In this document: positions 1 to 58,048 of the stretch, piece after piece
Numbering within the stretch: the stretch's first letter is position 1
Layout: the number at the start of each line of letters is the position of its first letter
The notes under the pieces: model-generated
Database searches by the model: none
Seen by the model: only the letters and a program-made list of their open reading frames with translations
Told to the model about the DNA's origin: nothing
Assembly: GCA_040767805.1 (NCBI GenBank)
Contig: JAXGNU010000010.1
Location: 1-58,048 of the forward strand
Direction of reading: 5' to 3'
DNA length: 58,048 nt
Source of the DNA: Thermovirgaceae bacterium
GTDB taxonomy: Bacteria > Synergistota > Synergistia > Synergistales > Thermovirgaceae
Program-made: the position numbers and the translations under genes

Positions 1-366
1 CCCCCGGTTATCCCAGCTGAAGGTCAAGAGGCGAACCTGTTGCAGGCGTCCGCTCGGCCCGACAGTCCCCGGCCAGGTCATCGCCCGATGTACCATGGTC
101 GAAGAGTTTTGGCCCGCCGATGGAAGCTCTGAACGGTCGGTGGATCCTTCCTGGTGGACCTGAAAACTCCCGCCTCGAAGGGCTTCATTGATCCGGGATT
201 TGTCGTGAATGAGGCCCCCTTGACGGACCCCCGAAAGATAAGGGCCTCTGAAGGGTTATACTTTAAAAAGAGGTCCAGCGTCAGCGCGGCGTAAGGCCAC
301 GCCGGGGCTCGCTCCGGGTAGCATACCAGTCGTCCCTGGTTCAGCGGGATCGAAAAGAGGCTTTAA

Positions 367-705
367 ATGCACGAGTTGTCCTTGGTCGGCGCCGTGGTTG
401 AATCCTTGGAGGAGATGGCCAGGGAAAAGGGATGGAAGAAAGTGACGAAGGTCACCTTGAGGATCGGCCGGATGAGACAAGTCATCCCCGAGGTAATGGT
501 CTTTTCCTTTTCCGTGGTCACCGAGGGCACTATCATGGAGGGGTCCTCGCTGGAGATCCTTGAAGTACCCGTCACGAGCCGGTGCTCTTTTTGCGGGGAG
601 GAATGGGAGGGCCTATCATTCCTATGTCCCCGCTGCGGGAGCGGCCAAGTCGAGACCGCGAGCGGCATGGAGTTGGACCTGGAATCGGTGGAGGTGGAAG
701 AGTAA
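367..705 (+). CDS. hypA: Hydrogenase maturation nickel metallochaperone HypA
   Basis: N-terminal MHE Ni-binding motif and two CxxC motifs (CSFC, CPRC); 112 aa; adjacent to hypB. Confidence 0.95.
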   Translation: MHELSLVGAVVESLEEMAREKGWKKVTKVTLRIGRMRQVIPEVMVFSFSVVTEGTIMEGSSLEILEVPVTSRCSFCGEEWEGLSFLCPRCGSGQVETASGMELDLESVEVEE

Positions 706-706
706 T

Positions 707-1363
707 ATGTCCCGAAGGATAGCAATCCAGCGGTCGGTCATGGCCGCCGACGAAAAAATTGCCGAAAAGATCAGGAAAGACCTTTCAAAAAAAGGGGTGC
801 TGATGCTCAACCTGATCGGTTCCCCGGGCTCAGGCAAGACCGCCCTCCTTGAATGGACCCTGAAGGACCCCCTTTTTCGATCGGTGGTCCTCGAAGGCGA
901 TGTGGCCACGTCGAGGGACGCCGAGAGGATAGCCCGTACCGGAACCCCGGTGGTGCAGATCAATACCCGGGGGGGGTGCCACCTGGAGGCCAACCTCGTT
1001 GAGAAAGCCCTTGAGAGCCTTGAGATGGACGGCGTCGACGTCATCTTCGTCGAGAACGTGGGAAACCTCGTATGTCCCGCGGAATTCGACCTAGGCGAGG
1101 ACTACAAGGTCGCCCTTTGCAGCGTCCCGGAAGGGCCGGACAAGCCCCTCAAGTACCCTCACCTGTTCATGCGGGCCGAGGCCGTGTTGCTCACCAAGGT
1201 GGACCTGCTCGAACACCTGGATTTCGACAGGGACCTTTTCTGGAAGGATGTCAAGGAATTGAACCCTAGGGCAGAAAGGTTGGAAGTATCGCCCCTCAGG
1301 GGAGATGGCATGTCCGATTGGGTTTCGTTGGTCCAAGGCTGGGTCAAGGCGAAGAGGCCATGA
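707..1363 (+). CDS. hypB: Hydrogenase nickel incorporation GTPase HypB
   Basis: GSPGSGKT P-loop, GCHL, ENVGNLVCPA, DKPLKYP and TKVD motifs; ATG at 707 directly after the hypA stop. Confidence 0.95.
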   Translation: MSRRIAIQRSVMAADEKIAEKIRKDLSKKGVLMLNLIGSPGSGKTALLEWTLKDPLFRSVVLEGDVATSRDAERIARTGTPVVQINTRGGCHLEANLVEKALESLEMDGVDVIFVENVGNLVCPAEFDLGEDYKVALCSVPEGPDKPLKYPHLFMRAEAVLLTKVDLLEHLDFDRDLFWKDVKELNPRAERLEVSPLRGDGMSDWVSLVQGWVKAKRP

Positions 1364-3336
1364 ACCGGAAAGAGGCCTCGAGCCTGATCGCATCCCTCAA
1401 CGACAGCCAGGCTGAGGCCGTCCGCTATTACTCGGGACCGCAACTCGTCCTGGCCGGGGCGGGGAGCGGCAAGACCCGCGTCCTTGCCCACAAGTTCGCC
1501 TGGCTCGTATCCGAGCATGGCCTCGACCCCCGTTCCATCATGGCAGTGACCTTTACGAACAAGGCCGCCCGGGAGATGCGGGAGAGGATAAACAGGCTCC
1601 TGGGCGTAGACCTTGCCGGGCTGGAGGTCGGGACCTTCCACTCATGGGGCCTTCGCTTCCTAATAAGAAACCACCGTGAGCTCGAGAGGATCACCGGGCG
1701 AAGGGCTGCGACAATCTTTGACCGAGCCGACACGAGGTCGCTGGTAAAGGCCATCATGAAAGAACTAGGCATTGACCCGGGGCAGTACGAACCGGGCTGG
1801 GTGGTGGAACGCCTTTGCAGGGCCAAGAGCGAGGGGGACCCCAGGACCCTCAACATCGGGGAACAGGATTTCCCGATCGGGCCGATCTACTCAAAGTACC
1901 AGGAAGGGCTGGCCAGGCAGGGCGCTGTAGATTTTGAGGACCTGCTTGTTTTACCCCTGCACCTCATTGTCAATGATAGCAATGTGCGTGAAAGGGAGAG
2001 GGAGCGCATAGACTGGATCCTGGTGGACGAATACCAGGACGTAAACCGTCCCCAGTACCTGCTCCTGAAGGCCCTCTCCTCGGGGCGGGAGAAGATCATG
2101 GTCGTCGGCGACCCGGACCAGTCGATATACGGGTGGCGAGGGGCCGATATGAACATGATCCTTAATTTCGAAAAGGACTTCCCCGACGCCAAGGTTTTCG
2201 TCCTTGAGCAAAACTACCGTTCCACGCAGAATATTCTCGGCGGGGCCAACGGCGTCATCAGGAACAACTTCCGCAGGAAACCGAAGAAGCTCTGGACTTC
2301 GAGGAGCGGTGGGGAGAAGATCCATGTCCTGCTGGCGGGTAACGAGAGGATCGAGGCGGACTTCATTGCGGAAGAGGTGCTGAGGCTCAGGGGGATCGGT
2401 TTCAGGTTCGGGGACATGGCCGTTTTGTACAGGATAAACGCCATGAGCAGGCTTTACGAGGAGGTTTTTCTCCGCCACGATATCCCCTACAGGATTGTAC
2501 GGGGGACGGCTTTTTACGAGAGGCGGGAGGTCAAGGACGCCCTCTCCTTCATGAGGCTCGCCGTCAACCCCTTCGATGAGGCCGCGCTGGAGAGGATAGG
2601 GAACATGCCCTCCCGAAGCCTGGGGAAAAAATCCATGGAAAAATTGAAGAACCATATCCACGCTTCGGGAGAGCAGGGGATCGGATTATGGACAAAACTG
2701 TCCGAAAACGGGGCCGGACTCCCCGGTAAGGCCGGTAAGGGGGTCATGGAACTCGGGGGCCACATGGTTGAGATCAATGAGCGAAGCGGAGACATACCGT
2801 CTATCATAGATTATATCTTGGAGGGGATCGGTTACCAAGCGGAATTGACCCGGATGGACCCCGAAGGCTGGAGAGAGAGGGTGGACAACATAAGGGAACT
2901 CCTCTCGGTCACTTCCTCCGCCGAAGGGCTCGAGAGGATGCTCGCGGAGATAGCCCTGGTGACCGACCTGGACCTTGCGCCTGACGAGGCGGAGTCGGTG
3001 AGCCTGATGAGCCTCCACGCCGCCAAGGGGCTGGAGTTCCCGGCGGTCTTCATGGTAGGCCTCGAGGAAGCACTGTTCCCCCATTATAGGTGCTTCGATG
3101 ACCCGGACGACTTGGAAGAGGAGAGGCGCCTTTGTTACGTGGGCATGACCAGGGCCGAGGAGAGGCTCTACTTGACCGGTGCGGGTAGCCGGGTCCTTTT
3201 CGGGGCCATCCAGAGAAACGGTTTTTCCAGGTTCCTCTGGGAGATCCCTGATGAATTCAAGGAAACCGGGGAGATTAGCGGGGAGGAAGTATCCTATGCT
3301 GGTGATAGGCCTTACGGGAGACGTTGGGGCTGGTAA
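1360..3336 (+). CDS. pcrA: ATP-dependent DNA helicase, UvrD/PcrA family
   Basis: LAGAGSGKT, DEYQD, VGDPDQSIYGWRGA, LEQNYRS, HAAKGLEF and EEERRLCYVGMTRA motifs; ATGA overlap with hypB. Confidence 0.93.
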   Translation: MNRKEASSLIASLNDSQAEAVRYYSGPQLVLAGAGSGKTRVLAHKFAWLVSEHGLDPRSIMAVTFTNKAAREMRERINRLLGVDLAGLEVGTFHSWGLRFLIRNHRELERITGRRAATIFDRADTRSLVKAIMKELGIDPGQYEPGWVVERLCRAKSEGDPRTLNIGEQDFPIGPIYSKYQEGLARQGAVDFEDLLVLPLHLIVNDSNVRERERERIDWILVDEYQDVNRPQYLLLKALSSGREKIMVVGDPDQSIYGWRGADMNMILNFEKDFPDAKVFVLEQNYRSTQNILGGANGVIRNNFRRKPKKLWTSRSGGEKIHVLLAGNERIEADFIAEEVLRLRGIGFRFGDMAVLYRINAMSRLYEEVFLRHDIPYRIVRGTAFYERREVKDALSFMRLAVNPFDEAALERIGNMPSRSLGKKSMEKLKNHIHASGEQGIGLWTKLSENGAGLPGKAGKGVMELGGHMVEINERSGDIPSIIDYILEGIGYQAELTRMDPEGWRERVDNIRELLSVTSSAEGLERMLAEIALVTDLDLAPDEAESVSLMSLHAAKGLEFPAVFMVGLEEALFPHYRCFDDPDDLEEERRLCYVGMTRAEERLYLTGAGSRVLFGAIQRNGFSRFLWEIPDEFKETGEISGEEVSYAGDRPYGRRWGW

Positions 3337-4186
3337 ATCGACGGTTTCATCCGCCTGGGCATCCCAGGGGGCCCGGGTCATCAGCGCGGACCCGATAGTG
3401 GCTGAACTCTGGAAGAGAAGAGACTTGGCGGCCCTAGCCGTAGGAAGGTGGGGGCGGGGTATTCTCAACGCCGAGGGGACCCTGGATCATGTGGCCCTTT
3501 CCGGGTTCATCTTTGGGGATGAGGAGGAGTACCGCTGGGCGTGCGGGATCATCCACCCCTTAGTCCGGGAGGAGATGGAAAAGCGGATCGATGGCCTTGA
3601 CGGCTGGGTTGTCGCCGAGATCCCGCTTTTGTTCGAAAAGGGGGTACCGGAATGGGTCGATCTCACCGTTTATATCGAAGCGTCGGAGGAGGAAAGAGTG
3701 CGCCGCAACGCCTTTCGTGGTTGGGACAGGAAAGAGCTCCATAGGCGCGAACGCTGGCTTCTTGAACCGGAAGACAAGAAAACCAGGGCCGACTTGGTCA
3801 TCAGTAATGACGGTACCCTGGATGAACTGGTAGAAAACGCTAGGGATCTTGGGTCGCGTTTTCTCTCCCTTTCCTCCCTCACAAGGGTCTGTTTCGAATC
3901 GATCACGCCGGAGGTATCCTGCCGCTTGTTCCGTGAATTATCCAGGGACGAGAAGGTCATCGAGGTGGGGATCGCAACCGACGGGGAGTGCGAGGTCACG
4001 GGCACGCCCCGAGGCGGCCCCGACCTTGTTGTCACGGCCTCCGTGAGATCCTGCCACCTGGAGGTGATAAAGGCCGTGGCCGAAAGGATCGGCGGCGTTG
4101 GTATCTGTGTCCGTTCGAGTCAACCTGAGGGGCGACGGTTTCCCAAGGAGGTTTTGTTGCGGGCCATGAAGGGAGAGAAGTGTTGA
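3296..4186 (+). CDS. coaE: Dephospho-CoA kinase with ~100-aa C-terminal extension
   Basis: IGLTGDVGAGKST P-loop, IIHPLV, EIPLLFE and ADLVISNDG motifs. Confidence 0.9.
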   Translation: MLVIGLTGDVGAGKSTVSSAWASQGARVISADPIVAELWKRRDLAALAVGRWGRGILNAEGTLDHVALSGFIFGDEEEYRWACGIIHPLVREEMEKRIDGLDGWVVAEIPLLFEKGVPEWVDLTVYIEASEEERVRRNAFRGWDRKELHRRERWLLEPEDKKTRADLVISNDGTLDELVENARDLGSRFLSLSSLTRVCFESITPEVSCRLFRELSRDEKVIEVGIATDGECEVTGTPRGGPDLVVTASVRSCHLEVIKAVAERIGGVGICVRSSQPEGRRFPKEVLLRAMKGEKC

Positions 4187-6834
4187 AGGTCATCACCACC
4201 CACATCGGCGCCGATTTTGACTCCTTGGCCAGCATGGTGGCGGCGGCGAAGCTCTACCCTGGAGCGCGGGCCTGCTTCTCCGGCTCGGCGGGGAGAAATG
4301 TCAGGGAATTCCTCAAAAGAACGCCGGGAAGGTGGGAGATCCTGACGCCCAGCCAGGTTGACATGAACAAGATAACGATGCTGATAGTCGTGGATGCCCG
4401 CTCTCCCGCCAGGATCGCTTCCTTTGCTGGCATCCTCGGCCGTCCTGGACTGGAGGTCCACGTCTACGATCACCACGCGGCAGTACAGGAAGAGATCGAG
4501 GCATCTTTTTCGCTGATAGAGCCCGTGGGGGCCACAACCACCATCCTCGTAGGGAAACTGCTCGAAAAGGGGATCCCCATATCACCGAAGGAAGCCACCC
4601 TTTTCGCCATGGGCATCTACGAGGATACCGGTGCGCTGACTTTCGGTGCCACAACCGAGAAGGACTTCCGGGCTATCCTCGACCTGAAGAACCTGGGGGC
4701 GGACATGACCGCCATCCCCGCCCATATTGAACTCTCCCTCGACAGTTCCGAGAGAAGGATACTGGACAAAATGATCGAAAACGCCCGGGAGAGGTACATC
4801 AACGGCGCCAAGGTGGTACTCTCGTCGATGACCAGCACGGCCTATGTCGAAGGGCTTTCGCTCTTCGTCCATCGCCTCAGGGATTTTTTCGATGCCGATG
4901 TGGCGCTCGCGGCCGTCCAAATGGAAAAAAGGGTGTACGTCGTGGCCCGAGGCCGTGAGGAGGTTCTCGATGTCGCTGACCTTCTTTCCCCCCTTGGGGG
5001 AGGGGGGCATCCCCAGGCCGCGGCGGTGACCCTGACCGGGGTCACCCCCCAGGAGGTGCTGGCCGACCTGGAGGCAAGACTTGAAAAGTCCATCCGGCCA
5101 CTGGTGACCGTCGGCGAAGTAATGACCAGCCCGGTGATGGTCATCTCCCCGGAAAAATCGTTGGAAGACGCTTACCGGCTGATGATCAGGTACGGTCACT
5201 CCGCTCTTCCTGTGGCGCTTGGCGAAGGCGAAGTAAAGGGGATCATCACGAGAAAGGATCTCGACAGGGCTCAGACCCACGGTCTTGGCGAGGCCAGGGT
5301 AGAAGATTACATGACGGAGGATCCCCTCTCCATCGGCCCGGGGGCCGCCGTAGCCGAGGCGCACAGGATCATGGTTTCCCGGAACATCGGCAGGCTTATG
5401 GTGACGAGGGACGGACGACTTATGGGGATCGTTACCAGGACCGATATCCTCAGGGCCCTCTTCCCCAGGTCCCTGCCCGTGGAGACAAGAACGGTGGCCC
5501 CGGAGATGCCTTGGGTGGAGAACATCTCCGGCCTGATGGCATCCCTTCTCAAAGACCCGGTCTCCTCCCTCCTTCGAAAGATGGGGGAAAGGGCCACCTC
5601 CTTGGGCATGAAAGCCTATGTTGTCGGCGGCTTCGTGCGGGACCTGCTCCTTGGGGGACTCAACGAAGACCTGGATATCGTCGTCGAAGGTGATGCCGTG
5701 GCTTTCCTCGAATCCTGGGTGAGAGACGGCGCCAGGGTAGCGATCCACCAGCGATTCCGGACGGGGACCGTCATTTTCCCCGACGGCCGGAAGGTTGACG
5801 TGGCCACCGCCAGGAGGGAGTTTTATGAACAACCCGTTGCACAACCCCAGGTTTCCATCGATTCGATAAAGCACGACCTTTACCGCAGGGATTTCTCGAT
5901 AAACGCGATGGCCCTATCGATTAACGAAGAGGATTGGGGTACGCTGATCGACTATTTCGGCGGGCGTCGGGACATCAAGGACAGGCTCTTGAGGGTCCTC
6001 CACAACCTGAGTTTCGTCGAGGACCCGACAAGGGCTATAAGGGGGATACGCCTGGAACAAAGGCTGGGTCTGCGGATCGAGGACAACACCCTCAGGCTAC
6101 TAGAAAACTGCATCCGAGGGGGGTTGCTAACGCTGCTGTCGGGCGTTCGCCTCAGAAGCGAGATAGAACCCCTTTTCCAGGAGAAGAACGTCCTGGCGCA
6201 GATCAAAAGGTTTAACTCCGTCGGTTTCTGGAGGGCGGTCTTTCCGGGCGTCGTGGTTGACAAGGGAGCTCTGAGGGCGACCAGGCGCCTTGAGGTCTTC
6301 AAGAAGAGGCTCTCCAGGGATATTCCCGACATGGGCGACAGGCAGTGGCTTTTCTTTTTGATGGCGCTCCTCACCGACTCGCCCAGTACGGTCGCCCTGC
6401 AAGTGCTCGACAGGCTCAACCTTTCGCCCGCCGAAAGAGACTTGATCACGAAGGGGCTCTTTGAACTGGGACCGGCTGAACACAGGCTCGGCGGGAGGGG
6501 GCAAAAGAAACCTTCGCACATCTTCACGTTCTTGAAGGAATATAACCCCATCACGACATTTTACTGGGCCGCCGCCACGGAACGCTGGCGGGTGAGGAGG
6601 AGGATACTCCTTTACCTGACCCGCCTCCAAAAAGTCGAACCCATGCTGGTAGGCCGCGACCTGCTGGAGATGGGATACCAGGAAGGCCCTCTCATCGGGA
6701 GCATCCTTTCGCGGCTGCAGATGGCCCGGTTGGACGGGGAAGTGGAAACCCGCGAAGATGAAATCGAATGGGTCAGGCACCATTTCCTCCCCTCCCTTTC
6801 GGGATCGGGACGGGCCAAGACACAGGAGGTGTGA
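4180..6834 (+). CDS. cca: tRNA nucleotidyltransferase (CCA/A-adding, class II) with N-terminal DHH/DHHA1 and CBS domains
   Basis: DFDS, DHH and GGGGHPQAA (DHH/DHHA1); tandem CBS; VGGFVRDLLLG-DLD, RRDFSINAMA and EDPTRAIRG nucleotidyltransferase motifs. Confidence 0.88.
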   Translation: MLKVITTHIGADFDSLASMVAAAKLYPGARACFSGSAGRNVREFLKRTPGRWEILTPSQVDMNKITMLIVVDARSPARIASFAGILGRPGLEVHVYDHHAAVQEEIEASFSLIEPVGATTTILVGKLLEKGIPISPKEATLFAMGIYEDTGALTFGATTEKDFRAILDLKNLGADMTAIPAHIELSLDSSERRILDKMIENARERYINGAKVVLSSMTSTAYVEGLSLFVHRLRDFFDADVALAAVQMEKRVYVVARGREEVLDVADLLSPLGGGGHPQAAAVTLTGVTPQEVLADLEARLEKSIRPLVTVGEVMTSPVMVISPEKSLEDAYRLMIRYGHSALPVALGEGEVKGIITRKDLDRAQTHGLGEARVEDYMTEDPLSIGPGAAVAEAHRIMVSRNIGRLMVTRDGRLMGIVTRTDILRALFPRSLPVETRTVAPEMPWVENISGLMASLLKDPVSSLLRKMGERATSLGMKAYVVGGFVRDLLLGGLNEDLDIVVEGDAVAFLESWVRDGARVAIHQRFRTGTVIFPDGRKVDVATARREFYEQPVAQPQVSIDSIKHDLYRRDFSINAMALSINEEDWGTLIDYFGGRRDIKDRLLRVLHNLSFVEDPTRAIRGIRLEQRLGLRIEDNTLRLLENCIRGGLLTLLSGVRLRSEIEPLFQEKNVLAQIKRFNSVGFWRAVFPGVVVDKGALRATRRLEVFKKRLSRDIPDMGDRQWLFFLMALLTDSPSTVALQVLDRLNLSPAERDLITKGLFELGPAEHRLGGRGQKKPSHIFTFLKEYNPITTFYWAAATERWRVRRRILLYLTRLQKVEPMLVGRDLLEMGYQEGPLIGSILSRLQMARLDGEVETREDEIEWVRHHFLPSLSGSGRAKTQEV

Positions 6835-6847
6835 AGACTTGGGCCAC

Positions 6848-7444
6848 ATGCCCGCCCTTGGGGACCTGCTTCTGAGCCTGCCAGCAGTCCTTTGGGCCAT
6901 AACGTTTCATGAATTTTGTCATGGCTACGCCGCCGTTCTTCTCGGCGATCCCACGCCGGCCAGGATGGGGCGGCTGACGCTGAACCCCCTGGCCCATCTT
7001 GACCCTATAGGGGCCCTGATGCTGCTCGTTTTTCGTTTCGGCTGGGCGAAACCGGTACCTATCGATCCCAGGTTTTTCAGGCGCCCGGGGCGCGACATGG
7101 CGATCGTTTCCCTGGCGGGTTCGGTCGGCAACCTGGTCACCGCTGTCGCCTGTGGGATCGCAGTGAGGCTTATCCCCGACCCCTTCATTTCCATCCCGGC
7201 CCTGGGAAGGTTCGTGGTCCTCATGATCTTGATCAATCTTGGGCTGGGTGTTTTCAACCTTGTCCCCATTCCGCCCCTGGATGGTTCAAAACTGCTGTCC
7301 CTATTCCTGCCCCCATCGTGGCTGAGGGGGTTTTTCTGGCTCGAAAGGTACGGTATCTTCATCCTGATGGTCCTTTTGGCCCTTGGGGTGGTCCAGGCGT
7401 TGATCAGCCCCTTGATAATGACCCTATTTCACTTGATACTTTGA
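6848..7444 (+). CDS. Site-2 protease family (M50) membrane zinc metalloprotease
   Basis: HEFCH zinc motif, FNLVPIPPLDG motif, hydrophobic segments. Confidence 0.92.
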   Translation: MPALGDLLLSLPAVLWAITFHEFCHGYAAVLLGDPTPARMGRLTLNPLAHLDPIGALMLLVFRFGWAKPVPIDPRFFRRPGRDMAIVSLAGSVGNLVTAVACGIAVRLIPDPFISIPALGRFVVLMILINLGLGVFNLVPIPPLDGSKLLSLFLPPSWLRGFFWLERYGIFILMVLLALGVVQALISPLIMTLFHLIL

Positions 7445-7456
7445 TGCCCGGAAGGA

Positions 7457-8281
7457 GTGAAAGGGCCTTTGAAAATTCTCGTCTCCAATGACGACGGTGT
7501 ATTTGCTCCAGGAATTGTTGCCCTGGTCAGGAAACTGCACGATCAAGGTTACCAACCCTGCGTTGTGGCCCCGGATAGGGAGCGGAGCAGCGTGGGTCAT
7601 GCGATAACCCTCCACAGGCCCCTGAGGCTGAGATCGATCGAGGGGGGAGGGTACCCTAAACATCTGGAAGCTTTCTCCTGCGACGGCACCCCCTCCGACT
7701 GCGTGGTCCTCGGCCTGGAGGCCGTGGCCCCTGATTCAGAGATTGTGCTCTCGGGGATCAACAGGGGCCCCAACCTCGCCGACGACCTGACCTATTCGGG
7801 GACCGTTTCGGCGGCCATGGAAGGGTTGTTCCTAGGGAAGCCATCCATCGCTGTATCCCTCGACTGCAAGCCTGACGATGAAAAGGAGCATTACGGTACG
7901 GCAGCCGAGTCGGTGGTCTTCATTCTCGGACGAGTAAGGGAGCGTTCCCTGCCGAAGGGCATTCTTTTGAATGTGAATGTCCCCAATGTCCCCATGAGTG
8001 CAGTTAAGGGCTACAGGATCACGAGGAAAGGAGTGCGGATCTATAAGGAAAAGGTCACCCTTCTTAAGGACCCCAAAGGCCGGTCCTGCTACTGGATATC
8101 CGGCAAGCCGGAGGACGTTAGCGAGGACGGCAGTGATATCGGGGCGGTCGCCGAAGGATATGTATCGATCACTCCCATCCACATGGACATGACCCACTAC
8201 CCCTCCATGGCGGTGCTTCGGGAAGCCGGGTTCGAGAATTATTTTGCCGAAGGGTTCCGCTCCGGCATCGACGGACCCTGA
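7457..8281 (+). CDS. surE: 5'/3'-nucleotidase SurE
   Basis: ILVSNDDG, GTPSDCV and SGINRGPN...YSGTVSAA motifs. Confidence 0.95.
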   Translation: MKGPLKILVSNDDGVFAPGIVALVRKLHDQGYQPCVVAPDRERSSVGHAITLHRPLRLRSIEGGGYPKHLEAFSCDGTPSDCVVLGLEAVAPDSEIVLSGINRGPNLADDLTYSGTVSAAMEGLFLGKPSIAVSLDCKPDDEKEHYGTAAESVVFILGRVRERSLPKGILLNVNVPNVPMSAVKGYRITRKGVRIYKEKVTLLKDPKGRSCYWISGKPEDVSEDGSDIGAVAEGYVSITPIHMDMTHYPSMAVLREAGFENYFAEGFRSGIDGP

Positions 8282-8368
8282 TCGCCTCGCCTTTAAGCTG
8301 TACCCTTACCCTTGCCGCTTCGTGGAAGGGACCAAAAAATGGTCTTCATGCTCCCGAGGAGATCTAGG

Positions 8369-8396
8369 TTGACAATTTCCGAGAGCGGTGTATTAT
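8369..8396 (+). promoter_or_regulatory. Sigma70-type promoter for the argG leader
   Basis: TTGACA at 8369-8374, 16-bp spacer, TATTAT at 8391-8396. Confidence 0.6.
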
Positions 8397-8504
8397 ATTC
8401 GCCAATTATCGAAAGGATCGGAGAGATTTTAGTGGTTATGACCCTTACTCGATTAAGACGGGTTGGACGAATAAGACCTGGTCTGTCTGCGTCGGAATTC
8501 GCGA

Positions 8505-8752
8505 ATTACGCGGTGATGACGGGGAAGAGTAGGTCGTGCGCTCGTCGACAGAGAGGGGATGCAAACCGCTGAAAGCGTTCCTCGCCGAGACCGACCGAAT
8601 AGAGCCCCTGAGCCGACCCCCGAAGAAAGCCCTCTTAAGGGCAAGTAGGGGGTAAACGGTTTCAAACCGTGAGAGTAGGCTGAAGAGGCCGAAAAGTAGG
8701 GTGGCACCGCGGGCAAGGCTCGCCCCTTCGTTCGAAGGGGCGAGCCTTTTTG
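8505..8752 (+). promoter_or_regulatory. T-box riboswitch leader with Arg (AGA) specifier and intrinsic terminator
   Basis: Stem I landmarks (GATGA..GGGGAAGAGTA, AGAGA, GCTGAAA, GAAT-AGA-G-CCCCTGA); T-box AGGGTGGCACCGCG at 8698-8711; terminator GGCTCGCCCCTTC/GAAGGGGCGAGCC-TTTTT; lies upstream of argG. Confidence 0.92.
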
Positions 8753-8776
8753 TTATTTTAAGAGGAGGGAACCGGG

Positions 8777-10018
8777 ATGGAATACAAGGGAAAGGTGATT
8801 CTAGCTTACAGCGGGGGCCTCGATACCTCGGTGGCGATAAAATGGCTGATCGACCAGGGTTACGACGTGGTTACCCTGACGGCCGACGTGGGGCAGATCC
8901 TCGACATGGAGGAGGTCAAGGAGAAGGCGCTCAAGGTGGGAGCCGTCAACGCCTACGTCATGGATCTCAGGCAGGAGTTCGTGGAAACCATGGTCTGGCC
9001 TGCGCTGAAGGCCAACGCCCTCTACCAGGGCAAGTATCCCCTGAATTCAGCCCTTTCAAGGCCGATCATAGCAAAGTACCTTGTGTGGGTGGCCAAGATG
9101 GAAGGAGCCGTCGCCGTCGCCCATGGTTGTACCGGGAAGGGTCAGGACCAGGTCAGGATCGAAGTCTGTTCCAATGCATTGGATCCGGACCTCGAGGTCA
9201 TCGCTCCGGTCAGGGAATGGCATTTCTCAAGGGACGCAGAGATCGATTATGCCAAGGAAAACGGCATCCCCGTCCCTGTCACGGCGGAAAGCCCTTATTC
9301 CATAGATGGTAACTTGTGGGGCAGGTCCATTGAATGCGGCCCGCTGGAAGATCCCTGGACGGAACCCCCCAGCGATGCTTTCGCCCTTACGGTGGACCCC
9401 TGGGAAGCTCCGGAAGAACAGGAATACATCGAGATAACCTTTAAAAAGGGCATTCCGGTGGCGATCAACGGCACCGTTATGGACGGTGTGACGTTGATCG
9501 CCGAACTGAACAGGGTAGCTGGAGCGCATGGGGTGGGCAGGATCGACATGATCGAAGACCGGCTGGTGGGATTCAAGAGCAGGGAGGTTTATGAATGTCC
9601 CGCGACGGTATGCCTCCTCCAGGCTCACCAGGCACTGGAGAGCCTGACCCTGACGAAGGATATCATCGCGGCCAAGGCGGACCTCTCGCTTAAGTACGCG
9701 GAACTCGCCTATACGGGTTTCTGGTTCTCGCCGCTGAAAAAGGCTCTCGACGCCTTTTTCGATTCCATCCAGGAGAACGTGTCCGGCACTGTCAGGGTGC
9801 GGCTTTTCAAGGGCGCGTCGGTTGTAGTGGGAATTAAGGCTGAAAAGTCTCTTTATGTCGAGTCCATGGCCACCTATTCGGAAGGGGATGCCTTTGACCA
9901 CGAGGCTGCGGCCGGGTTCATAAAGATTTGGGGGCTCCCTGTCAAACTCTGGAGGCAGGTCCACCCTGAAGCTGAAGCGGAGGCCCCGGAGCTGAAAGTC
10001 GTAGGCGGTGCCAAGTGA
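8777..10018 (+). CDS. argG: Argininosuccinate synthase
   Basis: [33 protein letters not shown] and KSREVYE motifs. Confidence 0.97.
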
Positions 10019-10033
10019 CCGTGACCGGGTCAG

Positions 10034-10321
10034 TTAAGTGGACTTCAGGATGAGGAAGTCGGACCGGCCCGGATCCGAGTCACAGGGGAGGCACATGACC
10101 TCTCTTACAACGGCTCCGGGGGGTCCGACCCCGACCCACTCGATCATTTGATCAACCAAAGCTTGAGGACCCTGGAAAACCGCCTCAACCCCTCCATCGG
10201 GGCGGTTTTTTATCCACCCCGATAGTCCCAGCGAAAGGGCGGCCTGCCTTGCCCTCCACCGGAAGCCTACTCCCTGGACCGTCCCTGTTATAATGACCCT
10301 GGCGCACTTTTCTTGGTCCAT
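10034..10321 (-). CDS. acyP: Acylphosphatase
   Basis: GTVQGVGFR and GWIKNRPDGGVEAV motifs; 95 aa. Confidence 0.93.
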   Translation of the reverse strand: MDQEKCARVIITGTVQGVGFRWRARQAALSLGLSGWIKNRPDGGVEAVFQGPQALVDQMIEWVGVGPPGAVVREVMCLPCDSDPGRSDFLILKST

Positions 10322-10396
10322 TAACCAATACCTCCGCGGGTGTAAACAAGTTTACCATCCGGCGAAGGGTCTCTTTGAAGTGTTCTCCTGGGAAGG

Positions 10397-11581
10397 ATGA
10401 TCATTAAAATGAATGAAAAGATACAGATAGAAGAGATCCTGGAACGGGAAGGGAAAAAAGCGAAAATAAGGGTATCGGGTAGGGCTTTTCACCCATCCGG
10501 GGGAGGCCAACCCGGTGACAGCGGTCGCCTCGAAAGCGAAGGTTTCGAGGCCGAGGTTCTCGATTGCCGCTCCGGCGGGGATGGCTATGTCCTGGATATA
10601 GTCGTCAAGAAGGGTGAGGTCCCCGTGGGCCGCCCGGTCTTCGCCGCCATCGATTCGGAGCGGAACCGCCGCCTTTCGAGAATGCACACCGGCGAACACG
10701 TCCTTTCCAGGATACTCGAAAACCAGCTGCCCGGGCTGGCCGTGCAAAAAGTCTCTATAGGTGAAAAGGAGAGCTCGGTTTTCATGACCTATCCCGGGGA
10801 TATCGGTTGGGATGACCTGTTCAGGGCGGAGGAAGGCGCCAATAAGGTTATCGCGGCGGACCTTCCGGTCGGGGTAAAAAAGGTCTCGAGGGAAAGAGCC
10901 GACGGTTTCGAAGGCGTAAAGATCAAGTGGGACAGGATCGACGAAAAGGAAGTGACCATTGTCACCATCGGGGAGTTCGACAGCATGGCCTGTTCCGGGA
11001 CCCACGTCGGTTCCACGGCTGAGGTCGGAGGGTTGATCGTTACCGGTTTCAAGGGGGGCAATGGGGAATGGGAGGTCAAGTTCACCGTTGATCGGCAGGA
11101 GACACTACAGAGGCACAGCAGGATAACGAGGATGCTTTCAAGGGAGATCGGCTGCGAAGAGGGAGATCTCCCCTCGGTGGTCGCCAAGCTCAGGGAGGAG
11201 CGGAGGGAAGCAACAAGAAAACTGGACAAGGCCAGGAGATACCTCGAGATCCCCTGGGAGGACATCGGCCGAATGTCGGGGAAGTTGTACTTCTTCGCGA
11301 TAGAGAACTTCCCCCTGGAGTTGGCCTCTACGGGAGTGAAAAAGAAGATCGAAAAGGAAACCGGTTGCGTCGTCGGCTTCCTCTCCCAGGAACAAAGCGG
11401 GGAGGCGTTGTTCATACTTGCTGCCGGAAAGGACCTCGGGGTGGACCTGAAGGGCTTGCTGGCGAAAGCCGATACGTTGCAGGCAAGGGGCGGGGGAACA
11501 GCCGACTGGGTCCAGGGAAGGGCCGGGAACGGGTCGCCCTCTGAATGGAAAAAGGTCCTTCTTTCAATAGTTGACAAATAG
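10397..11581 (+). CDS. AlaX-type trans-editing protein (alanyl-tRNA editing domain plus DHHA1/C-Ala)
   Basis: FHPSGGGQPGD, HTGEH and CSGTH zinc motifs; C-terminal RGGG...QG. Confidence 0.85.
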   Translation: MIIKMNEKIQIEEILEREGKKAKIRVSGRAFHPSGGGQPGDSGRLESEGFEAEVLDCRSGGDGYVLDIVVKKGEVPVGRPVFAAIDSERNRRLSRMHTGEHVLSRILENQLPGLAVQKVSIGEKESSVFMTYPGDIGWDDLFRAEEGANKVIAADLPVGVKKVSRERADGFEGVKIKWDRIDEKEVTIVTIGEFDSMACSGTHVGSTAEVGGLIVTGFKGGNGEWEVKFTVDRQETLQRHSRITRMLSREIGCEEGDLPSVVAKLREERREATRKLDKARRYLEIPWEDIGRMSGKLYFFAIENFPLELASTGVKKKIEKETGCVVGFLSQEQSGEALFILAAGKDLGVDLKGLLAKADTLQARGGGTADWVQGRAGNGSPSEWKKVLLSIVDK

Positions 11582-11599
11582 ATTACACAATGTCATTAT
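11571..11599 (+). promoter_or_regulatory. Sigma70-type promoter with extended -10
   Basis: TTGACA at 11571-11576, 17-bp spacer, TG-n-CATTAT at 11591-11599. Confidence 0.6.
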
Positions 11600-11680
11600 T
11601 GATCTCATAAAACAGCTTGGACGCCCTGTGGGGGTTCAAGCGTCGGCGAAGCCCCAGGAGACAAAGGGGAGGGATAATCC

Positions 11681-11854
11681 TTGATCATCCGGAAGGCATC
11701 TTCAGGAATGAAAGACGGTGCCCGGGAAGCGGAAGGCTTCCTCCAGGGATTGCCGTTGGAAGTCCTTTTTGACGGCAACAGGACTCCCTCGAACGTCCAG
11801 TTGAGAAAGATGATACTCCTCCACGATCTTGCCGCCGGAGACGGGGTTAAATAA
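11681..11854 (+). CDS. Candidate small protein (57 aa, TTG start), unknown function
   Basis: GGGGAGG Shine-Dalgarno ~8 nt before TTG; open frame to TAA at 11852-11854; promoter upstream; no recognisable family. Confidence 0.35.
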   Translation: MIIRKASSGMKDGAREAEGFLQGLPLEVLFDGNRTPSNVQLRKMILLHDLAAGDGVK

Positions 11855-11935
11855 ATTGAAGGGCCGCAGGCTCTCCTTTTTGATATATTGTATCCTTCTG
11901 GGCATTCCCCCCAGTGTAACCCGAGGAGGTCCTCC

Positions 11936-12424
11936 ATGCGCGTTCTTTTCTTTTTGTCCATGAGTGGTGCGGCGATCACTTTCGCCCTTTTTTACACCTG
12001 GTGCATTCAAAAGCCGGCCATAACCGTCATAAGGTTTTTCCAAGGAGAAGACCGGCCCGAGGAGGCACCCCTCGGCGAGACCGGAAAGCTGCCGCCGGCC
12101 GTTCTCCCCCTGGTGTGGTATCCCCTGAGGGTTGTTTTCTTTTTAGGGGAGACTTACATACTGGCGGCCTGGGGAGCCTATTGCATACTCCGGGCCTTTG
12201 AGGCGATGCAAAAGGCCGGTATCGAAAGAGGGCCGGCTTTCCACATCCCAGCCTTTATAGCCTGTATCGGGGCCCTGGGGTACCTGGCAAGGAAAGAACC
12301 CCGAAAGGACATTCTGACCATCATCCAGTCCTGTATCGGGATGGGGAGCTACCTTGTCTTTGTCCTGAACAGGGCTGCCTTAATGACCTATTACCCTTGG
12401 TTGGTCGATTTTTTTTCGAAGTAG
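11936..12424 (+). CDS. Hypothetical membrane protein
   Basis: GAGGAGG RBS before ATG 11936; several hydrophobic segments; no family recognised. Confidence 0.7.
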   Translation: MRVLFFLSMSGAAITFALFYTWCIQKPAITVIRFFQGEDRPEEAPLGETGKLPPAVLPLVWYPLRVVFFLGETYILAAWGAYCILRAFEAMQKAGIERGPAFHIPAFIACIGALGYLARKEPRKDILTIIQSCIGMGSYLVFVLNRAALMTYYPWLVDFFSK

Positions 12425-12447
12425 GCTTCGACTGCCTTTGCCCGGCA

Positions 12448-13470
12448 TCAGGCCCACCGGATCGAATTCGACTTGAAAACCAGGACCACCGTTGACCCTG
12501 GCACTATGCCAAGCCTGGAGAGGGACCCCTTCGTGATCCTGGAGGTGAGGACCGTATCCTGGATGTTCACCGTAACAAGAATGCTTTGTCCCTCGTCCTC
12601 CAGGTTCAACCTGGTAACGATTCCTCTCAAAGCGTTCCTTCCCGAAGAAACCCCGGGATCGTCCAAGGAAAGGATAATATCACCCGGGTCCAGTAAGCCC
12701 GTGGAATATTCGTTGCCTGGTTTTCCCGCCGCCGTTATGACCTGGCCATCCTCCAGGTACCTGCGGGCGGTACCGTCGTTCCCCTCTTCCCAGGGACCCT
12801 GGATGATGTTTTCGATATTCCTGGATTGGATCTTGCCTGAAAACATGGAGATCACTTCGTCGGCGGCGCCGTAGGACCACTCGATATCATGGCTCACGAG
12901 TACGATGGACGCGCCGAACTTTTCCCTGGCGTCCACGATGGCCCGGGCGATGATCCTCGCACTGTTGGCATCGATGCTAGCCGTAGGTTCATCGAGGATC
13001 AATACTTCCGGCCTTAAAACCAGCCTCGAAGCCAAGGCCACCCTTTGTGACTCTCCCCCGGATAACTGGAACCAGTGCCTGCCGGCGAAATCCCCTGGAT
13101 CGAGCCCGACCATCTCGAGAGCCGAATGCACTTTTCGGGTAAGACCCTCCTTGACGCCCCTGGCCTTGAGGCCGTAAACCACGTTTTCAAAAACCGTCCT
13201 TTTTAGAAGCCTGGTTTCCTGGAGAAGGAGAGTGGCTTCTCTTCTCAACTGTTCATTAATGTCCCGTACCGGTATCCCCTTGAAAAGAAGTCGCCCGCTC
13301 CGTGGCCTTTCAAGAAAGGCCAGTATCCTCAGGAGGGTACTTTTACCGCACCCGTTGGGGCCGGTAATCCCCAGGATGGAGCCCCTTTCTATTTTCAGCT
13401 CGGAGACCTCCAGGACGGTGCGACCGGCGTAGGACTGGGTGACGCTCTCGAGTTCGTAGATATAGGTCAA
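12448..13470 (-). CDS. tupC: Tungstate ABC transporter ATP-binding subunit with C-terminal TOBE domain
   Basis: GPNGCGKST, LSGGESQR and ILDEPT motifs; C-terminal SGRNALRG...ITKGS TOBE-like segment; downstream of tupAB. Confidence 0.88.
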   Translation of the reverse strand: MTYIYELESVTQSYAGRTVLEVSELKIERGSILGITGPNGCGKSTLLRILAFLERPRSGRLLFKGIPVRDINEQLRREATLLLQETRLLKRTVFENVVYGLKARGVKEGLTRKVHSALEMVGLDPGDFAGRHWFQLSGGESQRVALASRLVLRPEVLILDEPTASIDANSARIIARAIVDAREKFGASIVLVSHDIEWSYGAADEVISMFSGKIQSRNIENIIQGPWEEGNDGTARRYLEDGQVITAAGKPGNEYSTGLLDPGDIILSLDDPGVSSGRNALRGIVTRLNLEDEGQSILVTVNIQDTVLTSRITKGSLSRLGIVPGSTVVLVFKSNSIRWA

Positions 13471-14162
13471 CTGGCGGCCCTCTTTCTCGCCACCGACACG
13501 GCCCCGTTGACGATAAAGGCTATGGACAGCAGAACGATGCCCAGGGCTATCCCCTCGGCGAACTGGCCCTTACCCGTCTCAAGGGCAATGGCGGTGGTGA
13601 TCGTCCGGGTTCTCCATTTAATGTTGCCTCCGATCATCATGGAGACACCCACCTCGGAGATGATCCTGCTGTAGGCCGTCATGGCTGCGGCCACGACGGC
13701 GTATCGTCCCTCCCAGAGCGAACTGGCCGCCAGTTGCCCGGGAGAAGCCCCCAGCGTCATCAAGGTGAGGCGGGTGGAATCCTCCATCTGTTCCGTGGCC
13801 GACGCGGTTAGGGACACCACCACCGGGAGCCCGAGGAAAAACTGGCCGATGGCGACTCCCCGCAAGGTGAAAAGGAGGCCCAGCCCCCCGAAGGGGCCGC
13901 TCCTGGAGATGAAAGCGTAGACCAGCAACCCGACGACAACGGTCGGGATCGCCATCAAGGTATCTGATATAGCCCTGCAGGCGTGTTTGCCGGGAAAGGA
14001 ATAGTATCCCAGGATGAATCCCAAGGGTATCCCCGCCGTCAGGGTGAGGAGGATCGAAAAGGTCGATACCTTCACGGTCGTGAAAATAGCGTTGAAGGTC
14101 CCCTCTTGTCCTGAAAGGAGGATGGTAAAAGCCGCTTTGAACCCTTCGGACAGATAATGCAT
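13467..14162 (-). CDS. tupB: Tungstate ABC transporter permease
   Basis: PTVVVGL, SRSGPFG and SEVGVSMMIGGNI...TRTITTAIALE motifs of TupB. Confidence 0.92.
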   Translation of the reverse strand: MHYLSEGFKAAFTILLSGQEGTFNAIFTTVKVSTFSILLTLTAGIPLGFILGYYSFPGKHACRAISDTLMAIPTVVVGLLVYAFISRSGPFGGLGLLFTLRGVAIGQFFLGLPVVVSLTASATEQMEDSTRLTLMTLGASPGQLAASSLWEGRYAVVAAAMTAYSRIISEVGVSMMIGGNIKWRTRTITTAIALETGKGQFAEGIALGIVLLSIAFIVNGAVSVARKRAAS

Positions 14163-14239
14163 TGCCGCCTCCAGTTTTTTTCCTTGTATCCTACCTTGGA
14201 AGCCTCCGACGAGCCTTGGCCCGGCCTCCCGGCTCCCGT

Positions 14240-14290
14240 AAAAAGGAACCCCGCAAGATCCCCAGGGGGGTGGGGAGGATGCGGGGTCCC
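14240..14290 (-). terminator. Hairpin with U-tract between tupA and tupB
   Basis: GGAACCCCGCA (14245-14255) pairs with TGCGGGGTCCC (14280-14290); followed by TTTTT on the minus strand. Confidence 0.5.
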
Positions 14291-14311
14291 CTGCTGATTG
14301 GCAAAGCCCGT

Positions 14312-15136
14312 TTACTTCGCGTTAGGGACAAACAGGGGTTTGCCTAGAAGGCTGAACTCCCCGATCATCTTCTGGACCTTGTCGGAGCGCATCCAGTCGG
14401 AAAATTTCAAGGCCAGGTCGTAACGGAGATGGTCTCCCCTTACCGGGTTGACGGCGATAACGCTGTACTGGTTGAAGAGCGCTTCATCGCCCTCGACCAG
14501 TATCACCAAGGGGGGGTTGCCCTTGTAGTTGTCCTCGTACTTTATGAAGGTGCCCCTGTCGGTCAAGGTGTAGCCGACCTTCTCGGCTGCTATGTTGATC
14601 GTATCGAGCATGCCCTGCCCGGTTTGGATGTACCAGTTCTCCTTCTCGGGTTGACCGTATCCAAATCTCTCCCAAAGGTCTAGTTCCAGGACGTGGGTGC
14701 CGGATTTATCACCCCGGCTGGCGAAGGGCGCCCCCTTGGTAGCGATAGAGATAAACGCCTCTTTAACGGTTTTGCCCTTGATCTTGGCAGGGTCTGATGG
14801 GGGACCGATTATTATGAAATCGTTGTACATGACCTGTCGGCGGTTGACCCCATAGCCGTCCTGAACGTACTGCTTTTCCACTTCGGGGGCGTGGACAAGG
14901 AGGACGTCCACATCGAGATTTTTACCCAATTCGAGGGCCTTTCCGGTCCCTACTGAAACCCACTGGAGTTCGATCCCCGTATCCTTGAGAAACTCCGGGG
15001 CCAGGTAGTCCAGAAGTCCCGTGTTGTCCGTGCTGGTCGTAGTGGCCATGCGCAACACTTCGGCGGAAAAAGCGGAATAAGCTGCGATGGAAAGGACGAG
15101 AATCGAAAAGAAGAGAATCCTTAAAGAACGTTTCAT
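14312..15136 (-). CDS. tupA: Tungstate ABC transporter substrate-binding protein
   Basis: Signal peptide; ATTTSTDNTGLL TupA signature; VGTGKAL and SRGDKSGTH motifs. Confidence 0.94.
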   Translation of the reverse strand: MKRSLRILFFSILVLSIAAYSAFSAEVLRMATTTSTDNTGLLDYLAPEFLKDTGIELQWVSVGTGKALELGKNLDVDVLLVHAPEVEKQYVQDGYGVNRRQVMYNDFIIIGPPSDPAKIKGKTVKEAFISIATKGAPFASRGDKSGTHVLELDLWERFGYGQPEKENWYIQTGQGMLDTINIAAEKVGYTLTDRGTFIKYEDNYKGNPPLVILVEGDEALFNQYSVIAVNPVRGDHLRYDLALKFSDWMRSDKVQKMIGEFSLLGKPLFVPNAK

Positions 15137-15175
15137 TGCAACAACCTCCTTTAGTTGAAGTGGGGTCGTCTTTCA

Positions 15176-15210
15176 TAAAAAAACCGTCTCCCCGCGTTGG
15201 GGGGAGACGG
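15176..15210 (-). terminator. Intrinsic terminator in the tupA leader (riboswitch expression platform)
   Basis: CCGTCTCCCC-CCAACGC-GGGGAGACGG followed by a T-run on the minus strand, upstream of the tupA RBS. Confidence 0.85.
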
Positions 15211-15233
15211 TCCGCTAGGCCGGCCACTCCTTC

Positions 15234-15325
15234 CTCCTTTCCAAACGCGGGAGGCGTTCCTGTTTCCGGGAACGCCCTTCGGCCCTCCGCCGTGGGAAAT
15301 ACCTTTAGGCGGAAGGGCTCGGAGG
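15234..15325 (-). promoter_or_regulatory. Moco/Tuco RNA motif riboswitch (short variant apparently lacking P3)
   Basis: Minus strand reads CTCCGAG..CCTAA..CACGG..GCC..GGAAAC..CCTCCCGCGTTTGGAAAGGAG, matching Moco motif landmarks; upstream of tupABC. Confidence 0.88.
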
Positions 15326-15551
15326 TTTTGTTAGTGGGAATATATCATGTAAGGAAAGGAAGGTAAAGGGGTTTGATGGAAGGGGTGGAGTAGTGAGGCT
15401 AAGGCCGTTAAGAAAGAAAAAGGAGGACCCCACGATCGGGCACCGAACAAGGCGTGGGGAAAGGCCGGACTTATGCTTTAGGCGGTAGGTCTTCGTAGCG
15501 ACAGGGGATATAATCTTTCCATAAGCGAAAGGGAGAAACGGGGGGGCGAAG

Positions 15552-16769
15552 GTGGAAGACAAAAAGATGGGTATCGACGCTGTCCACTCGGGGGACCGGG
15601 TTAAGGAAGGTGTGGCGAGGCCGAAAGTCCCTCCGATTTATGCCAGTTCAGTTTATTCTTTTGAATCCTTTTCAGACCTAGAGGATGTGTTCGACGACAA
15701 GAAACCGGGGTATATATACGCCAGGATGGGCCACCCCAATGCCTCCCTCCTGGAGGAAACCCTGTCGGCCCTTGAGAGGACCGAGGCCGCCCTGGTTTTC
15801 TCCTCGGGGATGGCGGCTATAACCACCGCTTTCCTTTCAGCCCTGAGACCTGGGGATCACGTGGTGGCCGACCGCGTGCTTTACGGGGGGACCTTCTCCT
15901 TTATCGACGGGTTCTTAAGGGATTGGGGGGTCGAGACAACCCTTGTGGATACCCTGGATCCCGGCCAGGTAAGAGAAGCCCTCCTCCCCAGGACCAAAGT
16001 AATCTACCTTGAGACCATTTCAAACCCCCTAATGAGAGTCGCCGATGTCCCAACCCTCGCGGAGATTGCTTCTTCCTCGGGGGCGATGCTCTTTGTCGAT
16101 AATACCTTTGCCAGCCCCATCCTCTGCAAGCCGGCCTCGATGGGCGCCGATGTGGTCATTCACAGCCTTACCAAGTACATCAATGGGCACAGTGACGTGA
16201 CCGGGGGGAGTATCGCCGGTGGGAGGCAATTCATGGAAAAGGCCTCCCGGTTGCGCTCCATGATGGGCGGGAGCATGAGCCCTTTCGATGCCTGGCTCGT
16301 ACAGAGGGGGGCCAGGACCCTGCACCTCAGAATGGCGGCTCACTCGGCTAACGCTCTTCATATCGCGAGAGCCCTTGAGAGGCACCCACAGGTCACCAGG
16401 GTCGAGTACCCAGGGCTGGAGAGGCATCCCAGTTATGGCATGGCCCGAAAGATCCTCGAAGGGGGATTCGGGGGTATGCTGAGCTTCGAGCTAAAGGGGG
16501 GCGAAAAAGCCGCGGAAAGGTTCGTGGACGCCCTGGGGCTTGTTGACCTGGTCCCAAGCTTGGCTTCCACGTCGACGATCGTTTCCTACCCAGCGAAGAC
16601 ATCCCACCGGTCCCTTTCCGAGGACCAACGTGCGGCGGCAGGTATCTCGGGAGGCCTTTTAAGGCTTTCCGCGGGCATCGAGCCCGTGGAGCCCGTCCTT
16701 GAGGATATCCTTCGAGCCCTGGATCCCATGGCCGGGGAAGGGAAAAAGGGGGAGGGAAACGCCCGGTGA
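15552..16769 (+). CDS. PLP-dependent Cys/Met metabolism enzyme (methionine gamma-lyase / cystathionine gamma-lyase family)
   Basis: YARMGHPN, FSSGMAA, VDNTFASP, HSLTKYINGHSD (PLP lysine) and LLRLSAGIE motifs. Confidence 0.9.
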   Translation: MEDKKMGIDAVHSGDRVKEGVARPKVPPIYASSVYSFESFSDLEDVFDDKKPGYIYARMGHPNASLLEETLSALERTEAALVFSSGMAAITTAFLSALRPGDHVVADRVLYGGTFSFIDGFLRDWGVETTLVDTLDPGQVREALLPRTKVIYLETISNPLMRVADVPTLAEIASSSGAMLFVDNTFASPILCKPASMGADVVIHSLTKYINGHSDVTGGSIAGGRQFMEKASRLRSMMGGSMSPFDAWLVQRGARTLHLRMAAHSANALHIARALERHPQVTRVEYPGLERHPSYGMARKILEGGFGGMLSFELKGGEKAAERFVDALGLVDLVPSLASTSTIVSYPAKTSHRSLSEDQRAAAGISGGLLRLSAGIEPVEPVLEDILRALDPMAGEGKKGEGNAR

Positions 16770-16837
16770 AAAGTGTGCTGGTCACCTTTCACAACGACCA
16801 GGCCGCCGACCTCGCCGTGGCGGAGGCCCGTTAAGCC

Positions 16838-17440
16838 TCAAGACCGTGCCTCGCCGTCACCCCAAATGTTTTCCCTGTCGGCGACCTCGTAGAGGTGATC
16901 GAGGATCTCGGCGAAGAGAGGGTCGGTTTTGCGGGGCGGGTCGGTCCTTAGAAAGGTCCTCTCCCTGGAGATCCCGTTCTCCTTCCAGGATTTACCCTTG
17001 GAAATGCAGTTCTGGGTGAAACCCTGCAGGTGGTCCAGGGCCTTGGCGAAACGGGCCTCGGGTGTTTGAGCCTTCTCGAATTCGTCCCATAGGTCCCGGA
17101 ATTTCCCGGCGAGGTCGCGGGGGAGGGAGGAGAACAGGGCCTCCGCCGCCTCTTCTTCCCTTGCCCTTTGCCCTGCCACGGCCGTCTCGTCGAAGGCGTA
17201 GGTGTCGCCGGCGTAAATTTCGACCAGGTCATGGGTCAGGACCAGTTCCAGGGTCCTAAGGAGGTCCACCTTGAACCCGATCTCGTCCCGGAGGAGCACA
17301 GCCCACAGGGCCAGGTGCCACATGTGTTCGGCTATGCTTTCGCGTCGGCTGCCGTCACCCAGGTAACCCTTCCTCAGGACGGTCTTGGCCTTGTCCAGGG
17401 TAAAAAGGAATTCCAGGATCCTACCAGTGCGTTCATTCAT
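16838..17440 (-). CDS. HD-domain phosphohydrolase (YfbR/HDDC2-like)
   Basis: RESIAEHMW, THDLVEIYAGD and TPEARFAKALD motifs. Confidence 0.88.
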   Translation of the reverse strand: MNERTGRILEFLFTLDKAKTVLRKGYLGDGSRRESIAEHMWHLALWAVLLRDEIGFKVDLLRTLELVLTHDLVEIYAGDTYAFDETAVAGQRAREEEAAEALFSSLPRDLAGKFRDLWDEFEKAQTPEARFAKALDHLQGFTQNCISKGKSWKENGISRERTFLRTDPPRKTDPLFAEILDHLYEVADRENIWGDGEARS

Positions 17441-17598
17441 TTAAAAGCCTCCCAGCGCGAGACGATGGGCCAAGGGCGTCCGAAACGGCCGGTACGTGAT
17501 TGGCCTTTGAGGACGGATGCATTATATATAAAGGGTCGTGCAACCTATCCAGGTCCCCCTGTTTTTGGGGGGAATAATTCCAAGGAGGTGCGTTTTCG

Positions 17599-18852
17599 GT
17601 GATGATCGATGCCAGGTACAGGGACATACCCCGAAGGAGGGCAGATTTTCCCGCCCTAGCCAGGGTTCACAACGGTTTCCCACTGGCTTTCTTCGATGGC
17701 CCTGGAGGCACCCAGGTCCCCCAGGCGGTGATAGATGCCGTAACATCTTACTACCATACCTGCAATTCCAATACCCAAGGTTTTTTCGTGACCACCAACG
17801 AGACGGACAAGATCATCGAGGACACGAGGGAAAGGGTGGGCGAATTCCTGGGAGCTGACAGCGGCAGGCTTATCTCCTTCGGCCACAACATGACCAGCCT
17901 CAACTTCGCCCTGAGCCGAGGGATAGGCAAGATGCTTATGCCGGGCGAGGAAGTCCTGATCACCCAACTGGACCATGAGGCCAATAGGGGTCCATGGCTC
18001 TCCCTAAGGGAGGAGGGGGTGGTCGTCAGGGAGGTGGCTCTTCTTCCCGAGGGAACGCTGGACTACGATGATCTCGCCGCCAAGATCAACGAGAACACGC
18101 GGCTCGTGGCGATGGGTTTTTCTTCAAACGCTCTCGGTACCGTCAACGATGTGGCCCTTGCCAGGGAATTGACTCACAAGGTGGGAGCCCTGCTCCTCGT
18201 CGATGCCGTCCATTACGTCCCGCATTTTCCCGTCGACGTCAAGGCCCTCGGCTTGGACTTCCTGCTCTGCTCGGCTTACAAGTTCTACGGGACCCACATA
18301 GGCATCCTCTATTCGAGAGAGGGGCTCCTTGACCGGGTACCCGTGCATAACCTAAGAACCCAGGAGCAACAGGCGCCCTACCGGATCGAGACAGGCACCC
18401 TCAACCACGCAGCCATCGCCGGTGTCAAATCAGCGGTGGAATACCTTTCCACCTTCGGCGCGGGGGATGACCTGCGCTCGAGGATCGTTACCGGGATGGA
18501 AAGGATCGGTGAGTACGAACACATCCTCGGCAAGGAGATCTACCTGGGTCTAAGAGAGATTAAGGGGGTAGAGGTCGTCGGTCCGGCCTTCACTTCAGAG
18601 AGGAGGGCCCCGACGGTCTCCTTCACCATGGAAGGCATGGACCCCATCGAAGTCTGCCGGCTTCTCGACCGGCGGGGTATCTGCGCTTGGGATGGGCACT
18701 TCTACGCGGTGCGCCCTATCGAGGTCCTCGGCCTCCTGGAAAAGGGCGGGGTCACCAGGGTGGGTGTATCGCTCTACAACACCTCCGAGGAAGTCCAGAG
18801 GCTGCTGGAAGCCGTCAGCGATATCGCCGGCGGAAGGCTCCGTGGGGATTGA
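17599..18852 (+). CDS. Cysteine desulfurase-like class V PLP enzyme lacking the catalytic Cys motif
   Basis: FFDGPGGTQVP, LDHEAN, DAVH, SAYKFYG and ETGT motifs; WDGHFYA where SufS has RxGHHCA. Confidence 0.85.
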   Translation: MMIDARYRDIPRRRADFPALARVHNGFPLAFFDGPGGTQVPQAVIDAVTSYYHTCNSNTQGFFVTTNETDKIIEDTRERVGEFLGADSGRLISFGHNMTSLNFALSRGIGKMLMPGEEVLITQLDHEANRGPWLSLREEGVVVREVALLPEGTLDYDDLAAKINENTRLVAMGFSSNALGTVNDVALARELTHKVGALLLVDAVHYVPHFPVDVKALGLDFLLCSAYKFYGTHIGILYSREGLLDRVPVHNLRTQEQQAPYRIETGTLNHAAIAGVKSAVEYLSTFGAGDDLRSRIVTGMERIGEYEHILGKEIYLGLREIKGVEVVGPAFTSERRAPTVSFTMEGMDPIEVCRLLDRRGICAWDGHFYAVRPIEVLGLLEKGGVTRVGVSLYNTSEEVQRLLEAVSDIAGGRLRGD

Positions 18853-18854
18853 AG

Positions 18855-19880
18855 ATGAGGGTCCTCTTCGTCGGGTTCGGCAACGTGGGGAGAAGGATAG
18901 CCAGGATCCTCACCGTTGAGAGATCGAAATTCCCCGGGATGAAACCCCTTGACGACCTCGTCACGGTGGGAATAGTCACAAGGAAGAGCGGGGCCCTGGT
19001 CTCCCCTGTCGGGGTGGACCTGGGGGGTGCCTTGAAGGAAATGGAAAGCCGCGGCTCTTTCAATGAAAAGAACAGGGATTTCTGCCCTCTCACTGCCGAG
19101 GAGGCCGTATCCAGCCTGGATTTCGATGTTTTGCTGGAATTATCGACCCTTTCGATTGAAAACAGGGGCGAACCGGCAGTATCCCATGTCAGGAAGGCCC
19201 TTGAAAGAGGCCGTCACGTGGTCTCCGCCAATAAGGGCCCCGTGGCTTTCGCGTACAGGGAATTATTGCAATTAGCCGACCTCGCCGGGAGGCGATTCCT
19301 TTTCGAGACGACCGTCATGGACGGGGCACCCGTTTTCAATCTTTACAGGTCTTGCCTGAGGGGTTGTGTGGTCCAATCGGTCGACGGGATACTGAACTCC
19401 ACGACCAACTACATCCTTGGGAGAATGGAAAAAGGCACGGAGTTCGCCCAGGCTGTGCGCGAGGCCCAGGATATAGGGGTGGCGGAAGCGGACCCTGGTC
19501 ACGATATCGACGGGTGGGACGCGGCGGCGAAGGTGGCCGCCCTGGCAAACGTCCTGCTTGGGGGCGATATGAACCCTTACGATGTTCAAAGGGAAGGGAT
19601 CGGCGCTGTCGATAGGAGGCGTGTGAGTGAGGCGATCCGGTCGGGCAGAAGGCTGAAGCTTGTCTGCCGGGCATGGCGTGACGAAAAGGGCGTCCAGGGA
19701 AGGGTCGGCGTGGAAGAGTTGCCGATGGATCACCCCTTTTCGATGATCGGCGGCGGCGGCGCGATACTGAGGATCCACACGGACCTCATGGGCCCCATCC
19801 TCGTGACCCAGGAGAACCCCGACCTTTACGACACGGCCTATGGGGTCCTGGCGGACCTGCTAAGCCTGAAGCAAGGATAA
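18855..19880 (+). CDS. hom: Homoserine dehydrogenase (no ACT domain)
   Basis: GFGNVG, VSANKGP, GILNSTTNYIL and AEADPGHDIDGWDAAAK motifs. Confidence 0.88.
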   Translation: MRVLFVGFGNVGRRIARILTVERSKFPGMKPLDDLVTVGIVTRKSGALVSPVGVDLGGALKEMESRGSFNEKNRDFCPLTAEEAVSSLDFDVLLELSTLSIENRGEPAVSHVRKALERGRHVVSANKGPVAFAYRELLQLADLAGRRFLFETTVMDGAPVFNLYRSCLRGCVVQSVDGILNSTTNYILGRMEKGTEFAQAVREAQDIGVAEADPGHDIDGWDAAAKVAALANVLLGGDMNPYDVQREGIGAVDRRRVSEAIRSGRRLKLVCRAWRDEKGVQGRVGVEELPMDHPFSMIGGGGAILRIHTDLMGPILVTQENPDLYDTAYGVLADLLSLKQG

Positions 19881-19900
19881 CAACGATCCCCTGAAGGGGC

Positions 19901-19929
19901 TTGCGTCGGGCGGACTTGAGGGGTATATT
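19901..19929 (+). promoter_or_regulatory. Sigma70-type promoter for rbr-tpx
   Basis: TTGCGT, 17-bp spacer, TATATT. Confidence 0.45.
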
Positions 19930-19952
19930 TGAAAAAGTTTTAAAAAGGAGGG

Positions 19953-20459
19953 ATGGTTTTGACCAGGGAAAGGACGAAGAAGAACCTGGAGGAAGCTTTT
20001 AGGGGAGAATCACAGGCAAACCGGAAATACTTGGCTTATGCGAAAAAGGCCGACGATGAGGGTAACCACCAGGTAGGGAAGCTTTTCAGGGCTGTCGCCG
20101 AGGCCGAGACGATCCATGCCCACTCTCATATGAGGGCTTTGGGCATGATCGGTTCCACCGCCGAGAATCTAGACGCCGCCATCGCCGGCGAGACCTACGA
20201 GTTCACGAGCATGTACCCTCCGTTTATTGAAGACGCGGCGATGGAAGGGGAGAAGCAGGCCGAGAGGTCCTTCCGTCTCGCCAATGAAGCGGAAAAGGTC
20301 CATGCCGGCCTGTTCCGGAAGGCCAAGGAGAACCTGCTTTCCGCAGTGGACGTCGATTATTATGTTTGTTCCGTCTGCGGTTACATTGCCGAGGGGGAAG
20401 CGCCCGACACCTGTCCTTTATGCGGAGCAAAGAAAGAGGCTTTCAAACTGGTCGAGTGA
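19953..20459 (+). CDS. rbr: Rubrerythrin
   Basis: AFRGESQANRKY, EAETIH and EKVH diiron motifs; C-terminal CSVCG...CPLCG rubredoxin domain. Confidence 0.95.
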   Translation: MVLTRERTKKNLEEAFRGESQANRKYLAYAKKADDEGNHQVGKLFRAVAEAETIHAHSHMRALGMIGSTAENLDAAIAGETYEFTSMYPPFIEDAAMEGEKQAERSFRLANEAEKVHAGLFRKAKENLLSAVDVDYYVCSVCGYIAEGEAPDTCPLCGAKKEAFKLVE

Positions 20460-20488
20460 AGTTGCCCTTTTCAAAGGAGGTTGGCATC

Positions 20489-21001
20489 TTGGAAAGGAAA
20501 GGTATTGTGACGATGAAGGGAGCTCCGTTGACGCTGCTGGGCCCGGAGCTGGCCGTCGGGCAGAGAGTGCCAGGTTTTACCGTCCTTGACCGGTCACTCA
20601 AGGAAGTGACCCTCGGTGATTTCGAGGGGAAAATAAAGGTTATATCGGTCACACCCTCCCTCGATACCCCGGTCTGCGACCTCCAGGCCCACTGGTTCAA
20701 CGAGGAAGCCGCATCGCTCCCCGGCGACGTCGCCGTGCTCAACATCAGCATGGACCTTCCCTTCGCCATCGACAGGTTCTGTATTGCCGGCGGCATCGAA
20801 TCCATCGAGGTCCTTTCGGACCACCGGGATGCGTCTTTCGGGCAGGAGTGGGGTGTTCTCATCAAGGAACTGCGCCTGCTCGCGAGGTCTGTGTTCGTCA
20901 TTGACAGGGACAACATTCTCCGCTACAAGGAGATCGTGCCCGAGGCCACGACGCCCCCCGACTACGATTCCGCCCTGGCGGCGTTGAAAGCACTTCGATA
21001 A
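20489..21001 (+). CDS. tpx: Thiol peroxidase (atypical 2-Cys peroxiredoxin)
   Basis: PSLDTPVC, ISMDLPFA..RFC and LARSVFVID motifs; AAAGGAGG RBS before TTG. Confidence 0.94.
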   Translation: MERKGIVTMKGAPLTLLGPELAVGQRVPGFTVLDRSLKEVTLGDFEGKIKVISVTPSLDTPVCDLQAHWFNEEAASLPGDVAVLNISMDLPFAIDRFCIAGGIESIEVLSDHRDASFGQEWGVLIKELRLLARSVFVIDRDNILRYKEIVPEATTPPDYDSALAALKALR

Positions 21002-21019
21002 AGCCGATCTTTGAGGTTG

Positions 21020-21045
21020 AAGGGCCCCCCTGGGGCCCTTTTTTG
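21020..21045 (+). terminator. Intrinsic terminator after tpx
   Basis: AAGGGCCCC/GGGGCCCTT hairpin followed by a T-run. Confidence 0.75.
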
Positions 21046-21101
21046 TTGGTGGGATGGGGTATATTATCAGGTGAGGAGTGATCCGGGAAGGGGTTGAACC
21101 G

Positions 21102-22097
21102 ATGTACAAGATCAGGGTCCTGAACAGCGAAGATCTGAAAAAACTTTTGGACATCAAGGACGTCATCTCCGCCGTGGAGACCGCTTATGAGCAGTATTCC
21201 AGGGGCGAGGCTGGGCTTTTTCCCGTCATCGCCCATGAATTCGAGCGGGGGTCCCGGGAGCTGGATATCAAGTCGGGGTTCCTCTCAGGGACAGGCCTCG
21301 CGGGGCTCAAGGTGATCGGGTACGTGGCCGACAACCCGGAGAAGCGGAGGATACCGGCCATATCGGGGATCGTCATCGTGCTCAGCCTTGAGACGGGTAG
21401 ACCGGTGGGCATGCTGGACGGCATGATCATCACCAATATCAGGACTGGAGCCGCTGGTGCCATTGGCGCGAAGCATCTCGCCAGGGAGGGATCCAGCAAT
21501 ATCCTGGTGGTCGGCACCGGTGCCCAGGGGAGGGTCCAGGTACAAGGCCTGACCAAGGTCCTCCCAGGGATCGAGGTTGTACGAGTTGCGGGGAGGGATC
21601 CCGAGAAACTCTCCCGGTTCGTGGTCGAAATGTCAGCTCTCTACCCCCGGATACACTTCCAGGAGATCCCGATGGAAGGGCTCCAGGAGGCCGTCTCCCT
21701 GTCCGATGTCGTCGTGACCTGCACACCTTCCCACGAGCCTTTCATCAGGGCGGAATGGGTCCGTCCCGGGACCCACATCAACGCGATAGGCGCCGACTTT
21801 CCCGGTAAACAGGAATTGGACGAGCACCTGCTGCCCCTTGCCCGGCTCGTCGTCGACAGTAAGGCTCAATCCCTGGAGATAGGTGAGTTTCAGACGGCCT
21901 TCAAAAAGGGGCTCATCGGGGAGTCCGACGTGATCGAGATCGGGAGCATCTTGTCCTCCGAAGCCCGGGGGAGAGAAAACGATGAGGAGATCACCATCTT
22001 TGACACCTCCGGTATGGCCCTCCAGGATATCGTCACCGCCAATCTCGCGCTGGTCAGGGCCCTCGAACGCGGGATAGGTTCTCTGGTGAACCTGTAA
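21102..22097 (+). CDS. Ornithine cyclodeaminase / mu-crystallin family protein
   Basis: TNIRTGAAGA, VGTGAQG, GTHINAIGAD and FDTSGMALQD motifs. Confidence 0.9.
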   Translation: MYKIRVLNSEDLKKLLDIKDVISAVETAYEQYSRGEAGLFPVIAHEFERGSRELDIKSGFLSGTGLAGLKVIGYVADNPEKRRIPAISGIVIVLSLETGRPVGMLDGMIITNIRTGAAGAIGAKHLAREGSSNILVVGTGAQGRVQVQGLTKVLPGIEVVRVAGRDPEKLSRFVVEMSALYPRIHFQEIPMEGLQEAVSLSDVVVTCTPSHEPFIRAEWVRPGTHINAIGADFPGKQELDEHLLPLARLVVDSKAQSLEIGEFQTAFKKGLIGESDVIEIGSILSSEARGRENDEEITIFDTSGMALQDIVTANLALVRALERGIGSLVNL

Positions 22098-22115
22098 CGT
22101 CGGGGGTGGTTCTTC

Positions 22116-23099
22116 ATGCTGATAACCCCAGAGATGAGGGACGTGCTCAAGGCGGCGAGGTTTCTCGAGGGCAGGATAAGGAAAACCCCCGTCGAGAAGT
22201 CTTACCCCCTTTCGGACATGGCGGGCTCCGAGGTATTCCTCAAGTGGGAGAATCAACAGCTTTGCGGTTCCTTCAAAGTAAGGGGAGCCCTTAACAAGAT
22301 GTATTCACTCACCCCCCTGGAAAGGGGTAGGGGAGTCATTACCGCCTCATCGGGGAATCATGCCCAGGGCGTCGCCATGGCGGCAAGCCTTCTCGGCGTC
22401 AGGGCGGTCATCTGTGTCCCCGGTTCGTGTCCCGATACGAAGAGGGAAGCGATCCTCTCGAGGGGCTCAGGGTTGGTCGACCTCAGGGTCATCGGGCGCT
22501 TTTACGATGAAGCCGAGGCCGAGGCCAAGGCAGTTGCCGAAAGAGACGGGCTCGTCTATGTCTCGGCCTACGAAGATCATCATATCGTCAGCGGCCAGGG
22601 GACCCTGGGCCTTGAGTTCCTGATGGAGGTGCCCGACCTGGACCTGTTGATCGTTCCGATCAGCGGCGGAGGGCTGATCTCCGGGGTTGCTACGGCGGCC
22701 AGGGCCCTGAGGCCCGGCATAGAGGTCATAGGAGTCCACGCCTCGGCCAACCCCTCCTGGAAGGAGGCCTGGAAGAACTGTGCCGTGGTGCCGGTGGCGG
22801 AGAGCGATACCTATGCTGATGCCCTTTCGGGAGGGGCATCGGGGATACTTTTCCCCTTGGTCCGGAAGATAGTGTCGGGTCTTTCCGACGTTTCGGAGCA
22901 CGAGATAGCGAAGGCGATCGTTTTTTTACACTCAAACCATCACCAGGTCGTCGAGGGCGCCGGTTCCATCGGTGTGGCCGCGGTACTGGCCCGGCGGATC
23001 GAAACCGGCGGCCGGAAGACAGGTATAGTCATAAGCGGGGGCAATATAAGCGACGGGACAATCCTCAAGGCTTACGCGGAAGCGGGTGATGTCAAGTGA
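22116..23099 (+). CDS. Threonine/serine dehydratase family PLP enzyme (no ACT domain)
   Basis: LKWENQQLCGSFKVRGA, SSGNHAQG, GQGT, SGGGLISG and ISGGN motifs. Confidence 0.9.
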   Translation: MLITPEMRDVLKAARFLEGRIRKTPVEKSYPLSDMAGSEVFLKWENQQLCGSFKVRGALNKMYSLTPLERGRGVITASSGNHAQGVAMAASLLGVRAVICVPGSCPDTKREAILSRGSGLVDLRVIGRFYDEAEAEAKAVAERDGLVYVSAYEDHHIVSGQGTLGLEFLMEVPDLDLLIVPISGGGLISGVATAARALRPGIEVIGVHASANPSWKEAWKNCAVVPVAESDTYADALSGGASGILFPLVRKIVSGLSDVSEHEIAKAIVFLHSNHHQVVEGAGSIGVAAVLARRIETGGRKTGIVISGGNISDGTILKAYAEAGDVK

Positions 23100-23311
23100 G
23101 CGGTGAAGGTGGGGAAGAAAGAGGCAAGGGGGGTGAGAGAAAGCATTCACCCTTGACGGCGCTCCTGTTCTTGACCGTTACGTTGGCCCTGGCCGTCAAG
23201 TTACTGATTAACGTCCCCTTTTTTCGGCAATTCTTTTCGGGTTACGGTAAGTTCGTCCTCCTCCCGGTGTTGTTCTACCTGGGATACGTTGGTATCCACC
23301 GAAAAAGCTAA
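23096..23311 (+). CDS. Small hypothetical membrane protein
   Basis: GTGA overlap with the upstream stop; two hydrophobic segments; 71 aa. Confidence 0.5.
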   Translation: MSGEGGEERGKGGERKHSPLTALLFLTVTLALAVKLLINVPFFRQFFSGYGKFVLLPVLFYLGYVGIHRKS

Positions 23312-23470
23312 GGTCTTCCCATTACGCCTTCCAGCCCTTACGTTCGCTGGGGGCGCCGGTGATCCATTGTCTTCACCCCGGGTGCCCGGCAGCCTCGCCC
23401 CGCTTCCATGGGCCCTCTCCTTCTTCTTGCCGAGGTTAAAGGCGCCAGACCCGTCGAGGCTTCGCTCAGG

Positions 23471-23995
23471 CTATACTTCCCGGAAAGCCGTTGAAGGTGG
23501 CGACGGCAGGTCCCTGATCTCCTCCCTGGACTCGACCACTTTCAACTTGGCCGCCGCAGCGTCCTCCCAGACCTTTTCATGGACCTCTTCGTCGAAAAGG
23601 GCAATGATCCTGGCCGCGAAAAGCGCCGCATTCCGGGCAGCCCCTATCCCCATCGCCCCCACGGGGACGCCCGGCGGCATCTGGGCCACCGAGAGCAACG
23701 CGTCCATGCCTCCTAAGGTTCCCGCCGGTGCGGGGACCCCAATGACCGGGAGGGTGGTATGGGCGGCCAGCGCCCCGGGGAGAGCGGCCGAAAGACCTGC
23801 CACGGCGATGATGACCTTGAGGCCCCTCGCCCTGGCGTTCCTCGCGTAGTTGACCACGTCGTCGGGGGTGCGGTGGGCTGAAGCCACCGTCATCTCAAAA
23901 GGTATCCCCAGGGTCTCGAGGACTTCCTTGGTCTTGACCCCCAGCTCGAGGTCCGAAATTGAGCCCAGGACTATTCCGGCAACCGGTCCTTCCAA
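23471..23995 (-). CDS. purE: AIR carboxylase / N5-CAIR mutase PurE
   Basis: GSISD, SAHRTP, PVIGVP and QMPPGVPV motifs. Confidence 0.93.
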   Translation of the reverse strand: MEGPVAGIVLGSISDLELGVKTKEVLETLGIPFEMTVASAHRTPDDVVNYARNARARGLKVIIAVAGLSAALPGALAAHTTLPVIGVPAPAGTLGGMDALLSVAQMPPGVPVGAMGIGAARNAALFAARIIALFDEEVHEKVWEDAAAAKLKVVESREEIRDLPSPPSTAFREV

Positions 23996-25272
23996 GGCGT
24001 TCCACCACCTTTCAGCGCGATGTCGCTTCTGAACCTGGCCCCTTGAAAGCTGATCCTGTCAACAGCCCTATAGGCCTTTGAACGGGCATCGTCTATGCTT
24101 TTCCCCGTTCCGACCACCGTAAGGACCCTTCCCCCGGAGGTGACCATCCTCCCGGCTTGATCCCGTGCGGTTCCCGAGTGGAAGATGAACGTGCCCTCTT
24201 CACCTTGCAGTTCGGCGAGTCCCGACAAGGGGTGCCCTTTCTCGTAGGGACCGGGGTAGCCTCCCGAGGCGAGGACCACGCCAACGGCGGTCCTGGACGA
24301 CCCTTGGGGGGGGAGGCCGCCGAGGGAGCCCCCGGCGCAGGCTTCTGCCAGGAGCGCGAAGTCGCCGTCGTAAGCGGGCAGTACCACCTGCGTCTCGGGG
24401 TCGCCCATCCGGACGTTGTATTCGAGGACCCCCGCATCCCCTTCCCGATCGATCATAAGGCCGAAATACAGCACCCCCCTGAAGGGGATGGATTCTTTTT
24501 TCAGCCCCGACACGGTGGGTTCGATAACCCTGTCGATGACTCTCTCCATGAAAGGTCCGTCCGCCCAGGGGACGGGGGCGAAGGCACCCATGCCTCCCGT
24601 GTTGGGGCCCTTGTCACCGTCAAAGGCCCTCTTATGGTCCTGGCTCGTGGGCAGAACGTGAAAAGAGTCTCCGTCGGTCAACACCAACACGGTCAGTTCT
24701 TCCCCGGGAAGATGGTCTTCGATCACCACCTTTTCCCCCGCCCGGCCCAGGAGTCCCTTGACCAGGAGGCCGGCGCAAGTGTCCCTTGCCTCCAGGAATG
24801 ATCCCATTATGAAGGCGCCCTTGCCGGCCGCGAGCCCGTCGGCCTTCACCACGTAGGGCGGCCGCCTCTTGAGGAGGGCCTTTTCAGCCTGGTCCAGGTT
24901 TTCACAGATGTCGAAATCGGCAGTGGGTATCCCATGCCTGGACATGAAAAGTTTCGCGAAGGCCTTGCTGCCTTCGAGCATGGCTCCCCTTTTCCCGGGA
25001 CCGAGGACGGAAAAGCCCTCTTCCCTTAAAACATCGGCCAACCCAGACACTAGGGGAGCTTCCGGCCCGATGACGACCAGGTGGGGAGACAGGGAGCGCG
25101 CCAAGTCGACGGTCATCGCCGGGTCGGAAATATCCAGCCGGTGGACCGTGGCTGTCTTTTCGATGCCGGCGTTGCCGGGAGCGCAATGGACTGCACTTAC
25201 CGAGGGAGACCTCGATAGGGCCCAGCAGAGGGCGTGTTCCCTGCCGCCGCCACCCAGGACAAGGGTTCTCAT
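23971..25272 (-). CDS. purD: Phosphoribosylamine--glycine ligase
   Basis: GGGGREHAL, KADGLAAGKG, GPNTGGMG and EYNVRMGDPE motifs. Confidence 0.96.
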   Translation of the reverse strand: MRTLVLGGGGREHALCWALSRSPSVSAVHCAPGNAGIEKTATVHRLDISDPAMTVDLARSLSPHLVVIGPEAPLVSGLADVLREEGFSVLGPGKRGAMLEGSKAFAKLFMSRHGIPTADFDICENLDQAEKALLKRRPPYVVKADGLAAGKGAFIMGSFLEARDTCAGLLVKGLLGRAGEKVVIEDHLPGEELTVLVLTDGDSFHVLPTSQDHKRAFDGDKGPNTGGMGAFAPVPWADGPFMERVIDRVIEPTVSGLKKESIPFRGVLYFGLMIDREGDAGVLEYNVRMGDPETQVVLPAYDGDFALLAEACAGGSLGGLPPQGSSRTAVGVVLASGGYPGPYEKGHPLSGLAELQGEEGTFIFHSGTARDQAGRMVTSGGRVLTVVGTGKSIDDARSKAYRAVDRISFQGARFRSDIALKGGGTPWKDRLPE

Positions 25273-25287
25273 GGTTCGATCACTCCC

Positions 25288-26802
25288 TCAGTGGCGGAAG
25301 GTTCTCCACCCGCTGATGAACATGCTGACACCAAGTTTCGCGGCGATATTCTTGATGTCATCGTCCCTTATGGAGCCCCCCGGCTGTATCACCGCGGTGA
25401 TCCCGGCTTCGGCGGCCGCCTCGATGCTGTCGGGGAAGGGGAAGAACGCGTCGGAACCCAAGACCGCGCCGGCAGCCTTCCCCCCCGCTTGCAGACAAGC
25501 CCACTTAACAGCGTCTACCCGGCTCGTGAATCCTCGCCCCAGTCCAACGGTCATGCCCTCGCGGACGATCGATATGGAGTTGCTCTTGCCAAGGGCAGCC
25601 GCTTTCCAAGCCAGGAGCAAGTCGGCCCAGAGGTCGCCCCTGGGCTCACCCACCCATTCCCCCGAGTCGGGGTCCGGCAGCGGGGGGGTAATGTCATCCT
25701 GGACAAGGGTGCCGCTCCAGGTGCTCAAAAGTGAAGTGCCGCTGACATGTACGCCGTCCCATTCCAAGAGACGCAGGTTCGAAGCCAGCGCCCTGATCGC
25801 CTCTTCCGGTGAAGGACGTTGCGCCACCAGCACTTCGGAGAACTGCTCCGCCAAGCGCCGCGCGACGCGAGATCCACTTCCCCTGGTGAAGGCGATCACG
25901 CCGCCGAAGGCCGGAAACCGGGTCGCAGTCAAAGGCTTGGCAAGCGTCGAGGGCGTCTTCCGGATACGGCCCCGCAGGGCGTCGTGCTTGATGATCACGC
26001 AGGCGCAATCAGCGTGGGAGAAGGTCCATCGCCTTCATGGCGCAGTCGATATCGAGCAGGTTGTTGTACAAAGGGGTTTCCCGGATACCAGCCTCCAGGG
26101 TGTGTCCTCCAGGGGGTTCCCGTAGAGCGATGCCCGTTGGTGAGGGTTTTCGCCGTAGCGCAGATCGAACCTCTTGGAGAGAGGCAGGACGCGAAGGGGG
26201 GCGAAGGGTTCTTGCCTGCCGCAGGATCTCGAGAGGCCTTCGTGGATAACGGCGTCGTAGTGAGAGGTCTCCAGGAAGGCCCTGACGGCGAGTCTTTCCC
26301 TCGTGGGGAGTGTGACGTTGCCCTCGGACCTGATCTCTTCCACCACGGCGGCGTAGTCCCCAGGGTCCGTAACGGGAACCACGTGACGGAAATTTTTCGC
26401 GGCGGCCCGGATCAGGGTGACCCCCCCGATATCGATATGCTCCAGCAGTTCATCGAGGGCGGCGCCCTTTTTCAGGGTTTCCTCGAAGGGGTAAAGATTG
26501 CACACGACCATATCGATCATGGGAATCCCGTATTTTTCAACATCGGCCTTGTCACCCTCGAAATGTCTTCGCGCCAGGATCCCGCCGAAGACCGAGGGGT
26601 GAAGGGTTTTGACCCTGCCGCCAAGCAAATGAGGGTACCCTGTAAGATCTTCCACCTCCTTGACGGGCACACCCGCCTCCCTGATGTGCTTCGCGGTCCC
26701 GGAACTGGAGACGATCTCCCAACCCAGGTCGGCCAGGCCCTTCGCCAGGCCGGCCACGTTTCTCTTGTCGAAGACCGAGATAAGAGCGCGCTTCTGGCCC
26801 AT
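25288..26802 (-). pseudogene. purH: Bifunctional AICAR transformylase/IMP cyclohydrolase, frameshifted in this sequence
   Basis: N-part RALISVFDK, GRVKTLHP, DIGGVTLIRAAAKN, LRYGENPHQ; C-part SDAFFPFPD, IQPGGSIRD, RTFRH; YNNLLD and DCDPVS lie in other frames around 25900-26070. Confidence 0.85.
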
Positions 26803-26816
26803 TACAGGTTCTCCTT

Positions 26817-27388
26817 TCAGCGCCTACGACCCAACAGGTCGATCAGAGCCCTGGTATAGAGGACGTGCTCCACTCGGTGGATGCGGTCCTCCAGCGTTTC
26901 AAGTGTATCACCTGGGTGGATCCTTACAGGCTCCTGGGCGAGGATCTCTCCGTGGTCAACTTCCTCGTCGACGAGATGGACCGTGACACCGGTCACCTTC
27001 ACCCCTTTCTCATAGGCCGCTCTTATGGAGTCCCTGCCGGGGAAGGAGGGAAGCAGCGAGGGGTGGATGTTGACGATCCTACCCTTCCTGGGGGCGACGA
27101 ACCGCGGGGAAAGGATCCTCATGAACCCGGCGAGGACCACCCATTCGGCGGAGTACTCTTCAAGAAGTTCTTCCAGGTGTTTTTCGGCCCCCTCCCAGTC
27201 CCTTTCGGGGTTGGGGAGGACATGGGCGGCGATCTTCCTTTGGATCGCGAACAAGAGCCCTCCAGCGTCGGGTTTGTCGCTCGCAACGAAGGCCACTTCA
27301 GCTTTTAGGAGGCCCGATCGGCAGTTGTCCACGATGGAGGCCATGTTCGTCCCCTTGCCGGAAATGAGGATGGCCAGCCGGGGCTTCA

Positions 27389-27389
<1 letters not shown>
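26817..27389 (-). CDS. purN: Phosphoribosylglycinamide formyltransferase
   Basis: ISGKGTN, LAGFMRIL, NIHPSLLPSFPG and GVTVHLVD motifs. Confidence 0.96.
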
Positions 27390-28361
<972 letters not shown>

Positions 28362-28378
<17 letters not shown>

Positions 28379-29738
28379 TATCCTCTCCTCCGTCAAGGTA
28401 GTCCCCGCTGAAGCAGGCCGTGCAGATATCCGACGGCGGGAGACCGATCGATGAGACAAGGTCTTCGATGCCCAGGTAGTGCAGTGAGTCAGCCCCTACC
28501 GTCGCGCGAAGGGTATCGATATCCAGTTTGGCGGCGGCCAATTCTTCGCAGGAGAGCATGTCTATCCCGTAGTAACAGGGGAAGCGGACGGGCGGAGAGG
28601 CGATCCTGATATGGACCCTGGCGGCCCCGTCCTGCCTGATCATGGAAATGGCCCGTTCCACGGTGGTGCCCCTCACGATCGAGTCATCGACGACGGCCAG
28701 TTCCTTGCCGGCGACGAGCTTCTTGATCGGATTGAGCTTGATCCTCACTCCCAGGGCCCTGACTCTCTGGGTGGGCTGGATAAAAGTCCTCCCGACGAAC
28801 CTGTTCCTCACGATGGCCGCTTCGTAACGCTGACCGGCACAACCAGCATAACCGATCGCCGCAATAGTCCCGCTGTCGGGCATGCCCGTGACAATGTCCG
28901 CGGTGGGGCTGGGGGCGCTGGCGGACAATTTGCAACCCAGGGTTTTTCTCACTTCGTAGACGGACTTCCCGTCGACCACGCTGTCAGGCCTGGCAAAATA
29001 GACGTACTCGAAGGCGCAGGAGTAAAGCCGGGAAGCCTCGACGGGGATCCTGATGCTCTTGATCCCGGCCTCATCAATTACGATGATCTCGCCGGGTTTC
29101 ACATCCCTGAGCAGCGAGGCTCCCACTATGTCAAGGGCGCAGCTCTCGGAGGCCACGTAAAAGGTGTCCTCCCGCCTACCCAGGACAAGGGGTCGAAAAC
29201 CCCAGGGGTCGCGGGCTGCGACAAGCCGGTTCCCCAGCAACACCGCGAGGCTGTAGGCTCCCTTGAGGCGAATGAGGGCATCCACCAGCGCGTCCAGGGG
29301 CGGCTTGTGCGACTGGTGCGCCATCAGGTGGATGATGGTCTCCGTGTCGGTGGCGGACTGGAATATGGCGCCCCTCGACTCGAGCATGTGCCTTATTCCC
29401 ATGGCGTTGGTGATGTTGCCGTTATGGGCGACGGCTACAGAGCCCATGGAATAGTTGGCCGTGATCGGGTGGACGTTGGCCAGGCCTGAAGGGCCGGCGG
29501 TCGAGTACCTGACGTGCCCGATAGCTGAGTTCGCCCTCAGGCCAGCCAGGTATTTCTGATCGAGGGCTATGTGAACCAGCCCCATCCCCTTTACGGAGTT
29601 GACTTCGCTCCCTTCGTTGGAGTTCCAGGCAATGCCCGCTGATTCCTGCCCCCGGTGCTGCAGGGCGTAAAGCCCCAGGTAGACGTCCTCCAACACGGAA
29701 TGGCCGTTCTTGCAAAAGGCGCCGAAAACCCCAGCCAT
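28362..29738 (-). CDS. purF: Amidophosphoribosyltransferase with Ala in place of the N-terminal catalytic Cys
   Basis: LQHRGQESAG, GHVRYST, HNGN, CAFEYVYFARPDS, VDDSIVRGTT and CTACF motifs; N-terminus reads MAGVFG. Confidence 0.92.
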
Positions 29739-29742
29739 TGCT

Positions 29743-31896
29743 CTAGGCCCCCTCGACCTTTTCTTGGGATGTCCTTCCGGGGTATATTTCCTGTTTCCCG
29801 AGGGCGAGAACACCGCCGGCTATCTTGCCGATCCTCCTGGCGGGGAAACCCTCCCAGCAAGAAAGGAAAAGGTCGTTCGATCCTTCCGGGACGAGGTAAA
29901 CCGCCCTCGCGCCCCATTCTCCAAAGAGGCGATCGGGGGAAAGGTCGAGGTTCCCGGTGTCGAGACTGATCCCGATCCCCCCGACCCGGCATATCTTCGC
30001 AAGGGCGACCAGCAATCCGCCCCCGGCCACCGCTCGTCCCGCCGCGGCAGCCCCTTCGCGGGCGGTACGCTGGGCCCTTTCCATGAAGGCCCTTTCCTTC
30101 ACGGGGTTGTAGGGTCCCGCGGGGTAGTTGCCGGCCGGGTCGACAACCCTCGAGTAAGCGCTTCCCCCTAAAAACCCTTGTTCTTCTCCCACCAGGAAGA
30201 TCGAACCGGCTTCCAGTCCGGCGGAATCCCCCAGGGGGGTCCTTCCCTCTTCGAGGAGCCCCACGACGGCTATAAGAGGACTGGCAAGGATCTTCCCGTC
30301 AGGGCTTTCATTGTAAAGGCTGACATTGCCCGAAACAACGGGACAGGCGAGGTCGCCGCCCACCGCAGCCAGGCCCTGGACAGAACGCTCCAGCACCCAG
30401 AAGTTCTCTGGGTCTTCCGGCGACGGGAAGTTCAGGCAGTTCGTCATGCCCAGGTGGGCGGCGCCACTCACCCAAAGGGGTCTGAGGCACTTGAGGAAGG
30501 TCTCGGCTGTCCCCAGTAAGGGCTCAAGTTGACATTTCCAGGGGTCCGCATCCATGGTCACCCCCACGAGGTTCCCCTTCGCCGGGACCCGGAAGATGGA
30601 TACGCTTTTACCGGGAGGGGTGATGGTGTTGGACTGGGTCCCGGAGTCGAACCGGCCGAAAATACCGGATTTGTCGGCCAGGTTCGGATCTTCCAGGAGG
30701 GCCGCGAGGGAGCGGGAGACCTCTTCCGAATCGAGAAAACCCGCGCTTTTGACCTCAACGGATGCCCTGGAGGAGGGCTTTTTCGAAGGCCAGTGGATCG
30801 GGGGAGAGCCGCCCCCGACCATCTCCGCCGGGAGGTTGACCACGGTCCTCCCTCCCCGGGTCATGACGAAGTCGCCGTCACCGGTGACTTCACCAATCAC
30901 CGCCCAATCCAGCCGCCACTTGGCGGCAATGGAACCGATCTCATCCAGGTCCTCCTCCTTTACGATGAGGAGCATCCTTTCCTGGGTTTCCGAAAGGGCT
31001 ATCTCCCAGGGCTCCATCTTTTCCTTGAGGGGGACCAGGTCGACGTTTACCAGGATCCCGGTGCCGCTTTTCGAGGCTATTTCGCTCGAGGAGGAAACGA
31101 TCCCCGCGGCCCCCATGTCCTGCATGGCGACTATCAGGCCCTTCGAGTGGATCTCGAGACAGCCTTCGATCAGTCTTTTTGCCAGGAGGGGATTCCCTTT
31201 TGGGATCCGGGGAAGGACCGGGGCCGCTGCGCTGGTCAACTCGGAAGAAGCGAAGGCGGCGCCCGCGACCCCTTCTTTCCCGGTCCTTGAACCTATCATA
31301 ACGGCCCTGTGCCCCGGTTTCGCCGTCTTGGAACTGACGATGCCACCCAGCGGCACCAGCCCGAGGCACATCGCGTTGACCAGGGGGTTGCCGTCGAAGC
31401 ACTCATCATAAACGGTCTTGCCACCTATGGTGGGGACGCCCAGGGTGTTCCCGTACCCGGCGATGCCCTCCACGATCCCATCGGCGGTTTCCGCGGCCCG
31501 GGGTGAATCCTTCCTCCCCAGGCAGAGCCCGTCCAAAAGGGCCACCGGCCTGGCCCCCATGGCCAAGACGTCCCTGACGATACCGCCCACGCCGGTGGCC
31601 GCGCCGTCGTAGGGGGCCACCGCGGAGGGGTGGTTATGGCTCTCCAGTTTGAAGGCAATCCCCCAACCTCCGCCGATATCGACGACGCCGGCGTTCTCCC
31701 CGGGTCCAAGAACAACGAAGTCCCCCTCGGTGGGCAAGCCGGCCAGGAGCCTTCTCGTGGACTTGTAACTGCAGTGCTCGGACCACATTACGCCAAGGAT
31801 CCTGAGTTCAGCCTGGTTCGGTTGCCGTTCCAAGGCTTCGATGATCGCGCTGTATTCGGAATCGCTGAGTCCTACCGACCGGTGGTCAACCTCCAT
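29743..31896 (-). CDS. purL: Phosphoribosylformylglycinamidine synthase, small PurL subunit
   Basis: WSEHCSYKS, ESHNHPS, GAATGVGGI, QDMGAAG, SETQERM and SGNVSLYN motifs; 717 aa. Confidence 0.94.
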   Translation of the reverse strand: MEVDHRSVGLSDSEYSAIIEALERQPNQAELRILGVMWSEHCSYKSTRRLLAGLPTEGDFVVLGPGENAGVVDIGGGWGIAFKLESHNHPSAVAPYDGAATGVGGIVRDVLAMGARPVALLDGLCLGRKDSPRAAETADGIVEGIAGYGNTLGVPTIGGKTVYDECFDGNPLVNAMCLGLVPLGGIVSSKTAKPGHRAVMIGSRTGKEGVAGAAFASSELTSAAAPVLPRIPKGNPLLAKRLIEGCLEIHSKGLIVAMQDMGAAGIVSSSSEIASKSGTGILVNVDLVPLKEKMEPWEIALSETQERMLLIVKEEDLDEIGSIAAKWRLDWAVIGEVTGDGDFVMTRGGRTVVNLPAEMVGGGSPPIHWPSKKPSSRASVEVKSAGFLDSEEVSRSLAALLEDPNLADKSGIFGRFDSGTQSNTITPPGKSVSIFRVPAKGNLVGVTMDADPWKCQLEPLLGTAETFLKCLRPLWVSGAAHLGMTNCLNFPSPEDPENFWVLERSVQGLAAVGGDLACPVVSGNVSLYNESPDGKILASPLIAVVGLLEEGRTPLGDSAGLEAGSIFLVGEEQGFLGGSAYSRVVDPAGNYPAGPYNPVKERAFMERAQRTAREGAAAAGRAVAGGGLLVALAKICRVGGIGISLDTGNLDLSPDRLFGEWGARAVYLVPEGSNDLFLSCWEGFPARRIGKIAGGVLALGKQEIYPGRTSQEKVEGA

Positions 31897-32129
31897 ATCC
31901 CCAACCTCCCTTGATCCCCGTTGTCAAGCACTTCGACAGGGGGTCACCGCCATTAAAGACTGCCATCCCAGTATAGGCCCATCCCGCGGGTACATCCTGC
32001 CGCGGCCGCCAACAACGCCGGGCGGAAGCGCCCCTCCTCAAGGCTCCCTTTCGTCGACAAGCTCGTTGCCTTTGGGCCGCTGACCCTAACGGATCCTCTC
32101 GATGATAAGAAATGACCGGCAAATTACTT

Positions 32130-32160
32130 ACATTATTCGTACTTTAAACTCTAATGTCAA
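32130..32160 (-). promoter_or_regulatory. pur operon promoter with overlapping PurBox-like site
   Basis: Minus strand TTGACA (32160-32155), 17-bp spacer, AATAAT; AAGTACGAATAAT (32144-32132) resembles the Bacillus-type PurBox with its CGAA core. Confidence 0.55.
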
Positions 32161-32335
32161 TATTTCTGAGGATCATGTGAAAGGATGAATGGAAAGTAGG
32201 TCCTATTAGTGTAAATAATAACATTCCATGTTAGAATACCAGGCGTGCCGCGGGAGGTCTCTGATCATCCCCAGTTCGAGGTTTTTCACCGGCCCCCTCG
32301 GCGGGGAATAATAATCGTGAGGAGGAATCGCTTTA

Positions 32336-33158
32336 ATGGAAGGTTTCAAAACTCCCCTGTTATTGAACTAAGCTGAATCGGCATGCCTTACGGCAAAGGC
32401 CAAGGTGGCCTGGAGCATCCCCCAGATGCTCCTCTTGGGGTTCATGGCCGGGTCCTACATTGCTTTCGGGGGATGGCTGATGACCGTCGGCCCTGACCCA
32501 TGACCTTGCCGCCCATGTCGGGCTGGGGTTCTCGAAGTTCCTCGGCGGCGCTATATTCAGCGTCGGACTGATGCTCGTGGTCATCGCCGGGGCTGAACTT
32601 TTCACGGGGAACTGCATGATGCCCCCTTGGAGTCATGGCCGGCTGCATTCCCATGAGCGGAGTCGTCAGGAACTGGTTCTGGGTCTACGTGGCCAACTTG
32701 CTCGGGAGTATTTTCGTGGCATTCTTGATCTTTTATTCCGGTCTCTGGAAGGGGCCCATCGGCATCAACGCTTTCAAGATCGCGGCCGGCAAGATGAGCC
32801 TCCCGTTGGCGAGGCCGTTTTCCGTGGCATCCTTTGTAACTGGCTCGTGGTGCTAGCTGTGTGGATGAGCATGGCGGCCACCGACATCATCGGGAAGATC
32901 TGACCATTTCTTCCCCATCGTAGCCTTCGTCGCCTCCGGTTACGAACACTCCATCACCAACATGTACTTCATGGCCCTGGGGATTCTCCTCAAGAGGCGA
33001 CCCTTCGACCAATAGCTTGGCGCCGGCCTCTCCCAGGAAGTGCTATCCCAGGTCTCGATGGGGGAGTTACCTCCATAACCTGATCCCCGTAACCATAGGC
33101 AACTTGATCGGGGGATCCTGTTTGTGGCTATATTCTACTTCCTGGTCTTCAGGACTAA
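32336..33158 (+). pseudogene. Formate/nitrite transporter (FNT family), multiply frameshifted
   Basis: FNT motifs GAELFTGN, GILCNWLVVLAVW, VASGYEHSITNM and NLIPVTIGNLIGG spread over different frames; GAGGAGG RBS before ATG 32336. Confidence 0.85.
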
Positions 33159-33231
33159 CGCGAGGATATCGTGTAAAGGCATCAAGAGCCGATCCTGTTC
33201 GAACACCCTTGATACCTGCGGCGGCAGCGGC

Positions 33232-33858
33232 GTGATCGACGTTGCCGCCGTCATTCCCACCGGCAGCAGGGTAAAAGGGCTGGAGGAGCCAAGGTATTCC
33301 TCTCACCGTCGGAGGGCGCTGCCTCATCCTGGAGGTCCTCAAAGGGCCCTGTCACTTTTCGACGGGATGTTGTTCCTGTCGAAAGGAAGATAGCGGACCG
33401 CTGGGCGGGATCATCCAGTCCCTGCCGCAAAGAGATCGTGTTAAGACCGTATCTGACCGGGTGGAGGGCCTGGGCCCCCTGGAGGGGATGGCCGTGAGCC
33501 TTGAAACTGAAGGAATGGGCCTTTGTGATGGGGTGCGATATGCCCTGGTCGATCCTGCCGTGGTGAGGTTGATGTGGTCGAAGGGGGAGGATGAGGACGC
33601 CGTCATCACGCGAGAATAGGGGGCTTCCTTGAGCCTCTTCATGCCTTTACCACAAGAGGTGCGTCGACGCTGTGGAAGGGGCCATTTTCGGGAAAAATCC
33701 GGGCACAAGATCACCTCTTTTTTATCCGGATATTTCCCCCTTGTCATCGAGGAGCGGGAGTTCGCCCTCATCCCTGGTTATCATGAATATTTTCCTGAAC
33801 GTTAATACCCCGGAAGATATTCGGTCCTGGCTTGAGGAAAGGCACCGGTGCCCCCTGA
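33232..33858 (+). pseudogene. mobA: Molybdenum cofactor guanylyltransferase (MobA-like), frameshifted
   Basis: VAAVI..G start, DRVEGLGPLEGM and FLNVNTPED motifs in different frames; boundaries approximate. Confidence 0.6.
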
Positions 33859-33907
33859 ATCCTCCGGCACCGGCCCTTTGTGTTCCTCCAAATCCCAGCC
33901 TGCATGT

Positions 33908-33964
33908 GTTCCTCATATAAAGAATCTAAGTGAAGTCCTTCGCTGCCTCACGAAGAAATCTAAG
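33908..33964. repeat. IS left-end motif pair
   Basis: GTTCCTCATATAAAGAATCTAAG and GCTGCCTCACGAAGAAATCTAAG approximate the reverse complement of the right-end motif. Confidence 0.65.
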
Positions 33965-35255
33965 CGACCCTACCGGGATCGGTCTCCTTTCCAGGAGACC
34001 CTTGTTCTTACTCGCAAAGGCCCTGTTGAGCCTGGCCTTGAGCCGGTCCACCTCTTTCTTCAAGTCCGCCAGGTTCAGGGCCTCGAACTGCTCCCTCAGG
34101 GAGGATTTCCTCCTCCGTGACATCTTCCCGAAGCCATCAGGCGCTGGTAGGGCGTCTGGGGTGTGTCGTAGATCTTCCTGACCTTCGCCCCGACCCTAAC
34201 CTTCGAAACCAGCTTCGCCGAGGGAAGGAAGAAGTTCACGTAGAGCCTGTAAGCGTCATAGAGCTCATTCAGGGCCTTTCTGCTCACCTTCCGTATCGTA
34301 CCTGGCATACCCTGCCACCCTTCTTGCCACTGACCAGTTCTTCTGCTCCACGTAGCAGTTGTCGTTCTTGTTCCCTGCCCTTGACCTTGTGAAGGTTATC
34401 CTTTCGTCTTCGCAGTACTTTTGCAGGTGGTGGTTTATGAAGGTCGAATCGTTGTCCGAATCTATGCCCTGCGGAGGAAGGAACGAGCGCTCGATGGATT
34501 TCAGGGCTTCCAGGGTCAGAGCCTGGCCCTGTTCTTGACGGCCCTCAGTTCAGTCCGCCTGAAGCCACGTCGGTGACGTCAGGGTGAAGGCAAATTCTCC
34601 TTTGGCGTTCCCGCCCTCATGGGAAACCAGGTCTATCTCGGCGAAACCCGGTCTCTTTTCGTCCCAGTCGGCAAAGGTCCGTATCGGTATCTTGTGCTTC
34701 AGCAGTGTCCCGGGCTTGGTGGAGGAACGCTCCTTCAGGCGGAGCTTTCTCTTCCGGTCCGCCAGCATGCGGTCTATGGTTGCCGCAGACACGGACATGA
34801 CCTTGTCCCTGGTCTCCGGAGAGGTGAGATCCCCCCGAGCTCAAGCTTTGCAGGACCAGCCATGGAATGGCAGCGGCAAGCCTCTTGCCGCAGATGTAGT
34901 CCATCATCTTCCAAAGCGGAAATGACACAGCGGCCGCTTCACTGTCATAGGTCCTAGGCCTCTTCCTTTTCCCACAGGCCTTATGGCCCTTTCTGTCAAC
35001 TTGCAGGATCAGGGAGGCACCCTGCCGCCCCCAAGGTATAGGCGCCGGCCGAAGAGGCAGAGAAGATGGGGCGTAGTCCCGGTTGTAGCCCGTCGTGGCG
35101 GTAACACAGTCCAATATCCAGGCCCTTCTCCTTCTTCGACGCCCTGCGAGTACTCGTCAGAAGCCTGGACGATCACTTCCTCCTCGCATCGAAAACCTCA
35201 CCCGTCCTTCCTTCCTCCAGGTCATGCCCTTGAAGGAAGATGCTATACCCTTCGG

Positions 35256-35311
35256 CTAGATTCTTAGGTGAGGCAACGTATCGCTTTCGTCTAGATTTTA
35301 GGTGAGGCAAC
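35256..35311. repeat. IS right-end tandem motif pair
   Basis: CTAGATTCTTAGGTGAGGCAAC (35256-35277) and CTAGATTTTAGGTGAGGCAAC (35291-35311). Confidence 0.85.
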
Positions 35312-35381
35312 TCGCACCGATGACATTTCCCCTCCTGTTGGTTAGAATTGGTTTCGTTTCACAAGCCAGAGGTGTCTCAAA

Positions 35382-37199
35382 ATGAAGGTACCCATTGAAC
35401 GCATCAGGAACTTCTGCATCATAGCCCACGTTGACCACGGGAAATCGACCCTCGCCGATCGCCTGCTCGAGGCTACGACCACTATCAATGCCAGGGAGAT
35501 GCGCGAACAGATCCTCGATACCCTGGAGCTCGAACGCGAGCGGGGGATCACGATAAAACTGGTGCCGGTGCAGATGAAGTACAGGGCTTCCGACGGCCTG
35601 GATTACGTCCTGAACCTCATCGACACGCCCGGCCATGTGGATTTCACCTACGAGGTCTCCAGGTCCCTTGCGGCCTGCGAAGGGGCTCTCCTTATCGTGG
35701 ACGCGGCTCAGGGAGTTGAAGCCCAGACCGTGGCCAATGCATACCTTGCCGTCGACCAGGGCCTCGAGATCATTCCCGTCATCAACAAGATCGACCTCCC
35801 TTCGGCCCAGCCCGAGCGGGCCGCGAAAGAAATAGAAGAAGTGGTAGGGCTTGACAGTACGGAGGCCATCATGGCCTCCGCCAAGGAGGGCATCGGGGTA
35901 AAGGAAATTTTGGAAGCAGTGATCAGGAGGATTCCTCCTCCCTCAAAATATCGCCAGGGACCCCTCCAGGCCCTTGTTTTTGACTCCACCTACAACAACT
36001 TCAGGGGGGTCATCTGCTATATAAAGGTGGCCAACGGCTCCATCAGATCCGGCGACATGGTGACCTTCATGGCGACCAGGAGGAATTTCCAGGTAGAGGA
36101 GATAGGGATCTTCGGGCCCGAGATGCGACCCGTCGACGAGTTGGGGCCCGGGGAGGTCGGTTACCTCATCTGCAACATCAAGTCTGTGGAAGAGGCCAGG
36201 GTCGGCGATACGGTTACCAGCCAGAGGAACCCGGCTCCGGCACCTTTGCCTGGATATCGGAAGGTTAAACCCGTGGTGTTCTGTGGCTTTTTCCCCATAG
36301 AAAGGGATGAGTATCCCCAGTTGAGGGATTCTCTCGAAAAATTGCAGATGAACGACGCGGCCCTGTTTTTCGAACCGGAGACCTCCACGGCCCTTGGGTT
36401 TGGCTTCCGGTGCGGGTTCCTCGGGCTTTTGCACATGGAGATCGCGAAGGAACGGCTGAACAGGGAGTTCGGTGTGGACCTGGTCGCCACGGTACCCAAC
36501 GTGGTGTACCAGGTCAAGACTTCGGGCGGCGAGATCATTGAAGCACACCGACCTTCGGACTTTCCGGAAGCCTCTCTTATCGAGGAGGTCCTCGAACCCT
36601 TCATAAAGGTCACCGGTTTCCTCCCGGCGGAATACGTGGGCAAGGTGATGCAACTATGCCAAGACCGCAGGGGCGTCTTCTTGGGGATGGACTACATCAC
36701 ACCCCAGAGAGCCCGCCTGGTCTATGAGCTGCCTCTGGCGGAATTCATAATAGACTTCCATGACAGGCTCAAGTCAGTGACGAGGGGATTCGCCTCGATA
36801 GACTACGAGCATTCCGGTTTCAAGGTCTCCAACCTTGTCAAGGTTGATATCCTTATCGGCGGGGAACCCGTCGATGCTTTCTGCTTTGTATCCCATGCTG
36901 ATCAGGCGTATCACCGCGGCCAGGAAGTGGTCCGGAAGCTCAAGGAGATCATCCCGAGGCAGCTCTTCGAAGTCTCCCTCCAGGCCGCGATAGACAAGAG
37001 GGTGATAGTCCGCCAGAACGTCAAGCCTTTACGCAAAGACGTCCTCGCCAAGTGCTATGGCGGTGATATCACCAGGAAGAGGAAATTGCTCGAAAAGCAG
37101 AAGGAGGGGAAAAAGAGGATGAAACAGATCGGCAGGATATCCTTGCCCCAGGAGGCTTTCCTCGCCTTTCTAAAGGCCGGCGATGAGGAGGAGGAATAA
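35382..37199 (+). CDS. lepA: Translation elongation factor 4
   Basis: AHVDHGKSTLADR, DTPGHVDF, GFRCGFLGLLHM and KCYGGDITRKRKLLEKQK motifs. Confidence 0.98.
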   Translation: MKVPIERIRNFCIIAHVDHGKSTLADRLLEATTTINAREMREQILDTLELERERGITIKLVPVQMKYRASDGLDYVLNLIDTPGHVDFTYEVSRSLAACEGALLIVDAAQGVEAQTVANAYLAVDQGLEIIPVINKIDLPSAQPERAAKEIEEVVGLDSTEAIMASAKEGIGVKEILEAVIRRIPPPSKYRQGPLQALVFDSTYNNFRGVICYIKVANGSIRSGDMVTFMATRRNFQVEEIGIFGPEMRPVDELGPGEVGYLICNIKSVEEARVGDTVTSQRNPAPAPLPGYRKVKPVVFCGFFPIERDEYPQLRDSLEKLQMNDAALFFEPETSTALGFGFRCGFLGLLHMEIAKERLNREFGVDLVATVPNVVYQVKTSGGEIIEAHRPSDFPEASLIEEVLEPFIKVTGFLPAEYVGKVMQLCQDRRGVFLGMDYITPQRARLVYELPLAEFIIDFHDRLKSVTRGFASIDYEHSGFKVSNLVKVDILIGGEPVDAFCFVSHADQAYHRGQEVVRKLKEIIPRQLFEVSLQAAIDKRVIVRQNVKPLRKDVLAKCYGGDITRKRKLLEKQKEGKKRMKQIGRISLPQEAFLAFLKAGDEEEE

Positions 37200-38328
37200 C
37201 ACGCGCCTCGAACCCGCATCGCCGGTTTCTCTTTACGTTCACATTCCTTTTTGCCGGAGCAAATGCCCCTACTGCGCTTTTTACAGCGTTATCCCCACCC
37301 CGGGCGCGGTGACGGCCTTTCTTGAGGCCCTTGAAGGCGAGATAGGCATCCTCTCGGGTAGTACAGACCGACCCCGGTTAAGAACGGCCTACATAGGCGG
37401 TGGGACCCCTACGCTCCTGTCCCCTTCCGATTGGGAAAGACTTATTTCTGTCCTGGAAGGCGCCTTTTCCTTTCTACCCGCCGCCGAAGTAACCGTGGAG
37501 GCCAACCCAGGATCCCTGACGAGGAAGCACCTCGCCCTCTGGAAGGACTGGAGGGTTTCCAGGGTCAGCCTGGGCGTCCAGAGCCTCCAGGACGAGGACC
37601 TCCTGGCGGCGGGCAGGCCCCATGACAGCAGGCAGGCCCTTGAATCCATGGCGGAGATCAAAAGAAAGGGCCTTAGCCTCTCCGTGGACCTGCTCTTCGG
37701 CCTGCCGTGCCAAAAGCTCCGGGGGTGGTCCGATACTCTCAGGAGAGTACTCAATGAGGGTGCGGAACACCTTTCGATCTATGAACTCACCGTCGAGGAG
37801 GGAACTCCCTGGGGCAGGCGACCCCCGCGGAACCTCGCCGCGGGCTACCCCTTTTACCGCTGGGCCCAGTATTACCTGGAGAAGAAGGGCTTGCTGCAAT
37901 ACGAGATAGCCAGTTTTTCCAAACCCCGTCGGTGGTGCAGGCATAACGTGGCCTACTGGTCCGGTGCCCCCTTCCTTGGGATCGGGCCTTCAGCCTGGGG
38001 GTACGACGGAACCGTAAGGACAGGTAACGTGGCGGACCTGGAGCGCTACCGATGGTTGATAGAAAAGGGGATAAGGCCGACCCTGTTTTCAGAGAGGCTT
38101 GAAGGCAAGCGTCGGGCCTTCGAGTTGTCGGTCCTGGCCCTGAGGACCCGCTGGGGCATCAGGCTCCAGGAGTACCGGTGCCGATGGGGCGATCAAATGC
38201 TGAAGGAGCTTCAAGGCTCCCTGGAAGGCCTCCCACCGCATCTTTTCAGAAGAACGCCCGGAAGGATTGCCCTGAGCAAGCATGGCATGAGGGTAGGGAA
38301 TGCCGTCTGGGAAAGGCTTGTACCATGA
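37183..38328 (+). CDS. hemW: Radical SAM heme chaperone HemW (HemN-like)
   Basis: YVHIPFC, CxxxCxxC (CRSKCPYC), GGGTPT and HNVAYW motifs; lepA-hemW synteny. Confidence 0.88.
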   Translation: MRRRNNTRLEPASPVSLYVHIPFCRSKCPYCAFYSVIPTPGAVTAFLEALEGEIGILSGSTDRPRLRTAYIGGGTPTLLSPSDWERLISVLEGAFSFLPAAEVTVEANPGSLTRKHLALWKDWRVSRVSLGVQSLQDEDLLAAGRPHDSRQALESMAEIKRKGLSLSVDLLFGLPCQKLRGWSDTLRRVLNEGAEHLSIYELTVEEGTPWGRRPPRNLAAGYPFYRWAQYYLEKKGLLQYEIASFSKPRRWCRHNVAYWSGAPFLGIGPSAWGYDGTVRTGNVADLERYRWLIEKGIRPTLFSERLEGKRRAFELSVLALRTRWGIRLQEYRCRWGDQMLKELQGSLEGLPPHLFRRTPGRIALSKHGMRVGNAVWERLVP

Positions 38329-38566
38329 CGAGCTTGAGAGGCCCGTGCTGGGCGGGGCGTGTCCTCTCCGGTAGCCCCCGTCGCGTATGCCCTCTCGAAG
38401 ACCGCTTCCTGTCATCGAATGGGCCCAGGCTACCTTTCACCCGTTATACTGATATGGAGGGCGAGGCAAAACCCCAGTCCACCGCTTTGGTATGATCCTG
38501 CCAGGTTTAGTGAATACGGGGCCCGGTCCAAGGCGTGGCCGATCCCCCTTGAGGGAAGGTGCGAAG

Positions 38567-39982
38567 ATGCGGGATGAGATCAAGTCGATGCTCAAGGACC
38601 TGCCCCCGATGGACGAACTGCTCCAGAAACCCTGGACAAGCCGGTACCAGGAAGTCCTCGGTCGCGAAGCCGTCAGATCGACCTTCGCCGATGTGATCGG
38701 CGAGGTCAGGAGGGACCTGCTCAAGGGGCTCATCCATTCCTTTGACCCCGCGCTCATCGAATCGGAGACCAGGGCCCGGTTGGAAAAACGCTCCAGGAAG
38801 AGCCTGAGGAGAGTGGTGAACGCCACCGGGGTCGTCATCCACACGAACCTGGGAAGGTCCTGCCTTGGGAGGGAGGTCCTGGAAAATGTGAGGGCGGTTT
38901 CGGCCTCTTACAGCAACCTGGAATATGACCTCGAAGAGGGGGCCAGGGGACAAAGGCACTCCCATGTCGAATGGCTCCTGTCAAGCGTCACCGGAGCCGA
39001 CGCGGCCCTGGTCGTAAATAACAACGCCGGCGCCGTCCTGCTTTGCCTGGCTGCTTTGGGGCGGGGCAAGGAGGTCATCGTCTCCAGGGGAGAACTGGTG
39101 GAGATAGGAGGCTCCTTCAGGATCCCCGACATTATGGATTTTTCCGGGGCCATCTTAAGAGAGGTTGGGACGACCAACAGGACACACCTCCCCGATTATC
39201 TCAAAGCCATAAACACCCAGACCGCCATGATCCTCAAGGTGCACCCTTCCAACTTCAGGGTGGTGGGTTTTCATTCGGAAGCCTCGAGGGAGGAGCTGGC
39301 GGCCCTGGCCCGGGAGAAGGAACTCATCTTCATGGAGGACCTGGGGAGCGGGGTGGTGGCGGATCTATCGCCCTGGGGACTCCAGGGCGAACCCACGGTC
39401 AGGCAATGCGTCGAGTCAGGAGTGGACCTGGTGACCTTCTCCGGTGACAAACTGCTCGGCGGCCCCCAGATAGGCGTTATCGTCGGGAGAAGCCAGCTGG
39501 TGGAGAGGATCCGACATTATCCCTTGTTGAGGGCGATTAGGGTTGACAAGATGACCCTGGCCGCTTTTGAGGCGACCCTGAGGCTTTACTTGGAAGGCAG
39601 AACGGGCGAGATCCCCACATTGAGAATGATCTCCCAGCCGGAGGAAACATTGAGGAAAAGGGCCCGCAACCTGACCTCCATGATCAGGCGAGTGACGGAC
39701 TTGCAGGCAAGGGTGGTCATGACCCAGGATGCGGTCGGCGGGGGAGCTTACCCCGCCGCGGTCCTCGAGGGTTTCGGGGTCGAGGTGGAACCGCCGGAAG
39801 GGGTTTCTGACGGTTCGGCCCTTGAACGGCTTAGAAATGCCCCTGTCCCCGTGATCGCCTCGGCAAAAGAGGGGAAGATCCTCCTCCATGTCAGGACCAT
39901 GCTTGACGGGGACGGGATGGATGTGATCGGGGCGCTAAAAGACCTGTCGCCCAGGGAGGCCGGCAATGATGGAGAAGACTGA
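38567..39982 (+). CDS. selA: L-seryl-tRNA(Sec) selenium transferase
   Basis: NATGVVIHTNLGR, VSRGELVEIGGSFRIPD, EDLGSG and FSGDKLLGGPQ motifs. Confidence 0.96.
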   Translation: MRDEIKSMLKDLPPMDELLQKPWTSRYQEVLGREAVRSTFADVIGEVRRDLLKGLIHSFDPALIESETRARLEKRSRKSLRRVVNATGVVIHTNLGRSCLGREVLENVRAVSASYSNLEYDLEEGARGQRHSHVEWLLSSVTGADAALVVNNNAGAVLLCLAALGRGKEVIVSRGELVEIGGSFRIPDIMDFSGAILREVGTTNRTHLPDYLKAINTQTAMILKVHPSNFRVVGFHSEASREELAALAREKELIFMEDLGSGVVADLSPWGLQGEPTVRQCVESGVDLVTFSGDKLLGGPQIGVIVGRSQLVERIRHYPLLRAIRVDKMTLAAFEATLRLYLEGRTGEIPTLRMISQPEETLRKRARNLTSMIRRVTDLQARVVMTQDAVGGGAYPAAVLEGFGVEVEPPEGVSDGSALERLRNAPVPVIASAKEGKILLHVRTMLDGDGMDVIGALKDLSPREAGNDGED

Positions 39983-41900
39983 GGTCTCCATCGTGCTCGG
40001 TACCGCCGGCCATATCGATCACGGAAAGACCACCCTGGTACGGGCGCTCAGCGGGGTCGACTGCGACAGGTTGAGGGACGAGAAACGGCGCGGGATCACC
40101 ATCGAACTGGGGTTCGCCCCCCTCACCCTTCCGAGCGGCAAAACCATAAGTATTGTCGATGTCCCCGGTCATGAGAAGTTCATAAGGCAGATGGTCGCCG
40201 GCGCAGCCGGGGTTGACGGCATCATCCTGGTCGTGGCCTCCGACGAGGGAGTGAGGCCCCAGACAAGGGAACACCTAGAGATCCTCGGGTTAATTGGGGT
40301 CGAGCACGGGCTGATAGTCTTAACGAAGGCCGACCTCGTGGAAGAAGAATTCCTGGAACTGGCCATAGAGGAAGTGAAGGAAGAGGTCAGGGGGACCTTC
40401 CTCGAGGGGGCTGAAGTGATACCCGTCTCATCGGTGACGGGGTTCAACCTGGACGCCCTCCTCGAATCACTCGAAAGGCTTGTGGCGGGGATATCCCCAA
40501 GGGGTTCCGAAGGCCCCTTTTTCATGCCCATTGACAGGGCTTTTCCCGTGAAGGGTTTCGGCGCCGTCGTCACCGGTACCGCTTACCGGGGTAGGGTAAG
40601 GAAGGACGATGTACTGTCGGTCCTGCCCCGGGGGATCAAAACGGATATTCGTTCGGTCCAAGTCCATGACAACCCGGTGGATGAGGCTCGAAGCGGCCAG
40701 AGAGTCGCCTTGAGCCTTGGCGGGGTTTCGCTTTCGGACCTGGAAAGGGGCGACGTCCTATGTACCCCTGGAATATTCGTCCCTTCAGGCAGGCTTGACG
40801 TCGATCTCAAGATACTGGCTTCCTCTCCGGATCCTCTGCGCCACTGGCAGAGAGTGCGGATCCATCTCGGGACTACCGATACGGTCGGCCGGATCGCCCT
40901 GCTTGGTGGAGATAGGATCGAACCCGGCGAGAGGGCCTTCGCCCAGATCGTTACCGAAACACCGGTTGTGGCCGTCAGGGGGGAACCCTTCATCATCCGC
41001 TTTTACAGCCCCTTGACCACGATCGGCGGCGGGAAGGTACTGATGCCCATCGCCAGAAGGCCGAAGGGACCACGGGGTCGAAAGGGTCACCAAGAACTGC
41101 TGGATAAGGTCTCCAGGGCGGAAGACCCCGGCGAGCTCCTCCTGGCGGTCACTTTGGACCAACCGGTGGTCACCGTCGACGAGGCTTCTATCCTGATGCA
41201 GGAACAAACAGGGGTTATCGTCTCCCTGGCCGGTGAGCTGGACAGGTCCGGACGGTTGCTCCTGGTTGACTCGGGGGAAGGGTTGATAGTCAATGGCGAT
41301 ATGGCAAGGAAAAAACTGGGGCAGGCCCTGTCGTTTTTGAAAGAGTACCACGAAGAAGAGCCGGACAGTCCGGGAGTGCCGTCGGATACCCTCTTCAGAA
41401 GGTTTCTCCCTGGAATGGAACTCCGCCACGCGAAGAAGGTATTAGATCGATGGGCACGAGAAGGGGAGATCGAAGTCGAGGACCAGAGAGTCAGGCTTCC
41501 CGGTTTTTCCCCCGGTGACGCGGCTAGGAGAGGAGCCGCCGGGGCCGCCATACTGGATCTCTGTTCGGCAAGGTCCTTACAATTGCCGGAGACAGCCGAT
41601 ATCTTGGAAGGCACGGGGCTCGGTCAGGACGAGATGGGGAAAGCCCTGGAAGCACTGAGGGCCCAGGGGCAGATCTTCATCGCGGGCAGCGGGTTCATCG
41701 TATCCAGGGAAGTTCTGGAGGGTCTCATCGGGATTCTTGTAAGTATCAAGGACGATATAACCGTTGCTTCCGTCAGGGATGCTACCGGGAGCAGCCGGAA
41801 GTATATCCTCCCCCTACTCGAGATGCTCGACTCGATGGGAGTGACCAGGAGAGTCCAGGATAAACGTATCCTCAAGAAAAGCAGGCTTGGCCAGGATTAG
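39966..41900 (+). CDS. selB: Selenocysteine-specific elongation factor
   Basis: [11 protein letters not shown] and DVPGHEKF motifs; C-terminal [10 protein letters not shown] winged helix. Confidence 0.96.
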
Positions 41901-42383
41901 CGCTTTCTAAAGAAAAAAACACATCCTCAAACCTAGGGGCATAGGTTCAAAAAGGCGGACAAGGCCACCGCAATCGTGGAAAAGCCCGATACTAAGAGGG
42001 TTGGCACAGGGGTTCCAATAACCGGCGATCATCCGCACGCCGGCGAACCGACATTCTCCGAGTCCTTGGGCGGAACCTGGAATTCAAGACAAGGGCTTCC
42101 TAGGAGCATTTCATGAGGCCTTAAGCACACAGGGAAGATCGGCTCTCATCGCCCTGCCGGTTACCGGTGGGTGCGCGGTCGGCCAAAGGCCCGTCGTCCC
42201 TCACCCTATAGGTAGCCATGCTTTGCCCTGGTCTTCAAGCCTATGAAACCTCGACTAAGGGCTCGAAGGTGCTCCCGATAGCTGGACCAAACCGGCACGG
42301 GTCAAAGTTGTGATAATAATGGAAACAGTGCCTGGAAAAATGAAATGATATTTTATTTCTATTTAATTTTCCTTCCTGCCACA

Positions 42384-42412
42384 TTGAAAGATGTGAACAT
42401 TTGTGGTAAAAT
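42384..42412 (+). promoter_or_regulatory. Strong sigma70-type promoter for veg
   Basis: TTGAAA, 17-bp spacer, TG-n-TAAAAT; AT-rich UP-like tract upstream. Confidence 0.65.
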
Positions 42413-42444
42413 CTTGGGAAACCAACAACAGGAGTGAACCTGAG

Positions 42445-42696
42445 ATGAGTCCTAATCTAGCCACGATCAGGGACCGGGTGAACGAGTTCAAGGGCTCCAG
42501 GGTGCGGTACAAGGCTTTAAAAGGCAGAAGAAAGATGGAAGAGCGCATGGCCGTGATCGTCGAGACTTACCCGCACCTTTTCACGCTGTACGTCGAGTCC
42601 CAGAGAAGCACCGTATCCTTCAGTTACGCTGAACTGCTCACCCGCGAGGTCGAAATGGAGATCCTTCCCGGGAACAAGAAACTGATACCTTACTGA
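42445..42696 (+). CDS. veg: Veg family protein
   Basis: GRRK, ETYPHLF and SFSYAELLT motifs; veg-ispE-purR synteny. Confidence 0.88.
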   Translation: MSPNLATIRDRVNEFKGSRVRYKALKGRRKMEERMAVIVETYPHLFTLYVESQRSTVSFSYAELLTREVEMEILPGNKKLIPY

Positions 42697-42715
42697 TCAT
42701 GCCCCTTCGCACTAT

Positions 42716-42748
42716 CCCCCCGGTGCTCGACGCACCGGGGTTTCTTTT
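42716..42748 (+). terminator. Intrinsic terminator after veg
   Basis: CCCCGGTGC/GCACCGGGG hairpin followed by TTTCTTTT. Confidence 0.75.
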
Positions 42749-42763
42749 TAAGAGGTGTCCATC

Positions 42764-43633
42764 ATGACCCAAGAGATCGACTCCCCCGGAAAATTAAACC
42801 TTACCCTGAGGATAACCGGTACCAGGAGCGACGGCATGCACGATATCGCCTCTTCATTCATGAGGCTGCCCGCCCTGGAGAAGTTGACACTTGGGATTCG
42901 CACTGAGGATAATGGCCGAAAAGATCTCTTAAGGGTCCACGGCCAGAGGGTCGAAGGCAGGAACATTCTCCAGGCGGTCCTGGAAGCCGCCAGGAAGAAG
43001 GACCCTCAGATCCCGCCCATCATGGTTGACATCTGGAAGAAGGTTCCCCCAGGGAGCGGGCTTGGTGCGGGAAGCGGTAACGCCGCCGCGCTGGCTTCAT
43101 GGCTTTCAAGGGAGATGGGTATCGAGTTTACAGTCGAAGAACTGCTTGAGATAGGTTCCGACGTCCCCTTCCTTTTTCACGGCAGCGACCTCTCCTTCAT
43201 GGCCGGTGCCGGGGAAAAGCCCCTCCGAAGGATCACCGGTGTCGCCGGTCTTTTTAAGACGGTTGTTGCCGTTCCCGGGTGGTCTTGTTCTACGCCGGTC
43301 ATGTACAGGAGGGCCGATGGGTTCTATCGAAAAGAAGGATGGAAATACAGCGAGGGAGAAGCCTACGAAGAGGCCCTGGTTATTCTCGGGTCTTTGGAAA
43401 AGAGACAGACCGTCGGTCTTCTCCCCAATGACTTTGTTCCACTGCTTTTAGCGTCGCACCCCGGATACCGGCTACTCTTCGAAGCCGCGGAAAACGGCGG
43501 CGCGCTGGCCTGGGGGATAAGCGGAAGCGGGAGCTCTTTTTTTTGCCTTTTCAACAGCGAAAACGTCGATGTCCCCCCCTTGGGCCTGTTTGAAGAAGCC
43601 GGCTTCGTGCGGAAAATCCTTCTCTTGGGGTGA
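42764..43633 (+). CDS. ispE: 4-diphosphocytidyl-2-C-methyl-D-erythritol kinase
   Basis: PGKLNLTL, PPGSGLGAGSGNAA, GSDVPF and SGSGS motifs. Confidence 0.88.
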   Translation: MTQEIDSPGKLNLTLRITGTRSDGMHDIASSFMRLPALEKLTLGIRTEDNGRKDLLRVHGQRVEGRNILQAVLEAARKKDPQIPPIMVDIWKKVPPGSGLGAGSGNAAALASWLSREMGIEFTVEELLEIGSDVPFLFHGSDLSFMAGAGEKPLRRITGVAGLFKTVVAVPGWSCSTPVMYRRADGFYRKEGWKYSEGEAYEEALVILGSLEKRQTVGLLPNDFVPLLLASHPGYRLLFEAAENGGALAWGISGSGSSFFCLFNSENVDVPPLGLFEEAGFVRKILLLG

Positions 43634-43640
43634 TGGCCTT

Positions 43641-44438
43641 ATGAAAAGAACCAGGACGGAGAGGTTGATCAGGATCGCCTCGCGCTTTTTGGCCTTCCCC
43701 TCGAGGCAGATCTCCCTGACTGAGATGTCGGAACAGTTCAAAGTGTCCAAGACCATCATAAGCGAAGACATGGCCATCATTGACAAAGCCTTCCGCGAAG
43801 AGGGCGTCGGAATCTTGAAGATAGGAAGAGGCAGGAGCGGTGGGGCAGCGATGAGACCAGGCTTTTCAGAAAATGACCGCTCATCCTTTCTCGAGAAAGT
43901 TGCCGCTGTGCTTTCATCCAATGACAGGATCCTCCCCGGCATGCTCATCCATTACTCGGACATACTTTTTAACCCCTCTTACGCTCGGCCCCTGGGTTAC
44001 GCCTTGGCTTCGGATTTCGCCGACAAAGAACCCGATGTGGTCATGACCTCCGAGGTCAAGGGGATACCCCTGGCGATCTTTACCGCCCATGCCCTGGGGG
44101 TGCCCATGGCCGTCTGCCGCTTCCGCAACAGGCCGGGCGACGGGCCGGCCGTGGCTGTTCACTACCCCTCTGGCAGCGGCGAGGTGAGGACCATGTTCAT
44201 GGGGACGAGGTTCCTCACTTCGGGGAAGAGGGCCCTCATCATCGACGATTTCATGAGAGGCGGCAGCACCGCCGCCGGCATGCTTCTCGTCGCCAAGGAA
44301 TTCGGGGCCGAGGTGATAGGGATAGGGATTTTCATCACCGCGTCGGAACCGGAAAAAAAAGCCGTTTCAGAATACCGTTCCCTGCTGAGGCTCGAGAGGG
44401 GGCCCGATGGAACGCCCGTAGTGAAGGTACGGCGATGA
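43641..44438 (+). CDS. purR: Bacillus-type pur operon repressor
   Basis: N-terminal wHTH (SKTIISED, GRSGGA); PRT domain IIDDFMRGGST. Confidence 0.9.
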   Translation: MKRTRTERLIRIASRFLAFPSRQISLTEMSEQFKVSKTIISEDMAIIDKAFREEGVGILKIGRGRSGGAAMRPGFSENDRSSFLEKVAAVLSSNDRILPGMLIHYSDILFNPSYARPLGYALASDFADKEPDVVMTSEVKGIPLAIFTAHALGVPMAVCRFRNRPGDGPAVAVHYPSGSGEVRTMFMGTRFLTSGKRALIIDDFMRGGSTAAGMLLVAKEFGAEVIGIGIFITASEPEKKAVSEYRSLLRLERGPDGTPVVKVRR

Positions 44439-44475
44439 CGGCCGTGTTCCGATCTGACCGCTTCCGCCCAACTGT

Positions 44476-44504
44476 TTGACGTGGGCTTCCAAGTGGGATA
44501 GAAT
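44476..44504 (+). promoter_or_regulatory. Sigma70-type promoter for the ferredoxin gene
   Basis: TTGACG, 17-bp spacer, TAGAAT. Confidence 0.65.
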
Positions 44505-44533
44505 CACCCAATGGGAGGAGGTGGCTCGTCTCC

Positions 44534-44716
44534 ATGAAGGTGAAGATCATTACTGAAGAGTGTATCGGTTGCGGTGTTTGCGCGCAGATATGCCCCGAAG
44601 TTTTTGAACTTGACGAGGACGCCGGAAAGGCCAGGGTGATCCGTCCCGAAGGATCGGAATGCGCCCATGAAGCCGCCGACAGCTGCCCCGTGAGTTGCAT
44701 CATCGTCGAAGAATAA
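44534..44716 (+). CDS. Monocluster [4Fe-4S] ferredoxin
   Basis: CIGCGVC...CPEVF and CPVSCI motifs; 60 aa; GGAGGAGG RBS. Confidence 0.95.
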   Translation: MKVKIITEECIGCGVCAQICPEVFELDEDAGKARVIRPEGSECAHEAADSCPVSCIIVEE

Positions 44717-44772
44717 GAGACGACCTATCGGCGATATAACGGATCCTCCCGTCTTGCGATTTTCCCAAGAAT

Positions 44773-44849
44773 GGGCCCATAGCTCAACTGGTCAGAGCCA
44801 CCGGCTCATAACCGGAAGGTTCCTGGTTCGAGTCCAGGTGGGCCCACCA
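44773..44849 (+). tRNA. tRNA with CAT anticodon, probably tRNA-Ile2 (lysidine)
   Basis: Cloverleaf: GGGCCCA/TGGGCCC acceptor, CTCATAA anticodon loop, GGTTCGAGTCC T-arm, encoded CCA. Confidence 0.93.
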
Positions 44850-44863
44850 CGCTAAACGATGAT

Positions 44864-44891
44864 AAAGCCACCACAGGTGGCTTTATTTTTT
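44864..44891 (+). terminator. Intrinsic terminator after the tRNA
   Basis: AAAGCCACC/GGTGGCTTT hairpin followed by a T-run. Confidence 0.8.
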
Positions 44892-44896
44892 AGGCG

Positions 44897-45703
44897 GTGA
44901 GCACGGTGCTACGGGTCAGGGACATCATCGAGGGGATCGATACCTTCGCCCCCTTTTCCTCATGCTGCGATTGGGATAACTCAGGCTTGCAGGTGGGGTG
45001 CCTCGATTGGGAGGTTACCCGCCTGGCGGTATCGCTTGACCTGACCGACAGGGCCATCGACGAATCCTTGGAAAAGGGTTGTTCCTGCATCATCACCCAC
45101 CACCCAGTTATTTTTGAACCCCTTAGGAATATCGAGACCGGGACGCCATTGGGGAGAAAGATCCTGGCATGCCTTGAAAGGCGTCTTTCAGTGATCTCGG
45201 TTCACACGAACTGGGACATATGCGTCGGTGGAGTCAACTGGACCCTGGCTGAACTGATCGGCCTGGAGCGGATATCCTCGCTGGATGGAAGCGACGGCAG
45301 GGACGGCAGGGACGGCTGGATGGGTGTTCACGGCGCTTTTACGACCCCGGAAAAGGGTGCCTCCCTCCCCGGTGTACTCCGGGAAAAGTGGGGCCTATCT
45401 TGGACAAGGGATTACCGGGTACCCGACACCGTGTCCTATCTCGCCCTTGCGGGTGGGGCAGGCGGGGACCTTTGGCCGGGAGCGAAGGAGAGGGGCTCGG
45501 AAGTGTTCATCACCGCCGATATGAAGTACCATCAGGTCATGGAAGCCGTGGAAAGCGGTCTTGGGGTGATCGTCGCTGACCATGGAGAAATGGAGAGGAT
45601 CACCCTTCCCGCCCTGGGGTCCCTCCTGTCTGAAACCCTCCCCCTGGAAGTCCTCGAGGTCGATGCCCAGGGCTTCGAGGCGGGGAATATCGCGGCGGGA
45701 TGA
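44897..45703 (+). CDS. Nif3-like dinuclear metal centre protein
   Basis: WDNSGLQVG, ITHHP, HTNWD and ITADMKYH motifs. Confidence 0.9.
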   Translation: MSTVLRVRDIIEGIDTFAPFSSCCDWDNSGLQVGCLDWEVTRLAVSLDLTDRAIDESLEKGCSCIITHHPVIFEPLRNIETGTPLGRKILACLERRLSVISVHTNWDICVGGVNWTLAELIGLERISSLDGSDGRDGRDGWMGVHGAFTTPEKGASLPGVLREKWGLSWTRDYRVPDTVSYLALAGGAGGDLWPGAKERGSEVFITADMKYHQVMEAVESGLGVIVADHGEMERITLPALGSLLSETLPLEVLEVDAQGFEAGNIAAG

Positions 45704-45740
45704 CCGTTTTTCGCCAAATCTTCAAACGGGGTGAGCATTG

Positions 45741-46733
45741 ATGAAAAAACGCGTTTTCAGCGGCATGAGGCCGACTGGGAGGCTCCACCTCGGGCACCTT
45801 GCGGGGGCCCTGTCCAACTGGATCACGTTCCAGGACGAGTATGATTGCTTTTACTGCATCGTGGACTGGCATGCCATGATGTCGGACTACTCCGACACGC
45901 GCTTCATGAAAGACAATTGCCGCGAAGTGCTTCTTGACTGGCTTGGTGTGGGCCTTGACCCCGACCGGAGCACCCTTTTCCTGCAGTCCCATGTGCCCCA
46001 TCACGCTGAACTCCATCTGGCCCTTTCCATGATAACGCCCCTTGGCTGGCTCGAAAGGTGCCCCACCTACAAGGACCAGATCCTCAATATCCAGAACAAG
46101 GATCTCAGCACCTACGCTTTCCTCGGTTACCCCGTGCTGATGGCCGGGGATATAATGCTCTACAAAGCCGAACTGGTACCTGTAGGGGAGGACCAATCGG
46201 CCCACCTTGAACTAACCAGGGAGGTCGTCCGACGGTTCAACCACTTCTTTGGGGAGGTATTCCAGGAACCCCAGACCATTCTCACGAAGACCCCCAAGAT
46301 TCCCGGCACCGACGGACGAAAGATGAGCAAGTCCTATGGGAATGCTATAAACATTGCCGATCAACCAGAGGAGATCTGGGAAAAGTTGAGGACCATGGTC
46401 ACCGATACCGCCAGGGAAAGGCGAACTGACCCGGGTGATCCGGACAAGTGCCCCGTCTGGGACCTCCACAAGGCCTTCAACCACGATATGGAGGAGAGAG
46501 CCTACATCGACAGGGGATGCCGTACTGCCGGGATCGGCTGCATCGAATGTAAAAAAGCCCTTTACTCGCACCTGATGGCCCTCCTGGAGCCGATCCAGTC
46601 AAGGCGCAGGGCCTTTGAGACCAATGAGGGGGATCTGCTTGAGGTCTTGAGGAAGGGGGCCAAGAAAGCCGAGAAGGTAGCGCAAGTGACCATAGGGGAA
46701 GTAATACAGGCTGTGGGCTTTATCAATCGATAA
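45741..46733 (+). CDS. trpS: Tryptophan--tRNA ligase
   Basis: SGMRPTGRLHLGH, YPVLMAGDI, VPVGEDQ and KMSKS motifs. Confidence 0.96.
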   Translation: MKKRVFSGMRPTGRLHLGHLAGALSNWITFQDEYDCFYCIVDWHAMMSDYSDTRFMKDNCREVLLDWLGVGLDPDRSTLFLQSHVPHHAELHLALSMITPLGWLERCPTYKDQILNIQNKDLSTYAFLGYPVLMAGDIMLYKAELVPVGEDQSAHLELTREVVRRFNHFFGEVFQEPQTILTKTPKIPGTDGRKMSKSYGNAINIADQPEEIWEKLRTMVTDTARERRTDPGDPDKCPVWDLHKAFNHDMEERAYIDRGCRTAGIGCIECKKALYSHLMALLEPIQSRRRAFETNEGDLLEVLRKGAKKAEKVAQVTIGEVIQAVGFINR

Positions 46734-46761
46734 AGGACGAACTCACCGGGATGGAGCCTGA

Positions 46762-47496
46762 ATGGGACTCGATGTAGAACTGGAGGGTTTTTCCGGGCCG
46801 CTCGATGTGCTCTGCCATCTTGTGGAGTCAGGAGGCATAAGTGTCGCCGGGATAAGCGTCACCCAGTTGATCAGGGTATACTCCGATTTTTTGATGAAGA
46901 ACGAAAGGGCGACTATCAACGAGATGGCCGCCTTTTTCTCCCTTATCGCCCGGCTTTTGCTTGGTAAACTCAAGGCTCTTCTGCCTCCTTCCCCCGGGGA
47001 GGAGCAATCCGAGGTTGATGGTGGATCCGAGGCCGAGTTGGTAGAAAGCGTCCTGGAAAGGTACAGGCCTTACCGGGCGGCGGCGGCCGCCCTGACAGGA
47101 ATGATGCAAGCCCGGGGGCGCAGTTTCACCAGGGGTGGTTCTGAGGAAGGCCCTCCCTGGTTCGACCTGGGCGACCTCTACTCGCTTTCCATGGTGTGGT
47201 GGGAGATGGTTCGCCGTAGGCGGGAAGGCGCCGGTACTTCGCCCGCGGTTCTCGAAGAGGATTGGGACGGCATTCCAACAGTGACCCCGGAGGAGGAGCA
47301 GGTTGAAAAAAGGATGGGGGAGATCGATAAACTGCTTTCGAGCAAAGGGAGCCTTCAGATGAGCGAGGTCTTCGGCCCCATCTTTTCAAGGCAGGCTTTC
47401 GTGGTGACCTTCCTGGCGCTCCTGGAAATGGCCAGGCTGGGAAGGGTCCACCTGGTCCAGGAGGTTCTTTTCGGTGATGTCCGGTTATCGCGGTGA
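46762..47496 (+). CDS. scpA: Segregation and condensation protein A
   Basis: FSGPLDVL N-terminus; C-terminal VVTFLALLEM. Confidence 0.9.
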   Translation: MGLDVELEGFSGPLDVLCHLVESGGISVAGISVTQLIRVYSDFLMKNERATINEMAAFFSLIARLLLGKLKALLPPSPGEEQSEVDGGSEAELVESVLERYRPYRAAAAALTGMMQARGRSFTRGGSEEGPPWFDLGDLYSLSMVWWEMVRRRREGAGTSPAVLEEDWDGIPTVTPEEEQVEKRMGEIDKLLSSKGSLQMSEVFGPIFSRQAFVVTFLALLEMARLGRVHLVQEVLFGDVRLSR

Positions 47497-48064
47497 GAAC
47501 CCCCTTTCCCCTATAGCGAGGTCTGTCGAGGCCGTCCTTTTCGTCGCCGTACAGCCCGTGGGTGTAAAGGAACTGGCTTCAGTCACGGGATCGACGGAGG
47601 AGATCGTGGCCGGGGCTCTCGAGGAGATTAAGGAAAGGTATCGTAACTGCCATGGACTCCGCCTTTTGAATATAGCCGGTGGGTGGTCGATGGCCACTTC
47701 CCCTGAACAGGAGGAGGTGGTCGCGCTGTTCCGTGACGTGGCGCTCTCCCAGAGGGTGCGGTTGAGCAAGGCAGCCCTCGAAACCCTCGCCGTCGTCGCC
47801 TACTCGCAGCCTGCAACGCGGTCGGAGATCGAAGAGATCAGGGGGGTCAGGTCCGAAAGGGTACTCGATACACTTCTCAGGCATGGCCTGATAAAGGTGG
47901 CGGGGAGGAGGAGAGGTTCTGGAACGCCGCTTCTTTACCGAACCACCGATTCATTTCTCTCCCTCTTCGGGCTCAACTCGATCTCGGACCTTCCCACCCT
48001 CGAGGAAATGCAGGATATTCTACCCGATGGTGAAGTACCCGACGAAGAGGGAAGGGATACATGA
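47477..48064 (+). CDS. scpB: Segregation and condensation protein B
   Basis: LSKAALETLAVVAYSQPATRSEIEEIRGV motif. Confidence 0.94.
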   Translation: MSGYRGENPLSPIARSVEAVLFVAVQPVGVKELASVTGSTEEIVAGALEEIKERYRNCHGLRLLNIAGGWSMATSPEQEEVVALFRDVALSQRVRLSKAALETLAVVAYSQPATRSEIEEIRGVRSERVLDTLLRHGLIKVAGRRRGSGTPLLYRTTDSFLSLFGLNSISDLPTLEEMQDILPDGEVPDEEGRDT

Positions 48065-48792
48065 CCGAGAAGCAACGGATAAACAGATTTTTGGCTTCCT
48101 GCGCCGTATGCTCAAGGAGGAAAGCGGACCTGCTGGTACGGGAGGGGCGGGTCACGGTGAACGGGGAGACCTGTACCGACCCCTCCCGGGTCATCGACCC
48201 CAACAGGGATTCTGTCACTGTTGACGGGAAAAAACTCACCCTCCAGGAGAAATTGTACCTCGCCCTGAATAAACCGAAGGGGTACGTCTGTTCCGTATCG
48301 GACCGGTTCAGCCGGACAGTCATGGAATTACTGCCTTCAGACTACCGCGCGAAGGGCCTTTTCCCGATCGGCAGGCTGGATAAGGAGAGCGAAGGCCTTT
48401 TGCTTCTGACCAACGACGGCGCCTTGGCCCAGAGGATCCTCCATCCCAGACAGAACGTCCCCAAAACTTACGAAATCCTGCTGGACAAGGCCGTATCCGA
48501 TGAAACTCTCGATTCCCTTTCGAGGGGGACCGAGATCGCAGGCAGGCTGGTGACGCCGGAGAAGGTCGCGCTCATGGGAAAACTCCCCAAAGGGCGCTGG
48601 GTATCTATCATCCTTTCGGAGGGTTTGAAGAGGGAGATAAGGATCATGGCATCCACCAGGGGCTTCGGGGTGGAAAGGCTTATTCGGACCAGGATCGGAC
48701 AACTCGGATTGAAGCGGCTCAAACCGGGGGAGGTTGTCACCCTGGAGGGGGAAATGCTCCTGGACATGGTCCTTCACGGCGGTGCCGTGTAG
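48061..48792 (+). CDS. rluB: rRNA pseudouridine synthase (RluB/RsuA family)
   Basis: S4 domain; LNKPKG and GRLDKESEGLLLLTNDG motifs. Confidence 0.88.
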   Translation: MTEKQRINRFLASCAVCSRRKADLLVREGRVTVNGETCTDPSRVIDPNRDSVTVDGKKLTLQEKLYLALNKPKGYVCSVSDRFSRTVMELLPSDYRAKGLFPIGRLDKESEGLLLLTNDGALAQRILHPRQNVPKTYEILLDKAVSDETLDSLSRGTEIAGRLVTPEKVALMGKLPKGRWVSIILSEGLKREIRIMASTRGFGVERLIRTRIGQLGLKRLKPGEVVTLEGEMLLDMVLHGGAV

Positions 48793-48810
48793 GGTAGGGA
48801 GGGGTTAACG

Positions 48811-49491
48811 ATGAGAACCAACTGCCATTATGGCAGTAACGTCATCACCCTTGACGGTCCCGCCGGTGCCGGGAAGAGCACCGTGGCGAGGCTTCTGGCT
48901 GATAAGCTGGGTTGCGAATACCTGGACACTGGGGCCTTATATCGGGGGGTGACCTATTTTCTCTTGACCAGGTCCATTGAAACCACCGAGGAAGAAAAGA
49001 TCTCCGTGGCTTTGAAGGAATGCACCGTCTCCCTCGAGGGAGGGAAGGTGTTCATCGACAGTCGGGATGTCACGGCGAAGATCCGCTCCCCGGAAGTGGA
49101 TCGGACCGTTTCCGCCTACTCCTCGCTCCCTGCTGTAAGGGATTTCCTGTTGGAGACCCAGAGGAGGGCCGCCAAGGGCAGGAAGGTCGTCGCCGAGGGA
49201 AGGGACATGGGGAGCGTAGTCTTTCCCGAAGCCTCCTTCAAGTTTTTCCTGGATGCCAGTATCGATGTCAGGGCCGCCAGGAGGTGGAAAGAACTGAAGG
49301 CGAGGGGTGAGGAGATGACCCTTGAGGAGGTAAAAATGCAGCTTTCCAGGCGGGACCAGCTGGACAGCGAGAGGGAGCTCTCCCCCTTGAAAGTCCCTGA
49401 AGAAGCCTTAGTCATCGATACTTCGGAAAAAACGGTCGACGAAGTCATAGGCGAGATCCTCGCTATAATGGGAGGCAGGAGGGGCTGTTGA
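48811..49491 (+). CDS. cmk: Cytidylate kinase
   Basis: DGPAGAGKST, DTGALYR and EGRDMGSVVFP motifs. Confidence 0.95.
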   Translation: MRTNCHYGSNVITLDGPAGAGKSTVARLLADKLGCEYLDTGALYRGVTYFLLTRSIETTEEEKISVALKECTVSLEGGKVFIDSRDVTAKIRSPEVDRTVSAYSSLPAVRDFLLETQRRAAKGRKVVAEGRDMGSVVFPEASFKFFLDASIDVRAARRWKELKARGEEMTLEEVKMQLSRRDQLDSERELSPLKVPEEALVIDTSEKTVDEVIGEILAIMGGRRGC

Positions 49492-49498
49492 ACTTAGA

Positions 49499-50155
49499 AT
49501 GATCCCGGGAGGTTCCAACTTGAGAGTACTTTTTTACTGGATCGTAGCCTTTTTTTTCAGGATAGTGATGAAAATCTATAACAGGGTAACGGTGAGAGGT
49601 CTCGATAGGGCGTTGACCGCCGCCCCTCCGGTCATCATTGCGGCGAACCACTGCAGTAACCTGGATCCCATCGTGGTAGGGGCTTTTTTCCCGAGGAGAC
49701 TCAGGTACTTGGCAAAATCGGAACTATTCCGCTTCCTGCCCCTGGGTTTTGCCATCAAGGCCTTGGGAGCTGTACCAGCCAACAGGGAGGACCTGCAGGG
49801 TTCCGCGGGGGCCGTGAAGTTCCTGATCGAAAGGCTCCAGGCCGGAGAAAATATACTCCTCTTTCCTGAAGGTCAGAGGAGTGCGGACGGAAGTCTCCAG
49901 CCCCTGGAACAGGGAGTGGGGCTCCTTGCCGCAAGGACCGGTGCCCCCGTGATCCCCGCCTATATACATGGGACCTTCGAGGCGATGCCTCGTGGTTCCC
50001 GGACCTGCAAACCCGTAAAGATCTTCCTCTCCTTTGGAGAGCCCCTCTACCCGGCAACGCTGGGTTCGAAGGAGGTTTCCACAAAGGACCTGAGGAGGGT
50101 CGTCACCGACCTCCTGGAAGCTTCCCTCAAGGAACTGGAGGCGGTTTATCGTTGA
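49499..50155 (+). CDS. plsC: 1-acyl-sn-glycerol-3-phosphate acyltransferase
   Basis: NHCSNLD and FPEGQRS motifs. Confidence 0.9.
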   Translation: MIPGGSNLRVLFYWIVAFFFRIVMKIYNRVTVRGLDRALTAAPPVIIAANHCSNLDPIVVGAFFPRRLRYLAKSELFRFLPLGFAIKALGAVPANREDLQGSAGAVKFLIERLQAGENILLFPEGQRSADGSLQPLEQGVGLLAARTGAPVIPAYIHGTFEAMPRGSRTCKPVKIFLSFGEPLYPATLGSKEVSTKDLRRVVTDLLEASLKELEAVYR

Positions 50156-51273
50156 TCGAACTCCAGCGATCACCTTTCCAAAAAGCATTCCTTGTCGGCC
50201 TGGATATGGGCGGCAAGGAAGGCGGCCTCGGCACCCTGGAAGAAATGGCCCTTCTCCTGGAAAACCTCGGGATAACCTGCGCGGGCAAAACCATCCAGCG
50301 TCGTTCAGAGCCGGATCCCGGTTACTTCGTGGGGCCAGGCAAGGCGGAATTGATCGGAACCGAGGCCAAGGACCTCCAAGCGGGGCTCGTTGTCGTGGAC
50401 GGGATCCTCTCTCCCGGCCAGGCGGGAGCCCTGGCCCGAGTGGTGGGGCTCCCCGTCTGGGACAGACCCTTGGTCATCATGAAAATCTTTGAGGATAGGG
50501 CCCAGACGGAAGAGGCAAAACTGCAGGTAGAACTGGCCCGATGTCGATACGAGATACCCTTGCTTAAAGGTTTGGGGCTCCAGATGTCCCGGCCCGGGGG
50601 TGGAATAGGGACCAGGGGTCCGGGCGAAACGGAGTTTGAAAGGCACAGGAGAAAACTGGCAAGAAGGATCCGTGAGATAAACAAAAAGATCGAGTCCATA
50701 AGGGACAGGAGGGAGAGCCAGCGGAAACGAAGGACGAGGGCAGGTCTCGCCACGGTCGCTCTCGCGGGTTACACGAACAGCGGCAAGTCAACGCTCCTCA
50801 GGAGGCTTTCGGGAGACCGAGACCTTCAAGTCGCCGACAAGCTTTTTTCAACCCTCGACCCTTTCGTTCGAAGGGTTAGGCTCGCTGAGGGCAATCCCGT
50901 CCTTTTCACCGACACCGTCGGTTTCATAAGAAACCTGCCCCCCGTGCTGGTGACAGCCTTTCGTGCCACCCTGGAAGAGATCACGGCGGCGGACCTTATC
51001 GTCCTCTTGGCGGACGCCACCTCCGGGAGGTTCGAGGAGGACCTGGCCGTGGTGGAGGAGACGCTGGCCTCCATAGGGGCAGGGACCGTACCAAGGATAA
51101 TAGCAATAAACAAGACGGATAGGGTTGACACCGACACGATAACGAGCCTCAGGACCCTGGCCGGGCGGTCGGGTGACAGGGTCGTTACCATCAGCGCCCT
51201 TACGGGCGACAACATCCCGGAATTCCTCGATGTCGTGGGGGAGATGCTTTTTTCGGATGGAAAGGAGGAGTGA
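50152..51273 (+). CDS. hflX: GTPase HflX
   Basis: GTRGPGET, GYTNSGKST, DTVGF and NKTD motifs. Confidence 0.95.
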   Translation: MIELQRSPFQKAFLVGLDMGGKEGGLGTLEEMALLLENLGITCAGKTIQRRSEPDPGYFVGPGKAELIGTEAKDLQAGLVVVDGILSPGQAGALARVVGLPVWDRPLVIMKIFEDRAQTEEAKLQVELARCRYEIPLLKGLGLQMSRPGGGIGTRGPGETEFERHRRKLARRIREINKKIESIRDRRESQRKRRTRAGLATVALAGYTNSGKSTLLRRLSGDRDLQVADKLFSTLDPFVRRVRLAEGNPVLFTDTVGFIRNLPPVLVTAFRATLEEITAADLIVLLADATSGRFEEDLAVVEETLASIGAGTVPRIIAINKTDRVDTDTITSLRTLAGRSGDRVVTISALTGDNIPEFLDVVGEMLFSDGKEE

Positions 51274-51281
51274 GGGGATCG

Positions 51282-52166
51282 ATGAAAAGCATGACCGGTT
51301 TCAGCAGGGTGGAGGAGAAGGGAGACCTTTGTTCGACCACCCTGGAGATATCGAGCTTGAATCACAGGAACCAGGAGATAACCGTGAGGCTGCCAAGAGA
51401 ATTGTCCCACCTGGAGCCCCTGGTCCAGCAGAGTATGAGGGCCTCCTCAAGGAGGGGCAAAATACAGGTGAGGATTGACATCACCTGGGACCCTGCCGCC
51501 AACTCCTCGAGAATAGAACCCGAGATACTGAAAGGCTACGTTAAAGAACTGGACCGTATAAGGCAGGAACTGGGGATGAAGGGAGAGTTGGACCTGGGGT
51601 CCCTTCTGTCACTCCCCGGCGTACTGTCCGCCCGGGAGATGGTTACCCCCGAACTTGAGGATATTCTCGGCGAGGCCGTGAGGAACGTGCTGGAAAAAGG
51701 TATCAAGGAATGGGATTCCATGAGGATGAAGGAAGGGAGTCATCTCAAGGAAGCGATCCTTCATTCGCTGGAGAGGTACCAGGAGACGGTCAGGGTGATC
51801 AGGGAAAAGTGGAGCCTTTCCCGTGACAGGGCTCTTGAGGCCCAGAAAGAGAGGGTCAGGCAGATCCTTGAAATCAACGGGGCCGTTGTTGATGAGAACC
51901 GTGTAGCCCAGGAGATAGTTCTCGCCGCCGACAAGTGGGATATAACGGAGGAACTTGCCAGGTCTTCAAGCCACGTAGATAAATTCCTCGGCTTGGTCCA
52001 TAATGATGAAGTCTCCGGGAAAACCCTCGATTTTCTGCTCCAGGAGATGAACCGGGAGGTCAATACGATCGCCTCCAAGGTCCAGGATTCGGAAGTGAGA
52101 TGGCTGGTCGTCGAAGCCAAGGGCTTCCTGGAAAGGATCAGGGAACTGGTCCAGAACGTGGAGTGA
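51282..52166 (+). CDS. yicC: YicC/YloC family endoribonuclease
   Basis: KSMTGF, DITEE and [18 protein letters not shown]...VQNVE motifs. Confidence 0.93.
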
Positions 52167-52171
52167 GGGCC

Positions 52172-52438
52172 ATGGGCTATAACCTTTTGCACATTGGTTT
52201 CGGTAACATGCTAGTAGTCGAGAGGGTCGTGGCCATCGTCCATCCCTCGTCGGCACCCATCAAGCGTCTGAAGGACGAGGCGAGAAGCCAGGGCAAGCTT
52301 ATCGATGCCACTGAGGGACGGAAGACCAGGGCCATCCTGATCACCGACAGCGATCACGTGGTCCTGTCGGCGATCCAGCCTGAGACCATCGTCGTCAGGT
52401 TCGAAGGAAAGGAAAAGGAGGGTGACCCCGATCGCTAA
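52172..52438 (+). CDS. remA: RemA (DUF370) family protein
   Basis: [22 protein letters not shown] and LSAIQPET motifs; yicC-remA-gmk synteny. Confidence 0.9.
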
Positions 52439-52994
52439 GGGACGGCTTTTCGTGATCTCGGGGCCGAGCGGTGTAGGGAAGGGCACCCTCAGGAAAGCTC
52501 TTTTCAAGGCGGTGAAGGGGCTGGAGTACTCCGTCTCCTGCACTACCAGGGAGCCAAGGAACAGGGAGATCGACGGGGTGGACTATCAATTCATCGACCT
52601 CAAGCACTTCAAGGATCTCGTCAAGGAGGGACGCTTCCTGGAGTGGGCCGAAGTACACGGGAACCTCTACGGTACCCTGAAGGAAAACGTGGAAAGAATC
52701 CTGGAGAGCGGCCGTGACGCCGTCCTGGAAATCGATGTCCAGGGGGCGCTCCAGGTCAAGGAGTCGGAGCCGGAGGCGGTGCTGATCTTTATACTCCCCC
52801 CATCGGAGGAAGAACTCAGAAGTAGGCTAAAAAGGAGGGGGACCGAGAAAGAGGAAGACCTGAAGAATCGTATGAGCGGGTCCAAGGACGAGATGCTCCT
52901 CTCGGCAAGATACGACCACCTGGTTGTCAATGACGATCTCGGTAGGGCCCTTGAATCATTGAGGGGAATAATAGAGGGCTACCGAGACCCCTAA
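52422..52994 (+). CDS. gmk: Guanylate kinase
   Basis: [20 protein letters not shown] and EIDVQG motifs. Confidence 0.96.
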
Positions 52995-53028
52995 CGATCC
53001 CCAAACCCTTTCCGTGAGGTGATAACCC

Positions 53029-53298
53029 GTGACGAAAAAAATCGACAGGGCAAATGACCCGTCCATATTGTCCAACAAGTACCTTTTGGCCTGTATCATC
53101 GCGAAAAGGGCAAGGCAACTAAGCGAAAAGAAGGGGCGCCTGAACCTGGAAGAGGGGGACCTGTATTTTAACCCCATCCAGCAGGCGGTAAGGGAGATCG
53201 AGGAGGGTAAGATCATCGTCGAGACCCCCGAAACGGGCCTCGCGGCCACTCCTGAAGGAGACGATAAGGATGTCCCTGGGGTGGAAAAAGGATCGTAG
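53029..53298 (+). CDS. rpoZ: RNA polymerase omega subunit
   Basis: NKYLL..IAKRARQL and AVREIEEG motifs; gmk-rpoZ-coaBC synteny. Confidence 0.88.
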   Translation: MTKKIDRANDPSILSNKYLLACIIAKRARQLSEKKGRLNLEEGDLYFNPIQQAVREIEEGKIIVETPETGLAATPEGDDKDVPGVEKGS

Positions 53299-54496
53299 GC
53301 TTCTCCTCGGGGTCTGCGGCGGGATATCGGCCTACAAGACCCCCGAACTCGTCCGGGAGTTCAAGAAGCTCGGTTGGGAAGTGGAAACGATTCTCACGCC
53401 CGCAGCGGAGAGGTTCGTTTCGCCGCTGGTCATTTCGACCCTTTCGGGCAGGCGGGTTTGGCTTGAAGAGGACTTTCTCTCCCGCGAAGAGGGTTGGAAG
53501 ATCCCTCACATCAGCCTCGTGGAATGGGCGGACCTTACTCTGGTCGCCCCAGCGACGGCTTCCTTTCTCCACAAGGCGGCGTGGGGAGATGCCTCGGACA
53601 TCCTCTCGGCGTCCATCCTGGCGTCGAGAAAACCCGTTTTGGTCTTCCCGGCTATGAACGTTTTCATGTGGGAACATCGCGCCGTCAGGGAGAACGTTCT
53701 CCGCTGCAGGGACCTTGGGTACGAGGTTTTCGAACCGGAGGAAGGCTTCCTCGCTTGTGGATACGAGGGGAAGGGCCGGCTTCCCTCCCCAGGGGTCATA
53801 AGGGAAGAGGTTTTAAGGGCGCTGCAACCGACTAAAGACATGGAGGGGACCAGGGTTCTCATCACCTCGGGTCCGACAAAAGAGGCTATCGATCCTGTCA
53901 GGTTCATCAGCAACCACAGCTCCGGAAAGATGGGGGCTTCCCTGGCCAGGACCGCCTGGTACCGCGGAGCCGAAGTTACGGTGATCTCCGGGCCCGCCCA
54001 GGAACTTCCGCCTCACGGGTCGAGGGTCGTAAATGTTGTATCGGCCGAAGAGATGTACGAAGCCGTCATGTCGGAAGCGCCATCACAGGACATTATCATC
54101 ATGGCGGCGGCCGTGGGGGACTTCCGCCCCTCTTCATTCTCGAAGGACAAGATCAAGCGAAAAGGGGAACAATCCTTTTTTCTCGAGATGAAACAGAACA
54201 GGGATATAGCGGCGGCCCTTGGGGCGGCCAAAAAACCAGGGCAATTTCTCGTCGGTTTTGCGGCGGAGACCGACAACGCCATGGAGAATGCCCGCGAAAA
54301 ATTGGAGAAAAAGGGACTTGACCAGATAGTGGTCAACGAAGTCGGCGGCCCTGATGGAGCCTTTGGGTCCGATAGGAATAACGTCAGGATCCTCGATAGC
54401 GGGGGAGTGCTTGCGTCCTTCGAGGGCTCCAAGGATGAGGTGGCTGAAGCGATCTGGGACGCCGTGGCCCAGGGGTGCAAGGACAGCGGCCTGTGA
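53270..54496 (+). CDS. coaBC: Phosphopantothenoylcysteine decarboxylase/ligase
   Basis: GISAYK, PAMN, LACG, DPVRFISNHSSGKMG and GFAAET motifs. Confidence 0.96.
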   Translation: MSLGWKKDRRLLLGVCGGISAYKTPELVREFKKLGWEVETILTPAAERFVSPLVISTLSGRRVWLEEDFLSREEGWKIPHISLVEWADLTLVAPATASFLHKAAWGDASDILSASILASRKPVLVFPAMNVFMWEHRAVRENVLRCRDLGYEVFEPEEGFLACGYEGKGRLPSPGVIREEVLRALQPTKDMEGTRVLITSGPTKEAIDPVRFISNHSSGKMGASLARTAWYRGAEVTVISGPAQELPPHGSRVVNVVSAEEMYEAVMSEAPSQDIIIMAAAVGDFRPSSFSKDKIKRKGEQSFFLEMKQNRDIAAALGAAKKPGQFLVGFAAETDNAMENAREKLEKKGLDQIVVNEVGGPDGAFGSDRNNVRILDSGGVLASFEGSKDEVAEAIWDAVAQGCKDSGL

Positions 54497-56298
54497 CAGT
54501 GTTCCTGGAGGCGATAGTACCTGGACCATGGTGGCATCCCCTTACCTTTGAATCGGAAAGACCCGCTGAACGCGGCGCCAGGCTGTCCGTCTCCGTTGCT
54601 GGGAAGTCAAGGATCGGTTTCGCGACGGGGGCAACGTCGGATTCTCCCCCCCAAGGTAACTTCAAGATCCGGAAAGTGAAGGATATCATCGATTCCACCC
54701 CCCCGCTGGGTTGGGAACTTTTTGAGACCGCCCTCCGAGTGGGCCGGCATTTCCTTTGCGGCCCCGGCGAAGCTCTCAAGGTCATCGCTCCGGCGCACAT
54801 CCTATCGGGAGTGCCCCAGGGGGAACTGCCGAAGATGGCCGCGCCTGGTTCGGCCCTCAGTGAGACCCATTGCTTCCTCCCCTTCTTGGGAGACAGGGTG
54901 GAGGAGTACCGGCGCCTTCTTCTTTCCCAAAAGGGCGGGTCTCTTGTCCTTTTCCCAGATAGGGAAGGAGCTTCCTCCTTTTGGAAAGGGCTTCCAGAGG
55001 AATTAAAGAAGGACGGGGTTTTGTGGACCTCGAACTCGGGTCCCGGCGCCAGGAAGAGGTGGGATCGGGTCAGGATGGGGGACTTTCGCCTCGTAGTGGG
55101 GTCTCCTTCCGCCGTCTTCGCTCCCTTGGTCTCCCTGCAGACGGTCATTATCGAGGATGAGGGCAGTCCCTCTTATTATTCGGAAAGATTCCCCTTCTTC
55201 AATGCCCGGAGCGTAGCCGGTTCCAGGGCCCGCCTCTGGAAGGGGGCCGTCGTCTACGGCGGGAGCATTCCATCGGCCCGGAGCTACCTGAAGGGCCTTT
55301 CCCAACCTGACCCGCCCCAGTCGGAGAAGTACCTGTTCATCTCGATGAGGGATGCCAGGAATATGGCCGTTACCGGCGTGAAGGACCCCTTGCCTGTCAG
55401 CGACGCGATACTGAACCGCACCTTGGAGGTTGTGCGCGACAAGGGGACAACGATTTGGGTGCTGGACAGGAAGGGTTATTCCAGCGGCGTCGCCTGCGGT
55501 GAATGCGGGAGGCCCCTGACCTGCGGGAGTTGCGGTCTCCCGCTGCGTTGGGACGACGATCGAGGGATATTCCGCTGTGGCTTTTGCGGCGAAGAAAAGC
55601 CCGTCACGGACCTCTGTCCTTTTTGCGGAAGGCGTTCCCTGCAGGGATCCAGGCCGGGCCTGGAAGGGGCGAAGATCGTAGCGGAAACCATGCTGGGCGG
55701 GGACCTCCCTGTTCACCTGTGGCACGCCGACGTACCCCGTGCCGCCTCCTCCAGGAAAAGGATGGTCGAGGACTTGGCGGGTGGGGGGATAGTGGTAGGG
55801 TCAAGGAAATCGTTGGAACTGTGCGATTACCTTTCCGTACCACTGGTATGCTGGCTCGATGCGGATTCTCTCGCGTCGGCCCCCTTTTTCGATTCCTCGG
55901 CGCGGGCCTTCAGGGCCGTTTGGGAATCGGCCTGGAGGGGGTGGGGCCACCCGGGAAGGAAGGTCCTCATCCAGAGCCGGCGACCGAGGACCGGCTGGCA
56001 GGTCGGCTTGGTGGCGGGGTGGGATCATTTTTGGTCAAAGGAGCTTGAAGAAAGAAAAAAACTGGACCTGCCCCCCTGGAAGTACCTTGTTCAGATCACC
56101 AACCTCGCCGGGAACAAGGAAAGGATCAAGGCCGTTCTGTTGGAGAAGGGCTATGAAACCCTCGACCCCGGCGGGCCGGTGGACATGGTCTGGCTCAAGT
56201 GCGGCGAATTGGATGGATTAAGGGGAACACTGGCACCCTTTTTCCAGATATCGGGTTCTCCCAGGGGGTTTCCCAGGATATCCCTCCGGTCTGAATAG
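54493..56298 (+). CDS. priA: Primosomal protein N' (PriA) with degenerate helicase motifs
   Basis: coaBC-priA synteny; RKGYS followed by four CxxC; GSPSAVFAP; no recognisable Walker A. Confidence 0.8.
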   Translation: MTVFLEAIVPGPWWHPLTFESERPAERGARLSVSVAGKSRIGFATGATSDSPPQGNFKIRKVKDIIDSTPPLGWELFETALRVGRHFLCGPGEALKVIAPAHILSGVPQGELPKMAAPGSALSETHCFLPFLGDRVEEYRRLLLSQKGGSLVLFPDREGASSFWKGLPEELKKDGVLWTSNSGPGARKRWDRVRMGDFRLVVGSPSAVFAPLVSLQTVIIEDEGSPSYYSERFPFFNARSVAGSRARLWKGAVVYGGSIPSARSYLKGLSQPDPPQSEKYLFISMRDARNMAVTGVKDPLPVSDAILNRTLEVVRDKGTTIWVLDRKGYSSGVACGECGRPLTCGSCGLPLRWDDDRGIFRCGFCGEEKPVTDLCPFCGRRSLQGSRPGLEGAKIVAETMLGGDLPVHLWHADVPRAASSRKRMVEDLAGGGIVVGSRKSLELCDYLSVPLVCWLDADSLASAPFFDSSARAFRAVWESAWRGWGHPGRKVLIQSRRPRTGWQVGLVAGWDHFWSKELEERKKLDLPPWKYLVQITNLAGNKERIKAVLLEKGYETLDPGGPVDMVWLKCGELDGLRGTLAPFFQISGSPRGFPRISLRSE

Positions 56299-56324
56299 AG
56301 GACTAGGAAAGGAAGAGATCGTTC

Positions 56325-57653
56325 ATGGCTATCGTGGCCATCGTCGGGAGGCCCAACGTGGGTAAGTCATCCCTCTTCAACCGCATCGTCGGCAAGAGAA
56401 AGGCCATCGTCGACGATCAGCCCGGCGTGACCCGGGACAGGATCTATGGTGAGGCTGAACACGCAGGAGAGATGTTCCTACTGGTCGACACGGGAGGGCT
56501 TCTTCCCGAAGGGGGGGACCCCATGTCGGAGAGCATTAAGAAACAGGTTTTACTGGCCGTCCAGGAGAGCGACCTCCTGGTGCTCGTCATCGACGGCAAG
56601 GCCGGGTTGACGACGCTCGACAGGGAAGTAGCCCTCTTCCTGAGGAAAAAAGACAAACCCGTCATCGTCGCCGTGAACAAGATCGACGACCTCGTGCATG
56701 AGGGGAGGGAAGCCGAGGGATATGCCCTGGGGTTTCCCGACGTGATCGGGGTCAGCGCAGCTCACAACCGTAATATCGAAGAACTATTGGACCGGATCAG
56801 GGACCTGATCCTTGTAAGGAGTCGCCCCGGACCCGAAGAACAACCCGGGGGTGAGATATCGGTGGCCATAGTGGGTCGGCCCAACGTTGGGAAATCGACG
56901 CTCCTCAACCACCTTTCGGGTTCTGAAAGGTCGCTGGTGACCCCCGTGCCCGGAACGACGAGGGATTCGGTGGACTCCCAGGTCATTATCGGCGGTAAAC
57001 CTTTCCGCTTCATTGATACGGCCGGCCTGAGAAAAAAAAGCAGGATGGACTCCGATGTGGAATTTTACTCCCTGGTCAGGACCCATGAAAGCATCAGCAG
57101 GGCGGATGTGGTCGTCCTGCTGATGGAAGGAACCCAGGTTTGTACCGACCAGGATAAGAAGATCAGTGGGCTCGTGGTCGATAAGGGCAAGGGCCTGATC
57201 CTCGCGGTCAACAAGTGGGACCTGCTCGAGAAAGACCCTGGGCTGGGGGACAGGATCACCCGTCAGGTCAGGGAGGAGATGTCCTTCGTCGACTTCGCCC
57301 CCCTGGTATTCATCTCAGGCCTGACGGGCAGGGGGCTACACAAATTGCCCGAAAAGATAGCCATGGTCCAGACCAATCGCTCCCGGTGGCTGGATGTCTC
57401 AAAGACGACAACCCTTGTCAGGGATGTACTGGCCTTTGAAAGGATGCCCAGCGATCCCCGGGGCAGGACCTTGTATATTAGGGACTGCCGGCAGGTAGCG
57501 GTGAATCCTCCGGCCTTTGCCTTCTCCGTTAACGACAGGGATATCGTCAGCCGTTCCTTTGAGAGGACCGCGGTCAGGAAGATCAGGGAAATGGGAAATT
57601 TTGAAGGCAGTCCCATCAAGGTCTTCTGGAGGTCGATGAGAAGGGGGAATTGA
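56325..57653 (+). CDS. der: Ribosome biogenesis GTPase Der (EngA)
   Basis: Two GRPNVGKS G-domains; DTGG, DTAG and NKWD motifs. Confidence 0.96.
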   Translation: MAIVAIVGRPNVGKSSLFNRIVGKRKAIVDDQPGVTRDRIYGEAEHAGEMFLLVDTGGLLPEGGDPMSESIKKQVLLAVQESDLLVLVIDGKAGLTTLDREVALFLRKKDKPVIVAVNKIDDLVHEGREAEGYALGFPDVIGVSAAHNRNIEELLDRIRDLILVRSRPGPEEQPGGEISVAIVGRPNVGKSTLLNHLSGSERSLVTPVPGTTRDSVDSQVIIGGKPFRFIDTAGLRKKSRMDSDVEFYSLVRTHESISRADVVVLLMEGTQVCTDQDKKISGLVVDKGKGLILAVNKWDLLEKDPGLGDRITRQVREEMSFVDFAPLVFISGLTGRGLHKLPEKIAMVQTNRSRWLDVSKTTTLVRDVLAFERMPSDPRGRTLYIRDCRQVAVNPPAFAFSVNDRDIVSRSFERTAVRKIREMGNFEGSPIKVFWRSMRRGN

Positions 57654-57764
57654 TCTAAATTAGCACTTGACCGCTTCTTCGGCAGATGATATTAGTGTAC
57701 CTGGCTGTCAACGAGCGGATCGACGGCCTGATCGACAACCTGAAGAATTGGAGGTGCGGGCAAA

Positions 57765-58040
57765 GTGACTAAGGCGGACCTGATCAACGCAGTCGCGAAA
57801 TCTGTGGGCATCACCAAGAAACAGGCGCATGAGGCTGTGGGTTCCACGTTCGAGGCGATCGTCAAGGCTCTTTCCAAGGGAGAGAAAGTCCAATTGGTAG
57901 GCTTCGGGACTTTCGAGGTCAGGAAAAGAGCTCCCAGGAAAGGGAGAAACCCCCAGGATCCCACCAAGGTCATCAACATCCCGGGGAAAAAGGTCCCGGC
58001 CTTCCGCCCCGGCAAAGCACTGAAAGAAAAAGTCCGCTAA
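57765..58040 (+). CDS. hup: HU family DNA-binding protein
   Basis: TKADLI, GFGTFEV and RKGRNP motifs. Confidence 0.95.
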   Translation: MTKADLINAVAKSVGITKKQAHEAVGSTFEAIVKALSKGEKVQLVGFGTFEVRKRAPRKGRNPQDPTKVINIPGKKVPAFRPGKALKEKVR

Positions 58041-58048
58041 TCCTTCCA

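Follow-up and report, generated by a model that had tools for sequence, protein, structure and literature searches.

The sole purF gene of a purine operon in a Thermovirgaceae bacterium (Synergistota) has an alanine codon in place of the N-terminal nucleophile cysteine, Cys1. The operon has also lost purC, purS and purQ by deletion, and GuaA has leucine for the histidine of its glutaminase triad. By analogy with published Cys1 mutants, this PurF is probably an ammonia-dependent phosphoribosylamine synthase, in a lineage whose purine synthesis has likely exchanged glutamine for free ammonia. The stretch of DNA analysed, here called the window, is 58,048 nts long (contig JAXGNU010000010.1 of assembly GCA_040767805.1). 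Its genome is denoted G000; G251 and G252, from related species, share the three changes, and G250, G253 and G255 are relatives with Cys1.

The purF start and the missing nucleophile

Read 5′ to 3′ from position 29738 on the minus strand, purF begins ATG GCT GGG GTT TTC GGC (MAGVFG). An earlier note, made from the sequence alone, had drawn attention to this start in place of MCGxxG, and both the minus-strand reading and alignment to B. subtilis PurF bear it out: residue 3 of the window protein corresponds to residue 2 of the mature chain (1gph, 1ao0), and Ala2 replaces Cys1. The match to the NCBIfam equivalog TIGR01134 (469.6 bits, cut-off 350) places residues 3–447 on profile positions 2–431/432, and the cysteine position alone falls outside it. 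Among 129 aligned Synergistota PurF sequences, 118 have cysteine there.

The same note had described the PRPP site (VDDSIVRGTT), the Fe-S cysteines and the other Ntn motifs as intact, and alignment and a motif check agree. The PRPP-binding loop of type I phosphoribosyltransferases (PRTases) reads avvddsivrgtt and aligns with vmvddsivrgtt of 1gph, with weak PRTase-family matches over residues 326–380. Four cysteines (in yscaf, fpcyyg and ctac) align with cysteines of the B. subtilis chain; we take these to be the ligands of the [4Fe-4S] cluster of B. subtilis-type PurF. The N-terminal class II (Ntn) glutamine amidotransferase (GATase) domain matches Pfam GATase_7 (69.7 bits), GATase_6 (67.1) and GATase_4 (24.9), and the remaining glutamine-site motifs HRGQE, VRYST, HNGN and TDTE are retained.

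The purL stop codon (TAG) ends at 29743, 4 nts ahead of the purF ATG, a Shine-Dalgarno-like run (GAGGGGG) lies immediately 5′ of that ATG, and in Cys-bearing relatives the homologous ATG is followed by TGC. The purF start is therefore correctly called, and no cysteine is hidden upstream. An alternative start at a GTG (29813) was rejected, as it overlaps purL, gains no cysteine and is not where the relatives begin.

Authenticity of the alanine codon

Comparison of PurF N-termini across related genomes, one of the checks proposed in the earlier note, gave alanine in three (GCT in G000 and G251, GCG in G252) and cysteine (TGC) in G250, G253 and G255. Among the listed members of the 90% cluster the N-terminus is present in 11, of which 10 begin MAG and one MSG. 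Variants that begin MAG occur on 70, 53, 28, 8 and 2 contigs (NCBI, JGI, ENA, Logan), and the MSG variant, P0124, with serine at the nucleophile position, on 6. At the otherwise invariant Thr80 of PurF, G251, P0001 and P0124 have T80A.

Twenty runs from 14 studies contain the stretch, six of them RNA (the DNA runs may include the window's own source sample, and RNA libraries may contain some DNA). Contigs of sludge DNA runs X1, X7 and X11 and of metatranscriptome X15 have no differing letter across the purF start, and the X15 contig (record 21) covers 28354–30138 with 0 differences from the window. In contigs, codon 2 was thus GCT or GCG, and never TGY, in independent assemblies and RNA-derived material alike. 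An artefact of assembling or sequencing a metagenome-derived genome might be suspected from local errors nearby, namely small indels in purH and a divergence of the window from all four runs beyond 32355. However, the identical codon in G251, its synonym in G252, the presence of the three commonest MAG variants in several archives and the agreement of the four runs' contigs across purF refute it and leave it a negligible probability. The alanine codon is not a sequencing error.

The operon and its deletion

The genes retained, with the junction of the deletion, are given in Table 1. A purE-like ORF, so labelled from its sequence alone, follows purD. Though purH is split in the window, it is whole (508 aa) in G251 and in contigs of the four runs, and the split is thus an assembly error; G251 and the contigs of all four runs differ from the window by these very indels, and purH as a pseudogene and a sign of pathway decay was rejected. 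Intact copies of purL, purM, purN, purD and purH are present in G251, and also in the run contigs as far as these reach.

Table 1. Coordinates of purine operon features in the window, in the direction of transcription
Feature	Position	Strand	Evidence and remarks
Deletion junction, ~230 nt, between the upstream neighbours and purL	31897..32125	.	Replaces purC-purS-purQ of relatives; blastn, tblastn, ORF maps
Small purL (FGAM synthase subunit II), 717 aa	29743..31896	-	NF002290 718.9 bits; TIGR01736 691.7 bits; without purS/purQ partner in the genome
purF, 458 aa	28362..29738	-	Cys1 to Ala; PRPP motif and Fe-S cysteines intact
purF codon 2, GCT (Ala), in place of the N-terminal nucleophile Cys	29733..29735	-	Codon comparison with relatives
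purM (AIR synthase)	27389..28381	-	TIGR00878 369.8 bits, match from residue 31 of a 356-aa ORF; likely ATG 28381 overlaps the end of purF
purN (GAR formyltransferase)	26817..27389	-	TIGR00639 196.6 bits
purH	25288..26802	-	Split in the assembly by small indels, 25779-26069
purD (GAR synthetase; consumes the phosphoribosylamine made by PurF)	23971..25272	-	TIGR00877 463.7 bits

In G250, G253 and G255 purQ adjoins purL (272–311 bits), and it is absent from G000, G251 and G252 (best 15–17 bits); purS divides the same six genomes three against three in the same way. The operon copy of purC, upstream of purL in the Cys-bearing relatives, is also missing from G000, G251 and G252. Contigs of X7 and X11 span the junction unchanged. 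A tblastn search of all of G000 and of the upstream region of G251 found no remnants of purC, purS or purQ (E above 0.3), except for a paralog on C15. That paralog, a divergent SAICAR_synt gene at C15:12288-13154 (Pfam 89.8 bits; TIGR00081 79 bits, cut-off 189.9) without purine-gene neighbours, is the sole, putative candidate left for the PurC step. While purB is present in G251 and G252, it was not found in G000, which is 80.6% complete. Upstream of purL, the ORFs at 31886–32122 (78 aa), 32360–32617, 32442–32654, 33067–33342, 33352–33771 and 34617–35114 have no Pfam match, and within 22000–36000 no Rfam family reaches its gathering score.

A sole copy under selection

A second purF, with Cys1 and carrying the flux, would have told against the reading of the earlier note. 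None was found in G000 (80.6% complete), G251 (87%) or G252 (96%), the only other match being glmS-like, and that reading is not refuted.

Between the window and G251 the dN/dS of purF is 0.057 (10 nonsynonymous and 52 synonymous changes; dS 0.17), with 0.067 for the N-domain and 0.047 for the C-domain. The Cys-bearing pair G250–G253 gives 0.065, and the values for the flanking genes are 0.246 (purL) and 0.193 (purM). The Cys-less purF is under strong purifying selection. Lineage-specific amino-acid changes in PurF number 26 versus 5 in the sister lineage, with 4 at otherwise invariant PRTase positions. A272S, Y314F, T394M and P395L are among the lineage-specific changes. The corresponding counts are 43 versus 17 for purL and 16 versus 9 for purM, and set against the flanks together (59:26) the excess in purF is modest.

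GuaA and other glutamine enzymes

In G000, G251 and G252 only, the catalytic-triad histidine of GuaA is replaced by leucine (FHPE to FLPE; codons CTC/CTT versus CAC), with the cysteine and glutamate of the triad retained; the G000 gene lies at C14:18005-19567. The same three proteins have GMP for GMQ and GFQQ or GFSQ for GSQY, while FHPE is kept in GuaA of G250, G253, G210 and G020. Constraint on the GATase domain is partly relaxed (dN/dS 0.31 versus 0.15). According to PMC10526850, exogenous ammonia is used by every GMP synthetase investigated, with a high Km for NH4+ (10–174 mM), and the triad is termed invariant. The missing PurF cysteine is one third of the whole pattern, of which the purS/purQ loss and the GuaA histidine loss are the other parts.

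The class I GATase matches are GuaA only in G000 and two each in G251 and G252. PyrG (G251) and GlmS (G000) retain their glutaminase catalytic residues, and both G000 and G251 still encode a glutamine synthetase; glutamine is therefore not unavailable, and a genome-wide abandonment of it was rejected.

Other Synergistota lineages

In a second Synergistota lineage, that of G210, PurF begins MGG, with glycine for the cysteine. Its operon is purC-purL-purF-purM-purN, with 27 nts between purC and purL and no purS or purQ; purQ was not found in the G210 genome, and GuaA is intact. PurF of the older Gly/Ser clade to which G210 belongs has N106D (the Asn of HNGN), alanine, serine or leucine for N108, and glutamine, serine or proline for T80; the altered positions (the HNGN Asn and two more) are invariant in 118/118 Cys-bearing sequences. 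G210 is an independent Gly-for-Cys lineage with a decayed glutamine site.

Loss of purQ and loss of the cysteine are not strictly coupled, a relation rejected since G020, G039 and G042 are without purS/purQ, yet carry PurF with MCG. G115 and G137 are uninformative: they have no purQ match, and purC stands directly before purF with no adjacent purL. Of 218 Synergistota genomes scanned, 12 are without both purF and purQ.

Comparison with known systems

In its two-domain full length (E 6e-126 to B. subtilis PurF), its PRPP loop, its four aligned Fe-S cysteines and its place between purL and purM, the window protein resembles canonical PurF (B. subtilis 1gph/1ao0, E. coli 1ecf). It differs in having Ala for Cys1, and glutamine hydrolysis, the defining half-reaction, is expected to be absent. 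Substitutions of this class have been made in the laboratory in E. coli PurF: C1A and C1S by Mei and Zalkin (1989) and Cys-to-Phe by Mantsala and Zalkin (1984). As cited in PMC3261824 (C1A and C1S, from Mei and Zalkin 1989) and PMC12017579, such Cys1 mutants lost glutamine use and kept ammonia use, in line with what the earlier note stated. Unlike those mutants, the change in the window is natural and fixed across species; it lies in the only gene copy, which purifying selection maintains, and two further amidotransferases of purine synthesis have suffered losses alongside it.

Crenarchaeal PurF′ paralogs (Brown et al. 2011, PMC3261824) also lack the N-terminal cysteine, with Ala or Val instead, and occur among purine genes; that paper proposes them as putatively ammonia-dependent. 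However, PurF′ accompanies a canonical PurF, whereas the bacterial lineage of the window has no canonical copy and has lost purS/purQ and the GuaA triad too. A literature search for a published natural Cys-less PurF of this kind yielded only that archaeal remark.

The window PurL is an ordinary small PurL (smPurL) like that of the smPurL-PurS-PurQ FGAM synthase of Gram-positive bacteria, Thermotoga and archaea, but its genome is without both partner genes. Isolated smPurL is reported by Hoskins et al. in 2004 to have NH3-dependent activity. Synthase parts that use free ammonia without a glutaminase are also found in NH3-dependent NAD synthetase (NadE), AsnA and the ATPPase subunit of two-subunit archaeal GMP synthetase (PMC10526850, PMC3376133). 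These are long-established separate families, whereas in the window lineage three purine glutaminase parts have been disabled recently within one genus.

Alternative explanations

The pathway could be a decaying relic in a bacterium that salvages purines, with the cysteine loss, the purC-purS-purQ deletion and the altered GuaA as early pseudogenisation. The deletion of canonical purC, the loss of the whole pathway elsewhere in the phylum (the 12 genomes above), the accelerated change of PurF, including the four PRTase positions, and the roughly doubled dN/dS of GuaA are all to be expected of such decay. However, dN/dS of purF between two Cys-less genomes is as low as in a Cys-bearing pair, the faster change is lineage-wide and shared by the flanking genes, and the other genes of the operon are intact in G251. 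The alanine has been retained across a synonymous change (GCT/GCG) and the operon is found in metatranscriptome contigs. All three lesions fall in glutaminase functions, with every synthase part spared, unlike random decay. A relic is thus unlikely. An operon kept for a low-flux side product only (AIR to make the thiamine pyrimidine, for instance, or some other intermediate) is more doubtful again. Weak NH3 activity would then be enough, low flux would account for tolerance of poor NH3 kinetics, and canonical purC, which is indeed gone, would be dispensable. Yet genes acting after AIR are retained (purH, purB in G251 and G252, and the purE-like ORF), the GuaA change is unrelated to AIR, and thiC, whose product uses AIR, was found in none of the four genomes searched (G000, G251, G252 and G253), on which ground a thiamine-only role was rejected.

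Glutamine might still be the donor, through a separate glutaminase docking on PurF and PurL or through another nucleophile, for example the serine of MSG variants such as P0124. The intact glutamine-site motifs and the constrained N-domain are what such a use of glutamine would preserve. Against it, the side chains of Ala and Gly are not nucleophilic, and E. coli C1S and C1A were both without glutamine activity (PMC3261824). No purQ-like gene remains, GuaA is the one class I GATase match in G000 (G251 and G252 have two each), T80A is already found in close relatives, and the HNGN Asn is gone from the older Gly/Ser clade. We regard this explanation as very improbable. The ammonia reading put forward in the earlier note is supported by the purifying selection, the purS/purQ and GuaA losses and G210, and the use of NH3 itself would follow from the published Cys1 mutants.

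A proposed model for ammonia-based purine synthesis

Glutamine splitting by PurF via Cys1 is impossible, since the cysteine is missing. Free NH3 would enter the PRPP site, as published work suggests via the emptied glutamine site and the channel; PurL alone would aminate FGAR with NH3, and the synthetase domain of GuaA would do the same for adenyl-XMP. NH3-dependent phosphoribosylamine synthesis has been implicated in vivo and depends on the NH4+ of the medium (PMC12017579). Such chemistry could be affordable for amino-acid fermenters in ammonia-rich digester sludge, and would save the ATP cost of making glutamine. The habitat of these bacteria, digester sludge, is presumably ammonia-rich. The loss of purS/purQ likely preceded that of the PurF cysteine, because G020, G039 and G042 have lost the former and keep the latter.

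We lean, with limited confidence, to a wider reading: a free-living lineage that makes purines without glutamine, with PurF, FGAM synthase and GMP synthase all running on free ammonia. The switch would have been stepwise (purS/purQ, then the PurF cysteine, then the GuaA histidine), repeated in Synergistota of ammonia-rich digesters, and adaptive through ATP saving in energy-poor fermenters.

Significance

In textbooks, purine N9, N3 and the 2-amino group of guanine have glutamine as their obligatory source of nitrogen, and the side reactions of PurF, PurL and GuaA with ammonia are usually viewed as laboratory curiosities. The window lineage seems to be a natural knock-out experiment, in which one pathway has had three of its glutaminase functions disabled while the synthase parts remain under selection. 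If the ammonia reading is true, the labels ‘amidophosphoribosyltransferase’ and ‘glutamine-hydrolysing GMP synthase’ can misstate the substrate, and in such genomes the FGAM synthase step will be scored as missing by pathway tools. The lineage would offer natural NH3-tuned enzymes for the study of ammonia channels and a genomic marker for high-ammonium life in anaerobic digesters, and ammonia would be able to carry full purine flux in vivo.

An alanine in place of the PurF nucleophile

Read on the minus strand, purF starts ATG GCT GGG GTT TTC GGC, giving MAGVFG and not MCGxxG, as the earlier note had it. The ATG is preceded by a GAGGGGG run and by the purL stop at 29743, 4 bases upstream. The product is full-length, scoring 469.6 bits on TIGR01134 (cut-off 350) over profile positions 2-431, and has a class II amidotransferase domain (Pfam). 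Among proteins of solved structure it is nearest to B. subtilis PurF (E 6e-126), Arabidopsis ASE2 and the E. coli enzyme. Its residue 3 aligns opposite residue 2 of the mature B. subtilis chain, so Ala2 stands in place of Cys1. The same alignment bears out that the PRPP site and Fe-S cysteines are intact: the loop VVDDSIVRGTT is kept and four cysteines align with B. subtilis cysteines.

Position 2 is Cys in 114 of the 120 best database relatives (113 MCG, 1 VCG); the other six are P0001 (MAG), P0058, P0070 and P0081 (MGG), and P0095 and P0101 (MSG). P0001 is 98% identical to the window's PurF. Of the 15 members listed of its 90% cluster, 11 include the N-terminus, ten with MAG and one, P0124 (6 contigs), with MSG; MAG variants were seen on 70, 53, 28, 8 and 2 contigs (NCBI, JGI, ENA, Logan). 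The alanine is shared by two related genomes, G251 (purF 98% identical, codon GCT) and G252 (~90%, GCG, the gene divided between two contig ends), and codon 2 is TGC in the congeners G250 and G253 (85-86%) and in G255 of another genus (79%). Going from TGC to GCN requires at least two base changes, and the alanine has since been retained through synonymous change.

The purL-purF junction occurs in 20 public runs from 14 studies, all sludge or digester metagenomes, six being RNA libraries. Nowhere in purF do contigs from three DNA runs and from a metatranscriptome differ from the window; in the metatranscriptome, RNA record 21 spans 28354-30138 with no differences. The DNA runs compared may include the window's source sample, and DNA can be present in an RNA library. 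The gene is as the earlier note described it.

Coordinates of the features discussed (window positions unless a contig is named)
Feature	Location	Strand	Remarks
purF coding sequence	28362-29738	minus	458-aa product
Stretch in place of purC-purS-purQ	31897-32125		~230 nt
purH, two frames	26035-26802 and 25288-25998
tupABC-like tungstate ABC transporter	12448-15136
selA and selB	38492-41900		adjoining
A-adding tRNA nucleotidyltransferase-like protein	4180-6834		884 aa
guaA	G000 C14:18005-19567		outside window
Divergent SAICAR_synt-family protein	G000 C15:12288-13154 (locus L030:1474-2340)		288 aa

Sole copy and selection

A second, Cys1-containing purF was looked for and not found in G000, the genome of the window (80.6% complete), G251 (87%) or G252 (96%), each of which has one purF; the next match is a glmS-like frame of 618-674 aa. 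The Cys-less gene is not decaying, judging by pairwise dN/dS, which between the window and G251, both Cys-less, is 0.057 (10 nonsynonymous and 52 synonymous changes, dS 0.17), with 0.067 in the N-domain and 0.047 in the C-domain. The flanking purL and purM give 0.246 and 0.193, and purF of the Cys-bearing pair G250-G253 gives 0.065. PurF took 26 amino-acid changes on the Cys-less stem vs 5 on its sister, a bias present more weakly in the flanks (purL 43:17, purM 16:9). Four stem changes, A272S, Y314F, T394M and P395L, lie in the PRTase domain and are fixed in the Cys-less clade, at residues 98-100% conserved in 118 Cys-bearing Synergistota PurFs.

Loss of purS and purQ

The operon order in G253 and G255 is purC-purS-purQ-purL-purF-purM-purN-purH-purD, and G250 has the same order starting from a contig end. 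In the window and G251, purC-purS-purQ is not upstream of purL, whose upstream neighbours (a 276-aa gene, a 245-aa gene, then lepA) are those of G253. The three Cys genomes have purQ (TIGR01737, 272-311 bits) and purS (PF02700); both are absent from the three Ala genomes (best purQ score 15-17 bits), and tblastn gave no remnants of purC, purS or purQ in G000 apart from a paralog on contig C15. Contigs of runs X7 and X11 span 25200-32355 with the window's gene arrangement. Canonical purC was removed in the same deletion. The sole PurC-like gene remaining in the Cys-less lineage is a divergent SAICAR_synt paralog (Pfam 89.8 bits; TIGR00081 79 bits, under the 189.9 cut-off), common to all six genomes checked in the genus and family and neighboured by radical SAM and DNA repair genes; its PurC role is only putative.

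Parts of the window are misassembled or divergent. Its purH is split, and a pseudogene is ruled out: G251 and the four runs' contigs all have an intact purH, from which the window differs by about 11 indels of 1-3 nt (25779-26069), so the split is a local assembly error. The run contigs diverge from the window at 32355 into an intact 276-aa membrane-protein gene, which may belong to the formate/nitrite transporter family. From 32355 to 35314 the window has this gene and its 245-aa neighbour fragmented, with 84% identity to G251 vs 92.6% elsewhere, and ~1.4 kb (33900-35314) is without counterpart in G251. The window also carries selA and selB, for selenocysteine incorporation, the tupABC-like transporter, and the tRNA nucleotidyltransferase-like gene (635 bits, under a model cut-off of 1440).

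GuaA and other glutamine enzymes

GuaA of the three Ala genomes has FLPE vs FHPE in G250, G253 and two further Synergistota genomes, G210 and G020, so the triad His is replaced by Leu (CTC and CTT vs CAC). GMP also replaces GMQ, and GFQQ or GFSQ replaces GSQY; the triad Cys is retained. Between G000 and G253 the GATase part is 60.7% identical and the synthetase part 80.6%. The GATase-part dN/dS is 0.31 in the Cys-less pair and 0.15 in the Cys-bearing sister pair, with 0.18 and 0.045 for the synthetase part. In a review (PMC10526850), the triad is described as invariant among GMP synthetases, and exogenous ammonia as also used by every one studied.

PyrG of G251 retains GICLGMQ and FHPE, and GlmS of G000 starts MCGIVG. 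G000, G251, G250, G253 and G255 each have a frame of ~730 aa for glutamine synthetase, which was not found in G252. Since these PyrG and GlmS sites are kept and G000 and G251 have the synthetase frame, the loss of glutaminase residues is specific to the purine pathway.

Recurrence across Synergistota

When 268 Synergistota genomes were scanned by pattern for Ala or Gly at PurF position 2, five matched: Ala in the same three genomes and Gly in G210 and G238. G210 (65% complete) has one purF. Its operon runs purC-purL-purF-purM-purN, purC and purL lying 27 nt apart, and purQ is absent from that genome. On contigs C226, C170 and C212, G238 has a truncated Gly-type purF (one contig) as well as canonical purF and purQ-purL (the others); it may be a mixed bin or hold a genuine paralog without the Cys. 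In family f9, many genomes have 2-3 purF-model matches (E < 1e-30).

Among 129 aligned Synergistota PurFs, position 2 is Cys in 118, Ala in 3, Gly in 5 and Ser in 3. Seven older Gly/Ser PurFs are altered at three positions invariant in 118/118 Cys-bearing sequences: the HNGN Asn, which in E. coli PurF forms the oxyanion hole, is Asp, the Asn after it Ala, Ser or Leu, and the VRYxT Thr is replaced by Gln, Ser or Pro. T80A occurs within the window's clade in G251, P0001 and P0124, and not in the window itself. FastTree, on 106 rows (23 near-identical rows, including P0101, left out), places the window clade (support 100) distant from the Gly clade (support 100), with three state changes needed.

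G000 and 217 other genomes at least 85% complete were scanned for purQ; 198 have it and 20 do not. Of the latter, 12 also lack purF, three are the Ala genomes, three (G020, G039, G042) have purC-purL-purF without purS/purQ and retain MCG, and two (G115, G137), with purC immediately before purF, are uninformative. Loss of purS/purQ is thus recurrent. In G039 (94% complete) and G042 (97%), of genus g15, the model for the N-terminal glutaminase of GuaA had no match at E 1e-15; their GMP synthase may have this domain absent or degenerate. Each sole-copy Cys-less PurF found is in a purQ-less genome (4/4 genomes, two independent lineages). The converse fails, given the Cys PurF of G020, G039 and G042, which suggests that purS/purQ loss may precede loss of the PurF Cys.

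Free ammonia as the probable donor

The nearest precedent is PurF' of Crenarchaeota, also Cys-less, for which the authors describing it (PMC3261824) suggest ammonia dependence as possible. As described there it is always beside a normal PurF, whereas the Cys-less PurF here is the sole copy. A search of mostly non-subscription literature found no account of a sole Cys-less PurF, of small PurL without PurS/PurQ or of GuaA without its triad His.

A thiamine-only role of the pur operon is unlikely, because thiC is in 0/4 genomes searched (G000, G251, G252, G253). G251 and G252 have purB; it was not found in G000 (incomplete, 80.6%). In isolation, small PurL reportedly has NH3-dependent activity, a result ascribed to Hoskins et al. 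in 2004. The public runs are labelled sludge or anaerobic digester, habitats that are typically ammonium-rich. The C1A and C1S mutants of E. coli PurF lack glutamine activity and still use ammonia (Mei and Zalkin 1989, as cited in PMC3261824). Phosphoribosylamine (PRA) synthesis from NH3, requiring NH4+ in the medium, has been implicated in vivo, and the glutamine site proposed as the entry for external NH3 (PMC12017579).

In this lineage the PurF nucleophile is absent with the remainder conserved, PurL's partner glutaminase is gone and the GuaA triad is broken. The earlier note had proposed an ammonia-dependent PurF; we infer that free NH3 would be taken at all three purine synthase sites, those of PurF, PurL and GuaA.

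Follow-up and report, generated by a model that had tools for sequence, protein, structure and literature searches.

Predicted use of free ammonia at three normally glutamine-dependent steps of purine synthesis in a clade of Thermovirgaceae

We propose that a clade of Thermovirgaceae (Synergistota) builds IMP and GMP de novo from free NH3 at three steps that normally use glutamine, and we put the probability of this reading at roughly 0.7. The clade, a small group of bacteria from anaerobic digesters, comprises the genome that holds the window (the whole 58,048-nt stretch of DNA analyzed here; genome G000, 80.6% complete) and two congeners with the same PurF substitution, G157 and G178 (one 87% and the other 96% complete). 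Judged from sequence, all three of the purine enzymes that normally draw on glutamine (PurF, PurL, and GuaA) lack a glutaminase in this clade. A standard view takes glutamine as the nitrogen source of these enzymes in vivo and reserves the use of free ammonia for glutamine synthetase and NadE; our literature searches found no published description of glutaminase-less purine synthesis of this kind.

The pur operon lies on the minus strand, in the order promoter-purL-purF-purM-purN-purH-purD-purE. It starts from a sigma70-type promoter-like site, TTGACA-17-AATAAT (32132..32160; 11 of 12 matches), that is conserved in G157 and in the congener G120, where purC begins right after it; four sites of this type were found in the 600 nt scanned, versus 0.6 expected. 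Between the site and purL lies a 235-nt spacer (31897..32131), at a place where relatives carry purC-purS-purQ (~1.7 kb). The spacer may be what is left of the 3' end of purQ, which was its best local placement in 4/4 comparisons, with scores (69 to 77) below the maxima for shuffled sequences (75 to 81); as a purQ remnant it was rejected as not significant. Next come purL (29743..31896), encoding a 717-aa small FGAM synthase; purF (28362..29738), encoding a 458-aa enzyme of the B. subtilis type; purM (27389..28381); purN (26817..27389); purH (25288..26802); purD (23971..25272); and purE (23471..23995), which follows straight after purD, as it also does in relatives' operons, in an operon without purK. 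An earlier note on this DNA had claimed that the promoter leads into this gene series with no purQ or purS before purL, and the gene order and independent contigs bear this out: in 2 of the 4 public sequencing runs compared, one contig covers the entire 25200-32600 interval. In G178, purL begins at a contig edge, and the promoter-purL junction lies outside the assembled contig. The window shows purH as two ORFs, owing to an indel patch at ~25743-26070. This split is a sequence error of the assembly, and a pseudogene is ruled out, as the indels are confined to 330 nt, G157 has a single frame, and 4/4 public runs correct them.

Profile searches of all three clade genomes returned zero matches to PF13507 (PurQ) and PF02700 (PurS), and tblastn of G000 with the G120 PurQ and PurS proteins found nothing at E 0.1. 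The earlier note had named intact purQ and purS elsewhere in the genome as the finding that would overturn its proposal, and the genome-wide search saw them in none of the three. Sixteen other family members retain purSQ. The purC-S-Q block is missing from the clade operon, and all three of the clade's lesions are absent from its sister congeners, G103 and G120.

The second lesion is in PurF, which starts M-A-G, such that Cys1 has become Ala (codon 2, GCT, 29733..29735, minus strand). The same Ala is found in G157 and G178, and a Cys occupies this position in 15/15 other family members seen. Run contigs showed no difference at the Ala codon among the rows listed, and a contig from one run, X15, spans 28354-30138 with zero differences. 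The clade protein passes TIGR01134 (469.6 versus 350 bits), keeps the PRPP-binding motif VDDSIVRGTT at residue 350 as well as the four cluster cysteines, and is 85% identical to the PurF of Cys-bearing congeners. In E. coli, C1A and C1S variants of PurF lose glutamine use while ammonia use remains (PMC3261824). The Cys-less PurF described beside purL is present in 3/3 clade genomes and, with the absent purQ and purS, supports the joint loss of glutaminase function that had been suggested for both glutamine steps to IMP.

The third lesion is in GuaA. In 3/3 clade genomes, QFHPE has become AFLPE or QFLPE and CYGMQ has become CYGMP; the catalytic His (His181) is replaced by Leu, and G000 and G157 also have Arg for His143, a residue that G178 retains. 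The score of the N-terminal domain is under the TIGR00888 cutoff (157 versus 172 bits). The synthetase (ATP pyrophosphatase) domain passes TIGR00884 in G000 (469.5 versus 338.75 bits), is whole in G157, and is not joined to the N-terminal part in the G178 assembly. The inspection of further amidotransferases that the earlier note recommended exposed a lesion in GuaA but intact catalytic motifs in PyrG and GlmS, to which GatA can be added; carA and carB were not found in G000. No class I or C26 glutaminase besides GuaA and PyrG was found in the clade trio. GMP synthetases accept external ammonia in vitro (bioRxiv 2022.02.27.481963), with reported Km values for NH4Cl of 4 to 174 mM, and high ammonia would therefore be needed.

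PurL passes TIGR01736 (691.7 bits versus a cutoff of 525.75). Aligned with the T. maritima protein, it keeps H41, K83, E85, H87, D109, D260, and N524, which we take to be the ATP/Mg and catalytic His residues. At codon 232 (31201..31203, minus strand), Pro replaces the catalytic-loop Gln (T. maritima Q208, human Q485) in 3/3 clade genomes; this Gln is kept in 66/67 PurLs of purSQ-bearing Synergistota, and among the purSQ-less lineages it is altered in the window clade only, the other two being unchanged there. Q485 of human PFAS is described as bonding the formylglycinamide intermediate (PMC13013826). At positions 416 to 419 (30640..30651, minus strand), the clade has F-D-S-G instead of Y-D-x-M; positions 416 and 419 are altered in all three purSQ-less lineages, by residues that differ from one lineage to another. 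By comparison with the Salmonella sequence, this stretch presumably corresponds to the interface loop of Asp657. In Salmonella, Asp657 belongs to the loop of PurL at the glutaminase interface (PMC3815217). PurS has been reported to be necessary for purine synthesis in B. subtilis. Isolated small PurL has NH3-dependent activity.

In the pathway that we propose, PurF(Cys1Ala) would couple PRPP with NH3 in its phosphoribosyltransferase site, which is intact, with the dead glutaminase domain serving as a scaffold; the small PurL would by itself convert FGAR, ATP, and NH3 to FGAM; and GuaA would aminate XMP-adenylate using NH3. Drift would have altered the PurL loops for docking of and signaling with PurQ and PurS, and the PurL site, having lost the gate Gln, may be open to solvent ammonia. 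A divergent PurC homologue encoded elsewhere would substitute for the deleted purC in the flux to IMP. The NH3 could come from the cells' own amino acid fermentation (arginine deiminase, carbamate kinase, glutamate dehydrogenase, and stand-alone glutaminase) and from the digester. By textbook stoichiometry, a route that skips glutamine synthetase would cost 2 ATP less for each IMP and 3 less for each GMP.

Loss of purSQ recurs in the phylum. Among 251 genomes searched, 167 have a strong small-PurL match, and PurS is missing in 8 of these; one is a contig-end gap, and the other seven fall into three clades, kept apart by well-supported branches of a PurL tree that was made by a quick method and omits G003, loci L001-L009, and all large PurLs. 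G192 was set aside as a purSQ-less genome because its purL runs into a contig edge in an assembly that is 79% complete. The tree places the loss of purSQ in Synergistota at three independent events. In four of the seven genomes, purC runs directly into purL. Their PurLs deviate at 10 to 17 of 190 conserved columns, versus a median of 1 for purSQ-bearing PurLs, and the changed columns of two purSQ-less lineages overlap at 5 positions versus 0.5 expected; we read the changes in the glutaminase-facing loop as convergent. Cys1 loss in PurF and purQ/purS loss, whose correlation the earlier note proposed to test, coincide in 1/3 purSQ-less lineages (3/7 genomes) only, and obligate coupling is not supported, as four of the seven genomes keep Cys1. 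An internal deletion takes out the Cys and His of GuaA in the g25 trio, and genus g54 retains a PurQ with Cys changed to Ser or Ala, along with a GuaA with Cys changed to Gly. A 223-aa glutaminase of G035, considered as a split GuaA subunit, was rejected because it resembles HisH (a label given by eye). Glutamine synthetase had no match in 5/7 purSQ-less genomes and had matches in 7/7 purSQ-bearing congeners tested.

The pur operon is under purifying selection, with dN/dS ranging from 0.06 to 0.24. Between G000 and G157, purL (0.18), purF (0.06), purN (0.20), purD (0.20), the N-terminal half of purH (0.15), and the second purC (0.09) are all far under neutral (p 1e-5 to 1e-27), and purM and purE stand at 0.22 and 0.15; some rows include a few upstream codons, and one batch gave values for 10 of 16 rows. 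The purSQ-bearing pair G103/G120 gives 0.21 for purL, 0.25 for purM, 0.21 for purN, and 0.22 for purD. The two domains of GuaA differ, with more relaxation in the glutaminase domain (0.30) than in the synthetase domain (0.18). GlmS (0.15 versus 0.04) and the GuaA synthetase domain (0.18 versus 0.045) have higher values in G000/G157 than in G103/G120, and some of the relaxation is therefore general.

Canonical purC is lost in 3/3 clade genomes. Absence of purC, purB, and purK had been claimed, which holds for canonical purC in the operon but not for PurC homologues as a whole, one of which lies on contig C15 (PF01259, 88.8 versus 20; TIGR00081, 81 versus 190 bits). This second PurC keeps most motifs, lacks the C-terminal DKDxFR motif, evolves at a dN/dS of 0.09 to 0.14, and occurs also in nine family genomes that have canonical purC (in G103, as pieces). 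No purB was found in G000, as claimed, but both congeners have the gene and its neighboring DNA reaches a contig end, so an assembly gap is the probable cause. The loss of purB and pyrG in G000 was rejected as evidence, because the congeners carry both and the flanking DNA stops at contig edges.

Among the observations that count against free ammonia as the donor are the Gln232-to-Pro change in PurL, the loss of canonical purC, and the PurF Cys kept in other purSQ-less lineages, together with the reported need for PurS in B. subtilis, the high Km values of GMP synthetases for NH4Cl, the general part of the relaxation, the glutamine synthetase and glutaminase motifs that are kept, and the incompleteness of all three genomes. 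The Gln232-to-Pro change and the loss of canonical purC would suit a de novo pathway that is crippled or repurposed, in which PurL with Pro232 is weak or dead, the divergent PurC (below cutoff and found beside canonical purC in relatives) has another job, salvage is the main route, and the genes are slowly decaying or retained for a side function. The small size of the genomes points the same way, as do an HPRT-like motif on contig C18 and the searches of G000 that found neither his genes nor carA/carB. We nevertheless consider this explanation unlikely: no gene of the operon is broken once purH is corrected from the reads, the dN/dS values of purL, purM, purN, and purD equal those of the purSQ-bearing sister pair, PurL retains its residues for ATP and Mg and its His residues, and salvage of hypoxanthine also requires a working GuaA, which is itself without its His. 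As for side functions, ThiC (PF01964) and Bza gave zero matches in 5/5 genomes of the genus, which rules out retention of the pathway just for AIR (thiamine, cobamide); as no his genes were found in G000 either, thiamine, cobamide, and histidine-derived AICAR are not the sole reason for keeping the pur genes. The stretch is also present in contigs of six RNA-labeled runs; these cover the genes but neither show expression nor exclude DNA, and they were rejected as evidence of transcription.

It is improbable, in our view, that glutamine is still the donor by way of a borrowed or unrecognized glutaminase (such as GlsA, the domain of PyrG or GlmS, or some novel protein) docking with PurL, PurF, and GuaA and channeling ammonia to them. 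GlsA-family glutaminases do occur in 17/19 family genomes and in 3/3 of the clade, the glutaminase motifs of PyrG and GlmS are intact, and De Ingeniis et al. raise the same alternative for NadE, for which they found a few two-subunit cases (PMC3376133). However, the trio has no other class I or C26 glutaminase, a single partner would have to fit three unrelated folds, the interface loop has eroded to lineage-specific residues, and the dead domains of PurF and GuaA still cover the ammonia entrances. Glutamine has not been abandoned by the clade, because a type III glutamine synthetase is kept in G000 and G157 along with the PyrG, GlmS, and GatA motifs. A stand-alone GlsA-family enzyme could pass glutamine nitrogen to the free ammonia pool, and simple glutamine labeling is therefore not decisive on the donor. 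Absence of Amt does not discriminate the clade, as Amt was found in 0/19 family genomes and in 1/17 elsewhere. Because these signs (no Amt, GlsA present) are family-wide and include purSQ-keeping species, the adaptation to high ammonia that had been suggested is not separated from neutral loss.

An assembly artifact, in which purQ and purS would sit in a part of the genome that was not assembled and the changes in PurF and GuaA would be errors or unrelated, is very improbable, since the incompleteness of G000, its missing pyrG and purB, and its proven indel errors are set against a promoter and purL joined without purQ/purS in single contigs of two runs, the same absence and substitutions in three genomes (81, 87, and 96% complete), and a PurL with the changes expected after partner loss.

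A wider picture can be drawn, which we offer tentatively, as having somewhat less than an even chance. In it, small PurL would need no partner to act in vivo as an ammonia-dependent FGAM synthase. Synergistota that ferment amino acids would repeatedly have reorganized nucleotide synthesis to run on free ammonia, alongside the loss of glutamine synthetase, with the window clade as the complete purine case. The catalytic-loop change would lower the ammonia Km by opening the channel gate, and sister species with and without each lesion would make up a natural series of intermediates. The clade and its congeners provide matched enzyme pairs in which the physiological role of ammonia-dependent activity is directly testable. 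They also offer a PurL that would naturally work in the absence of PurS, as well as natural variants of the channel gate and of the interface loop. The database label "glutamine-hydrolyzing" would be wrong for such proteins, with consequences for metabolic models of anaerobes from digesters and the gut, and glutamine-independent purine enzymes may be suggested for production strains.

Known systems frame these proposals. Clade PurF matches the B. subtilis-type glutamine PRPP amidotransferase (EC 2.4.2.14; 1GPH, 1AO0) over nearly its whole length (E 6e-126), sharing HRGQ, HVRY, HNGN, TDTE, the PRPP loop, and the four cluster cysteines; it differs in having Ala for Cys1, which makes it a natural counterpart of the C1A mutant from E. 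coli. Vertical inheritance as an orthologue and an otherwise intact glutamine pocket set it apart from the divergent Cys-less PurF of the MGGFF type. Clade PurL passes both TIGR01736 and PRK01213 for the small FGAM synthase of the PurL-PurQ-PurS2 complex (T. maritima 3D54 and 2HS0, T. thermophilus 3VIU, and B. subtilis). The T. maritima and T. thermophilus structures are its best PDB matches, with the active-site His, Lys, Glu, Asp, and Asn in common, whereas the clade lacks PurQ and PurS, has Pro for the catalytic-loop Gln, and has an altered Y-D-x-M loop. Clade GuaA is full length and retains the synthetase domain of the two-domain E. coli enzyme (1GPM) but not its Cys-His-Glu triad, as the His is lost. 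Table 1 of PMC3376133 has no PurL without a glutaminase among 660 genomes, and it gives GuaA as 100% fused, with none lacking a glutaminase, among 730, although rounding in the table may hide exceptions. The functional precedent is NadE, an ATP-dependent amidotransferase whose single-domain form uses free ammonia in vivo without a glutaminase partner (De Ingeniis et al. 2012, PMC3376133). NadE, however, is proposed to be ancestrally ammonia using and serves a low-flux cofactor step, whereas the three high-flux nucleotide steps of this clade would have lost their glutaminases secondarily, repeatedly, and together.

The window carries a purine operon on the minus strand in the order purL-F-M-N-H-D-E, and, as the earlier note had claimed, neither purQ (the glutaminase subunit of FGAM synthase) nor purS lies between the promoter and purL (the synthetase subunit). 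purL (29743-31896), purF (28362-29738), purM, purN, purD, and purE each score over the NCBIfam cut-off, and a promoter-like site (TTGACA-17-AATAAT, 32160-32132) stands 235 nt ahead of purL. Because purF opens with ATG GCT GGG (M-A-G), the N-terminal nucleophile Cys1 is replaced by Ala; the rest of the glutamine-pocket motifs and the PRPP loop are retained, as are the four cluster cysteines typical of B. subtilis-type PurF. PurQ (PF13507) and PurS (PF02700) had no HMM match in the genome, G000 (1.65 Mb, 80.6% complete, the window being its contig C10), nor did tblastn with a congener's PurQ and PurS find one. We propose, with a probability of roughly 70%, that purine synthesis in this organism and two congeners would be fed by ammonia. 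At the operon end, two genes of ammonia-releasing families, resembling ornithine cyclodeaminase/alanine dehydrogenase and serine/threonine dehydratase, converge on it (21078-23099, plus strand).

All 19 family genomes encode small PurL; PurQ and PurS were both detected in 15 of 17 relatives and in the 18th, G251. Neither was matched in congeners G157 (87% complete) and G178 (96% complete). On the PurL tree these two and G000 (the trio) group as a single clade, whose sister is formed by congeners G103 and G120. PurF begins M-A-G in all three and M-C-G in the 15 other family members whose start was seen (G218 is outside this count). The joint loss of glutaminase function at the PurL and PurF steps is supported at the genome level. 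Family relatives show the ancestral order purC-purS-purQ-purL-purF, and the promoter region is conserved with G120 as far as the purC start there. A single deletion probably took purC, purS, and most of purQ, and the 235-nt spacer is possibly what remains of the purQ 3' end, by an alignment that is not significant. In G178, purL starts at a contig edge and the junction lies outside that contig.

The lesion is also wider than was claimed. GMP synthase, GuaA (G000:C14:18005-19564; loci L071, L298), has Leu for the catalytic His, as in G157 and G178: the trio reads AFLPE or QFLPE, versus QFHPE in G103, G120, and E. coli, a His that we take to be His181 of the catalytic triad. Moreover, CYGMQ has become CYGMP, SHxD is SRxD in two of the three, and the synthetase domain scores over its cut-off and the glutaminase domain under.

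In the simplest account, free NH3 would enter the synthetase sites of PurF, PurL, and GuaA directly. Isolated small PurL is active with ammonia. E. coli PurF with Cys1 changed to Ala or Ser is reported to lose glutamine use and keep ammonia use (PMC3261824), GMP synthetases are described as accepting external ammonia in vitro with a Km of 4-174 mM NH4Cl (bioRxiv 10.1101/2022.02.27.481963), and ATP-dependent amidotransferases are said generally to take both donors in vitro (PMC3376133). Adaptation of an amino acid fermenter to high ammonia, as suggested, is one possibility beside neutral loss. Genes of G000 for arginine deiminase, ornithine carbamoyltransferase, carbamate kinase, a glutamate dehydrogenase-like protein, and a GlsA-family glutaminase, together with the lack of Amt in the family (none of 19 genomes), suggest an ammonia-producing lifestyle, but one that is common also to species retaining purSQ (purS and purQ). 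Elsewhere (G000:C1:82440-87054, L292), four genes are consecutive: arcA, the gene for ornithine carbamoyltransferase, one for a carbon-nitrogen hydrolase, and single-domain nadE. The hydrolase and NadE might together make up a two-subunit NAD synthetase; alternatively, the hydrolase would be an omega-amidase and NadE would use ammonia.

The main doubt about ammonia feeding is PurL Pro232, which stands for the Gln aligned with T. maritima Q208 and human Q485. The human residue is reported to bond the formylglycinamide intermediate and to make up the channel's lower gate for ammonia, with gate mutants pointing to two roles, one in gating and one in signalling to the glutaminase (PMC13013826); in Salmonella PurL, the neighbouring stretch, also altered in the window, is described as an allosteric switch to the glutaminase (PMC7124931). 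Such a change fits either an opened gate or damage. Also counting against ammonia feeding, PurS is reported to be required in B. subtilis.

Damage of this kind would fit a de novo pathway that is crippled or repurposed, which we regard as unlikely. The operon of the trio is not decaying, as evidenced by dN/dS in G000/G157 versus the purSQ-bearing pair G103/G120: purL, 0.18 versus 0.21; purF, 0.06 versus 0.04-0.11; purN, 0.20 versus 0.21; purD, 0.20 versus 0.22; purM, 0.22 versus 0.25; purE, 0.15 versus 0.06; and the first half of purH, 0.15 versus 0.06 (reference gene lepA, 0.07 in G000/G157). Constraint in G000/G157 is somewhat weaker than in the sister pair for purE, purH, GlmS, and the GuaA synthetase domain. 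ThiC/Bza genes were found in none of five genomes of the genus, nor his genes in G000, an argument for IMP synthesis as the reason why purE and purH persist. purC, noted earlier as absent, is indeed missing from the operon, but a divergent SAICAR-synthetase homologue of about 290 aa (G000:C15:12105-13151, L297; also L235-L240) is a possible stand-in. It scores under the purC cut-off and occurs in all three trio genomes (dN/dS 0.09-0.14); across the family, 12 of 19 genomes conserve it, the majority of them alongside canonical purC. In G000, purB, likewise listed as absent, and pyrG gave no match, but each is present in both congeners, and the neighbouring DNA in G000 runs into contig edges.

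A borrowed glutaminase might instead supply the ammonia, and candidates exist: the PyrG triad is intact in G157 and G178, and G000 encodes a GlsA-family glutaminase. Nevertheless, besides GuaA, no class I or C26 glutaminase except PyrG was found in the trio, and we think this explanation improbable. All members of the trio retain GlmS Cys1, and the amidase motifs of GatA are intact in G000; since PyrG, GlmS, and GatA keep their motifs, glutaminase loss in the trio is restricted to purine steps.

Artefact is very improbable: G000 does contain indels relative to G157, clustered in purH (25743-26070), two genes upstream of the promoter, and glutamine synthetase, but there are none between 26070 and 31928. 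The window stretch is present in 20 of 24 listed runs (11 studies; labeled sludge, activated sludge, digester, or plain metagenome). Among four compared in detail, all correct the purH indels, two join promoter to purH in a single contig without purC, purS, and purQ, and in one contig purF is identical throughout, the GCT (Ala) codon included; therefore, purH is intact, and the purC-purS-purQ deletion and PurF Ala are genuine. Upstream of the promoter (32350-33850), two frameshifted genes, by eye formate/nitrite-transporter-like and MobA-like, are whole in G157, and the runs correct the frameshifts over the part compared (to 32600). About 1.4 kb (33900-35315) is missing from G157, its short ORFs resembling, by eye, pieces of integrase-type transposases. 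Type III glutamine synthetase (G000:C3:64606-65042, L089) is cut at about 620 aa by a purH-like indel patch and is whole in G157.

Loss of purSQ recurs within Synergistota. Among 251 genomes, a sample of the larger group, 167 have a small-PurL match at E 1e-100 or better (our own cut), 163 of them over the curated cut-off. PurS is missing from eight of the 167, and PurQ was matched in none of the eight; one, G192, was dropped for a gap at a contig end. Besides the trio, this leaves G108, G134, and G217 (genus g25, 94-97% complete) and G130 (genus g13), in all four of which purC directly adjoins purL. On a tree of 74 PurLs, the purSQ-less label requires three changes, and branches with support of at least 95 force three. 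At the 190 columns where 95% or more of 67 purSQ-bearing PurLs share a residue, the seven purSQ-less proteins deviate at 10-17 (median of the others, 1). Tyr416 and Met419 of a Y-D-x-M loop are altered in all three lineages; its apparent counterpart in Salmonella is the Asp657 loop, reported at the glutaminase interface (PMC3815217). The trio clade and g25 share five changed columns versus 0.5 expected, a significance that is optimistic because columns are unequally free to change.

Lesions at other steps vary. The g25 GuaAs have an internal deletion of about 110 residues that takes out Cys and His, and that of G130 keeps its triad with SHGD changed to SRGY. In the trio, catalytic-residue loss reaches GuaA, but not GlmS nor, in G157 and G178, PyrG. 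The expected co-loss of PurF Cys1 with purSQ holds in the trio (three of seven genomes) but not in the other four, which retain PurF Cys1 and PyrG Cys. Among purSQ-bearing genomes the column test gives one outlier, G154 (genus g54): its catalytic Cys is Ser in both PurQ and PyrG and Gly in GuaA, and its sole PurF carries Ser1. In the congener G189, the catalytic Cys is Ala in PurQ and Gly in GuaA. Genus g23 has GuaA without a glutaminase domain (two of two seen), MGGFF-type PurF (two of two), and PyrG with Cys changed to Ser (one seen), but its PurL is of the large type and retains both Cys and His.

Several further PurF arrangements were seen. Many family f2 genomes carry a tandem purF(Cys)-purC-purF(Ser1, HNG to HDG) (L066, L111, L147, L149, L150, L156, L242, L243), the second PurF glutaminase-dead and maintained beside a normal copy; G154 (L241) has the Ser copy only. 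In genus g27, G073, G061, and G102 deleted the operon purF, their sole PurF being a Cys-less MGGFF type elsewhere (L226-L228, L301-L304), and G082 carries both. On G168:C78, purQ-purL-purF occurs twice in opposite orientation with identical scores, a duplication or an assembly artefact.

Glutamine synthetase had no match in G108, G134, G217, G130, and G178 (five of the seven purSQ-less, all incomplete genomes) and was found in seven of seven purSQ-bearing congeners tested and in G000, G157, G154, and G189. Because genomes are incomplete and rows related, this association is a lead and not a statistic. The five, which include PyrG with its glutaminase Cys retained, may import glutamine or run further steps on ammonia.

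A search of the open-access literature, by listings and abstract openings, turned up no account of purQ/purS being lost in nature, nor of purine synthesis independent of glutamine, and Table 1 of PMC3376133 lists no glutaminase-less PurL (660 genomes), GuaA (730), or PyrG (800). PurL, PurF, and GuaA of the trio each belong to a known family but lack the glutaminase subunit or catalytic residue expected of it, and single-domain NadE provides a precedent for ammonia use in vivo.
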